Assembly (NCBI RefSeq): GCF_037042905.1
Contig: NC_087250.1
Location: 9,486,001-9,550,000, forward strand
Direction: 5' to 3'
DNA from: Lytechinus pictus
Taxonomy: Eukaryota
Length of the DNA: 64,000 nt
The stretch's first letter is position 1, and each line of letters opens with the position of its first letter. Under the pieces are notes generated by a model. It saw nothing but the letters and a program-made list of their open reading frames with translations. It did no database searches and was not told the origin of the DNA. A program made the translations under genes and the position numbers. Of the stretch, positions 1 to 64,000 are shown piece after piece.

Positions 1-715
1 GTCACCCCCCCCCCCCCCCATCAGAATGTTAAAAAGAGGGGTTGGGTAGTACTAAAATACTGATGGAAAAAGAAGGAAGTAAACTGGGGAGTTTAGTTGG
101 GATCCTTGGAAGAAATTCTGAAGTCTTCAAAACCAACGTCAATTGGCAAACAGGAATTGGAGAAGCAATATATTATTAATTTGGTCATGAATGTTAATTC
201 ATTGAGGATAATGTTACGTTTCATTGTCTTTTCATTTCCTATTAAATTACTCATTGAAAGCACAATGATTGGTAGGAAAACTTAGAAGAAAATAAAGGTT
301 TGGGGAGGCAGTCATGCAACGGTGCAGAGACAACAACTGTGAATAACATGCATAATGCATACCACCCCAAAGTTAATCAAATCCACTGCAATTTGATCTC
401 GGTGATATCTTTGAAAAAACAAAAACTATAAAATGAGATTGATTATAGATAAAATGAAAAGGAGTGTTGAAACATTCCTGATGAGATCAGCACTTCCTTT
501 ACATGCTGTGTAAAAGCATAAACCACAAATGGGGTTTCACTGCGTGGTATTTTCGAAACAGAAGTCCATAGAGGATTCCGGTGAAACTACACAAACGATG
601 TCATTTGTTGAACGAGCATCAAGGCTTTTCAAACGCAAATCCATTCCAAAGGGCAGGCATTGGTTTCAGAGATTATTTTCTTTCTTTTTCTCTGTTTTGC
701 AATCTAATTACTCAC

Positions 716-1060
716 AGATTGGTATCTATCCAGAGTGCGTGACTGCCCCCTCCCAGGCCCCCTCTTAAGACCCCTCCCCTCCCTCACTACCGAACGGCCG
801 TTGCTCGCGTCGGGCACGTTATCGTGATCCTCGGCAGCGTCGCCGTTATCCAACGAGCCGAGGTACATGCTGTGTCGGAGGCTCGCGGCAAAGCGACGCT
901 GCAGCGGGGACAAGTGCCTATCACCGGCTATTTCCGGGGAAGGGGACGTGTCGATTGATTGGTGGCGTTTGATGCCAGGGGAGGTGGGGGAGGGAGAGGG
1001 GGAGGAGGGGGCGGGGGAAAGGACCTTGTTGGCTAGGTTGATACGTAGGGTCTTCTTCCG
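716..1060 (-). CDS. SNX9: Sorting nexin (SNX9/18/33 family) candidate coding exon 4; Ser/Pro-rich, 115 aa, phase 0-0, possibly a cassette exon
   Basis: GC-rich open frame RKKTLRINLANKVLSPAPSSPSP...RYQS bounded by ctcttgcag| and |GTGAGT; 345 nt, in frame with the preceding phase-0 exon. No recognisable domain. Confidence 0.6.
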
Positions 1061-1745
1061 CTGCAAGAGGGAGTGGGGTGGAATCGGTTATTAAGACAAA
1101 CTTATTCAGCTGTCCAACACCTTCAAATTGCGTTAGTAATAGATCAAAACATACCTGTAGTCCTACTATAGGGCATTTTAGTGTCAACTTGAATCATGCA
1201 TTTTTTAGTTCCCAACAGAATTTCAAAAAAATACAAACACCACCTTCATGTACCTTTCAAATCATAATTTCTTCCTGTCGCCCTCATATTTAATGATTGA
1301 AGAACATGAGCTTCACGAGTTGTATCTCATTCAAGTTCATAATTCGAAAAGGATAAATACAAGTACAGTGTATGATGGAACTGATTATTTCCACAAATAC
1401 ATTTATTTTTCTTAAACTAAATATCAACAAAAACTAAGATTGTAAAACATGTCTTGTCATTTTCCCACATGGATTTGAAGAAAAATTTTGTGAATTAATG
1501 CTGAAAAGGTAATTAAAATTTTCAATTATTGAATTAAAGAACTTTTGGCATGTTTTGGTGAGGTAACAGCAGGAAAAGCGAAAGTTACAAAATGGGAATA
1601 CTATGTAAATATTTTTTTTAGTTAACAGTTGAAATTGATCATTAATTCTATTCCTCTTGTTCTGGTGTTCCACAGGGAGCAGTTATGTCTCCTATACTAA
1701 TTAGTGTTGTCTATGGTCAATATGTTTAATAGGAGTTCATGTTAC

Positions 1746-1871
1746 CTGCTGCTGAGCATCATAGCTTGATTGGCTAGCTCTATCATCCCATTCGTCATCC
1801 CAATCGTCTTCTTGTGAAACTGTACTTTGCTGTGTTGTGAGTGGAGGGCTGCCTTGATTGTCCTCAATCAT
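1746..1871 (-). CDS. SNX9: Sorting nexin coding exon 3, acidic low-complexity region
   Basis: ttttcacag|ATG ATT GAG ... CAG CAG|GTAAC; 126 nt, phase 0-0; encodes MIEDNQGSPPLTTQQSTVSQEDDWDDEWDDRASQSSYDAQQQ, containing the DDWDDEWD motif typical of the SNX9 LC domain. Confidence 0.85.
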
Positions 1872-1874
1872 CTG

Positions 1875-2730
1875 TGAAAACGGGTCCAGAAATCAAGAAT
1901 ATGGAAGAGGGGAAAGGTTTAAGGAAGTGAAAAAAGGTGAGAGATAGGGGAGTGAAAATGAAAGAGGTGTGGTGTATGGAAAGTGGGGGGGGGGGGGTAA
2001 TGGGGAGTGAAGATAGAGGGTCAGAGATAGAGGGTGGGAAGAGAGGGGAAAATAAGGGCAGAAAGTGATGGGTTTGGGAATTGATGGAGATGGGAAAGGG
2101 GCAGCAAAAAGGGGTGGGGGGAGATAGGTTCAGAAGGTGAGAGACGGAGTTGGGAAGACAGTCGGGAATGGGGGAGACAGAAGGTTGGGGTTGGAGATCA
2201 ACAGAGATGGGAATAGAGGAGAGGAAAGGGGTAGGGTATAGGTGGCGACCATGACGGGAATACAGAAGGGAAGGGGTGGGGGTTGGGAATCGATGGAGAT
2301 CGGAACGAGGGAGCAGGCAAGGTTGGGGGAGGACAGGTTGAGAGGGTAAGAGATAAAGAGGTGGGAATGGAGGATGAGAATGAGGAGAAAGAGGTGAAGA
2401 TTGGAAGGAAAGAGTTTGGGAGGGGAGGGATATATGGGGCGGGTAGGCAGTCGGGGAGTGGGGAGGGAAGAAAGAGTAGGTCAGGTAGGGAGTGATGCAA
2501 GAAATACAAGGAAAGGAGAAAAGAGGAAAGAACAGATGAAGAAGAGAGAAAGGGGAGAAGATAGGGAAATGGGAAAGGAAAGGGTGAAAAAAGGGGGAGG
2601 GGAGAATAGGAATACGAGGCAGGAAGGAAAGGGGGGTGAAAAGGGAGGGGCGGAAAGGGGGACAAGAGAGAAAAGAAATTGAGGGGAGGGGGGTAAAGTG
2701 GGGAGCAGAAAAGTGGAAGGATAACAAAAG
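1875..2730. repeat. Long purine-rich (+) / pyrimidine-rich (-) low-complexity tract
   Basis: About 850 bp dominated by G and A on the plus strand, abutting the exon-3 acceptor. Confidence 0.85.
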
Positions 2731-4341
2731 TTAAGCTATAAGTTTACTGTAATGAATGACTGTATACATAAAAGTATGTATACATGTATGTAATGGGATA
2801 AAATATGTACATGTTTATTTCCTTGTCTATAGGGTACATACAGTTGTGCAATACCTTTTTGCTTTTAATTTTTATACAGTGCTCTACATTGTACATTTCC
2901 TCAATACAGAAACAAGAAATGACTCATAAACACATGAAAATCCAGTGCAGGCTACTTTATGTATCATAAAGACTTATCAATATTTATGGGCAACAGACAA
3001 CCAACTTTAATATCAGTTCATTTGTGTGAAGCTATTATTAGTCATAAAATCAACTTCCTCAGCATTTATAGGTAACAACTGAAACAAATATGCAACCGCA
3101 AACAATACAACATTCTCTACATCGTTCCCTTTTTTTTTTCGAGATAGCACGATCCAAGGTCAAGATCTGTTACAGTGGGCAGTGCTCACTCAAGCATGAA
3201 TAGTTTTCCAACTTTTTGGTGTCATTTGAAAGTTAACTTTTTAGCTTCCATATATGTAAGTGTTTTCCCCAAAAGTGATATATTTTTTATTTGGCAGCCA
3301 TTTCAAAAGTGCATAGTTTTTTTGGGGATGCACTGTAGAATTGTTGAGTCCCTTAAATTTCTGATGACTGCGGCCATCAAAAGAAAGTGATCCTTACTTC
3401 TGTTATTTGAAACTCATGGTACTTCTAAAATGACTAATCAAAGTCAAAGCAGGTAGTACCCGGTAGTGTGAGGGCACAGACCATTTGTTTTTGCATCTTG
3501 GCAGAGTCTGAAGTACTGGGCAGTAGATTCACTAATTGTGGCTGCCTAAATACTAATCTATCAATTAAGTATCAAATCTACTTGACACACGCAAAGAGGG
3601 TACACTGCAGGACGAGTCGGCCGAGACCCTGATTATAAACCTTCACCAACAAGTGGGTCTTCACACAAGACTAGCACATAAAACTTACTGTTTCAATTTG
3701 CCTTCAGTGCAAAAGTCATGCACATTCAGACCAACTCAAGTGAAGGGTTTTGACAGCAGACTATGCAGAGGGAGCGGAGTCTAGCGGCAACCCTAGACAT
3801 GATATTTAATTTCTTAAAGTATCGAAGTTGAGTCTGTGCTTACAGACTACATGTACTTACCCTATATACAGTGTACATGCAATATGCATACATGTTCAGC
3901 CCATATCATCTTTCTAATAATATGATTTCCAAATTTAAGCACGACTGATGGGCAAAGCACACATACATGTATGCTTGTCATCATGGCTAATTGCTTTTTC
4001 ATAATTTAAGTTCATTACCACTGCTGAAAGATGTCAAACAGTTCACAGTATGTGTATATTGGGAAGAACTGGCATTTCTGTAAAAATCATCTGTCTGTAT
4101 CATTCCCTTCCCCCCCCCCCCAAAGAAAAAGGAAGAAATCAAATTATATCTAGGTGCTGTTCAAATGTAAAGCCAATTTTCAGTTAGCTTACATGTAAAG
4201 GATCAATTTTATGACCTTTCCATTTCTGATTAGGATGAGCAATATAACACTTTCATATGAAGACATGAGTTACATGTAGCTTTCCTGACATAGCATCACA
4301 TGATATTTGAATTCTAAGAAAGGAAAGCATAGCATAGACCA

Positions 4342-4692
4342 GGGGGTGTTTCACAAAGATGCAAGTATGACTCAGAGTCCCACTTAAAATAATGCCTATT
4401 TGCAATATCCATGACCGCATTGGTCAGATCGTGCCAAGAGGACGAGCACTATTAATGCGTATTGATCAATAAGATTGCGCGTTGCATATCATAAACGTGC
4501 CCGCATTTAACTCTTTGTGCGCTGGACCATGAACCCATCTGTACTGAATTATTTTCAGGGAGGGAAACAATGCATTGTTTGTTGAGTGTGAAATGCGTAG
4601 TTCGCACGGCACCGAGTGTGCATTGGTGCGAAGTACGCGTGGAAAGGGTTAAGTGCGACTCTATTTTACTGAAATCTTTGTGAAACACCCCC
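4342..4692. mobile_element. MITE, Harbinger-like
   Basis: TIRs GGGGGTGTTTCACAAAGAT / ATCTTTGTGAAACACCCCC in a CWG context; non-coding. Confidence 0.7.
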
Positions 4693-5014
4693 CTGGTGAC
4701 TATATTACATGTGCGTATGTCAGGGATCAAGTTTGGATATCATTTTTTTGCTGTCTGCGTTTGGCACATTGACCATTATTTGGGCTACTGCCAAATACCA
4801 ATGATAATGAACATTTTGTTTTCTTCAGTGGTTCTGAATGAAAGAATGTTAATGATAATCATCAAATAAAATTGTTTATCTCATTGTCAGTTTTATAGCC
4901 CATCAATTCGAGTTGGTCCCTGTTTTAAAGTAAATTGAGATTAATAGCCTATATCGAACAGATAATAGAGCTTTCACTCAGTCTGGTTTTGATTTCATTC
5001 ATTCATAGATTTAT

Positions 5015-5614
5015 TTAAAGAACAAGTCCACCCGAGCAAAGGGTGGATTTGAATAAATGAAGAAAGATTGAACAAGCATTTCACTTAAAATTTCATTAAA
5101 TCGGAAGTAAAATAAGAAAGTTATGACATTTTAAAGTTTCGCTTCATTTCTTTATGCACATCCTGGTCGGTATGCAAATGAGGGGACTGATGACATCATC
5201 CACTAACTATTACTTTTGTATTCCATTATATGACATATGAAATATTCAATTTTCTCCTCATTGTCATGTGAAAATATTAGTTCATTCCTCCCTGAACATG
5301 CAGAATTATGATTGATTTTACATTTCGTGATTGAGTCAAGTTGGTCATAATTGTCCAATCTGTATAAAATAGAATATTGTATAATTCAAACAATAAAAAA
5401 CAAAAGAAATAGTGAGGTACATCATCAACCCTCATCTGCATGTCACTGAGTTGTGCATACACTGTTTTTGTGAAAATTAAAGTGAAGCTTTACAATGTCA
5501 TTACTTTCTCATTTTACATCCGATTCCACTGAAATTTTCAGCATTACACTTGCTTGATTTTTCTCTATTGATTCAAATAAAATAAAAAATGTATGGGGTG
5601 GACTTGACCTTTAA
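5015..5614. mobile_element. Non-autonomous DNA transposon, Kolobok-like (TTAA flanks)
   Basis: TTAA-AG..CAAGTCCACCC ... GGGTGGACTTGACCT-TTAA; related copy at about 26026-26813. Confidence 0.7.
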
Positions 5615-6387
5615 TATTGTAACGGCGATACATGGGCATTCCTGCTTGTTGCACTGTAGAAAGGTACTGAGTCTAATTGTGTCAATTTCCGACCAAACAA
5701 CACAAATCCTGATTCCTCCTGGGAATCGATCCAATTTGGTTTTAAATTCACTTGGAAAAATGGGACAATGATCCCTCGACCAAGAAGTGAAACTTCCTTC
5801 CCTAATTTGATAATAAAACACATTAATAATTGTACTTCCAATTCAATCTGTGTTGATTTCCTCAAAACTACAGAACCAAGTCAAGCCTCCTCCAAGCACA
5901 GACTCAACAAGACACTCTAACAAATTATACCATCCAGGGTGGAGACTAGTTAGTCTCCAGACACAGACCCTTGATTTTCGCAATTCGCATAACTAGTGCA
6001 TATTTAAATGTAGAGTCTGAAGTAGTGAGACTAGATTCACTTTGTAATGTGGCTGCCTTATTTGATCACAAACAGAGACTTTGGAGTCTAGTCTTCCCTC
6101 TAGACCAATCTAGACATGGTATAATTGGTTAAAGTGTCAAATATGAGTACAAGTGCTTGCAGACTACACTGTAGACAGAGACTAGGATGCTATTAAACAC
6201 CCTGTCTGTATCATACATGTGCAGAGGGGGGGGGGGCACTCAAATATAATGGCAGCATGGGTACAAGCAGCTCTTAAGATTCCCTTTTCATGTCTTGCCA
6301 CCCGTTCCCAAGCGTTTGTTTTCTTTCTTTTTTCATTGACCGACCTGCTGTCCCCCGTTCCCCTAGGCCACTCATTTCAGGGGTCTG

Positions 6388-6558
6388 GAGGGTGTTTCAC
6401 AAAGCTGTTCGTAAAGTTACTCACAACTTTACGCACGACTGGAACATGTTCTCAGGTAATAAATCAATTACATAGGGATATCCCACAGCACAGGAACGGA
6501 TCACCAGTCGTGCATTAAGTCATTCGTATCTTACGAACAGCTTTATGAAACACCCACC
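6388..6558. mobile_element. MITE, Harbinger-like
   Basis: TIRs GGGTGTTTCACAAAGCTGTTCGTAA / TTACGAACAGCTTTATGAAACACCC; close inverted copy at 56100-56271. Confidence 0.75.
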
Positions 6559-7282
6559 AGCTCTCAAAACCCTTCATCATTTCATGTTGAATTCCAGTTC
6601 CCAAGCATCCCCCCATTTGCAGAGGGCCACCTAACTTGCTAGAGTTCAAGCCCCTTCATTTCACAAGCAAAGTTCTTCCATTCTCAATGGGGTTCCAGAT
6701 GTGGGGGCCACACCTGTACCCTTTCCAAATCCAAGGGGGGGTCAAAATTAAATCATAAAGTAGAACTTCATGGGTGTATCTAGTTTAATTACTCCAGACT
6801 CTGATAATGCACTATGTACATGTAAAACCAAGTCATGTACTGTCATGTACCTTCCCACTCGACAAGGGGTCCATTTCACATTATTAACTTCAAACAAATT
6901 TGCAATATCAGTTCAATGCTACAAAAATCATTCAATTTGATTGGCTGAATAAACGGGGTCCCCAAACACAAAGGTGAGCCATTAATCATATGCTCGATTT
7001 TAACGATTTGATTGTACAATTGTAGCCGATGGAATCAATCGTAGAAAAATGTTCTACGATCATTGCTATAAAGCTTTGTGTTACGGGCCCCTGGTTATAG
7101 AAGTTTTGGCTTTACAGTATTTAACGAATGGAAATAAATAATTAAAGTTACTATCGAAGTATTTAACACAACCAACAACAATCAAAATCAAGGATAAAAT
7201 TGAACATTTATGCTATATAAAGCAAAGTTAATGTAATATTCATGCAATGTTTCCAGGACCGGGTCCAGGTACCGATTCTCAC

Positions 7283-7444
7283 CTCAACGTATGCCTCTGG
7301 TACCAGGCCAAGCTGGCCGCCGGGGTTCCGAGCCTCCCACCATCCCTCGCCGACGTCCTGACGGACAATCTGTAGGACCTCATTCTCGTAAATCGTCAAC
7401 TCCCCGTTGTCTGCTTCGCCCGTGAAGTCGTAGAGGACTTTGCA
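7283..7444 (-). CDS. SNX9: Sorting nexin coding exon 2, N-terminal SH3 domain
   Basis: ttacag|TGC ... GAG|GTGAG; encodes CKVLYDFTGEADNGELTIYENEVLQIVRQDVGEGWWEARNPGGQLGLVPEAYVE with SH3 signatures YDF, WW and GLVP..YV, closely resembling SH3PX1/SNX9. Confidence 0.92.
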
Positions 7445-7821
7445 CTGTAATTGAAAAATAGAGCAAAATAACACTTTTTAGTAGTACAGTGCGTCCCCAA
7501 AAAACGACTTTGCACTGTTATTGAAAAATAGAGCAAAATAACACTTTTTTAGTAGTACAGTGAAAATGCATGATTTTTTTTAAGCAGGTATTTCTGCATT
7601 TATTAATAAATAAAAATTACAAATTTATAACAATGATATAACATCAAACATACATGTACATAATGATCAAATTACAACGGTGACAATTGTATAGTAATTA
7701 TTTATAGACATAATTCATGTAAACAATAACAAATAAATTTAAATGCAGAGGCCAGCTATCGTTTTAAAGCTGAAAGCTTGAAATAATAGCAGCCCTGTCA
7801 TGACTTTGCCAAAGTCATAAC

Positions 7822-8817
7822 AGGGCCCTGTCCTACAAAGAGTTGGGTTTGATCCGATCAATCGTAACTCTATGGAAATCCATCAGTGTCATAATTTTTT
7901 TCTACAGGAAATTTGCGAAATGTCCTTTGTAAACAAAGGAGATCACACCAAATTGTCAAGAAATCAATGAATTTATGGATATACATACTGTATGTACATT
8001 CATATTTTTAAATAAACATGCATTTTATATGTTGACTTTGCTGGCTTTCCATAATAGTTGCGATTGATTGGATCAATCACAACTCTTTGTAAGATGGGGC
8101 CCAGAACTCTGTACATGTACATAGAATTCTGATTTGGATTGGGGTCGAGTGCAGCCCTGTCAGAGGCAGCGAAAATGGGGGGGGGGGGGCTGGTGGGCTT
8201 CAGCCCCCTCCCACTTTTTTTCCAAAACCGTGTACAAAAACGTAAGAATGACCATCTGATTCTGATTTCGTGCAAGGTCAGCAACCCTCCCCCCCTCCAC
8301 CCCACTTTTGGCTATAAAGCCCCCCACTTTCAAAACCGTTCTGTGGCCACTGCCTGTAAATAAATTTCTTGCTTATCATTGGAAAACATATCCAGGGGCC
8401 CGTAACACAAAGCTTAGCAATGATCGTGGAACATTTCCCTACGATTGATTGCATGAACTACAATGTACAATCAATCGTGAAAATCAAGCATACGATTAAT
8501 CACCTAACCTTTGTGTTACGGGACGGTGATTGGGATTCAAACCCAGGGCCCCGTCTTACAAAGAGTTGTGATTGATCCAATCAATTGCAACTATGAATGG
8601 CCAGAAACGTCAACATCTATTATACATGTTTGTTCAAAATGTTTTCTAGCTACGATGTATATTCATGCATTCATCGTTTTCTTGAAAATTCACTGTGTTT
8701 CTCTTTGGTTACAAAAGACATTGTGCGAATTTCCTGGAGAAAAAATTATGACCCTGGTGGATTTCCATAGAGTTACGATTGATTGGATCAATGGTGACTC
8801 TTTGTAAGACGGGGCCC
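7822..8817. mobile_element. Cluster of GGGCCC-ended MITEs (7822-8102, 8395-8524, 8546-8817)
   Basis: TIRs GGGCCCCGTCTTACAAAGAG and GGGGCCCGTAACACAAAG; relatives at 6956-7091, 16758-16875, about 45635-45750 and 47379-47867. Confidence 0.75.
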
Positions 8818-9136
8818 TGGACTCTCTTTCGTAAAGCCAAGAGACAGAACCACGAGACTACAGTGCAACCATATGTACAGTATAACGATTGAAGAAAAAA
8901 AAAACACAATTGTGTGTATCTATTCATCCCGATGACAGGGGCAAACATGTCAAATGATGTCAAACGTGAAAGAATGCTAATGATCCCAAGGCACCTTTGT
9001 TGAATTTGAGCAACAACAAAAAAAATGTGCAAAATTCAACTATTTCCCCCATATGACCTTCATCATCCCCAAATCATAAACATTCCAAAGTGTAGTCTAG
9101 CCATCCAGACTCTCTGTGATAAATGTACACTCATAT

Positions 9137-9449
9137 GCCCGTATTCTGAAGTCGGGTTTAACTGAAACTCAGGTTTAAAGTTGTGGTTTAAGTATGGGAA
9201 GCCAAAAGTATCAATTTTTTTATTAAGTTGTATGTGTCTTATGTTTACTGTGCTCTTTCCTGATTCATCGATGGTGAAGACAATAATCTTTTTATACTTC
9301 CTAGACTATTATGAATGATTTGAGAGCCAAATGAGCTGAAGTATGATATCTCTACCATTAATAGTGATTTATTTAACAATTGGCTTTCCATACTTAAACC
9401 ATAACTTTAAACCTGAGTTTAAGTTAAACCTGACTTCAGAATACGGGCC
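9137..9449. mobile_element. MITE with GCCCGTATTCTGAAGTC TIRs
   Basis: Long TIRs; further copies at about 19303-19610 and 22490-22769. Confidence 0.75.
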
Positions 9450-12400
9450 ATAGTATACAGGCCCTTCATGAACAGTGGCGTATGCAGGTGGGTGGTAACC
9501 GGGTTCAACCCCCCCCCCTTAATTTTTGTTGATACCCCAACCCCCCCCCCCCTAAAAAATTGTTGAAGACCCTTTTTTTTGGGGGGGTAGGAAATGACCT
9601 AAAATTGGTGGTGAAGACCTTGTTCTTTTTTTGGGGGGGTTGTCAACATTTCATACATGTACAGCTTGAACCCCCCCCCCCCTTAAAAGTTAAAATAATT
9701 CTGCGTACGCTACTCTAGGTAGCTGAACAGTAGCCTCTTCCATCGCCCATTTCTTCCACTTCTTCAGACCCTATTCTAATCTTTCCTAAATCAGTTCCCT
9801 TAAACCAGTGTGCCTATAGGAAACAAGTTTTGAAGAACTTTCACTTCACTAACTCCTGAACTGGTGTCCGAAACCAATTCAGGTATTAAAAGTGGTCTTG
9901 TGTATGGGGATGTGGTCAAAATATGTTTTGCCCGGAATTCGAAACCACAGCGTAAGCACTCCCCACTATATACACACAGCGTGTACTATACAGCAGCACA
10001 CGACACCGGCGCTGGTCGGATGATCCCAGACCGGTAAAAGTTGTTGTTGGGCCAGTAAACAATTCAGAAATAGCCAGATTTACTGGTACGAAATGACCAG
10101 TAAAACATATATCGAACTGATACAAATGATATTTTCTTCTCTTTTGTCAATTATGAAAATGGTTCTGTCATCTAAAAAAAATCTAAAATTGAGAAATGGC
10201 TCTCATGCATTACGTTTTGTGTGTGTATACTGTTTTTTTTTTTGGGGGGGGGGGAGGGGGTAACCAAACTAACAATAAGCAGGAAAAGACAGTAAAATGA
10301 ACTTCAGGGGTTTTTTTTTTTTTTTTTTGGGGGGGCCAATAAATTTTAGGTTCGGACCAGTAAAAAATGAAAAAAAAATAATGGGTATCTAATGGTCCGA
10401 CATAAACAGGTTGGACCAGTAAAAAAAGGGGTTAGTATGGAGCTCTGACTACAGTGTGTAGCATGCTCTCACACTTTCACTCGAAGATCGCTTCCCGACG
10501 AACATTACAGTGTCCTCACCAACGCAAAAGTTCAATGAGGCAAAACGCAAAACGGTCTTTAAAATCACAGCATCGCAAGGTTTTAAGATCACTTCTAAGA
10601 CTGCTTCAAGTGTTCCCATTAAACTGGTTTCCACAAAACTAGTTTAAGAAAGTAAAGGAGAACAGGGGTCTCTTGCAAGAATGTCAGCTGTATGATGAAT
10701 CCCTAGCACAACCTCCAGCCACCCCCCCCCAAAAAAAAAATGGTAATATTAATTTATTATTACATTATAGGCGTGATAATGAATTAGATATATATTAAAA
10801 TGAAAATACAATAAAATAACAAATTGATGAATGAATAAATAAACAAATGAAAAATTAAAAAACATAATTAAAGATATAATACCAGTTGTGGTAATGATCT
10901 CAAAATCAGTTTTAATTATTTAACAGAATCCAATAAAATGACCACCCAAGTGTTTGTAAAAAATATGTGCCAAATTACTCTGGAAGAAAATGTGTAATTG
11001 CTGAGAAATATAGTGAAGCACAGAATTCCCTCAAAAATTCAAATGTCGGATATTTTTTCAAGCAATATTAGTACACTGCCTGATATCCCTTTCTGTGTTT
11101 ATAGTGATCATCAGAATTATAGGTTTTGAGCGAAGATTTCATGATTCACAAAGATCAGTTTATTTCAATGTACCAGATCAACAAGTAGGCCTATATTGAC
11201 CTTGATTTTAAATAAAGACTTTCTGATGAAATAACTGTTTGATACTTGTTTACTTGCATTTACATTTAAATGTATAGATACATGTAGTATGTGTACGTCT
11301 ACATGTACATCTGTATTCTATGTTTTTGTAAGCATCATTTCTCACATGCACCTAATCGCCATGACCAATTGTCTGGACGCATGGACGCAACTGAGAATTA
11401 TTACACACCATGCATACAGAGTAAATATTAATTTACCCTTGGACGAATAAAGCACAAATGTGTACAGTATTTCAGTTTTTTTCCCTTCTGTCTTCTTTCG
11501 TTCTGGCTATTACACTTGTTGTCACAAGCCACTTTGTTAACGATAAAAGTAATGAGCCATGAAGAAAAGTTGTTAAATGAAGGGAATATTATGAGAAATT
11601 TTAGGAGGATTAGGGCTTAAGTGGTACATGGGGCGGTCTGCACCAGCCAGAGTTTTCAAACAACCGCTCTATTTCTGATCCGGCAAATTATCCCGATTTG
11701 AAAAATCGCAATCATCGCGATATGATGTAGTTCGCTGGATTAATCTCTAACTTTGATAGGATTACTTGCAAAATAGCGCACTATTTACGAATTATCCTGC
11801 TATTACTCGAGATTCGACTCGGGATTATATATTAATGGCATCAGACCATGCATGCATTGATGCCTCGTACTTGGCAAGATTTGAAAGGAAGGAAACTGAT
11901 AAATCATTTCTCCTTGAACAAAGGCAGTATCCTGCATTGGACAATGCATTGTAGACACAAGGCAGATCTAAATAGTTCCCTTTCATGTGCACAATTACAA
12001 ATTTAACTTGTTTTTAAAGGGCCACACTACCCCAATAAAGAGGATTTGAATAAACTTAGAAAATCAAATGGAATAACAGGTGAAATTCCACCACAAAATC
12101 TAATGAACTTTTAAGAAAAACTTTGTCAAGTGCAACAAAACACTAAACAGTTACCCATAAACACGGGCAATACATGTATGTGCAAATGTTAATTCAATTC
12201 ATAAGCTACGACAATGCCAATTACGCACAGAAACACATCTAGTGCCTCATTTGCAGGTGTGGGGCACAAAAACTTTGTGAACTGAGCAAAGCCTTGAAAG
12301 AAATGCCATAAACTTTCTAAAAAAATATCACATCCAATTATGGAGAAAAAATATCAGGGCATTTAACTCCCTTGAACCTTGTAAAAGTTAAAAGGAGTTG

Positions 12401-13904
12401 AGATAGACTTGGCATTTTAAAGTTAAAATCTACACAACTGTTGTGGTATTCTGGGACAAACTGAACCCAAAAGAATCCAAGAAAATTAAAGATAACATTA
12501 TGTTGTCATTGCAAAAAAAACTAATGAAATTGGTCAAATTAAAAAAAAGTGAAATAAGAACTTTAATTGCACTTGACCTTACCTTTTTCATCATGGTGAA
12601 AGAATTATAGTACACACTATTCCACTTTTTAAAACTTGTTTAAGTGTTTTCCAACTTGCGATTACCAAAATTCAGCAAACATGTAGTCCATAATTGTATT
12701 TGTCCCTTTCCAAGGAAATGTTCACTTCAATTCACAAATGTACAATAGATGTTGATTACAACCTTGGGCTCACAGCATGTACATGTACATTTACATACGA
12801 AATCAACAATGTCAGCAACAAACAATGTAGGATGTGTACATGTAGGGAGGGGAGTCAATGGCCAAATTGATCAGAACACATTGTATGGAATCCCACACAA
12901 GGAAGGATGTAGGCCTACAGTATCAGGTACACAACTTCTGAGAACCAGCCAGAAAAGGATGTGAAGAACTCAGCCAAATAATGCCATCCTCAAGTGAATT
13001 TGATTATTCCTTTTATAGAAACATCCCTCGAACACATTGGACTTATTTTTTTTGTTCTTTTTTTATTTATTTAGTATCATACAAAGTGAAGTATTGAATC
13101 TCCAATTCTGAGGGGAAATCCTCTATGGTAGTTCCTCAAATCTTCCTTTCAAAGTTTCAGACCTACAATAGCAGATACTCCAATTCTGAGAAATAAAAAC
13201 CTTAATTCCTGATATATCACTCATAATAGCAAAAGTTCCTGCATCTTCAATTCTGAGAAAAACAAATTGAAGTTTCTTTTATAACTCTCAGACACATTTG
13301 CAAATTAGTAAAGGTTACTCGCTATTATTCTCCAATATGTTCATCTCCAATTCTGAAAAAATAAAATATCTCTAGAAGTTCCTGAAAAACATGTATCACT
13401 CTCAGATTCACAATAGCGTACATGCGGATGATGTTGCAAGTTCTTCATTCAAGGATACTTTGCAAGACCACACGATTCTTGTTCTAATGCTGCCCACGTC
13501 ACGTCACAAATATAGAGCAATGCAGAGGACTTGAAAAACTCATACAGCTGTTAATGTTTAACAGTGTACAGTTGAGAGCTCTATATAAAGCCATGTCCAG
13601 TACACATGTATAACAATCAAGGAACTCAGTCATCCCGCGATTAGAGCCTTCCCTTCACTTATGATGTCACTGTGGCTAAAAGCAGTTCGGCTTCCCAGAG
13701 AAGCGACAATCGCTTTTCCTCAAAGACAGTCTCCCATGTTTATGACTCATCCGCAGAAGTCTACATTAAACTGTCACACATTGAGAGAACTACATATTCC
13801 CTTCAAAGTGGGCTCTTCCCATTTGAACTTGAGTCAAGGAAATAAGGTGGTGAAAGTTACTACATGTAGCATAACGAGCTAAAAAAGATAGAGGGGCCAG
13901 ACAT

Positions 13905-14113
13905 GGGGCCCGTTGCATAAAACTTTTGCCATAAAAAAAAAGTCTGGCAAATGAGCGTCTACTGACGGTGTGCGCGCTCTACAAATATACACTATTATTA
14001 TTATAAACCAAAACGCTGGCAAACAAAATTATGCCATTGAAAATTACACATTAAAAAACTCTGGCCAAAAAATTGCCAGAATTTTTTATGCAAAAGTTTT
14101 ATGCAACGGGCCC
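13905..14113. mobile_element. MITE (GGGCCCGTTGCATAAAACTTTTG TIRs)
   Basis: Near-perfect terminal inverted repeats; related element at 16969-17117. Confidence 0.7.
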
Positions 14114-14131
14114 ATGGAGTATGGGACCAAG

Positions 14132-14520
14132 ACACCGTTCTCATTACAATCCTAAAATGTACATGTAGTTTACCAGAAACCGGTTCAGGAGACCAGTTTG
14201 GAAGATGGCTTTGCTAGCATTCCCTTTAAATCACCTGAAAGTGGTTTTCATCTTGATGTAATGGGTACGTTCTCAGTTTCGCGCAAAATTTGAAACCGCA
14301 GTGTAGGCATTCTACTGTACACACCACATGTGCGAAGCTCGCTTCCCATCCCAAAGAACGGTTGTGTCCTCACATTTACACTACAAGCAGTTTAATGATG
14401 CAAAGAGATCTTGAACACTACATCCCGAGGTGGTTTTCCATTCGGTTTGGAAGATCGCTTCCAAGACCGTTTCGCCTGTTCTCATTAGGCCTACACATTT
14501 TCACTACTTAACTAGTTTTA
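14132..14520. repeat. Interspersed repeat, inverted copy at about 23840-24285, fragment near 10450-10650
   Basis: Shared sequence such as CCGTTCTCATTACA and GGTTTGGAAGATCGCTTCCAAGACCG. Confidence 0.6.
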
Positions 14521-14642
14521 GGACAGAACGGGTTATAATTTCTAAAATTTTGATGCGGCTATATTCCTCAAGTAGTGGGACAGATGAGACAATGAACAGC
14601 TGGAAGGTCTTTGGCGAAATTAGTGAACCAGAACAGCAATAT

Positions 14643-14800
14643 CGGGTCGTGTGGTCCAGTGGTTACAGTATTGGACTCAAAATCGCTTGGTTGTGAGCTT
14701 GAATCCCAACTCTGCCATCGTCTCCGGTTTGATAAAAAGGCCTTAGAGTGATATCCGTCGTCTATAACGTCAGCCACTCTGATTAACCTACACGTAAAAG
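14643..14800 (+). mobile_element. Degenerate tRNA-derived SINE
   Basis: A box TGGTCCAGTGG and degenerate B box GCTTGAATCCC followed by non-tRNA body. Confidence 0.5.
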
Positions 14801-17408
14801 CTTTCCTAGGTACATGTAATTGGTTATATACTGTAGAAGCCGTTATTTTCGTGTACAGAATTTTTCGCGAATCGCGGGTTGTTAAATTCGCGATTGGAAG
14901 ATGTAGTAAACATTTCCACAGCATTTAAAAGAAGTAAAACTAGTGCAAATCACTACTCTTCAAAGTACCTGTGCTGATGTGTCTTTTCTACAAAAGTATG
15001 TCCCTGTAAAAACAGTTACAAACTGTGGAAAAAGGTGGTTTAAATTTCAATTTTTTTACCTTTAGATCTGAAAATTCATCATGCCACAGTTTGATCTGTA
15101 ATTTATAGGGTTAAGCAATCTTTAGAATTTGTGTTTTGTTCTATTAATTTTTCAAAAGGTTGGTAAAAGTGAAAAAATGTGGAATTTTGTGAACAGAATC
15201 TTCACCTCTATCTTCATGTGACTTATGAATATTAATGAGTATGCAAATAGCTGCCAATACGTGTGTATAGAGTCAATCAGATGACAATAAAATCAAATTA
15301 TTTCATGGAAAATACATTTTAATATTACAGTGAGTGTATATATATTGATAAAATAATGTTAGTAAATAGTTTAGGCTCTGATTTTGTTTGAGAAATTAAA
15401 AAAAGGGAAATTCTAGCTAACTTTTTGAATCACTAACTGTACTTTCTAAGCCTTATTTTTTGTACATATAGAGGTGCATATCTCCACTTTCTCAATACAC
15501 AGTATGTTTTCAATAGCAAAGCTTTGCTGTTGGGGACATTGGCACTGACTAAGAAGTGTGTCAATATTTTAAATTCGCGGCCTATCGGCAATCCGCGAAA
15601 ATAAAACCCCCGCGAAAATTACAGCTTATACAGTACCAGCTTGGCGTTTACCAGCAAAATGCTGTCCTGCCCAGTTCCTACTGGAGTTACCATCAACAGA
15701 AACAGAATATCGTCCTAGGTTGCGGAGCTGACAAAAATTTGCAAAAATGTTGTTTGTCCAGAGTCCAGGTGCTGTTTTGATACACTAAATGTTTGACAAT
15801 GACTTCTTTTTATCTGACAAAGCCTGATTTGAGGGACATTTACAATAGTAACAATCAGACACCTTTACTTTTCAGCCCCAGTCAAAACTAAAGGAAATTT
15901 TGTCAGATTAACACAACTACATGTTTTTCTTCCTTTATACGCATTAACACCTGCTCCACTGGTGGATCCAGGGGGGCACAGCCGGCCTGTGCCCCCCCCC
16001 CCCCCCATTTGAGAAGCAAAATTAAAATTTTCTTGGATGAAATCTCCTTGATTTTTGGTTTAAAACCTTTTTTTTTGCTTGTCCAATTTTTTTCTGAAAC
16101 AAAATCTCCTTATTTTTTGGTTAAAAAGTTTTTTCTTTTTTTTTTGCTTGTCAAATTATTCCTCGGAAAAATGTGCCCCCCCCCCCCTTGGAAAATCCTG
16201 GATCCGCCCCTGACATGCTCAGTAATGATATATCTCATTTTTTGTAGTTTATGTACCATGTATCAGTATGTAGTCTGCTGTCCAAACCCTTCACTTGAGT
16301 AAAAGGGGAAATTGAAACAGCACGTTTTTTTATGTGTTAACTAGTCTTGTGTGAAGACCCAACTGGTGATCAAAGTTTCAATCAGGATACAGTATGTGCC
16401 TGCAGACTACAAGTACTGTACATGAAGTTTACAAGCTGGCCAGAAACAGTTCATAAAAATCTTCTTGCTTCACACAAAAATGCCTAACAAGTTACAGTAT
16501 GTAATATACCCACTTTGCTTTGAAACTGCAAACAGTGCAATCGTAGTGGAATAACTTTGAAATCCAATTTCTGGAATATTACAGGCACTTTGCTTTCATA
16601 CAGGCAAAATACCAAATACTGCTTATTCAAATGGGTGTCAATGCACAAATTGAAGAGCAGACAATATGACAAGATCTAGGAAGTAGTCAAGTATCTAGTT
16701 AACGCTGAGTCACGAGGACGATGGGTCGAGTTCAGGTCGAGAGCCAGCTGGAGACCAGGGCCCTGTCTCACAAAGAGTTATGATTGATCCAATCTCAATA
16801 TGGAAATCCATGAATGTCATAATTTTTTTCTTCAGGAAATTTGTTCAATGTTCTTTGAACGCAAAGAGAAGCATACTTGTCATGGGTTCAAATCATCTCC
16901 AGCAAAAAATAAACATTACGCAGTGCTCAATCTACGTTTGGGTACCTTGCTAGTCCTTTGTTAGGACTGGGGCCCGTTGCAGAAAGAGTTGCAATCAATC
17001 GCAACTCTAAAATTCATGCGTAACTTGATTTTCAACCAATCAACAGCGCGCATTTGGGACTTGCGATTGATTTTTTTTTACTTGCATTCAAACGCAACTC
17101 TTTCCGCAACGGACCCCAGTTCTGCTTTCCAGTAGATCAATAACACAATCCTCGACCTCTACGCCCGAAATGAAAACAGCCCCACAATTTCCTACCCTCA
17201 TGATGAAAGAGGGGATAGCGCGATCACTGGGGATAGCGCGATCACTGGGGATGGCGCGCAGGGGAGAATGAAGCAAGGGGAGAGAAATAACAAGTACATG
17301 CACCGACGTCTAGAATCTAGACTAGTTAGTACCTTGCAGGAATATTTATTTCTTGGAATGCCTGTGCACCATGCGATGGACAGTCATTAATTATTTATTA
17401 TTGTTATT

Positions 17409-17562
17409 NNNNNNNNNNNNNNNNNNNNNNNNNNNNNNNNNNNNNNNNNNNNNNNNNNNNNNNNNNNNNNNNNNNNNNNNNNNNNNNNNNNNNNNNNNNN
17501 NNNNNNNNNNNNNNNNNNNNNNNNNNNNNNNNNNNNNNNNNNNNNNNNNNNNNNNNNNNNNN
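17409..17562. other. Assembly gap (others at 40612-40759, 48702-48847, 54758-54921)
   Basis: Runs of N, mostly next to microsatellites or repeats. Confidence 0.99.
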
Positions 17563-20054
17563 TTATTATCACTATCATCATCACCACCATCATCATCATT
17601 AGCAGTAATACATGTAGAAGTCAAGTATTCTCTACCATCATTTTTTCCACTACCGTAGTCATTTGATGCACTTGTAAGCTTTTTTTATATTCAATTTTAT
17701 TGAATTCAAACTCATTTCATCGTTTCCAAATTGTATTTCATCCTTACTAATTTGACAAATGACTTTGTTTTCCTTGTTTGTAAATAACAATTGTGCTATT
17801 CAAACCTTTTAATATAAGTTATGTAAAAACATTTGTTCAGCCTGAAGTGCCCATCGTGATGACACAGTCAACAACTCTCTGCACATGATGACCTCTATTA
17901 ATAATTTTTTTTGTTTTGAATAATATTTTATTTTCTTCCTCTTTCAAATCAATAAGTTTACAATCACAATTCATATAAATAAAGATTATTTGCATGTATA
18001 CAATCAACAAACAATCAAACAAATAAATATATCAATATCAATGAGATTACAAATATTTTTTAAATGATTACAAATGAAATTAAACTGCCAAATTTCTCTT
18101 CATATAACAATGTGAAAGCAGAGGGATAAAACCCGTATCAATCGACACAATTCCAAATATCGCAAAACAAGTTATTCACAAACTAAGTATCTCATATTAA
18201 AAAAAATAAAAATAAGAGCATACAGTGTATAAATTCATATCAAAATTATCTCAAATCAATATAACTGTACAATTTCTTCAAAACAATAAGTTTTTTTAAC
18301 CCGAAAATATATATATATATATTTTTTTTTTAATGAAAACTCTTATAACTTTTTCCCCCCAAAAAGTACATAATATAGAATAAAATTACCTCAATATTTA
18401 TACTGATCATGTTAATAAATATCAAAATTATGTCAAATCAAATAAATTACTTTTTTCATGAAACTCTATGATCCTTATAAAGAGGGAGGTTAAATAATCT
18501 TTCACTCACCCACACACCCCACACTCTCTACCACACAAACATACAATAATAATAATAATAATGATAATAATAATACAGGCATTTACATAGCACCATCTAT
18601 GTAGAAATATTATATTCCGAGGAACACAAGAAAAGAAAGAATGAGAAAGTTCTATTCTATGCAAATTGGTGTGGAATGATTTCAAATAAAAATTCTCCAC
18701 AGGAAATAAATTCACAGTCGCACTTCACTTAAACCCTAGAGCTGCCAAATCATCGATACAAAACAATGGCCAAAAATAAAATAACCACTTTGCATGACCG
18801 AATGAGTCATGCCTATAAACCAGGATATCAATGAATAACAAAGACAAACCAAAACTTCCTCGACTATTAAAATAACATGGAAATGAAAAGAAGTGGCCAC
18901 ATTGCATGTACTGTAACAGTATGTAAGCCTACACTATCAGTTCAAATGATTGCATTGTCATACTCATGTATCAAAATTTGACAGTTCTCTTTCTAGGATT
19001 AAATACATACCTGTAGGTTTCCAAACTTCCTTGATTATTAAAAAGAAAAAGGAAGTGCGGAGAATGTACATACATGTACAGTTCAAATGATATATCATAG
19101 GAGTTCAATTTGACAGTTTTTTTTTAGGATTAAACAAGTTTCAACACTTCCGTGGCTGTATAGAAACATCAGAGTATAGAAATTTCCCATGTGTGGTGAC
19201 TATGTAATAAAGTGACAGAATTTTCCAGGATTATCCAGATTTCATAACTACCATGACAATTAAAAGTGAATTCATAGATATTCCCAGTAGATTTGCACAA
19301 TATGGCTTGTATTCTGAAGTCGGGTTAAATTAAACTCGGGTTAAAAGTTGTGGTTTAAGTATGGATAGCCAATTCTTACATAAACCACTGACAGTAGAGA
19401 TATCATATTTCAGCTCACTTGGCTTTCAAATCATTCATAATTGTCTAGAAAGCATAAATAGATGATTATCTTCACCATCGATGAATCAGGAAAGAGCACG
19501 GTAAATATAAGAAATATACAACTTTAAATTTTGACACTTTTGGCTTCCCATGATTTCAGCAGAGAGTTAGACCATGGTCTATAAAGTTAACCTGACTTCA
19601 GAATACAGCCTACATGTATATTTTTCCCCAGTGAAGGTTTCAAAACTTTGACTACAAAAACATTAGCACTGTTGAGCAATTCTCTAGTACACTTTAAATG
19701 ATTATTGTGTCATAAAAGTATTTAACTTTTTTGAGGACTCATTCAACAGGTTTCAGTGTTTTCTTCATTTCTTTTCTATCAAACTTCCTCATTGCAAGAT
19801 ACTAAATCAGAAGTAAATTCAAGTTCATACATGCAAGTATTCATTAGCCTGACTGAACCATTACCAAGAAATTATTGGTTTTATAATTCCATGTAGTTAA
19901 TAATTAGCAATTCGTGGAGACAGATAATACCAAATAGTCTCTATACGTGTGAAAGAATTATTGTTTTGTATACTGTAGGGCTAAAATAAAAAGGTATGTT
20001 TTTACCACTGATTTGAATCTGTTGAAATCTGCTATTGATCTTGTATGAGGTACA

Positions 20055-20215
20055 TGTAGGCTGTTCCACAATGTTGGTGCCATTTCCACAAAAGCTCTGT
20101 CACCAAAAGTTTTGGACTTTTAATATCCGGTACTCGTATTTCAGAAAAAAGATCCTTTGATTGTGAACGAAGATCTCAACTGGGTTGATATTTCTGAATT
20201 AGATCACTGAGGTAC
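20055..20215 (-). mobile_element. 3' fragment of an L2/CR1-group LINE ORF2
   Basis: Minus strand reads YLSDLIQKYQPS*DLRS ... FGDRAFVEMAPTLWNSL, the conserved C-terminal motif of L2/CR1-group ORF2; contains a stop. Confidence 0.65.
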
Positions 20216-23200
20216 AAACCCTAAAAGAGCCAGGTTATTTGGACCCATCTCACAGCCGCCCCCCCCCCCCTGAGATCTCGGCCGTCGATCGCACGAGCGC
20301 CGCGAAAATTTGCACAGTGTTAGTGTGCGATAAAATCTACAAGGCTGAATGATTAATGTTTCTTAAAAAATAAGATTTTTTTTAATGAATTAATTATGCT
20401 AATTTATGCATGAAATAAAACATTTGCTCTAATTAACTTATTATGGCCCCAAAATTGCTAATTTTTTATTCAAAGACTCTTTGTAGGATTCTGACAAATG
20501 TACATTAAAAAAAATTTGTAACGCAAATCATTTCTTATGTATTTTATTGTTTTTTTAATTTCTTATGTATTTCTTGTTTTTTCCTTTTTGTTTTGTATTG
20601 TTTTTTTGATGGAAAATGTTGTACACTTAATTCTGATCATAAAAAAGACAAAATTAATTAATTCTCATCATTAAAAGTCGAAATAATGATACATTTATAA
20701 ATTTTGGCTAAATACACAATTTGCATTGGATTTGTACATGAATTCACGTTTTTGAGCAATTTGGGGTCTGACATGCACAAGTTTACATAATGTTACGTAA
20801 TTTCGTAACCGCATACCCGGGCATCACAAATTTGGTCTCAAAAGTTGTGGAGACTTAAAAGTAAAAAGTCAGCGAGCGACACGGTAAAAAAATCGCGAAA
20901 AATGTCAAGGGGGCGGATTCCGTGCCCTGGGCCTTTTATAGAGAGTGGGCTTCCCCTTTAACCCTTTCCGCGCTGATGTTGCAAATTTGTAGATTCGTAT
21001 AATTAAATTCAACAATTGTAGTAATTAGTTTTCTCCCCTTCCTTCAAATTAGATAAGCTAACAAAAGACAACAGTTCTTGGATTTATGACATCTATATAA
21101 TAATCAATGGTGCAATATGGATATCTTGAACTAAAGAAAATAACATGGAAACAATTGTCATTAATATCCCCAAAAATTAATTCAGTGTGCAAAGAGTTGA
21201 TTTTGTGGAAGCATTCTATTACAAATCCATCTTCATCAAGCCTATGAAGTCATGTGCATTTGTATGTAGTACCTGTAATTATGGTTATTTAAGTTGGTTG
21301 AGAAGTACATGTAGTGCATCTTGTTCAGTTTTATTCTTGGAGAGTTTTGAAGTACAAGTACTGGTAGTCTTTAATACAGTAAACACTATAATAATTCCTG
21401 TGTGTTTACAGCTCTTTGAAGGAAATGGATTGGCCAGTTTTAACATTACTTTTTCATCGCTTCCTCTTTTTTCATTTCCCCATTTATTCATTAAAAAAGA
21501 TATTTTATTCATTAAGGTATCTTTTGTTTTATCTAAATAACATGCAGGTAGATGTACGTACGTACATACATGTACACTGTATATTCATTCATTTGTTGAC
21601 AAAGATATATGAAAATATTGATAAAGCAATTTATTCTTGATAGGGAATATAACTTTCTACCTGATTAACAAGTGTATGCAACTTACTTTTTACTTGTTTG
21701 TTTGTTTGTTACTGATTTATCAATTATTCAAACATTGGAAGGAATCAGTTAGTGTGATGCTTTCATGCACATGTATACCTAAAGCAACAAACGTCACCTT
21801 GAATTAATTGCTTTTGAAAGTTGGGGGAAACCAAATCTATACCGGTAATCCCTTTTTAATAATATCACTCTAGTTTGTAAGTTTTAAAAGTATCTTTACG
21901 CGTAATAAAACTTTTGAATAGTCCAATAAAAGATAATATTAGAATGATACATGTAGGTACTACTATTGGGCTTCCTGCCAAGTGCAAATGATATAGGCCT
22001 TTGCCTATACAACTATCTTTGCGGGTTAGGGGTGGTACGTGTACAAGAGGTTTTCTTATCAGATCAAACTACATGTATGGGTAGGTATTATTTCTTTTTT
22101 CTTTTTTTCTTTCTTTCTTTCTTTCCTGTGATTAATTACTGACATACATGTACTGTAAACAAACAGCCACAGGTGCAAATGTCATGAAATTGACAATAAA
22201 ATACACCAGGGTCTGGGCATCTTCATGGTAAAAAGACTACGATACCACAATGACGTCTTGGCCAACCTCGAGCAGAAAAAACCCCATGGGTGCACTGCCC
22301 CATCACGGCTCAAACTACAGAAGAAAAAAATAAATAATTTTGAAGTTAATGAAAAACTTCCTCCACAAATGTCAATGGACAAACAATTGGAGCATGATGA
22401 CGTACAAATGTGAAGTGATTACGCAGTCACTATGGACAACAGTATAATGTGTGATGTATACCGTGTGAGTCAAAAATAACTTTAATAGACTATGGTCTAA
22501 CTCTGTGCTAAAATTATGGGAAGCCAAAAGTGTCAAAATTTTTATTAAGTTGTGTGTTTCTTATGTTTACTGTGCTCTTTCCTGATTCATCGATGGTGAA
22601 GACAATCATCTATTTATATTTCCTAGACAATTATGAATGATTAGAGAGCCGAATGAGCCGAAAAATGATATATCTACCGTCAGTGATCTATGTAACAATT
22701 GGCTATCCATACTTAAACCACAACTTTAAACCCGGGTTTAAGTTAAACCTGACTTCAGAATACGGGCCATAATCTTTACATATGGCTGGAAAGAGTATCT
22801 TCTCCTAAATAATTTGATACCAATTACCATGTGGTATCTCTTCACGCTTGGATAATTAGTACAGTTACTCCAGTAGGTATTCTTTGCACTTTGCATGATT
22901 ACAATGAATGAACCCCAGATGCCAATGATGTCATAATCCTACATTTGTTATATTTGAAAAATTATCCCTTTTCAACGAAATCAACTTGAGAATTGATACT
23001 AAAAAGTTATTATTAAACAATTAAGATGTAATTGAAAATTACAGAAAAGTTGTTTTGAAATGGATTGAAATGCAACCCTTGTATAGGATTATGACATTAT
23101 TGACTGGATTCATTCATTGCAGCCATGCCTTACTTTGGCGCAAATCAAACTTTACACGCAAGGAATACATGTACCTACTTATTATCCAAGCGTTAACACA

Positions 23201-24447
23201 TACATGTGTACCACATAAATATGGTATCAAATTATGTGGAAGAACATACTCTTTCAGGCCATATGTGCTTATGACATATTTTTCCTTAAATTGGGGATTT
23301 GTGAGGTGTCAATTTTTTTTTTTTTACTCACATGGTAGTGGAGACCTACATGTACAATACAATTTCTTATTGTTGTTGTAATTTATATCTGAAAGTATTA
23401 AATACGCTTGTAACTCAAATTTCATTTCTGAATCCAAAAGGGTTTTAAAGAAACTGAATTCATTTCTTAATACAAAATAACAAAAAAAAAATATGCATTT
23501 CAATAATTCGCCATGTGGTATATTATTATTCACATAATTTGCACCAAGTGAAGTCTCATGAGCAAGAAGTACATGTGCAGGCTACTACCATGAACAGAGG
23601 CCCAAAAAGTGCAGATTTGAGAGCTAATAAGGGTCTGAGCTGTCAGACTAGTCCATATGAACATTAACTACAATACAGACAAGATTGTCTGTTCAACAGA
23701 AATGACCATTGGTCTGCTGTGCTCACTCAAGATCAGTTATACTATATGCAACCTAATGTACACTGAAATAGAAACAGCAAGTTTTATATACATGTAAGTG
23801 CTAGTCTGGTTTGAAGACCCACTTGTTGATCAAAAACACTGTTCTCACTATCTTCCTATAACTAGTTTACTGGAAACTACTTTAACGTGTAGTGAGAACG
23901 GTCGAATCGGTCTTGGAAGGGATCTTCCAAACCAGTTCAGAAAACCACCTCGCGATGTAGTTTTTAAGATCGCTTCGCCCGGGTAAACTGGTTTTAGCGC
24001 TAGTGAGGACACAACCGTTCTTCAGGAAGCGATCTTCGCACATTTTGAGCGCGGTACTCCACATGACACGAGTAGAATGCCTACGCTGCGGTTTTGAATT
24101 TCGCACGAAACATATCACCCCACTGAGAGCGTTTCCTTAGCAACAAGATCCCTTTATGTGAAGTGATTTTGAAAACAACTTTCATGTGATCAAGTGAGAA
24201 CGCTAGCAAAACAATCTTCCAAACTGGTTTCCTGAATCGCTTTCCACTAGTTATCTAGTTTTAGAAAGTGTAATGAGAACGGCCTCATAGTTTCAATCAG
24301 GGTCTGTGTCTGCAGACTATTAATGGTCATTGTCAAGCCATGGTCAATTAAAAAGAAGAAATACAAGGAGGAAAATATTGACTCATTTAGGAGGGGAAGG
24401 CAAGGCAAAGATAACAAGATTCTGTTCCAAACCTGATAGGACCTGCA

Positions 24448-24930
24448 TTAAAGGGGAAGCTCACCCTGAAAAAATGTTTATTGAAAAAATAGCAGAAAAA
24501 TAAGAGAAATTATTGCCAAAGGTTTGACAAAAATTCATCTAGGAATAAAAAAGTTATTAGAATTTTTTAATAATCATTTGATTTGTGACGTCATATGCTA
24601 ACAGCTTTCTTACATATCGTGTCGTAAAAAAATCAATGAAATGTCCTTTTCTCAGAAAATCGAAAATGGTTTTTACTGTAGTATATCAATATTACAAATC
24701 ATTTTACACCCATTCCCAAAAAGCAAAACAAGTCATCACAAACAATAAGAAAATTGAAATTTATGCATCAACATATCCTGGGGCAGCTGCTCTTTTATGA
24801 CGTCAAAAATGCAGAAATTAACATGCTAATAGCTTTCTTTATATTTAATGGATTTTCCTCAAACCTTTCCCTATATTTTTTTCTGCTATTTTAACAACAA
24901 ACTTTTCTTCAGGGAGAACTTCCCCTTCAA
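24448..24930. mobile_element. Kolobok-like non-autonomous element
   Basis: TTAA-AGGGGAAGCTCACCCTGAA ... TTCAGGGAGAACTTCCCCT-TCAA with long subterminal inverted repeats. Confidence 0.65.
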
Positions 24931-26294
24931 TACTTTGAACACTGCAGTGTGTAGTAATAATATTTCTAGTAATAATAATAACAATAATAATAATAATACA
25001 ATAATAATTAATATTTCTGATTAAATTGTATGACCCTCTTCAAATAATTCAAATTCTTTTCAAGAGTTTGAAGATGTAATTAAGTTATGGGGGGGGAATT
25101 AGACAGAGCTTCTGGGATATTGTGTCCTAATATGTTCAAAATAGTCCTGGAAAATTATGTTTTTGCCTGTAAGAAACAAGCTTTGCATATTATTGTCAGT
25201 GAATAATGCATGGAGTTCTGAAAGGGCAATTATTGGTCTAGTTATAGTACATTTAAAGGGCAAACCTGTTACCATTTGTAAGGACATTCTTTAGGAATGT
25301 AGAGAAAAAAATGTGTGATGGAGCAGTCCCTTCCGGCATTAATTAATTAACAAATTTTGCATATTCTAGTCAGTGAATAATGCATGGAGTTTTGCAAAGG
25401 GCAATTATTGGTCTAGTTACAGTACATAAAGGGCAAACATGTTACCATTTGTAAGGATATTCTCTACAGTGTAGTATGTTTCAAGGTACACCATGTATCT
25501 TTCTTGGGCAGATGTTGGTCCTGAAAAGGACCACCTAATATCGATGTTTCAACAAGTGTGTTCTTGTCATCCTCAGGAGATATTCTCTACATTCCTAAAT
25601 AATGTTCATAGAGAAACAATGTGTGATGGAGCACTCCTTTCCGGCATTAATGATTAACAAGAATAACTGAAGATCATAATTGAGATGGTGCAGGAACAGA
25701 TTGTCATCAAACCACAATGGCACGCACTAAAGATTGAACATTGGTCATAAGGAGGAGTTCAAAGGTCAACAGGCAATTAATGAATGACAGATTGCATTAA
25801 TATACATGTAGGATGCCATATTGTCAGTTATTAATTAAAAAAAAAAAGATAATCATTATATTTGAACTGCCTGAGGTTTTTTTTTGTTATACTGTTGTTT
25901 TTAATATTCCATTTTGCGGTTTGCTTGCATTTTTATTTATTGGGTTAATAACTCCAAAATCAAATCTTTTTTTGTGGGGGGGAGAAACTGCCTTCACTAC
26001 ATATAGTGTACATAATATGCAAAATTTAAAGGACAATTCCACCCTACTAACAAACGTTGGATATAAAAGTTATGGCATTTTGAAGTTCTGCTTAAGTTTG
26101 CGTACAGTTTTACATGCACATCCTGGTCTGTACGCAATGTATTGTATTTTATTACATTAAATATTCCAATTTTCTCCTTATTGTCCAGAGAAACAAATTC
26201 CTCCTTGAACATGTGGAATTATCATAAATTGTTTAATAACATGACATGGTTCAGTCGAGATGGTTCTTATCAAATGTCAAATTAATTAAAATGT

Positions 26295-26577
26295 GGAGCG
26301 TTGTGGCCCAGTGGATAAGTCTTCTGACTTTGAAACAGAGGGTCGTGGGTTCGAATCCCAGCCATGGCGTTATTTCCTTCAGCAAGAAATTATCCACATT
26401 GTGCTGCACTCAACCCAGGTGAGGTGAATGGGTACCCGGCAGGATTAATTCCTTGAATGCATGAGTGCTGAAGGGCAGCTCGAGCTAAAGCCGGGGTAAT
26501 AATAATAATAATAACGCACCTCAGAATAGAATATTTCTAGATAGATGGCGCTATATAAATGCCTATTATTATTATTA
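26295..26577 (+). mobile_element. tRNA-derived SINE inserted in a Kolobok-like element
   Basis: A box TGGCCCAGTGG, B box GGTTCGAATCC, body CACTCAACCCAGGTGAGGTGAATGGGTACCCGG, TAA-rich tail; copies at 55976-56400, about 36490-36695 (-), 48505-48700 and 50990-51200 (-). Confidence 0.8.
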
Positions 26578-28526
26578 AATGCTATATAATTCAAACAATA
26601 AAAAGAAGGAATACATGTAGTGAGGGAGATCATCAACTCTTTCATTTGCATGTCACTGAGTTGCATAACTGTTTGGGAAAAAAATCAAGCGTAACTTTAA
26701 AATGTCAAAACCTTCTTAGTTTACATCTGACTTTGAAGAAATTTACAGCATTTATACTTGTCTGATAAATCTCTTTTGATTCAAATCAAAATTTGTATGG
26801 GGTGGACTTGACCATTGTAAGAAATTATGATAGCATCCTTCACATGTTTGGTAAATTACACATGTATGTCTCTGACCATTTTCATTTCACATCTGTAACT
26901 TGATACTGGATGTAGTAATCCCTTTGGCAGCTCATACAGAAGCTATACTGGGATGATGAATAAAGTGAGCCACTGGAAGGAGTGTCATGAAGTGCAGAAA
27001 TGGTGATGGATAGACATAGCAATTTTGTATATATGTACAGTCAAACATGCTATGCTGAGTGCAAGTAACAAACCAAAGTATCACTTTAATCTTACAGAAT
27101 ATTAGAAATCACATTTTCCGGGTGGTTTTTTTTTCTTTACCGTACAAAAAAAATTAAATGAAATTAAGAATAACTGAAGAAAACATGTTTCGCCCTAAAA
27201 GGATTTTTGAGAAAAATGAAAAATTGTAATAAATATTCACTTTCTTATTCAATGTATTAATTTTTTATGTAAATGTTGGGAAGTCGAGTTTTCACAAAAA
27301 TATTGTTTTCCCCAAAATAGCACAATATATTGAGACCCCCGTAGAAGCGGCACCGCTTCGGGCACCATCCCTGGTGATCCGTCTTTGAAGACGTGTAACC
27401 ATGGTAACATGACTTCTATTTAGACTCTATCCTTGAGTATTGAAACTTTCTGGACTAATATTAGCTAATTGGAATTCAGATTTTGAATACCAAAAATCCC
27501 AATTTTTTTTGAAAATATTTAGGAATAGGCCTAGACCCTATCTCTCCTACAAATTCATCAAAATATTGAAAAAATTAACAGTAATACCCATTTTGGTGGG
27601 CGACATCATGATCAATATGAGACACATGGCCACATTTCTTCCTTGTTTTTCTGTTAGGTCTGAAGACAGTTATCTGTAAGTATAATCTGACCTTTCATTC
27701 ATCTTCTTTTGATAAAGTACAGTCCACCGACTGGTGTATTGCACTCATTCAATGAACAAGGTTATGATAACGGTGAGCTGTATAGCTGTATATAATATTG
27801 TACAATATAATTTGGCAGGTATAGTCTGCTGGTGTGTAAGTTACAGTGCCAGTGGCCGTACCATCTTTCAGAGCAAAGAAAAGGTGGCCCTAACTAATTT
27901 ATTTCTAAAAAGGCTAAAAAAACCTGGATGTGATCAATTCATGGTGATAAGATATTGATCCATCAGGCATCATGATCATCGCTGAAATAAATTATCTGCC
28001 ATATGACTCAATATAGACAATAATAACAGATGAATTGGAACAAACTTCACAGATGTTACTGTTAGTGTTAGTTACAAAGATAACCCTTGAGTTTGACTTG
28101 TGTTATACGTTAGTGAATGTTATTATTTTACCCCCCAAAAAGGGCCTGGTCAGGGTGTCGGCAGGCAGTTGCGACAGATGGGCCGCAGCCCACAGCTTGC
28201 CCGACCGGCACCGGCCCGGTAAAAATCTGACGCGACACTGCGCTGCACAGCGAGCTCTGGCTGCTGCAGTTTGCAGCTGCTAAGGCTAGACTGTACATTC
28301 TACTCCGGATGCACTTCCCGGAGTCGCGCGTCGAAATATGACACGACATCGCACCAAAAACATCACGACTACACGTCAACATACCATCAACAGTCACTTT
28401 TGAGTACTATCACACATTACTTCACATCTCATCTTTCTGATCCATCCAATGAAATCTCAAATAAATGATCCTAAAATAAAAATATTAACCATTTTCTAAA
28501 ATATTCGGATATTATATGTGACTCAC

Positions 28527-28538
28527 CTGTTTCGCCAT
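28527..28538 (-). CDS. SNX9: Sorting nexin first coding exon (MAKQ)
   Basis: caagATGGCGAAACAG|GTGAGT: good Kozak context, perfect phase-0 donor; joining to the SH3 exon gives MAKQCKVLYDF, the N-terminal spacing of SNX9-family proteins; next to a GC-rich segment. Confidence 0.75.
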
Positions 28539-28565
28539 CTTGTATTTTAGTCACTCCCTCGACTA

Positions 28566-28575
28566 GTCACGTGAC
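28566..28575. promoter_or_regulatory. Palindromic E-box / CLEAR-type element GTCACGTGAC
   Basis: Perfect 10-bp palindrome about 30 bp upstream of the sorting nexin ATG; matches the MiT/TFE (TFEB) and USF consensus. Confidence 0.55.
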
Positions 28576-31351
28576 AATAACATGCCATCTGATAAAACTA
28601 TTCTCAATTTCTAGACAAGATTGTGTTAGACCTTCCGAGTTCATTAACTAAAAAAATGAATAAATCTAAACTATATGCTGTGATATAATTTCATGTATTT
28701 ATTCTAAGAATCTTCTAACAGCCTAATCTTTATTCGATTTTATACCAATGGTGATAAATTTCATTTTAATTGTAGGTAGTTGCAAAGCTTGTGGCTAAGG
28801 TCAAGATTATAGACTAGATAATTTGAACGTCTATGAAGCGGAACCATGAACATGACTCACAAACTTTTATAACTATGGGGCGGCGTATCCAGAAATATAT
28901 ATTATGTTGATTTTTTTTTCCTTGGGGGCGGGAGGGGACTCGGTCGTTATTTAAATGGTTTAAATGGTAATGTACTAGGGCGGCGGAGCGAAGTTGAAAG
29001 TGGGGGGGGGGGACAGGGGAAAGTGGGCAAAATATTAATTTACACCACATCTAGTACAGTGGTGTAATGAGCAAAGCATTTTGAGGGGGCTAGATATGTC
29101 GTATCAAGTAAAGTTTATAAGAAGCTGCGAGTGAGCAAAACGAGCGAGCAAAAGTTTTGACATATAGAGGACGAAAATCCAAATTGCGTGATAAATTTTG
29201 ACATAATTTCCGAAAATAATATCATATTTCACCTTTGTCTCTTACTGGGAAAAATGGGCACTGTCTTAAAATAAAGAAAAGATGAGGGGGGCTAGATATG
29301 TAGTATCATGTAAAGTTTATAAGAAGCTGGGAGCGAGCAAAGCGAGCGAGCAAAAATTTTGACATTTTTATATGACGAAAATCCAATTTTGTGATAAATT
29401 TTGACATAATTTCAGAAAATAATATCATATTTTACCCTTCTCTCTTTCCTTTTCTCTCATTTTTTTCTTGGTGGTGAGTTTTTTTTTGGGGGGGGGGCAA
29501 GAGCACCCCCAATCACATTAATAATGAAACGTAGGGCACGTAGGATTATTCTTACAATTTTTTTTTCATTCATAAGTAGTATCATATAAAAATTAGAATA
29601 TTGCTTTGTTGTTTCAAAGGGGCACTCGTTAACACATCAAAATGGGTCCTTCTCAGGTGAAAGGGGCACAGAACATGTTAGTGAAGAGCACCTTTCTGGG
29701 GTAAAATGGGGCACTGAATAGGGCACTTACAAGAAGGCAAGGGGGCACCATGCTCTCTCATAAATCTGGTCCTTCTCAGGTGAAAGGCACAAAAATACGT
29801 TCAAGAGGGGGCATTTTGGGGTAAAACTTTGCACTATTTAAGTGCTTCGAAAAGTGGCGGCACCTATAGTTCCGAAACTTCTCAATAACGGGGACATTGT
29901 GACTGGCATTTCGTTGGGTATGGAAATTGCAAAAGAGACAGGGGAGGAGAAGTGGATGTAAAATAAAACTTGCCGCATATATTGCAGTCACCCTTTATCA
30001 ATTAAGTAGACCAATAGGCATTTACCATGGACTCTCATCTTTTTTTTAAGTCCTCCCCCCCCCCCTCTCCCCCTCCCCCCTCTCCCTCTCTCTCTCTCCC
30101 TCTCTCTCTCTTCCTCTCTCTAATTGTAGGGCCACCTCCTTTAATAATACACTGCTCATTATTTCAGACAATTAAACTGAAGAAAAAAGAGACAAGAGAA
30201 AATTGCCGGTTCATCATGATGCTTATTATGTTCTGACCATGCATGTATTTACTTTTTATCACAATGAACATTTTATTCATATTCATTGACTTAATATCAA
30301 AATGCAGACATCAATCTAATACCCAGTGGCGTACACTGCAAATATACCGGTGTTGATTTAACACCAGCTCAATCGGTATATCGCAAAACATCAGAGAGGT
30401 GTTGAAACAGCACCACAAGATATATGCATTCTTAACTTGTGTTGTTTCAACACTTCCCCTGGTTTTTTTCGATTCAGATACCGGGTTAAATGTTATATTT
30501 ATATCGGTGTTTTGCAGTATGTTTGTCCATTCGCCCCCCTCCCCCACACACACTTTTTTATCACGGAAATGTGAAAATGATCATCAAATTATTATGTTAT
30601 GTATGCATGCTCAGCCCCCCCCCCCCTACTTTAAAATTAGTGTGTTAAATGTGCCTTTTAGTACTAATATTTCACTTATTGGAAACTAATTTTCTTTCTG
30701 ATATCACAAGTGCGCTGACCCCCCCCCCCCCCCCACCATCCCTACCGCCAAAGCCGTAAAGGGGGAACAAAAAATTTGGGGCGGGGCCAAGCTTTGGTGT
30801 ATGTGGTAGCATTACTGACAAAATCTCTGAGTGAGCGAAGTGAGCTAGCAAAACTGTTGACTTTTTAAAAATAATACACTAAAATAATTTTGTGATAATT
30901 AAAGTTTGACATAAATTATTATTATTCACTTGATATAATATAATATTTCAAAGTTTCCCCCTTCACTTTTTTCTCCCCTTTTTTTTTAAGTTTCTTAGTC
31001 ATGAAATGTACTATGGGCCCCAGCCCCCTCCCATCTCATCAACTTTGAAGTGTTCTCTGAATATGGCCTGTATATTACAAGCGCGTCATCTTCAATAGTG
31101 GCGTAACGAGCTAAAAAAAATTGAGGGGGCCAAATGTGACGTATCAGGTGAAATAAATAAATAAATAAGGTGCGAGCGAGCGAGCGAGCAAAAAGTGTCA
31201 ACAATATTCAGAAAACTAGCATATTTTAATATCTCTCTTTCCTTTTTTTTCTTTATCTTGTTTTTTCTTGGTCGTGAACATATTTTTTTTTGGAGGGGGG
31301 GCAAAGGGCCCCAAGGCCCCCCCCCCTCATCTGTGAGCCAGTGATCTTGAG

Positions 31352-31475
31352 CTACCAGAAGAAATTCTCCTGAACGCCGACGTGTTCTGCTGCTGGTCCG
31401 TCATGTTCGTGATTAGATTCCTTAACGTACGGAGTCTCCGGCTGGGATTTCTTCTTCAATTTCCGACGAATCCGT
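31352..31475 (-). CDS. Shisa-like membrane protein A, last exon (cytoplasmic tail ending ENFFW*)
   Basis: tttttgacag|A CGG ATT...TTC TGG TAG; phase 2 matches the upstream exon; 124 coding nt, same as paralog B. Confidence 0.75.
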
Positions 31476-32310
31476 CTGTCAAAAAAATTAATTTGTGGAA
31501 AAAATACAATTGTAAACGAATATTGATATTTTAAGTTCCATTCGATTTCGTTTGTTACTAATGGTTGGGGTAGTCGTCGACAACTCAGTTCTGATCGGGA
31601 TATAATTACTTCCATTATCTTCAGGGCCCGCGGAACGAATTTGGAAGTTGGGGGGGGGGCTGACCATGCAAAATATCACAATCAGATGGTAGTTTTTAGT
31701 TTTTGTACACTGTTTTGGAAAAAAGTTAGGGAGCAAAAGCCGACCCTGCCCCCCCCCTCCCATTTCCGCGGCCCCTGATTTTTAATTATCATCACTGTAT
31801 TGAGCCCCGAAAGGAGGGGGCAGACAATTGTTTATGGGGCAAAGATTGTTAAAAGGTGCGTGAGAGCAAAATTTTAGAAATCTTTAATACAAATGTTTAG
31901 TTTGCGGCAGAATTTTTGTTTACATCTGAAAATAATGTATTTTTTCTCTTTTTCAATGTCCTCTTTCTTCTTCTTCTTCTTATTCTTTTTGTTTGTTTCT
32001 CCCCTTTTCTTCGTTGTGGAAATGTTTTAGGGTCAATGCGCCACCCCTACCCCCATCTGTATACGTCAGTAATCAGCATTGACACTTTCGCACAACTTCG
32101 TCATAGATGTATCGTAGATAGGTGACGTAATATAATGAGCCAAACATTTTGAGGGGGTCGATAAGGGGAATCGTGTAAAGTCAATAAAAAGTTCCGAGCG
32201 AGCGAGTAAAAGTTTTGACATTTTAATTACAAAAATCCAAATTTGTGATAGATTTTGACATAATATTTACAAAACAATATCATATTTCACCCTTATCCCT
32301 TATCCGGTCG

Positions 32311-32347
<37 letters not shown>

Positions 32348-32951
32348 GGGGGGGGGGGGAACCCGGGGGGAGCCCTCCAAGTCCCCCCCCCACCCTCCAT
32401 TTGTACACAAGTGTCTTAGATTTTATTTATACTTTTATAAGGAAGAAAGATGGAAATAATAAAGTGCTTAAGTCAAAGATTTCGAATCTGTAATCTTTTA
32501 TAGAACCTATTAATGTTAGCAAGAAAAAAAAACGGCCTGCATCACGCGCTTATCCCCATCAAGCTAAATTACATTATTTGACATCCAATCCAGCGGCAGA
32601 AGTTGGATAAATTTTTATGGCTCATAAGATAAAAAAACGAAGACCACTTTGAAAAAGAAGGGGGGATGGGGCGCAAAGGGGCAATGTTGCGTACAGATGG
32701 GGGGATGACTTGGGGGCACTTTCCCACCCACCCCACCCCCCCCCCCCCAAAAAAAAAGGGTTTAGCATCCAAGAAAAAAAAGAGAAAAGGAAAGAGAGAA
32801 GGGGAAAATATAATATCATTTTCTGAATATTATGTCGGAATCTATCACAAAATTTGATTCTTGTAATAAAAATGTAGAAATTTTTGGCTCATTACGCCTC
32901 TGGGGGGGGGGGGGGGGGGGGGAGAAAGAAGAAAATAATACACAGTCTTAC

Positions 32952-33137
32952 CTTCCAACACAGCGACAGTTACAAAGACCGTCCATGCAGCCATCCCAAA
33001 ACTTGTAGATGCGCGCCCTCAAGCGTTTAAGACAAGAGAACGTGTCATCTCGGCAATACGTATAGAGAAATACCAATACGATCAATACTGCCGTTGCTAC
33101 GCCGAGGTAAAGGCCTACTTGTTCCATCATCCCAAGC
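32952..33137 (-). CDS. Shisa-like membrane protein A, transmembrane exon
   Basis: caatag|G CTT GGG ATG...GGA AG|GTAAGA; 186 nt; TM VGLYLGVATAVLIVLVFLY followed by TYCRDDTFSCLK...MDGLCNCRC; homologous to 41760-41945. Confidence 0.85.
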
Positions 33138-33727
33138 CTATTGATATAAATAACAGGAAGATCAAGGCACTAGTATATAAACACAAGGGTATAAATAAAG
33201 AAATCAACAAGTTGTATGCCAATATAATTTATCCAGCTTGGAGCGAGTGAATTTGCATATATTTCCTATTTGAAAATGTTTTGTAAGGATTGATATAACT
33301 TTATTTAAAGTAAAAAAAAAGCAATAATATATATATATATATAATATGTGTAACATTATACATGTACAACAGCATATATATATATATATATAATAGATTT
33401 TACAGTAGCGCTGATAAAAGCTGCAGGTATTTCCACATAATAAACTTTTGGCTTAATATCAGTGATAACGATATTAAAATGGGTTTTTGTTTAAGTCCGT
33501 GTCTCTCAATTTTCGGCGACAATCCAGGAAGGGGATGGGCTTGTCCCATCTCCTTTTTTAAAAACTATTTCTTTAACTATTAATTATGTTGAACATCAAA
33601 CAATATAAGCGAGTCGTTGCTCCCCTCTAACCCACCCCCCCCCCCTCTTTCTCTCTCTCCCTCCTTCTCCCTCTCCCTCTCTCTTCCTCCCTTTCCCTCT
33701 CTCCCTCTCCAATTACCCAGGCCTTAC

Positions 33728-33931
33728 ATCTCTGCGTTCTGTTCCTCGGCTGGCAAGCAGCAGCTGTGGAGGTTCCCATCGTCGTCCGCCCGGTCGTTCT
33801 GGCAACACTCCGTGAACGTGTTCGGCGAGCCGTCCTCGTTCGTGGCGGGGCAATAGTAACTATTCCCCGGAAACGATGCGGGCTTCTCGGGGTTGATCGG
33901 ACACGGTGTTACCATGGCAACAGCTTGATAT
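33728..33931 (-). CDS. Shisa-like membrane protein A, six-cysteine ectodomain exon
   Basis: Encodes MVTPCPINPEKPASFPGNSYYCP...FTECC...LHSCC (C..C..CC..CC); donor AT|GTAAGG; homologous to 39329-39518. Exact acceptor uncertain (33931 or 33923). Confidence 0.82.
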
Positions 33932-34764
33932 CTACTTTAGATGTCAAGGAAGAAAATATAAGGAATGTTTAAGGGTCCAAATTCAGATACAAATTCAAAA
34001 TTCAAATTCAAATTCAGCTTCATCTCCAAAATCATATAAATTCATACACTTAAAGCACGGTTTACCCAATATTGGGTAAAATGGGAACATGCATGTTTGT
34101 TGGGTAAAAATACACCAAATATTTTGTAAATTTTACGCAATGTTGCATTGAAATTTACTCTTCAAACATGCATTTTCCCCATAAGAGAAAAAATTACTCA
34201 GCAAATATGCATGTTCCCTTTCGACCCAATATTGGGTAAATTTTTACCCCTGTTTTTAGAGTTTATTTAAATTCTAATTCAAACTCAAATATACATTCAT
34301 GTTTAGATTAAAATTCATTTCCAAGTTTAAATTCAGACTCAGATTCTAATTCTAATTCTAATTCTCAGTTGAATTGCACATTCGAATTCAAAGTCAAATT
34401 GAGATTCAAATTCAAATTTAGGATCGAATTTCACATTCAAATTCAAGTTTGAATTTAGAATCCGATTCCAATTCAAATGTCAATTTTCAACATTAAAATA
34501 GTAAAATACAAATCGTTACATACAATTTTATTCGATAGTAAGACAAAATTGATATATAAAAAAATTTGCATTTCTTTTTCCTGGGTGGGCAATTAATTAT
34601 TTCAAAATTTTCACATTCGTTTGTTGTCATTTCCAGCATAACAAAATGAAATACTAATAATTGCAATGACATTATACATATTTCATCTGGATATCTGTGG
34701 TTATAAATAAAGTTATACAGTATTCTTATAACACAATCAATGCCATTAATGTTTTGTTATAATC

Positions 34765-35028
34765 ACTAGCGTACCTACGGGGGGGGGGGGGGGGGGGCAG
34801 GGGGGCAGTCTGCCCCCCCCCCCTGACGAGCCAAAACCCATACAAAAACATATCTCTGCCCCCCTGACGACCTTGAAAGACCTTTTTTGCCCCCCTGACG
34901 AGCTTGAAGACCTTTATTGCCCCCCCCCCCCCGACGAGCTTGAAGACCTTTTTTTTTTTTTTTTTGCTTGTCAAATTTTTTGGCGGCCGATTTTGCCCCC
35001 CCTGTGGAAAATCCTAGGTACGCCACTG
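34765..35028. mobile_element. Short non-autonomous DNA element with CAGTGGCGTA-type ends
   Basis: Ends CTAGCGTACCTA / TAGGTACGCCACTG, poly-G/C interior with repeated GACGAGCTTGAAGACC; relatives at 9473-9713 and 15957-16212. Confidence 0.55.
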
Positions 35029-35454
35029 GTTATAATTCATCTTAAGCATCATGTTATACACATCATATTTCGTTACTTTCATACATGCAATCATCAATTC
35101 AATTCAATTTGTTTTATTTCATATTCAACGGAACAAAGTAAAGTGGATGATCGACGTATATAATTAAAATGAAAATTGCAAATGAAACTTAAACAAACAA
35201 TATAAATTGAGGTAGGTACAATGCATACTTTTTCCATAAGTAAAACAAAATTAGAAGCAAATTATCATAAACATAATGAAATTAGAGGAAATGGAGGATC
35301 CACTCAAATGCAAATTATTGTAGAGTGTGGATCCATCATAACCCCCTCCCCATTATAAATAAATCTGCACTAAATATATCGAAAATAAATAAATATTTTT
35401 CGTTGTTCCCAGGATAATAAATTACGATTTACAAAGTACATCAGACTCACTTAC

Positions 35455-35526
35455 CAAAATCACCACGAAGGGTAATGCCAAGATGAAACTGCAAATCAAC
35501 AGAAGGAAAATCCTTATTGTAGCTAT
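35455..35526 (-). CDS. Shisa-like protein A, putative signal-peptide exon with ATA in place of ATG (possibly defective)
   Basis: accATAGCTACAATAAGG... reads (I)ATIRIFLLLICSFILALPFVVIL|GTAAGT, aligning with MARIR... of paralog B; no in-frame ATG after the upstream TGA. Confidence 0.45.
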
Positions 35527-35716
35527 GGTCCTTCAATGTTCAGATCTAAACGCTGGAAACATAAATATGTTTGTTTACATTCTCCGATGATTCTTCTCCG
35601 AAGTTGAAAAAAAAATCCTCCAATGAGGTAACGATAAGACGGTGTTTATCCAGTATCTGTATTCACATGGGAAAGTCCAACGTATTCCGAACTTACTAAT
35701 TGGCAATTGCTATTTT

Positions 35717-35730
35717 GTTACCATGGAAAC
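35717..35730. promoter_or_regulatory. RFX X-box-like motif GTTACCATGGAAAC
   Basis: Matches the X-box consensus about 190 bp upstream of gene A exon 1; a second match GTTACCATGGCAAC at 33908-33921. Confidence 0.4.
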
Positions 35731-36839
35731 ACAAAATGTCCTGTTCAGGGTAAATCGTGAATTTAATACACTAATTCATTCTTTAAGCCTGACGCAGAAT
35801 AGTGAAAAGGAAATTACACGATATCTAGAAATAAAGGATTTCAGTTTATTTGAAAATGACTGAAGATAGAACGTTATTCCTGTTATGATGTTTTTGGAGT
35901 GCGAATATTATTCTCAATATCGCATAGTACGCCTGTGAGCTTTATCTGACAGTATACTTGGTCAGTTTACCTGCACGTGTAATGACTTTTGGGAGTTAAG
36001 GTATAACCATTGTAATATTGATTCACAATTCGCATGGTTGCACTCTCAAATTCAAATTCAATTTCAAATCGATAATCATATTGCTCGAGTTTCATCTGTA
36101 TAATAGCAATCTGTTAGGGCCTACTCACGAGGCCGAGGGGCAGTAAAGGCAATTTTTCTCGTGTTTTTTTTTTCCTGTCCGAATTATTATTCCGGACTTT
36201 TCGCATTTACTATATACGGGGAAACTCTCTACAACGCAACAATTCCTTTGAAAATGCAAGTCAAATCAAAAAGAGGTTTTTGTCGAAAGTTGGTGGACCG
36301 TGACAGCAGCAGAATCGGAATCTCTTGACTCTTGACATATATGCAATATTGTTCGTCCGGTGCAAATTTACGGATGATCTGCTGTCCCAGTCCACCAACT
36401 TTCGATAAAAGCCTTTTAGCTCTCCATTATGACTGTAATTGCATTTTATAATGATAATAATAATAATAGTGATAATAATAATAATAATGATGATAATAAT
36501 AATACTAATATAGGTATATTTACCCAGGGAAGCTCCCAGCGGGCCCTATAGCTGCTATATTACCCCGGCTTTAGCTGGGGTGCCTAGGCGCTCAAGCATT
36601 CAAGGAATTTTTTCCTATATACCGGGTACCCATTCACCTCACCTGGGTTGAGTGCGACACAATGTGGATAAATTTCTTGCTGAAGGAAATTACGCCAGAG
36701 TCAGGAGAGTAATCCATTCGGCCACAACGCTCCATCCGAAGGAATCGATGCGTTGTTGAGAGTTTCCCCTTAGTAAATTTTACTTGGACGAATGGAAAGG
36801 GTATAAAAATATTATTCAATTTACAATGGACAATATGAT

Positions 36840-37444
36840 TTAAAGGGGAATCCAGCCTTGGCCATAAAATGTTGTGTTGGGAAGGAGAAAAATAAATTAA
36901 ACAGAATGGTGAAAGTTTGAAAGAAATCGGACAAGCAATAAAAAAGTTATAGCTGCTATAAAATTGAGATTTCTAATACTATGTAGATTTCAAATTGGCA
37001 ACTGAATAAGTAAATTATGACAAGGGGCAAGGACAACTTTCCCAAAGGCCATGTACTTTATTATCAGGGATTTGTGGTTTTCTCCTAAGTATACCCATTC
37101 CCCTGGGGCAGTAATCTAAATATAGCCCAGGTAGTATATTGTTTTATGTCCTCATGAAAGAAAAATACAATTTGAAATAAAACTTTTGGGAAAAATGACA
37201 TTTTAGCCATAATATGTATTGGAGTACATGGAAGAGTAGTCCTTGCCTTACATCACTATGACATCCCATATGCGGCCAATTTGAAGTCTCCATGGATATA
37301 GTGATTACCAATATTTACAACTTTTAAAAATTAATAACTTTCTTGTTGTTTGTCCAATATTGTTCAAACTTTCACCTATCAACTTGTCTGATTTTTCTTT
37401 TCCTTATAAAAACAAGTTTTTATTTGGGTTGGATTCCCCTTTAA
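36840..37444. mobile_element. Kolobok-like non-autonomous element between the divergent Shisa-like genes
   Basis: TTAA-AGGGGAATCCAGCC ... GGTTGGATTCCCCT-TTAA. Confidence 0.75.
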
Positions 37445-38288
37445 ATCCGGAAGACTTATTTAGGTAGACAAACATTTTGATAGAAGAAAAATCAAATAAG
37501 AGAAAATCGGGATCGTGAACCCTCCCTAACCTGTTAACTCGTTCCTGTGAAAGGCGAAAGAAAGACAACGTTGTTTATCACTGTCTTTGCCCTACTTACT
37601 TTTATCATTTGAGTTCTCTATTTGGTATTGTTACTCCTTTTCTCTCTCAATCATCTTTTTCGATGCATTTTATTTTTTTCTATTCTTGTTTTATTCTTTT
37701 TGTTCATCTCCGTTTTTATCCTCCGTTAATCTTCTTCTCCTTCTTCTTCTTCTTCTCCTCCTCCTAATTATTCTTCTTCTTCGACGAAAAGAAAAAAAAA
37801 TGTTTCATAGTACCTCCCCAAAATAAGAAAATAGCAATAGTAATTATAATAATGATAATAGAAGAGCAATGACACTAAAACCGAATTCGGATTTCAACCT
37901 CATCACGATTACAACCATGCATTTAACTACCGCCATCTACGTTTACAGCCATTACAATTTGTTTCGACAAGCGTAAAGTCTCCAATAAACTTTATCGATT
38001 TTCTTGTGCCTTTCTTAAAGTGAAGGAATAGATTATCGATTAAAGCTACATCTTTCTTTTGTATTTGTTTCCACCCTTTTCAATATAATCTCGCTAAATA
38101 AGAACACCCAGTCGCCATTTTGTTATATCTATAACAAGCTCTTATGGTTAGTGTAGAGTGTGCTAGGGCCTGAGTAATCGAAAACGGAGGATTGAATAAG
38201 ATTACCTAGAGAAAGGTGGAGACAAAAAGAGGACTATTCAGATGAGAAAACTGTTCTAGATTAAAGGAAACATAATTATTGCTTCAAA

Positions 38289-38355
38289 ATGGCAAGAATT
38301 CGAAAGGAGATTTTATTTGGATGGTGTCTCGTTCTGGCTGTTAAAATAATCCACG
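38289..38355 (+). CDS. Shisa-like membrane protein B, exon 1 (signal peptide)
   Basis: caaaATGGCA...ATC CAC G|GTAAGT; MARIRKEILFGWCLVLAVKIIH; phase 1 matches the next acceptor. Confidence 0.75.
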
Positions 38356-38739
38356 GTAAGTCCCTTTTTTCCATTGCTATCTCTAAACCTGTTTACTGGC
38401 GTAAATAGAGGGGGGGGTGCACTTGCACTTGGGACCACTTTAGCCCCCGAACCCCTCAAAGAAAGGAACACGGGGGCGGAAACGAGGTGAAATATTATGA
38501 ATATTATGTCACAATCAATCACAATATTTGACTTTTATTTTTTAAAAGGCAACAGTTTTCGCCCTCTCGCGTTTTATCTCTTTTTTTATAGAAATCTTGC
38601 CGACATGACTTGTTGTGTTCCCTTCAAAATTGTTTCTAGCTTCTTGCGATTCACGAATCATGTTGAATGATGACAAAAGTGGATGTCTTCACACTCAGCA
38701 TTTTGAGTGTTATTCACGTATTTCCCACAGTCTACTTTC

Positions 38740-39250
38740 TGAACACACTATGAACACATTTTGAATACATTGTGAACGGCGTGCTGTGAATACACTGTAA
38801 ACACACCGTAAACACACTGTGAACACACCGTAAACAAACTGTGAACACACTGTAAACACACTGTGAACAGACCCTGAACGCACTGAACACACAGTTAACA
38901 CACTGTAAGTACACTATGAACACACTTTCAGCACACTGTAAATACACTGTGAACACACTGTAAACACACTCTGAGCACGTACGCTGTAAACACACTGAAC
39001 ACACAGTAAACACACTGTAAACACACTGAACACACAGTAAACACACTGTGAACAGACCCTGAACGCACTGAACACACAGTTAACACACTGTAAGTACACT
39101 ATGAACACACTTTCAGCACACTGTAAATACACTGTGAACACACTGTAAACACACTCTGAGCACGCTGTAAACACACTGAACACACAGTAAACACACTGTA
39201 AACACACTGAACACACAGTAAACACACTGTAACACGTACTGTGCGACACT
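38740..39250. repeat. Minisatellite (ACACACTGTAA-like 9-11 bp units) with a 185-bp higher-order duplication
   Basis: ACCCTGAACGCACTGAAC recurs at 38871 and 39056; lies in intron 1 of gene B. Confidence 0.9.
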
Positions 39251-39328
39251 GTGTTCTATCCAGTAGCGAACAGGAAATGCTTGTTCTATCCTGAAATTTT
39301 ATTTTTACTTTTTTTTTTATTTCGTCAG

Positions 39329-39518
39329 TGTCGTCGACAACATGTGCCATCGACACCACGCTCCCGGAGACTGCGGCGGGCAACAGCTACGAGTGTCCGG
39401 ATACATTGGACGACGGCACAGAGAACGATTTCAATCAGTGCTGTTACAACGATAGGCCCGATGAGTCGGGAAACTTCCATTCCTGTTGTCAAGATGCGGA
39501 CGAGAAATCTGCACAAAA
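39329..39518 (+). CDS. Shisa-like membrane protein B, six-cysteine ectodomain exon
   Basis: ttcgtcag|TG TCG...CAA AA|GTAAGT; TCAIDTTLPETAAGNSYECP...FNQCC...FHSCC. Confidence 0.85.
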
Positions 39519-39681
39519 GTAAGTGCACATATCATCCTCTTGAAATGAATGAGTTTACAAAATTAAATTAGAAATGATTAGGCTATCTCTTTTTGTTATG
39601 ATGCTGATCATCATTATTTGTACTTGTGGTATTGTTGTTATCACTATTATTATTATTGTTTTTATTATTATTATTATTATT

Positions 39682-40611
39682 CCTCTAAACAGGATCAAGT
39701 CCGTATTTTTTTCTTGAATAACTTTGCTCTAACAAAAAGCACCAAGTAATTTCAAGTGCAACTAGGAACTTTACACTACTAATGTCCGAGAGTCTTTCTT
39801 ATCAATCTGGTTGTACCCAAGATAGCTGCCTTCTGAATGTCGTACATCCGAAGGTGAGGAGAGATCTTGGTTATGCAGGCTTCCATTCCCTTCTTCACCA
39901 TTCCTGAGTGACCAATGATGACTGGTGTGACCTCTGCTTTCACGTTCCACATCCTCTCGATCTAAATCATTAGGTCTTGATACTTGAGCCGTTTGTCTCT
40001 TTCCTTTACAGCAATGTTGATATCATGGGGAACAGAGACCTCAATGATATTTACTACGTTGTTGTCTCTGACGATGATGTCCGGCTTGTTGCAGTTGATG
40101 GTTCTATCCGTTAGTATGCCACAGTTCCAATATATGGTGCTGTTATTGATCGTGGTGATCGTTTGTGGCTGATGTTCCCAAGCGTGATCACAAGTCATTT
40201 TACCGCGATCCTTCAGTAGTTGCCAATGGATAAGTTTGGCAATATTGTCATGTCTTGTGATGTACTCAGTTCCAGCAAGAGTCGAACATGCTGATACCAA
40301 ATGCATGATTGTTTCGGTCTCTTTTCCACACATCCTGCAAGTGTCGTCTGTGTCTGTTCTGAGGATAGATTTTTCGTAGGCACGGGTCCTCACCACCTGG
40401 TCCTGAATAGCATAGACGAACCCTTCAGTTTCACCTCTTAGTCCCGCCGACTTAAGCCATTGATGTGTGTCTTTCTGGTCTACAAACTCCCGATGCGTCT
40501 GTTTTTCATGGTGGCCATGAAGTCTCTTGGATTTAAGTTGCTCTTGAAGTTTCTTGTGAAAGGAGCATTTAAGTCTTGCCTTCTCTTTTTCACCGTAGGG
40601 TAGTGTCAGTC
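39682..40611 (-). mobile_element. 3' part of a non-LTR retrotransposon with restriction-like endonuclease (R4/Dong/NeSL type), decayed
   Basis: CCHC knuckle CRMC..ETIMHLVSAC, RHD motif, PD-(D/E)xK-type KPDIIV...IIEVSVP...KY; in-frame TAG at 39962-39964 with the frame continuing to a stop at 39779; ends at (TAA)n; 5' side lost in an N gap. Confidence 0.88.
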
Positions 40612-41759
40612 NNNNNNNNNNNNNNNNNNNNNNNNNNNNNNNNNNNNNNNNNNNNNNNNNNNNNNNNNNNNNNNNNNNNNNNNNNNNNNNNNNNNNNNNN
40701 NNNNNNNNNNNNNNNNNNNNNNNNNNNNNNNNNNNNNNNNNNNNNNNNNNNNNNNNNNNTATTATTATATTATTTATTTTTATTATTATTTATTTTCATT
40801 ATTATTATTATTATTATCACTATTAGTATTAATATTATCATTGATATTTTCATTCTAATTCTTGTCACTTTTTGTGTCATATTTATTATTAGGATCTACC
40901 ATCATCAGCATTCATATTCATAAGCAGTAGTTATAGTAGTATATTATGAGGAGGAGGAGGAGGAGTAGTAGTAGAAGAAGAAGAAAAAAAAAAGGAAGGA
41001 GGAGGAAGGGGAGAAGAAGAAGGAAAAAGAGAATTAGTAAAAAATAAATGAAAATTAGCACCTACGATAATTTTTGATTGCGCTACATGCTTTACTGGAA
41101 TGAGAATTGGTCGTTAGAGACAATAGTGCTTATTTCATTGGATAACATTTCTCATGGGGCACCAAAATATTCCATTCAGTAGGGCCAATATATTGAACTC
41201 GTCCACTACGAGTGCAATATTCCCTAAATCGTGGAATATTTCTGGTATTCCATTCTGAACCACGTAATATAATTAATTTGAATATGGTATAATGGTAGTA
41301 ATCATTTACCTTCCCTTTATTTAATTGCTCATTTATTGGTAAATTCTAGCTAACAGCAGAGCTAAAAGGGCCAACTTACAATGTCATCACAAAGTAAAAT
41401 TACATACATAAAAGTAAAGTGTATATAACTGTAGGTTTTGATAGAATTGCATCAATATAATTTTTTAACAACATTATCAATTATTATTAAAAAATAGAAT
41501 ATAAATATTATTCACAATGCAATTATTTTTTATAATTATAGGTTTTAAAGATAAAATTGCATCAGTTATCATAAAATTCTCCTGAAGACGACAAGAACAC
41601 ACTTGTCGAAGCGTCGAGTTTGGGTGGTCCTTTTCAAGACAAACATTTGCCCAAGAAAGATACATGGTGAACCATGGAACCTACTACACTATTTTTCTTC
41701 GCCATTGAAACCTTCAGAAGTTACATATCATAAAATTGCATCAATTATTATTTGAACAG

Positions 41760-41945
41760 AATGCAAGAGTTCTATAACATCTGTATCATCATCGGGGCTG
41801 TGACCGGGTGCTGCATGGCTGCGGTGTTTATGTGTACATACTGCGAAGAAGACACTTTCCCCTGCCTCAAGAAACTCAAAAGAACCTGCAGGAAATATTA
41901 CAATCTCTTGATGGACGGCATCTGCTTCTGCTCTTGTTTACCAAA
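41760..41945 (+). CDS. Shisa-like membrane protein B, transmembrane exon
   Basis: gaacag|A ATG CAA...CCA AA|GTAAGT; 186 nt; hydrophobic ICIIIGAVTGCCMAAVFM then TYCEEDTFPCLK...MDGICFCSC. Confidence 0.85.
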
Positions 41946-42554
41946 GTAAGTTACTTCTTTTCCATCAGAAAGATTTTGTTTTATCCATATTGTACTGCAC
42001 TCCATCGAGGTGGGAGTATGAATTAGCAGACATTTATTCCTTGAAACGCGGTGCGCGCAACTGAAATCCGAACACCAAGTAATTTTGCAGCATTCCTGTA
42101 AAGTTCTTAAAACCTTCCTATAAATGTTAAGCGCAATATAAGCAAAAACATTAAGGTAATCATGACAAAGACTTTGTCGGTCTGGAGTCGGTTTGGCCGG
42201 TGCTTTTAATTGTTATTGTTTTGTTCAACCAGTCTGCTGATTTGGTTTGATTTTGAGATCTTTGTTTTCAATCTCAAAGTTGATTGAAGATATTGTTTTG
42301 TTTTATTATAAGTAATTAATGTAAAAAGGGAGTAGCCTAGATAGGCCAATGGCTTTTAGTTTCTCCCTCACATCCCATTCATTACTTTGTTTTTTATCGT
42401 TATTTTTTGTCTAAATTGTACAACTGCATGTCATTGTTTTTTTTTTTTTACTCTATTGCATTAACTCACTATATATTGTATATATTAAATCGAATTAATC
42501 TTCACCTCCACATTTATGTTTATTCTCCTCTTCTCCTTCTATATCCCCTTCCCG

Positions 42555-42588
<34 letters not shown>

Positions 42589-42598
42589 TTTTCTGCAG

Positions 42599-42722
42599 GA
42601 AATTACGACGCAAAGAACACAAGGATGGGCCCATGGAGACAAACACACGAAACAAACGGATATTCGATAAACCGCCCTCTGCCGACGATCAGGAACTTGT
42701 CGTGGACCCTTTCTGGGCTTAA
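42599..42722 (+). CDS. Shisa-like membrane protein B, last exon (tail ending VVDPFWA*); full protein 188 aa
   Basis: Pyrimidine tract + ctgcag|G AAA TTA...TGG GCT TAA; the four exons total 567 nt in one frame. Confidence 0.8.
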
Positions 42723-45700
42723 TATGAACATTGAAAAAATATTTTCAGCCATAATTAAGAATCAATAGTTCTCATTGTACGCTACCCCAAACCCAAACGT
42801 GAAGCTATAGGAAAAGCATTCCGTGACACAATCGAATATGGGGCTACACCAACATCTAAGAAACAAGACGCACACGAGAAAAAAGAAATCGTGGAACTTT
42901 CTGCACCCTTATCCTTTTGGAGTACTTTCAAGTGTTTCCGGTAGCTTCGTAAGAGCACGCTGTTGCTCTATCCATTTTCATTTAAATATAAATCGAGGTT
43001 TGGAGTTAAGAATTGAAGGGAGGGAATGAAAGAGCGCTGGAGGGGTGGGGTGGATTATACAGAGTCGGGGTGGGGAGAGAGTCAGATGCACTGACTGAAG
43101 GAGGGAGGGGTGGACTCAGAGAGTGTAGAGAGAAGGGGGTGGGGGCGATCGGTCTTATGCCAATATCAACGAGCTTATACATCTTAACCAACGTATTCAA
43201 TACTAGAAATATATGCAATGGCACGGTATATATCTTGTAAGTAGACCTAAGTTTTGATATAGAATACTGTTATTACGTTCTCGTTCATTTGCTCTATTAT
43301 TTTGTAATGTATGAAGTTTTGTAAATTGATCATTTCAGCATGTGACGCTGGCCAGTTTATATATACCCATAAATAAATAAATGAATAAATAAATTAATTA
43401 ATTATTAAATAAATAAATGTATAAATAGATCAATAAATAAGTGAACAAATAAATTAATGAATAAATGAATAAATAAACAAATAAATAGATAAATAAATGA
43501 ATGAATAAATAAATAAATTCATCTACCCACTCCTTCATTCAGGCCATCTTGACCATTGTCACGTGATGTAACGGTATCAAGCCTAAGCATGGACCTAGGT
43601 CCATGGCCTAAGGAAAACTCTGTAATACCAGACCACCACTGCCACCCCATTACACACACACACCCTCACATGCACACACACCCGCGCACACAAGGCACGT
43701 ATGTGCGTGTTTTCATGTCGAATATCTTTGAGTACACTAGTCATATACCGAATTTCATGTTTGAGGGCTACTACAGTTACCACTTGGTGAAACTTTATCA
43801 TTTGTGAATATGCGTTATACTCGCCAGTGAGGGTTAAACTCTACGGCTACGATCCAGGGGCGTCGCCAGGGTAGCCCCCCCCCCATGACAATATTGGACG
43901 GGGCGATGATGGGAATGGGGTTGACCGATATAGGTGACGTCATTTGTTTCCACTCAATTATTTAAATCAAGTCCAACCCCAAAGTTTTTTTTTCATGTTC
44001 GCCTTTTTCCTTCCCCCCCCCGAGCTTAATTTTTTTTCTTTACTTGAACAAAAAAAAAAAAAAAAAAACCTGAAACAGACTCTACTAACGTTAAAAGTAT
44101 TATTTTAAAATGGTCAACATTTTGTAACGTTGTAATATTATGTAATAATTGTATATAATAGAGGACTTTTTACATTTTGATAGACAATTATAGTTTTTGA
44201 CAGAGCAGCTTGTAAAGGCTACGAAGTAGCAATATAGTTGTGCAATAAAGTGATATATGATGCAATTCTTCGCATACTAGTAACATTTTATTTCTTTATC
44301 TCATTAATCGAATTTTAATGATCTCGATTACCATGATTACAGGAATGGACACGGCCCTGCGTGTATTTTTTTCTCAATTGGCAGCACCCCTCAACATTCT
44401 GGTAGGTGTTTAAAAAGTGTCGAAATGTAACCAAAATGACCTACGTGAGAGACAGACAGAAGAGAGAGAGAGAGAGAGAAAGAGAGAGGAAGAAAGAGAG
44501 ACAAGAGGAGAAGGGGAAAAAGGACAGACTTTCATGGATAACGAAGACACACTAGCTCAAACTTATTTATAAAGATGATATTCTATACATGTCGGTTGCG
44601 ACATAAATTAGCACTCATTATGATCGAGAATTTGTACACAATTTATTCAAAAATACATAAAAAATATCACGGATAACTGATTAAAAGTTTCTTAGTAGCA
44701 ATAAAGGCCATAATCTAGGTACATATACATGTAATTTGGATGCATTATTTTTCTGTCTAGCTAAATTAATGCTCGTTAATAAATATATATATTTAGAGCT
44801 TCGTTTATAAAATGTTGCAAAATGAATAAGGTGCAAGCTAGGAAGTCAAGGAAGACATGATATAGGCCTATTTTATTATTGCATATTTAAACAACACAAA
44901 TGTCACGAATATGAAAATTAACATCAATTCACGAACCATTGCAGAAATGCGGGGGTGATGTCGCCATTAACTTAATCAAAAGGTCCATATTCTATGTAAG
45001 ACCAGGGATTTTTACACTGAAAGAGATCGAAAATAATGTTCATATTATGAATATTTTATTTCAATTTCAAATTCAAATCAAAATCCAAAGCCACATCCAA
45101 ATGAAAATAGTAATAATAATAAATTCGATTTCAATTTCGAATTTCTATTTCAAAATCCAACTTCCAAATTCCAATTTTGAATTTGCAATTCAAAATCCAA
45201 CTTCCAAATTCCAATTTTGAATTTGTAATTCAAAATCCAAATTCCAAATCAAGTTGGTGTTTTATTTGTGTGAACATTTCACACATAATTAATAATGATA
45301 TTGAAGCACATCTGTCTGAGTTATAAATAAAAAATACTGGCTGGTTTGCTCAGAGCAGGGAATTATGAGGTTTAGAGTAACTTATCATGGTCAAAACCTT
45401 ACCTATGCATTTCTTAATCGTTTTTAAATGCTCTGGAGAATACTGTTAAGACGTGATTAAAACATACATAAATTTCAAGGATTTAAAGTAAATCGACATC
45501 GGCTGTGAATCGCGACCAGCCTGATCATGAGGTGTAGGAATAAATCTTGCAGATTTGAAATTAAACCTTATGGATTTGAATTAAAAGCTAAGAAATTTAA
45601 AATTTAATAAATTAGGATTAAAATCGACATAACATAACACAAAGCTTAGCAATTATCGTAGAACATATTTTCAAGATTGACTACAATGCACAACCGATCG

Positions 45701-45828
45701 GAAAGATCAAGCGTACGAACAGTCGATAACCTTTGTGTTACGGGATCCTGGATTTTGTTTCAATCCTTGAAATAGACAACGTATGACAGTGTTGTGATTT
45801 ATGAGAAAAAAAATATATAACTAAAATT

Positions 45829-46035
45829 TTAAAGGAAGTAGTAAATTGTCGCCAAACATGGCGTCAGTAACATGACCACACTGTTGAAACGGACGCTGGT
45901 GGCGCTATTACACAGTTGCCCATAGCAACAATATCTGCAGGTTCTTGTGGTTCCTACCGTAGAACATTCGTCCGAACAGGCATCGCATCCTCTTCGGTAC
46001 TTTTGCCTACCATCTTCATAAGTTATAACCTCTTT
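45829..46035 (-). CDS. Ly6/uPAR three-finger (quiver/sleepless-like) protein 1, last exon with GPI-type tail
   Basis: tttttcag|AAA GAG...; KEVITYEDGRQKYRRGCDACSDECSTVGTTRTCRYCCYGQLCNSATSVRFNSVVMLLTPCLATIYYFL*; CCxxxxCN signature and hydrophobic C-terminus. Confidence 0.88.
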   Translation of the reverse strand, partial: KEVITYEDGRQKYRRGCDACSDECSTVGTTRTCRYCCYGQLCNSATSVRFNSVVMLLTPCLATIYYFL

Positions 46036-47214
46036 CTGAAAAAGACAAAATACACATTCATACGATTACATGTCTTAATACATAGCACATCAATACATAT
46101 TTTAATGTATGATATATAAATATATATTTCAATAAACCAAGGTTTTGGCGAAATAAAAAAATGCAGAGAGGTGAAATTATTTGTCATTATTATTATTATT
46201 AATGTTGTTGTTGTTGTTGTTAATATTCCATAATAGGGTCACTTTTCATACGAAGTGTTATGATGGAACAGAAAGTCTTCAGCTATTAACGATCTAATGG
46301 CACAATGTGGCAAACCCGTCGACAGTTTCTGAGGAACTTGAATTCCCCATCATCAAGAGCAATGGGATCCATTATTTTTTCATATTCTTCTGCGCCAATT
46401 CTTTTTCAATATTGTACAATTTTCTCTCAAAAGGATTTTTATTTTAAGACTTCTTTGAGTCTATTCTGTGTTGTCAAAATAGTTGAATACTTTGTGAGAT
46501 TTGGTATAACCAATCATGCATTATTATTGGTGAAAAACTGGATTTCTGGTGCCTGATTTTGCCCAAAGTAAGAACTTGTTTAATGTAATCCAAATTGTTA
46601 TATATATATATATATATTTTCAGGCACCTTGGCTAGGAAGCCCCTTTCCTCAGGGATTCGATTTATCACCTTTGCTCTTTAAAAGTGATTGTTCGTCACA
46701 TATACTTAAACATTCATTGCTTCTTAAACAGATTTTGAAGGTGCTCATCATTAAGTTTAAGTTTTCTTATATTATTAATTTGTTTAAAGTTCTGTGTTTG
46801 TAGAATACAAAAAAAAAACAAAGCACAAAGGCTTGATAGTTTTAGGTGTCCAATTGGAAGTGTTCATATTGTCAAACATACTTAAATTTAAGATAACTCT
46901 TACTGAAAATTGAATAACTGAGAATATGGACAAAGAGCGACCCGGGTCCATCTCCAGGCTAAAACAGGCTAATCATCGGATGATATCGCTTACATGAACC
47001 CGTCCTTTGTGTACTTTATATCCCAGAACTTGCAGAATTCCACCAGGAATTAAGGACCCGAAATGAACCCAAAAGCGACATAATTCATCATTTAAGAAAG
47101 ACCAAACTCATTTATTTGTCTTAATTTACTCGAAATGAGCTGCCATTGTCTTGGGTCGTTCTAATATATCTGTAAATTCAAATACTCAATTATTCAAAAC
47201 AACATTTTGCTTAC

Positions 47215-47342
47215 GAAACAGTCGCCAGAGCACTGCCTCTTGGCTAAAGCAGAGTCCCCCTTTGCGAATGGGTCTGCGCATGTTGCTCCGTCGAAATAGT
47301 CATCACTTTCACAGACGTAGCAGTAGTAAGCCGATGAAATAC
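47215..47342 (-). CDS. Ly6/uPAR protein 1, middle exon
   Basis: gaag|GT ATT...TGT TTC|GTAAGC; ISSAYYCYVCESDDYFDGATCADPF...QCSGDCF; CYxC...CxDPF is typical of quiver-like Ly6 proteins. Confidence 0.88.
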
Positions 47343-47426
47343 CTTCATATGAAATGGAAAAACAAAGATGACACATAAGGGCCCCGTCTTACAAAGTGTC
47401 GCGAATGATCCGATCACACACAGCTA

Positions 47427-47647
47427 CACTGCAAAAACACCGGTGTTACACCAGCCCGGAATCAACTATGACCACACCAGAGAAGTATTGAAACAACAAC
47501 AGTTTGGAATCAAATACTAATTGGTGTTGTGTAATTACCTATCTGGTGTTGGTCGAAAACCAAAACTGGTGTTTTTTAACACTTACCTGGTGTGGTCATA
47601 TATACATTCCGGGCTGGTGTTGAAATAACACCGGTGTTTTTGCAGTG
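47427..47647. mobile_element. TA-flanked MITE nested in another MITE (47379-47867)
   Basis: TA-CACTGCAAAAACACCGGTGTT ... ACACCGGTGTTTTTGCAGTG-TA; related copy at 30334-30518. Confidence 0.75.
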
Positions 47648-48150
47648 TATGGGCGGACATCTAAAATCCAAGTTTGTTCAAAATATTTTCAATATAATTA
47701 TGATGTATGTTCATACAATCATCAATCTCTTGAAGATTCAACGTGATTCTCTTTGTTTAATAAGCAGATTGAGCTAATTTTCTTGTAGAAATGAAATATG
47801 GTATGAACGGATTTCCATACATTTGAGATTGATTGGATCAATCGTAACTCTTTTTAAGGACGGGCCCAAAGGAGCGGTTTTTTAAACATATTTCGTCTGA
47901 CGAGTTTCAGTTTTTATTCCCCCCCCCCTAATTTCCAACAAAGATAGTAAATATCCATACATATATCATGGATATTTAACAAACAAAGAAAAATACATGC
48001 AATATAACTTTTCTATTTTAAATTTGAAACCAATATTGAAAACTTATCACTGAAATGCCCCAAGCCACCGCTGTGAATTAATAATGACTCGCTGGAAATG
48101 GGCCCCTCGGATAATAATATACAGTTATGGATGTTATGTTATTAACTTAC

Positions 48151-48193
48151 CGAGCAATGTAAAGAGGATGAGCGTTGCAATTAAATATTTCAT
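48151..48193 (-). CDS. Ly6/uPAR protein 1, signal-peptide exon; full protein 125 aa
   Basis: ttcag|aaagATG AAA TAT...CTC G|GTAAGT; MKYLIATLILFTLLG; phase 1. Confidence 0.82.
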
Positions 48194-49514
48194 CTTTCTG
48201 AAATACAATAAGATAGAAAAGAAAAGAAAAAACATAATAATGATATTATTCTTAAGCATTTAACATTGTTATATAAGCAGCGGTCTTTCAAGATTCAATA
48301 TTCAAGAAATCTATTTAATTTCCATCACAAATATAGATCGAATACAAAAACATTTGGATTGATAAGTGAAGAGAGGGTTGGGGTAGAGCACCAAAGTGCC
48401 AAAAATTTGCTTCGATAGTTCATAGCGAGATCATTATGCAGTTAGATTTTCGCACCGTCTTTTACGGTATTCACATTAAGTGAACGTCATTTTTCTTACA
48501 CGTGATAAGGTCTGGGATTCAACCCCCCCCCCCCCCGCAGCACTCGCGTCCTTTGGCAAGGCGTTTATCCACATTTGCCACTCTCCACCCAGGTGTAGTA
48601 AAAATGGGTAGCCAGTAGGAAAGGAATTCCTTCAATGCTCGAGCGTCTGATCAGTAATAGGGTAATAGTATGTAGCGCTTATAAACATTTGTATTAAGCG
48701 CNNNNNNNNNNNNNNNNNNNNNNNNNNNNNNNNNNNNNNNNNNNNNNNNNNNNNNNNNNNNNNNNNNNNNNNNNNNNNNNNNNNNNNNNNNNNNNNNNNN
48801 NNNNNNNNNNNNNNNNNNNNNNNNNNNNNNNNNNNNNNNNNNNNNNNATATCATCACTAATAACTATATGATTATGAAACGGGAGAAGACCCAAACCGAG
48901 TCAAAACATTATCTGAATCATTGAAATTCAAGCCTATTAGCAATCTACACGTATCCAACTTTTCGATCTCCTTGCACTCAATTCAAAGGCATACGTATCG
49001 TAAGAAACACCATTTGCGCAAGCCTTGGATCCAACCGTTCATATTTGCATGTTACTAGTATCAAATAATCATGTAGTTTGTCCTGCTAAATATAATTTTC
49101 CCTTTCATAAATCATTGACGGTATCTACATTTTTCTGAGAACTACCTCTCGTTTATGTGCATGCCCATCATAAATTGACCTATACATGTAAATCAACAGT
49201 GATAAACACTCATAATGATACACAAGATTATGTGCATACATTTCAACACAATACGTGAGACAAATATTTTTTTTTTATGAATCAATATAAAATGAATAAA
49301 TCACCTCAACAAATTATATGAAAAAACATATACAATATTTACCGTGTAAATCATCTAAGATGCATCGAAATTGGTGTATTCATTTAAATCAAGGTACACC
49401 AACAAAATAAATCTCACTTCATCATTTCAAAATACTGTTAGAGATCTCCATCTTTCTTAAAATGTAATTCACGCCGTGCCAAATTGTCAAAATCTGATAA
49501 TAGTCACCACTTAC

Positions 49515-49635
49515 CTGGTAAATATTAGGAATAATATTCGCTAATCATAAAGAAACCTAGGTGTCCAGCTTCATTCAAAGTTAACCCAGTGTCACACCTT
49601 AGTTCGGATATCTACCAGGAATTATTATTATAAGA
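49515..49635 (-). promoter_or_regulatory. Candidate TATA box and non-coding first exon of Ly6 gene 1
   Basis: CTTATAA near 49630 on the minus strand, followed about 115 nt downstream by a strong donor CAG|GTAAGT at 49514; the ATG exon begins with an acceptor. Confidence 0.4.
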
Positions 49636-51779
49636 GTCCAGACAAACGGCGAATTGACAAATGTTTGTTCATTTTGACCTATGGTGGACTGGTCAATCAT
49701 TAATAAAAAACGGACAGTTTGTTTACTTGGTAGCTGAAGAGCGTTTACATTTAATTGTACGACTACATCCAATATAAAGAGCTTTTACAAACGTACTTAT
49801 ACGTAAAACAAAAACAGTTTATTATTCAATGTAGTGGGACTTGGAAAACATGACTAGATAAAAAGCCGGCTTGCGCACCAAAGAAAATGCATATGTACAG
49901 CACATAATCCGCCACCCCAAAACAAAAAAACAAGTCGTAGTGCCGCTCATATTGTATTTTGACGGTTTTTTCCATTGATCTTGGTAGATACTGATTAAAA
50001 ACAGCACATCCTATGCTTTGAAAGAATATAAAACCTGACAAAAATTAATCAATACTAACCAACACAAACATGTAGATGAATGAAGAAATGATATAGTAAT
50101 AAAATAAGAATTAGAGCAAAACAGTTTTTAAGTTTTGGGAAGTTATGGAAACTCCAAGCACTCCGGAATACGATGGTGTCAAAATAGTGTCTTGTATCTC
50201 GCCTTCCATTTAAATTTACACAACTTCCAATTTTGACAGTATTAAGAAACGGGATTGATATTTTAATTTAAGGACTCTATTTGCAATGACTACTTCGTAG
50301 TTTTCCCCAAACTGCATTTCATTGCCATAAGGGTGAAGTCCCCTTCATATTGTAGAGATTGAATCATTGACAGTTCATCTAGTATACACTTCTTTAAAAA
50401 AAAACTGATTTTACAGACAAAAAGAACATGTTGCAGAAAGCAATAACAGAATCATTCTGTAAATTCATAAAACAGGAATTTTTCTGCAATTTAACAGAAC
50501 AGGTCTGCTTAAAAAGGGGAAATAGGTGTTTTCTTTAAGGAAATTTGTAAGGTTTCATACACCAAATACCTATTTTCTTGTAAGATTACGCAATCTGGTA
50601 AGATTACAGGTGTTCTCGAGAATCTGCTGCAGGAACTTCTTTTATTTTAAGGATAAATTTTCTAGTGTAGACTCTGTGTTGTCAGACCATGTGCGAAAAG
50701 TATTGCTTTACTGTAAACAGGAAAAAATTATAAATTGCCTTAATGAAGATTAGACGAACTGGTTGTAGACGAACTGGGCTTTGGCTAAGGGGCGAGATCA
50801 AACGGCAAGTGGACGGAGTGGGTGTAGGCCATGTGGCAATTAAGCTTTCGCCCGACTCTTGCATGTACCTTCACAAGTCATTAAAAAGAAAACAATACGG
50901 AACAATACATGAAAAAATATTATGCAACATTTTTACATTGCTTATGCAACATTTTTACATTGCTTAATACAATTTTTACAAGCGCTGTATACTGTTACCC
51001 CGGCTTTAGCACGGCTACCGTGATCGGACGCTTGGGCATTCAATGATTAAAAAAAAACCTGGGTACACATAAATTTATGACACCTGGGTTGAGAGTGGCA
51101 AATGTAGATAAACGGCCTGCCGATGACGTGAGTGTTGTGGCGAGGCTCGAACCCCCCAGACCGTGTGGTTTAAAGTCCGGAGACTTATTTACTGAGTCAC
51201 AACACCTTATTATCTTGTCTCATATTGTTTTGATAATGAGATAATATAAACGTCATTGACACGAAAACAACCAGACAATGTTTACTTCTAGAAAACATAT
51301 GTTCATTTTCTACACGAAAACCAACATGAAACAGATAAGAATATTGAATATGTTTATTAAATGTATTTGACACTTAGTAACCCTGTTTCACTGTGAATCT
51401 CAAGGTTTAAAGGTGTTATATTTATTCACGGTGGAATGAATAGAATAAACACAATTAGAAATCCCTTGTTCTAGATTTCACTCATTTATTGGAGAAAGGG
51501 GAACGTTAAAAAAAATAATGTAGTTTCGAAACAAAGTTAGGAATAAAATACATCGAGAAACTGTTTGATGAAAACAAGTCAAAGCACTGCCCTTTTATTA
51601 AAAATCCCCAAAATTACAAATACGCAAATTCAGAGAGAAAATAGATTTGAAGATTTAAACAGATTTGTCATGAGTGTGTCAATAAAAAAGAACACCGAAA
51701 ATGTTAACTAAATGTCCATTGTAGATAATATACCATTCCTGAAAATGGTAAAGCACGGTTTGAGTGCGCGCGCGTGCGT

Positions 51780-52480
51780 TTGAGGGTGTGTGTGAGTGTG
51801 TGTGTGGGAGGGGTGATAGCGATTTTTTTTTTGTGTGTGTGTGAGGGTGAGGTGTGTGGAGTGAATGGGATGTGAGAGGGTTGATAGTGGGGTGTGTTTG
51901 CATGTGGGTGTGGGAGGGGTGAGTAGTGAGGTGTGTTTGTGTGTGGGATGAGAGGATTGAAAGGGAGGTTTGTTTTTGTGTGGGTGGGATGATAGCGAGT
52001 TGTGTTTGTGTGTGTGAGGATGAGAGAGATGATGATGAGGTGTGTTTTGTTTGTGTGGAGTGAATTGGGTGTGCGAGGGTTGATAGTGGTGTGTGTTTGC
52101 ATGTGGGTGTGGGAGGGTGAACAGTGAGGGCTTTTTGTGCGTGGGATGAGAGGGGCGAAAGGGAGGTTTGTTTTCGTGTGGGTGGGATGATAGCGAGTTG
52201 TGTTTGTGTGTGTGAGGGTGAGAGAGATGATGGTGAGGTGTGTCTTGTGTGTGTGGAGTGAGAGGGGTGATAGTAAGACGTGTTTGTGTGTTGGGTGGGA
52301 GGGGTAGTGGTGATGTGTGGCCGTGTGGGGTGAGAGAGGTGGTCATGCGGTGCGTTTTGTTTGTTAAGGGTTGGGATAAGTGATAGTGAGGTGTGTTTGG
52401 GTGTCTCTTGTATGTTTGCATCCTACGTTGTGTGCGTGTGTAGAATGGTGAGGGTGTGTGTGTGTGTGTGTGTGTGTGTG
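51780..52480. repeat. GT-rich degenerate tandem repeat with an internal duplication of about 190 bp
   Basis: GAGGGTTGATAGTGG...GTTTGCATGTGGGTGTGGGAGGG recurs near 51876 and 52075; ends in (GT)n. Confidence 0.8.
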
Positions 52481-53974
52481 ATTGAATTACCCAGACGTGT
52501 ATCAAACAAATACAGTTATATGTGACCGAACTTTATTGTCACCATCCAAAAAGAGGGTTCGAACCTAGAACCTCTACATCAATTCGTAACTTGGATTACA
52601 AACGCACACCACAACGCCTGGCCTCTTGATGAACTCCAAACCAATTATAAATCTCTTTGCTCAAACCAATTAAAGGCGGTTTTCAGTGGGCGTGGTTTAC
52701 GGTATCTGGTCCCTGCACATGAATGTGGACGGAGCAGATCAAGACCTCGTCTATTGAGCTAATAATTGAAATGAATAACCAGAGACATTATCCATGATCG
52801 TGTCTATTTGTGCCCTTTGTAAAAGTTCTAGTTCTGTTAAAAAATAGGAGTTGCACCCCGAAGATTGCTGAATAGTCAGATTATTTATCAAACGATTAGC
52901 TTAACTGCATCATCATGCCCACATGATTCAATATAAGGAAACTTAACTCTTCTCTTGCCAACTTATTTCTAATGTTGAATTGACATTAAAGAAGCTTAAG
53001 AGCATTAACCTCGACCACAATGTGTTAAGCACCACACAGGTTATGCAGATGGGTTGACACGTCTCAGAATAAATCTAATTGACTAAAAACATATAATAAA
53101 CTAAATTGCATTTACTAAGTTACCTATGCTTTTCTACTAAATTCATTCAAACTTTTGTGGAAGATGGAGGACACAGGTTTAAAACATGAAGAGTGTCTGA
53201 AAGTGGAGTTGAAGTTTTAGGCCTCTAATCATTTTGCTTGGGGGTTTAGATCAGGTGCCATACAAGCAACAAATGCAATCTCTAAACAAAAACGGAGTTG
53301 ATAATTCACTCATCGATGGGAGTAAATTAAATTCAATCCATTAAGATGGCTTTTAAAATATTGTTGAGTGAATTCAACCATTTTAAACTGTACAGTGAAT
53401 ATTGTGCGAACATCCGTGATTATGTAACGTGGTATCATGGTTATGGTAACTACCGTAGGAAGTCGGCACGCCAGCTTTTTGCTGGTATAACGCCGAACTG
53501 GTATGTAACAAATTACATGGGAAAAATTTGCCGTCCAAGTTAATCAGGCTTAGAGGTTGACCTTATATAGACGACATAACTTACTGGCGGTGTTTTGTTT
53601 TATTAAAGTGATGACAATGGCAAAGCGGGGATTTGAACTCACAACCTTACGATCAAATGCTCTTAACTCTAGACTACTTTTGTTCTTACCAAATTCAATT
53701 CAAAATGAGTGATCCGTGACGTCACTCCCACGGGAAGTGAAAAAGGGAGTTAAAATTCACTTCATTTAGAGAGTATCACTTCTTTATTTCAAACACACTG
53801 CATTTTGATTTTCAATATACTCATACAATAACTGAGATATATATACAAATGTTTCACACAGAAGCTGGTATTGAAAGAGGTAAGATTGAAATATGAAATA
53901 CCTTCTTAGCGAACAACCAACCGTGCATGAGTAAATCATGCTAACAAAGCGTGACAAGAGAGTCGTACCTTCAG

Positions 53975-54276
53975 AATACATCAGTCACGTACGGCGAGTC
54001 GGAAACAGCCGTTTTATGTAATTTTATTCAAACCACCTATATGTAGCTGATGGTACAAAAAGATGTTAAAACGGCGGTTTTCTACTCGCCGTACGGCGAA
54101 ATGTGACTGACGAATACCTCGGTCACATATGACCTACGGCGGCCGTACGGCAAGTCGAAAACAGCCGTTTTATTCATTTTTATTCAAACGACCTATATGT
54201 AGCTGGTACAACAAATGTTAAAACGGCTGTTTTCGACCCGCCGTACTGCCGCCGTAGAGCAAATGTGACCAAGGTA
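53975..54276. mobile_element. Two tandem hairpin (foldback) MITE copies
   Basis: Each unit has arms CGTACGGC.AGTCG.AAACAGCCGTTTTA / TAAAACGGC.GTTTTC.AC.CGCCGTAC around the core ACCTATATGTAGCTG. Confidence 0.7.
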
Positions 54277-55975
54277 TTAAGTGTTGGAAAAACAGAAGCT
54301 ACCCTTGGGTGTTGTGATAGGCAAGGGGTGGGAGGAGCCGAAAAGGAAATATATATATATTTTTTTACTCTATGCTATATATTTTTTAATTGGTCTTATG
54401 CCAATTCGTCCAATTACCAACTCGTCTACTATCATTTGGTCTCCCACAGGGTATTATTGTCATTTCGTCCAGTCACCATTTCGTCTAATAACCAGTTGGT
54501 CCAATAGCCATGTAATCCATATACCATTTGGTCTAATTGCATTACGTGTTAAATGGGCGAAATTAATTAAAAAATAATGGGTATTAGACCAACTGACAAT
54601 GAGACGAAATGGTCATAGACGAACTGGTGATTATACAAAGTGATTATTGGACCAAATGGTTATTAGACCAAAGGGTTAATGTGAGACGCATTGTTGATGG
54701 ACGGAATGGCAATACACTTAATGAAGTTAGACCATGTAATGAGTGGACGAGTTAACTNNNNNNNNNNNNNNNNNNNNNNNNNNNNNNNNNNNNNNNNNNN
54801 NNNNNNNNNNNNNNNNNNNNNNNNNNNNNNNNNNNNNNNNNNNNNNNNNNNNNNNNNNNNNNNNNNNNNNNNNNNNNNNNNNNNNNNNNNNNNNNNNNNN
54901 NNNNNNNNNNNNNNNNNNNNNCATCAACCTTCTCTACCAACCAGAGCCACCTACCACTATCACTACCACCAGGCACCATCGCCCTCAACATCACACCCTT
55001 CCCCCGATCATGGCCAACCACCAACATCTTAAACCACATTCGTCATCGAAATCAACCAATCATCTCAAATCAAACATAAATCAATATTATTCTACCGATG
55101 TTTTCACAGCTTCCCACCTTACATTTTCCACCATGCCTGTTCCAACTGCGTTCGCGTTCAACAATGCCACGTCAGCAAAGTACAATGTCGTACCTTCGAA
55201 TGAGCTTAGGAGTTTTCCCAGCTGAATAATAGGTTTGGCACCCCCGTGTCCCCAAATATAGATTAATAGAGCTACCGTGGTTGATTAGCTTTCATTCCTG
55301 ACGATACTGTTATCTGGAAGAAGTCTCATCTCGTCTTGATCTCTCAACTGGTGAGTCTTTATTTTTCAGAGCGAGTACGTTTTCACCAAGTAACAAAGTG
55401 AAACATAAGTTGATTAAAAAACTTTACACAAATGCGTGGTTTCATTTAGACTTTCTTTCCTGTATTCAAAATATAACAAAACATCAACATGGAAATCATT
55501 ATTTTATGTGTGAGCTTAGTGTAAATGTTATTATTATTTGATTTGTTATTATTATTGTTAAACGAAAATTTCTGAAAACCTTTTTTTTATTAACTCCAAC
55601 TTTTTTATGAATTGAAAGTTTATTAAGCATTTTTAAGATATCAACAGTCTATTATGCTCATGTTTTCATCATAAATTCACTAAATACAGGATAACTGGCT
55701 TAATAATTGGCTTTAGATAAATAATAGATTCCATGGGTCCCAATGCGCAAAGACTACCGAATTTGTCGATTTTGGAGGTAAACTTGAACCTTTTCAGGAA
55801 TTGTACCACTGAGTGGTACGGAATTTTCATTTGAATAGAAACTTCCACATTTTTATAATTTCATAGTGAAAGTATTACCATTCGTTTTCAATCATTGACT
55901 CCCGCAAAGGAACGCCTTATGACTGGAGCAGAGGATATGTTTTTAACCTGTTTTAAAGTCTTACGTAGATAGTGT

Positions 55976-56400
55976 GGAGCGTCGTGGCCCAGTGGATTAG
56001 TCTCCAGACTTTAAAACAGAGGGTCGTGGGTTCGAATTCCAGCCATGGCGTAATTTTCTTCAGCACGGAATTCATCCACAGTGTGCTGCACTCAACCCTG
56101 GTGGGTGTTTCATAAAGCTGTTCGTAAGATACGAATGACTTTACGCACGACTGGTGATCCTTCCTTGTGCTATGTGATATCCCTATGTAATTGAGTTATG
56201 ACCTAAGAACATGTTCCAGTCGTGCGTAAAGTCGTTCGTAACTTTACGAACAGCTTTATCAAACACTCCCCAGGTGAGGTAAATGGGTACGGCAGGAAGT
56301 AATTCCTAAAAAGCTGTGTGCACCTGAATAGGTAGCCTAGCTTAGCCGGGGTAATATTAATAGCAGTTTTCGGAACTGAAGTGGCTACCCTGGGTAAATT
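55976..56400 (+). mobile_element. tRNA-derived SINE interrupted by a MITE (56100-56271)
   Basis: Same family as 26295-26577, split at CAACCC(T/A)G by the MITE also seen at 6388-6558. Confidence 0.8.
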
Positions 56401-56579
56401 TGCTGTGTTATGCTTGTTGGAATTTTTCCCTTAACATTCAAATCAACTTTTTTGTTGGGGATGGACTTGTCCTTTAAAAATAACTCATGCTTTATAATGA
56501 AAAACAATAATGATCAACGATCAGCGAAATGATGTTAATCAAAATCTAATCAAACCAATACCACATAGGTTTTTCTAAG

Positions 56580-56719
56580 ATGCTTCAAATCGCCGTTCTA
56601 CTTTTGGCTACGGCCTGCGCAAACGCGGGATACTCCGACCCGAACTTTGTTGGCGATCGACAGGTCATAGTTCATCTATTTGAATGGAAATGGACCGACA
56701 TCGCTAGAGAATGCGAAAA
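56580..56719 (+). CDS. Amy: Alpha-amylase (GH13, animal type), coding exon 1
   Basis: Signal peptide MLQIAVLLLATACANA then DPNF..DRQVIVHLFEWKWTDIARECE; donor AA|GTAATC, phase 2. Confidence 0.93.
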
Positions 56720-57249
56720 GTAATCTCCATCTTTAATATCGTTCAGTTATTGGTTTATCCCACATAAGTGCGCAGCTTTCGTAATCTGATTTTACTCCTC
56801 AAATCGGCAACAAAAAATATTTTTTTATGCATTATCCTACTTTACGAAATGATAAAAGAACCAATTTAATGAAAGCTTGCAAATTTGCATTTTTAAACAG
56901 TAATATTGCTGATTTTATCGTCTTGCAAATTTACATGTAGACTGTGGATTAGCACGACTTAAACGAAATTAAGTCGAGTCGCACTATTACACCAGCTTTA
57001 GCTCGAACTGTTGTTTCCAGCATCGTGTGTGCAAGGAAATAATCATGTCGGGTGCCAATCCCCCACAACTGAGTTTAGTGCAGTAAATTTCTTGTTAAGC
57101 ATGTTGAAGGTAAGCACGCAATGGCTGGGACTCGAGCCTAGGATCATCGGATTGAAATACAAGAGTAAAAACCAGTACACCACAAAGCCCAACCTTTCCA
57201 CTGTGGATATCATCTCATCTACAGTACCTTTGTTTCATCCTCTTGACAG

Positions 57250-57479
57250 ATATCTTGGACCGTATGGCTTTGCCGGTGTACAGGTTTCCCCTCCGATGGG
57301 ACATCGGGAGTTTGGAGACGTACCAACTCCCTATCCGTGGTGGCAACGCTACCAGCCCGTAAACTACACGCTCGAGAGTCGTAGCGGCACAGAAGCGGAG
57401 TTTAAGGACATGGTGGCTACATGTAACGAGAATGGGGTTCGAATCTACGTTGATGCTGTCATTAACCACATGGCAGTTG
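57250..57479 (+). CDS. Amy: Alpha-amylase coding exon 2 (3' boundary non-canonical)
   Basis: [15 protein letters not shown]...WWQRYQP...RSG...[13 protein letters not shown]; no canonical phase-1 GT donor, best site G|ATAAGA. Confidence 0.9.
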
Positions 57480-57843
57480 ATAAGAGAATTGTCATGAACT
57501 TTTCTCCTGTTTTGATATTCATATTCGTCTACTTTAGCCCTATCAATATTAGACGTTTATACAAATCAACGATGTATAAAAATCAAAAGGTACTTGGTGA
57601 GAGCAATTTGTTGTTACTCAACATGAAAATACTTTGAGAACAGCAGTTGTCAACATGGGTAATGCGTTTAGGTCGAGCTGGTAGCCACACCATTTTTCTT
57701 GGTCAAGTTTAATGCAGTAACAACGAACAACGCTTGAAGTTCTATTGATGTTCTTGGTGTGAATCATTAAAGTGTTACTAGCACATTGCCATGATTACTG
57801 TTATTTCCTAACTTCTCCCATGTGCCACTATGCGATCGATTAG

Positions 57844-58126
57844 ATGATAGTTACACGTTTGAAGCCGTACCGTACTACCCTCCAAACTTCAACGTACCGA
57901 ACGGAAAGTGCAACACCACGAGCGGAAACATCGAAAGTTACCAAGACGCTCATCAAGTCCGGAAATGCAACTTGGTAGGTCTTTGTGATCTGGACCACTG
58001 CAATTTGGACACCAGGACGAAGGTCCAGGAGTACCTCAACAGAGCCCTGAGCTACGGCGTGACCGGGTTCCGATTCGACGCAGCTAAGCACATGTGCCCT
58101 GGGCAAATCAGCAAGATCCTCAGTGG
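57844..58126 (+). CDS. Amy: Alpha-amylase coding exon 3 (catalytic nucleophile)
   Basis: AVPY...VRKCNLVGLCDL...GVTGFRFDAAKHM; donor GG|GTAAGA; 5' boundary less certain. Confidence 0.93.
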
Positions 58127-58725
58127 GTAAGAACAGTAATTTTCTCACTCCTCTTTTGTCGCTACTTTCATCACTTGCGTGCAAACGATGCGTGTGTGTG
58201 TGTGGGGGGGGGGGGGGCGGGCTTAGAGCAACGGAACCCCCTCAAAAGTATTTTTAACAAGCAAGAAAGAAAAATTAGAAAACGAAAGAAAATTAAAGGA
58301 AAAGGGTGACATAGGATATTATCTATCGAACATTATGTAAAAATCTATAATAAAATTTATTTGGGGGGGGGGATGGGGGTAGGGGGTATTCAAAATGGCC
58401 GAACAATTTGTTTGCACGCTTCGCTCGCTAGTAAGTTTGTAGTTACTTTGTGTCATTCGCCATGTCTCCCCTCCCCCTTCAGATTTGGGGGCACGTTGTT
58501 CCTTCAGCGCCGCCTCCAATAGTACCAACATCAAACATTGGAATAACTACATGAAGGAAGTTCCAGTATTGGTACTTTTTATATATCTTTTCTTTATTCA
58601 TTGAAATCAGTTCATGCTCTGACGTGTCTGACTTGACCATGAAATAAATCAAATCATGCAACGCACACCTTACCTCCTCACTAAAAACTGTGTGCATAGC
58701 CAGTATTTCCCAATTTTGTTTTCAG

Positions 58726-59512
58726 TTTGCAGGATTGCTCGTTTGGAGGTTCCCCCTACCTGTATCAAGAGGTAATTGACCGGGGCGGTGAGCCGATAAA
58801 ATCATCCGACTACACTCATCTCGGAGATGTCACCGAATTCAAATATTGCGGCTACATTGCGGGAATCGCTGACGAATCCTTCGACCTCAGATCTTTGAAG
58901 GATTACGCGACAGAGAGCGGAATGCTTGAATCGTCGTCAGCCTTCGTCTTCGTGGATAACCACGACAACCAGCGGGGCCATGGTGGCGCAGGAAACGAGA
59001 TCCTGTCATTCCAAAAGCCAAAGTTTTACAAAATGGCCGTTGCATTTACTCTCGCAAATAACTACGGTACAGTTAGGATCATGAGCTCGTACAAGTTCAA
59101 TAACACTGATCAAGGACCTCCAAGCAACAGCGGCAAGGACACCCAGTCTCCAGAGTTTAACTCGGATTTAACCTGCAAAGGCAACTGGGTCTGCGAACAT
59201 CGATGGCCAGAGTTCCGCAACATGGTTCACTTCCGCAACTTCGCCGGCACTGCACCCGTAACCTGGACGTACGAGTCAAGTACGTTCATCGCTTTCTCCC
59301 GTGGAAACACGGCCTTCTTTGCTCTGAGCACCGGGGAAAGTCAAGAATGCCGGCAGATTCTGACAAATCTCGATCCGGGCACCTATTGTGATCTGATCAG
59401 CGGTGAAACCTCTGGACAAGTTTGCACGGGGAAGGTTATCACGGTCGATGGTAGTCGCTTTGCCAACATCTGCCTGGGTGGGGAGGATTCCATGGTGGCT
59501 ATAGCTGTCTAA
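58726..59512 (+). CDS. Amy: Alpha-amylase last exon (catalytic Glu/Asp and domain C); about 479 aa in total
   Basis: YQEVID, VTEFKY, FVDNHDNQRGHGG, RIMSSY, WVCEHRW, IAFSRG, GTYCDLISG; chloride ligands R/N/R retained. Confidence 0.96.
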
Positions 59513-62500
59513 GATTGGGACGTTAATTACACATCATCAGGTTGTTGATAGCGCAATAGAATTATTCTAAACACCGGATTAAAGAAAAACGGTAACCACT
59601 TAAATGGAAAGCTTAGCCATTATGTTGAAGTAAAGTATAGTGAAATGAAATCAGCGATAAATGGACCATTTAGTATTGCATATGTAACAACAATAGTTTG
59701 ATTTCAATGTATGTCCTATTAACAATTTAGGAGACCTTTCTTGGTTCTCAGGGGAGGGGGTGGGGATCGAATTTCCCCAGATATTGACAGAAAAAAAAAA
59801 CTAAACATATGTAGGCGACGAATAATATAGAAGAAACTATTATGATGATAACTGGATAGAATATCTCTGAGGTAAATTATCATTTATGATCTCGGAAACT
59901 GCAATAATATAGACTTAGAACAGCGTGAGGCAACGAACGTAGAGGGCGTCAACCCTTTGCAGTTTGAGGATACATACCCCTCCTTCTACCCCACCCCAAT
60001 TCAACCCTGCTATCTACACCCGACTGCTTGATGAACTGCGGAGACCAGAATGACTATTTGACCTACAAACAATATCAAAGAGAATTACTTTGAATTCAGA
60101 TGGAATCAATAAACAATAATTTAGCCGATAAAATACAATTTGTTAGAATAAAGTGACCAATTTGATCACGGACCAGAAAAAAAAGGAGATAAAACCTTAT
60201 TAGAAACCCAAAGCAACAAACACTGATAATGAAAAAAACTTTAACATGATAGATTATGAAATGACAAAATAAGATTTCTTGATGTAAAGTTCTATACTGT
60301 GATCCCGATAAGCATGCTTGCTTCAGAATAATGATAAGCTCTTAATTTAATAGGGTTATGTTTGCCAAAATATGGGATGCTTGAAATATATTTACAATGC
60401 CATTGAAAAGAAAAGTGCTACGGGGTTGTCTATAATTGTCCTGGGGGATTTAACGATTACTTTTATTTGAGAAGTTTTCAAAATAAAGATTGATTATAAA
60501 AGCGAAATCCCCTGTTGTCATGATTCCAATGTAAATTTGATAATGAAATAGATGTTATCATCAGGGCATGGAGATGGGGGGGGGGTGATGATTTTAGAGA
60601 GAAAGGTAGAATGGAATCTATGTGAAAACTGAACGGCAAAAGAAGATACGAATGGGGAAAGAGAGTCATAGAGAGAGAAAGAGAAGGGACGAGAGAGCGA
60701 GTCGAATTTGAAGAGGGAACGAGGGTATAGGGGTGTTTGCGTGTGTGGGTGCGTGCGCATATGGGTATGCGTGACAGAAAGAGAGAGGGGGAGAGGAAGG
60801 GGTGGTAAGTAGGTTATGTGCCTGTGGGGATCCGTTTGAGGGGAGAAAGAGAGGAGGACGAGGGTGTGTACATGTGTGTTTGTACGTGGCAGGGAGGGCG
60901 ACTGAGAGAGAGAGGGGGGAGGGAGTAATGAGGTAAAGAGGGGGGGGGGGGGAGGTAGGTTATGTGCCTGTGGGGATGCGTTTGAGGGGAGGAAGAGAGG
61001 AGGACGAGGGTGTGTAGGGGAGTACATGTGTGTTTGTACGTGGCAGAGAGAGGGGGGGGGGGGAGTAATGAGGTGAAGAGGGGAAGAGAAAGGGGGGGTA
61101 GATACAGTGAGGTGTACGAGAAAACAGTCTTCAGGGTGTATGTGATGTGTTTGTGTATATGCCTTTATTGGGGGAAATGTATTTCCGTTTATTAATTTTC
61201 TATCAAGAAAGTCAAATGAAAAAATTATGAAAAATAAATATGAGAAAGACACTGAAAGACAGAGGGAGAGAACGAAAGACAGGGAGGGGATAAAGAAAGT
61301 GAGGAGTTTGGGAAAAATAAAAAAGAAGGAAGTTTTGTATAGGTATTTATGTGAGGAAGTGATAAAGCGAAATAGAAATGTGGAGTAGGAAGGGAGAGAG
61401 AGAGAGAGCGAAAGCGATAGAAGGAGAAAATGATTCATTAGCATCCGCTTATTGGATGAAAAGGATCAATAAAACATGAATTACAAAAAAAATCCGCTTA
61501 TTGGAAGCTTTTTTTAATCGATCTTGACAAAATCACTCGACATACTTTTCATATCGTTTCAAACATCTATTTGATTCATTGTAGTATTAAAAACAAAAAT
61601 TTCAATATGAAAATCCTACAATTTCATAATAAATCATTATATTCGATGGTCATGTGGTATTTACAAATATATAAAACAAGTAAAAGGACGTATGTTGCAG
61701 AGTGTTGGTAACAATAGGGTGACACGACATTTGCTCCTGCGACAATTGCTCCGGGCTTAATTTCCTCAGAGATGTAGGGTTAGGGTTTGGGTTGCAATGG
61801 GGTTTTATGTGGGGTTTATGGTAGGGTACAAAGTTTAACCCAGTGTTTAAGTTGGTCATTCAATGTGTGGAATTTAGAGTGGAGTAATTGTCGCCGGAGC
61901 GAATGTCAGGTAACCAACAACAAGAATACCTAGCAAACGTTCATATATAATAAACAGGAATTTCAATATAATTCGCCCCAATATTTTAGCATGCATCTCG
62001 TATTTCAGCTTCAAATTTCAGGAAAATTATAGGACGTATTAATTGATCAATATAAAACATGCTTATACTTCTGCACTTAAGGTTGCTATCAATTTTTTAT
62101 TATTACCAAAAATATACAGCTGCTTTAAAAATGTCTCAATATTGATGAAAATGTGGTAGTTAGGTAACAATAAAGAATTATAAAAGAGTGATCTTTTCTT
62201 TTTCGTAGATAGTTTCTATATAAATTATTTATCAATAGAAAAGAAAATATTAAAGTCATCTATCATTATCTAAGTGACTTTATTAAACACATATCTACAT
62301 GTACATACCTTACAGAGCATGGAGAGAGAGAAAGAGCGCGAAAGAGAGAAAGAGGAGGGGGGGGGTGGAGGGGGAGAGAGAAAACAAAGTAACGCCATTA
62401 GAAATGTTTTGTTTTGCTTAACTGCTGCCGTTCAATCATCATTTTGGTGTAAGACTAAAACTAAACTGGTGTCGTTTTGACGCTTCAAAGAAGATTCATA

Positions 62501-62645
62501 TTTCGTGTAAACAGTTTGTATTACACAGTGTTAATTAATGCAAAAATCTGTTATAAAGCCATAGGCAAAATTCAAATGATTAATTAACATCATTAAATAA
62601 CAACAACATCATTTTGAAATTTAATCAAAAAAAATATTGATATAT

Positions 62646-63057
62646 GAAGAGCTCACTTGCAAAAGGGGTTAGGTCCATTTTTCATCAAATTTGATTTTTA
62701 TGTCTCAATGGATAGATTTTTAGTAGCTCTATAAGATGATACCAAAAAAAGTTGAAATTCCTATTAAAAAGTGAACTAAAATGGCAAAGTAAAATCATTT
62801 TTTTTTCCAAAAGTGGTTAGGTCCATTTCAGTTTAGTTTAGTTTAGGTCCACGCATAATTTTTTTGGAAAATAATATCTTTAAAAATATGAAGACAGGTA
62901 GTTTTCTTTTATACCCAATTTTATGTTCACATGATAGGGTAGTACATCATGGCAATTTAGTTTCTCATAAGAATATTGAAATAAGTGAGAATAAAAAACA
63001 TGTTTTTTCTCGGAATGGTCCAAAGTGGACCTAACCCCTTTTGCAACTAAACTCTTC
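62646..63057. mobile_element. MITE with about 30-bp TIRs
   Basis: GAAGAG....TTGCAAAAGGGGTTAGGTCCA / TGGACCTAACCCCTTTTGCAA....CTCTTC flanked by AT/TA sequence. Confidence 0.7.
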
Positions 63058-63422
63058 ATATACATTACCCCGGAAAATATGAAGAGAGATGGCATAGTAA
63101 ATTTAGTACATACAGTTATAAACTAGTGAAAACAACCAATGAATTGTGATTTCATGCTTTGGCATGTTTAGCCCCTTCCATCCCTCTTCTCCAACTTTCG
63201 ATTCAATTTTGGATTGTTCCTTGACTGTGGGAGTGACTTTCAATCTACGAATCTCAGACAGTATCATATCGTTCGGTTTACATGGTTTATAGTCGGTTTA
63301 ACAGGGCTGCAACATCAAAGTGAAAAGTGGAGGAAAAGTAAAGTGTATGTCTTGACTCTTTTTTTTTTTAACTGGACTGTATCCTATTGCATTCGAACAT
63401 AAACACGCGGTAATCTACAGTG

Positions 63423-63629
63423 TTAACAAAAGTAATAGAGGGTCGCCAAACTAGACGTCACAATAGCGGCTATCAGGTTGACACGAACGTTGGTGGCGCT
63501 ATTGCAGACCATTCCGTAGCAGCAGTATCGACAGGTCGTTACAGATCCTACAGTTGTGCATCCTTCAGTGCAGGCATCGCATCCCCTACGATACTTTTTA
63601 TTGCCGTTTGCATCGGTCGAGACCTCTTT
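63423..63629 (-). CDS. Ly6/uPAR protein 2 (paralog of 45829-48193), last exon; upstream exons lie beyond the window
   Basis: ttttaacag|KEVSTDANGNKKYRRGCDACTEGCTTVGSVTTCRYCCYGMVCNSATNVRVNLIAAIVTSSLATLYYFC*; 207 nt, same length and Cys spacing as 45829-46035. Confidence 0.88.
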   Translation of the reverse strand, partial: KEVSTDANGNKKYRRGCDACTEGCTTVGSVTTCRYCCYGMVCNSATNVRVNLIAAIVTSSLATLYYFC

Positions 63630-63687
63630 CTGTTAAAAGTAAATAAATGAATAAATAAATTTCAATTAATAAAACGATATTAATCTA

Positions 63688-63890
63688 GGAGGCACGATAG
63701 CTCAGTCGGTAGAGCGGGGGGTTTGGTATTCCGCTGACCCGGGTTCGATTCCCAATTGGTGCGCTAGTGCCTTTTGGTAAGGCATTTAAATCCTGATTAC
63801 CAGGTCCCTTAAGATGTCGGTCCTCTGGTCGCTTGCTAACAAGCACTCATGTTTTCTTATCAAGCAGATACAAAATCACCACCATTTACC
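63688..63890 (+). mobile_element. tRNA-derived SINE (second family) in the intron of Ly6 gene 2
   Basis: A box TAGCTCAGTCGG, B box GGTTCGATTCC, followed by a SINE-like GTGCCTTTTGGTAAGGCA body. Confidence 0.6.
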
Positions 63891-64000
63891 ACTTGTGTCC
63901 ACCTCCTACTGACACTCAGAAAGCTGTATATGTATTATAGGTTTCACACCTGTAATTATTTCCCCGTAGACATGCGTGTTAATATAACAATTAAAAACAA

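Follow-up and report, generated by a model that had tools for sequence, protein, structure and literature searches.

What kind of protein is encoded by a pair of divergent genes that the annotation of the sea urchin Lytechinus pictus leaves nameless? The 64,000-nucleotide stretch of genomic DNA analysed here (the window) contains, at positions 31352-42722, two divergent paralogous genes, A on the minus strand and B on the plus strand. Their RefSeq counterparts in L. pictus, LOC129262970 (A) and LOC129263831 (B), both bear the name "uncharacterized", and no paper naming either locus was found. An earlier reading of the sequence alone had proposed an old inverted duplication of Shisa-like single-pass membrane protein genes. 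The head-to-head paralogue pair proved real, with both products identical to RefSeq models, and the two genes indeed have transmembrane (TM) exons of 186 nt, last exons of 124 coding nt and matching phase-2 introns. The duplication is also old and strongly diverged as supposed, the A and B proteins being 39% identical with saturated dS. The pair is not a product of chance, because A and B are the only two matching loci in the 812-Mb L. pictus genome and orthologues are found in many species.

The predicted exons of B have GT..AG at all borders and intron phases of 1/2/2. The coding part of exon 1 (38289-38355, plus strand as for all B exons, 67 nt) holds the ATG and predicted signal peptide and is followed by a phase-1 intron, exon 2 (39329-39518, 190 nt) encodes the acidic six-cysteine ectodomain, exon 3 (41760-41945, 186 nt) encodes the TM segment and a juxtamembrane cysteine cluster, and the last coding exon (42599-42722, 124 nt including the stop codon) encodes KKLRRK, the tail and the C-terminal DPFWA. 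The predicted 188-residue product is letter-identical to P0026 (LOC129263831); an exact look-up of the B protein on contigs has no match on record. A hydrophobic N-terminal leader, the predicted signal peptide, is found in B and in most orthologues.

As an unfilled assembly gap of Ns (40612-40759) falls within the span of B, we considered whether the pair could be an annotation or assembly artefact, composed of chance ORFs or of a mis-join across the gap that makes an apparent gene B. However, the gap lies in intron 2 and thus leaves the coding sequence and reading frame of B untouched, and its flanks are colinear with a single gap-free intron of L. variegatus (39675 corresponds to L015:3010 and 40760 to L015:2977). 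Moreover, the B product is colinear, with no insertions, with orthologues of many species, and its dN/dS against L. variegatus is 0.068. Closely related full-length proteins of 186-187 residues, closest to the member from the brittle star Amphiura, are encoded by Logan contigs some 1 kb in length, which must derive from spliced mRNA since they are shorter than the intron-bearing gene (5.4 kb in Amphiura). An artefact is therefore scarcely credible. Intron 2 of B also contains a candidate LINE-type retrotransposon fragment (39760..40611, minus strand), a call that rests on the look of its ORF (39962-40396). The fragment is truncated by the N gap and is missing from the L. variegatus intron, and is thus an L. 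pictus-specific insertion.

Splicing of gene A was borne out by RNA contigs from two runs (X1 and X20), in which the junctions were all GT..AG with 0 mismatches. The mRNA has the four exons expected from the sequence-only reading of both genes, but exon 1 is non-coding and only three exons are coding. Exon 1 (35455..35980, minus strand as for all A exons) is entirely 5′ UTR, its 5′ end lying at least at 35980. Exon 2 (33728..33931, of which 33915-33728, 188 nt, is coding) encodes the whole six-cysteine ectodomain, exon 3 (32952..33137, 186 nt) the TM segment and juxtamembrane cysteine cluster (YC..DTF.C ... D..C.C.C), and the last coding part (31352..31475, 124 nt including the stop codon) a basic stretch, a variable tail and the C-terminal FFW; the 3′ UTR continues below 31300. 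The 165-residue product is identical to P0022 (LOC129262970), and the intron phases of the coding exons are 2/2.

The start codon of A is the ATG at 33915-33913, which has a strong Kozak context (GCCATGG), and an in-frame TAG is present at the start of exon 2. A coding exon 1 that would supply a signal peptide (ATA start, donor AA|GTGAGT, acceptor 33923) was rejected by the RNA contigs, which use the donor at 35455 and the acceptor at 33931 and so bring the TAG into the frame of the signal-peptide-like ORF. As translation begins in exon 2, A lacks a signal peptide. A stop codon in frame just 5′ of the A ATG is found in L. pictus, and the same holds in three other urchins (L. variegatus, S. purpuratus and Diadema), in which A also lacks the signal peptide.

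These features could be those of a decaying or non-functional duplicate that is transcribed but useless following loss of its signal peptide, with B alone at work. The signal-peptide-like ORF of exon 1 begins with ATA and is out of frame once spliced, the 5′ UTR contains six short uORFs/uATGs, the contigs have a low depth of 5-14, and two rRNA-depleted RNA runs gave no A reads. In S. purpuratus an A-type exon 2 faces B, but the annotation has no A-type protein and a stretch of 7 kb yielded no exons 3-4. However, dN/dS for A between the two Lytechinus species is 0.154, an intact ORF with the same exon-2 ATG and strong Kozak context is retained in Lytechinus, Strongylocentrotus and Diadema, A has kept every residue that is invariant in the family, and its charge distribution is consistent with signal-anchor insertion. 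Both A and B are under purifying selection, and we consider decay of A very improbable.

The 2.7-kb upstream region that the genes were first thought to share, as a possible basis for co-regulation, shrank, since the distance from the A transcript start (at or beyond 35980) to the B ATG is at most 2.3 kb, mostly repeats. The stretch 36153..37909 is unconserved even in comparison with L. variegatus and contains highly repeated elements, among them a tRNA-like SINE tail, an AT microsatellite and an inverted-repeat hairpin. Intergenic tRNA and Rfam scans returned no tRNA, and their sole finding was a MIR6135-like hairpin below threshold. Conserved non-coding blocks adjoin A and B each, with the lineage-specific repeats between them. 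The block at 37928..38122 (74% over 196 nt versus S. purpuratus), located 170-360 nt upstream of the B ATG, is a candidate promoter or 5′ UTR of B.

The A and B proteins have six ectodomain cysteines (C..C..CC..CC) followed by a single TM segment, and all of the motifs first listed for the pair are present in both: GNSYxCP, CC.NDR.D..GN.HSCC, TYCxxDTFxCLK and MDGxCxCxC. The six-cysteine pattern does not vary among the 15 aligned sequences, which come from 13 species, and the TM segment begins within about 15 residues after it. The family ectodomain is about 60 residues long with the spacing C-x16-CP-x13-CC-x13-CC, and C28, C45, C60, C61, C75 and C76 are its only invariant cysteines. It is rich in D/N/G and has a net charge of -5 to -11, whereas basic residues follow the TM segment. 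Conserved cysteines at positions +1 and +8 after the TM segment plus a C.C.C cluster make up a juxtamembrane cytoplasmic cluster, C-x6-C...C-x-C-x-C, beside which Y113, D117, T118 and D138 are invariant. The alignment has 20 invariant columns, including the six ectodomain cysteines, YC..DT, D..C.C.C and the C-terminal W. The tail of about 75 residues has a polybasic stretch, then a variable part, and ends in [F/M]W(x). The proteins encoded by the pair are about 165-190 residues long. The reported lack of PPxY was upheld, as a regular-expression scan of the 15 members found 0 [L/P]PxY motifs in tails that are basic/acidic and without a proline-rich region. The juxtamembrane cysteine cluster and the C-terminal Trp are features of the family's own.

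How widespread and how old is the pair? Orthologues were found in Strongylocentrotus, Lytechinus, Diadema, Amphiura, Antedon, Apostichopus, Asterias, Patiria, Ptychodera and Saccoglossus. Judged by these sequences the family has members in each of the five echinoderm classes and in the hemichordates, a restriction to Ambulacraria that holds as far as searched. The lineage-specific subfamily envisaged earlier is thus not specific to echinoids, and a duplication confined to echinoids was rejected (p-AU 0.013), which indicates that the A/B split predates the echinoids. Lytechinus, Strongylocentrotus and Diadema all retain the head-to-head order, and in L. variegatus and Diadema the pair is accompanied by a downstream SNX9-like gene. 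In contrast, the Ptychodera pair is in tandem, its copies falling on opposite sides of the deepest split of the midpoint-rooted tree.

Given a conserved family, we asked whether it belongs with the Shisa-like proteins. As reported in PMC6991692 and PMC8621455, the Shisa-like six-cysteine (STMC6) superfamily of Pei & Grishin 2012 is defined by a C*C*CC*CC ectodomain plus a TM segment, and the A/B family has this layout. In a protein-language-model (ESM-atlas) search with full-length B the nearest named clusters were shisa-like-1 (0.87), DUF2650 (0.85), WBP-1 (0.82), CYYR1 (0.81), CX (0.79) and shisa-4, and eight of the ten best named neighbours shared a single family or clan with Shisa_N. These scores (range 0.77-0.87) are below 0.9 and are a lead only, which shared architecture alone may explain; searches with single exons gave nothing usable. 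The spacing of the family, C-x16-CP-x13-CC, is close to the C-x15-CP-x13-CC of this genome's own Shisa.

The layout and these neighbours are the part of the proposed Shisa-like membership that stood, whereas Pfam, profile and fold comparisons gave no link. Pfam scans of exon pieces, seven full-length proteins and the 15 alignment members found no family above noise; Shisa_N had no hit at E<=10, and WBP-1, CYYR1, DUF2650 and CX had no hits either. A six-frame search of the whole genome with Shisa_N (PF13908, cut-off 22 bits) found a true Shisa at G000:C3:33994737 (46.7 bits) and did not match the window, nor did a genome search with the WBP-1 profile. Alignment by hhalign of the family with the exon of this genome's Shisa (one sequence) gave a probability of 0.4%, and PDB sequence searches with family profiles found nothing related. 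The full-length structure model was too poor for searching (pLDDT 56.6). The ectodomain model (pLDDT 80.6) was used, although small disulfide-rich domains score poorly in fold searches. Foldseek against the PDB returned 22 rows at E<=10, and the mouse Shisa3 N-terminal domain, 5M0W, was not among them though present in the library (all distinct chains). VIA-align gave no Z>=2 among 48,161 cluster representatives (which may or may not include 5M0W) and the 22 Foldseek rows, and an ESM-atlas shape search with the ectodomain model had no match.

That neither sequence nor profile nor fold connects the family to Shisa_N, WBP-1 or anything else would fit a convergent family of small disulfide-rich single-pass proteins that shares no descent with the Shisa-like proteins. 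Such proteins could be, for example, cell-surface receptors or ligands, or Ca2+- or metal-binding acidic surface proteins, whose cytoplasmic cysteine cluster binds zinc instead of acyl chains. In addition, C*C*CC*CC is a loose pattern, the very acidic ectodomain is D/N/G-rich, and the invariance of Y113, D117, T118 and D138 beside the cytoplasmic cysteines suggests a folded or metal-binding module over mere acylation sites. The near-equal cysteine spacing of the resident Shisa, the Shisa_N affinity of most of the best atlas neighbours and an equal overall layout, including cysteines after the TM segment, which also occur in Shisa1-5 (PMC10531659), all argue against convergence, which we regard as unlikely, though by no means negligible.

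Shisa-like adaptors (WBP1/WBP1L, VOPP1, CYYR1, TMEM92, FAM159/SHISAL2, DUF2650 and CX), as listed after Pei & Grishin 2012 in PMC6991692 and PMC8621455, have the same short C*C*CC*CC ectodomain and one TM segment, with cysteines immediately on the inner side of the membrane and a tail that is short and unstructured, for a total of 120-200 residues. The A/B family differs in having no [L/P]PxY, no proline-rich tail and no Pfam match, in its own invariant motifs (NDRxD..GN, YC..DTF, D..C.C.C and the C-terminal W) and in its range, Ambulacraria only as far as searched. Shisa proper shares the signal peptide (of B), CP at the second cysteine, near-equal C1-C2 and C2-CC spacings (in the Shisa of this genome), the single TM segment and the post-TM cysteines (in Shisa1-5). 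However, eight cysteines rather than six are conserved in its ectodomain (C*C*CC*C*CC*C; PMC10531659), and the A/B family has neither a Shisa_N match nor a proline-rich region. Absence of a signal peptide has a parallel in zebrafish Shisa-9b (PMC10531659). We think it somewhat more probable than a coin toss that A and B are two functional, ancient paralogues of an undescribed ambulacrarian (echinoderm plus hemichordate) gene family, which would either form a new branch of the Shisa-like six-cysteine transmembrane adaptors or only look like them, and whose proteins would act as adaptors themselves.

The architecture and the protein-language-model neighbours make an adaptor the most likely mode of action, and we infer this role for the A and B proteins together with the following topology, disulfides and acylation. 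The acidic ectodomain of about 60 residues would be held by three disulfides. B would enter the ER via a cleavable signal peptide, whereas sea-urchin A, having lost it, would use its TM segment as a reverse signal anchor, N-out insertion being expected from the acidic N-terminal and basic C-terminal flanks of that segment. Either at the surface or within the secretory pathway, the small ectodomain plus TM segment would then bind a membrane protein of another kind, a receptor or channel. For coupling this partner to trafficking or scaffolding, the tail would rely on the C-terminal aromatic motif instead of PY motifs and NEDD4 ligases. S-acylation of the juxtamembrane cysteines is probable by analogy with WBP1L, which is palmitoylated at such cysteines (PMC6991692). 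The CKAMP/Shisa6-9 auxiliary subunits of AMPA receptors are precedents for a small cysteine-rich ectodomain plus TM segment that acts on a partner membrane protein (PMC4733035, PMC6470934). The functional motif at their extreme C-terminus is an analogy for the invariant Trp of the A/B family, although CKAMPs differ in having long tails with a PDZ ligand and a Shisa_N domain. A P16-like biomineralisation role, considered because of the acidic ectodomain, found nothing in support.

A bolder proposal is that A and B are the subunits of a single membrane module specific to Ambulacraria, which would serve a receptor or channel as a PY-independent auxiliary or trafficking factor. One subunit would be inserted via its signal peptide, the other by means of a signal anchor. 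On this view the genes would have stayed linked since before the echinoderm/hemichordate split (tandem in Ptychodera, inverted in urchins) because they must be expressed together. We view this proposal as a long shot. If true, it would add a branch with a new function to the Shisa-like proteins. Complex prediction with B(24-150) and A(1-127) returned no verdict (score 0.02), which counts neither for nor against an association.

The outcome is the definition of a conserved but unnamed family, together with corrected gene models, and its present value is modest without a function. Shisa-like adaptors act on Wnt, FGF, chemokine and glutamate receptors, whose maturation, surface level or gating they control. 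If the A/B family belongs with these adaptors, it would be a deuterostome branch that lacks the PY/NEDD4 hook and has a cytoplasmic cysteine module and C-terminal Trp of its own. The pair also offers a clean natural experiment, in that B keeps its signal peptide whereas A has lost it yet is still selected, and the stable genetics available in the sea urchin L. pictus put knockouts and tagging within reach.

Sequence reading and scripted exon assembly of window positions 31200-42900 gave two divergently transcribed genes on opposite strands. Gene B (plus strand) has exon 1 with a coding part of 67 nt (38289-38355), exon 2 of 190 nt (39329-39518), exon 3 of 186 nt (41760-41945) and exon 4 of 124 nt (42599-42722), with GT..AG boundaries and introns of phases 1, 2 and 2. 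Its 188-aa product is letter-identical to L. pictus RefSeq protein P0026 (LOC129263831). The coding part of gene A (minus strand) occupies exon 2 (33915-33728, 188 nt), exon 3 (33137-32952, 186 nt) and the last exon (31475-31352, 124 nt); both introns interrupting the coding sequence are of phase 2, and the 165-aa product is letter-identical to L. pictus RefSeq protein P0022 (LOC129262970). RefSeq names both loci "uncharacterized protein", nothing further, and a literature search for the two loci found no paper naming them. The proteins are 39% identical with synonymous sites saturated, and single-exon and 14-sequence ectodomain profile searches of the 812-Mb L. pictus genome returned A and B as the sole two loci. 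The exon assembly bore out the divergent paralogue pair with equal 186-nt and 124-nt exons and phase-2 introns described by the sequence-only reading, and all of its sequence motifs were found in A and B. That observation is confirmed, with corrections to A exon 1, the A signal peptide, the intergenic length and the gap position. The locus is a gene pair already annotated yet unstudied; its family is new, extends across Ambulacraria and has a Shisa-like architecture.

The first two corrections come from RNA. Four data sets, two of contigs and two of raw RNA reads, were aligned to window 31300-37299, and each contig run (X1 and X20) contained one spliced contig, of 1618 and 1674 nt, respectively, with 0 mismatches. 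On the minus strand these covered exon 1 (35980/35967..35455), exon 2 (33931..33727), exon 3 (33136..32952) and exon 4 (31475..below 31300), and all of the skipped pieces had CT..AC ends on the plus strand, that is, GT..AG on the minus strand. As the contigs are spliced and the genome has no intron-less copy, they represent mRNA. About 6% of each of the two rRNA-depleted raw-read runs gave zero reads on gene A exons. The gene A mRNA therefore has four exons as claimed, but exon 1 is 5'UTR rather than coding. The signal-peptide-like ORF of exon 1 starts with ATA and has a TGA three codons upstream, and the true junction (donor 35455, acceptor 33931) brings a TAG next in its frame, which rules out that ORF as a signal peptide of gene A. 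Owing to the TAG, translation must begin at the ATG at 33915-33913 (GCCATGG), and the product is the RefSeq 165-aa protein lacking a signal peptide. L. variegatus, S. purpuratus and Diadema setosum share this exon-2 ATG and likewise have an in-frame stop shortly before it. Hydrophobic leaders are present in the family members of sea stars, crinoids, holothurians, brittle stars and hemichordates. A start common to four urchins, together with leaders in the other groups, indicates that the absence of a signal peptide is genuine rather than an annotation error: it is a derived state that the echinoid A lineage has conserved. The A N-terminal domain is acidic (net -9) and basic residues follow the transmembrane segment (TM), a charge distribution consistent with an N-out topology that would be attained via a reverse signal anchor.

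An exhaustive HMMER search, run on a two-sequence exon-2 profile alone, returned seven related clusters (50% identity, E<1e-10): five have echinoderm names and two consist of unnamed contig-derived proteins. Word-indexed searches, run with full-length members and with a profile of 10 sequences, extended the range to Lytechinus, Diadema, Amphiura and Patiria and to the hemichordates Ptychodera and Saccoglossus. All named members are "uncharacterized" and none has a recorded Pfam domain. The full-length proteins of 186-187 aa nearest the Amphiura member lie on Logan contigs of ~1 kb; since the Amphiura gene spans 5.4 kb, those contigs are spliced mRNA. A 15-sequence alignment contained 20 invariant columns: the start M1, the six ectodomain cysteines, Y43, P46, N55 and R65; after the TM, Y113, C114, D117, T118, D138, C141, C143 and C145; and W187, which is the C-terminal residue or adjacent to the C-terminus.

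The Shisa-like six-cysteine group is defined by a C*C*CC*CC pattern and a single TM after it (PMC6991692, PMC8621455). This layout is invariant in the A/B family, with a spacing of C-x16-CP-x13-CC versus C-x15-CP-x13-CC in the Shisa of L. pictus itself. Cysteines right after the TM are likewise a feature of Shisa1-5 (PMC10531659). In an ESM Atlas feature search with full-length B the nearest named clusters were shisa-like-1 (0.87), DUF2650 (0.85), WBP-1 (0.82), CYYR1 (0.81), CX (0.79) and shisa-4 (0.77), and eight of the ten best named matches belonged to one family or clan. Pei and Grishin reportedly joined these families to Shisa. In contrast, all alignment-based tests were negative. The A/B family had zero Pfam matches, a genome search with Shisa_N found a true Shisa elsewhere in L. 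pictus (46.7 bits) with the A/B locus unmatched, a genome search with WBP-1 left the window unmatched, hhalign of the family against urchin Shisa gave a probability of 0.4% and family profiles found nothing among PDB sequences. An ectodomain model (pLDDT 80.6, four short strands) likewise had no match by Foldseek or VIA-align, the Foldseek library including the Shisa3 N-terminal domain structure 5M0W (PMC5892874). The Shisa-like assignment of the sequence-only reading is supported by the six-cysteine/TM layout and the ESM Atlas neighbours, but Pfam, hhalign, Foldseek and VIA-align gave no match. The absence of the usual PPxY tail held, no [L/P]PxY motif being present in any member scanned, which counts against a Shisa-like identity. 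We read A and B as having the architecture of Shisa-like adaptors and probably their way of working; an origin from the Shisa-like superfamily is plausible, with chances a little better than even, and the earlier interpretation as a whole is partly supported. The WBP-1 search also gave two sub-threshold matches in the L. pictus assembly (G000:C21:2017960-2018250 and C21:13617545-13617796, 26 and 25 bits). These near-identical, proline/tyrosine-rich ORFs contain PPPGY, are unrelated to the window and are candidate WBP1-like genes.

The B-type and A-type genes are also head-to-head in L. variegatus and D. setosum, both having an SH3-PX-BAR sorting-nexin gene downstream of A. The L. pictus counterpart (SNX9/18/33-like; window ~21300-29250, minus strand) is likewise downstream of A and colinear with L. 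variegatus; linkage of the pair to this gene is thus a case of conserved microsynteny. In S. purpuratus (locus L014) an A-type exon 2 (7222-7458), intact and sharing the MVTPCP start, faces B (LOC757315) 2.5 kb off; a search of 7 kb did not reveal its exons 3-4, and protein searches gave no A-type protein, indicating either a large intron or a degraded or unannotated copy. L. variegatus has two near-identical A loci (LOC121416594 and LOC121417709) and two near-identical B loci (LOC121416595 and LOC121416599) on one chromosome record (proteins P0023/P0024 and P0019/P0027 cover A and B), so that either the pair was recently duplicated as a whole or haplotypes were left uncollapsed. Ptychodera flava has two tandem copies on one strand (locus L016, 10001-11373 and 13317-19375) and Antedon three (locus L017, 10001-13569, ~14556-15729 and 17639-19673), the middle one apparently without its own gene annotation. 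Asterias, Amphiura and Apostichopus have a single copy (10 kb examined on each side). A maximum-likelihood tree built on a 123-aa core divided the family in two at 83/92 support, with urchin A, sea stars, sea cucumber, Ptychodera-1 and Saccoglossus on one side and urchin B, brittle stars, Antedon 1-3 and Ptychodera-2 on the other. The AU test rejected an urchin-only duplication (p 0.013), which argues that the A/B split predates echinoids; monophyly of the hemichordate copies was not rejected (p 0.118), and the split may be older than the echinoderm-hemichordate divergence. Given this rejection and the members in other echinoderm classes and hemichordates, the family is not restricted to sea urchins. 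Against L. variegatus (locus L015) A had 17 differences in 498 nt (dN 0.017, dS 0.109, dN/dS 0.154) and B had 38 in 567 nt (dN 0.020, dS 0.299, dN/dS 0.068), values indicating that both are under selection.

With the A transcript start at 35980 or beyond and the B ATG at 38289, the intergenic space is at most 2.3 kb instead of 2.7 kb, and it is full of repeats. Only two intergenic blocks are conserved with S. purpuratus, 37928-38122 just upstream of B (74% over 196 nt) and 36060-36085 (26 nt) near the A start; they lie ~650 nt apart in S. purpuratus, and a compact bidirectional promoter in the ancestor is possible. Between them, 36153-37909 lacks conservation even against L. variegatus and is composed of high-copy repeats: depths are in the tens of thousands, and SINE ends of tRNA-like type and a hairpin are present. 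On both strands the inverted-repeat hairpin at 36268-36417 gave a sub-threshold match to the MIR6135 precursor model (35 bits versus a cut-off of 99); it showed opposite-strand joints in RNA reads and is probably a MITE-like repeat. Window 36500-37299 had very high RNA and contig depth, with strand bias in 36500-36699. Read ends there continue into tRNA-like sequence of the GGTTCGAACC type, pointing to a tRNA-derived SINE plus other abundant repeats between A and B; ARAGORN found no tRNA.

The N gap (40612-40759) lies within gene B intron 2, between the exon 2 end (39518) and the exon 3 start (41760). To its left is a minus-strand LINE-type retrotransposon fragment (39760-40611) that is interrupted by the gap and has no counterpart in the L. 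variegatus intron; its ORF (39962-40396) by appearance resembles the zinc-binding C-terminal end of a putative LINE reverse transcriptase. To the right is a TAT microsatellite. Windows 38784-39675 and 40760-40924 align to the gap-free L. variegatus orthologue at L015:3883-3010 and L015:2977-2814, respectively. As both flanks are colinear, this is one intron in the same order and orientation, and the alignment places the gap within an L. pictus-specific insertion. The exon 2/3 junction of B lacks any insertion relative to orthologues. In intron 1 of gene B an 11-nt unit, CTGTAAACACA, is repeated ~41 times in tandem (38784-39232), and related arrays occur twice in the orthologous L. variegatus region.

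In the mode of action that we propose, the acidic ectodomain, locked by disulfides, would together with the TM bind another membrane protein. The juxtamembrane cysteines may be S-acylated by analogy with WBP1L, for which S-acylation was shown (PMC6991692), or alternatively may form a small zinc site, since invariant Y, D and T residues surround them. The polybasic stretch would lie against the inner leaflet. At the C-terminal end, the invariant Trp, which usually follows an acidic and an aromatic residue, could recruit a cytosolic sorting or scaffold protein. It would then stand in for the PY motifs found in other Shisa-like proteins, and it is reminiscent of the C-terminal PDZ ligand of CKAMPs. 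An A-B heterodimer prediction returned no verdict and is evidence neither way. Pending a function, the A/B pair is of moderate interest.
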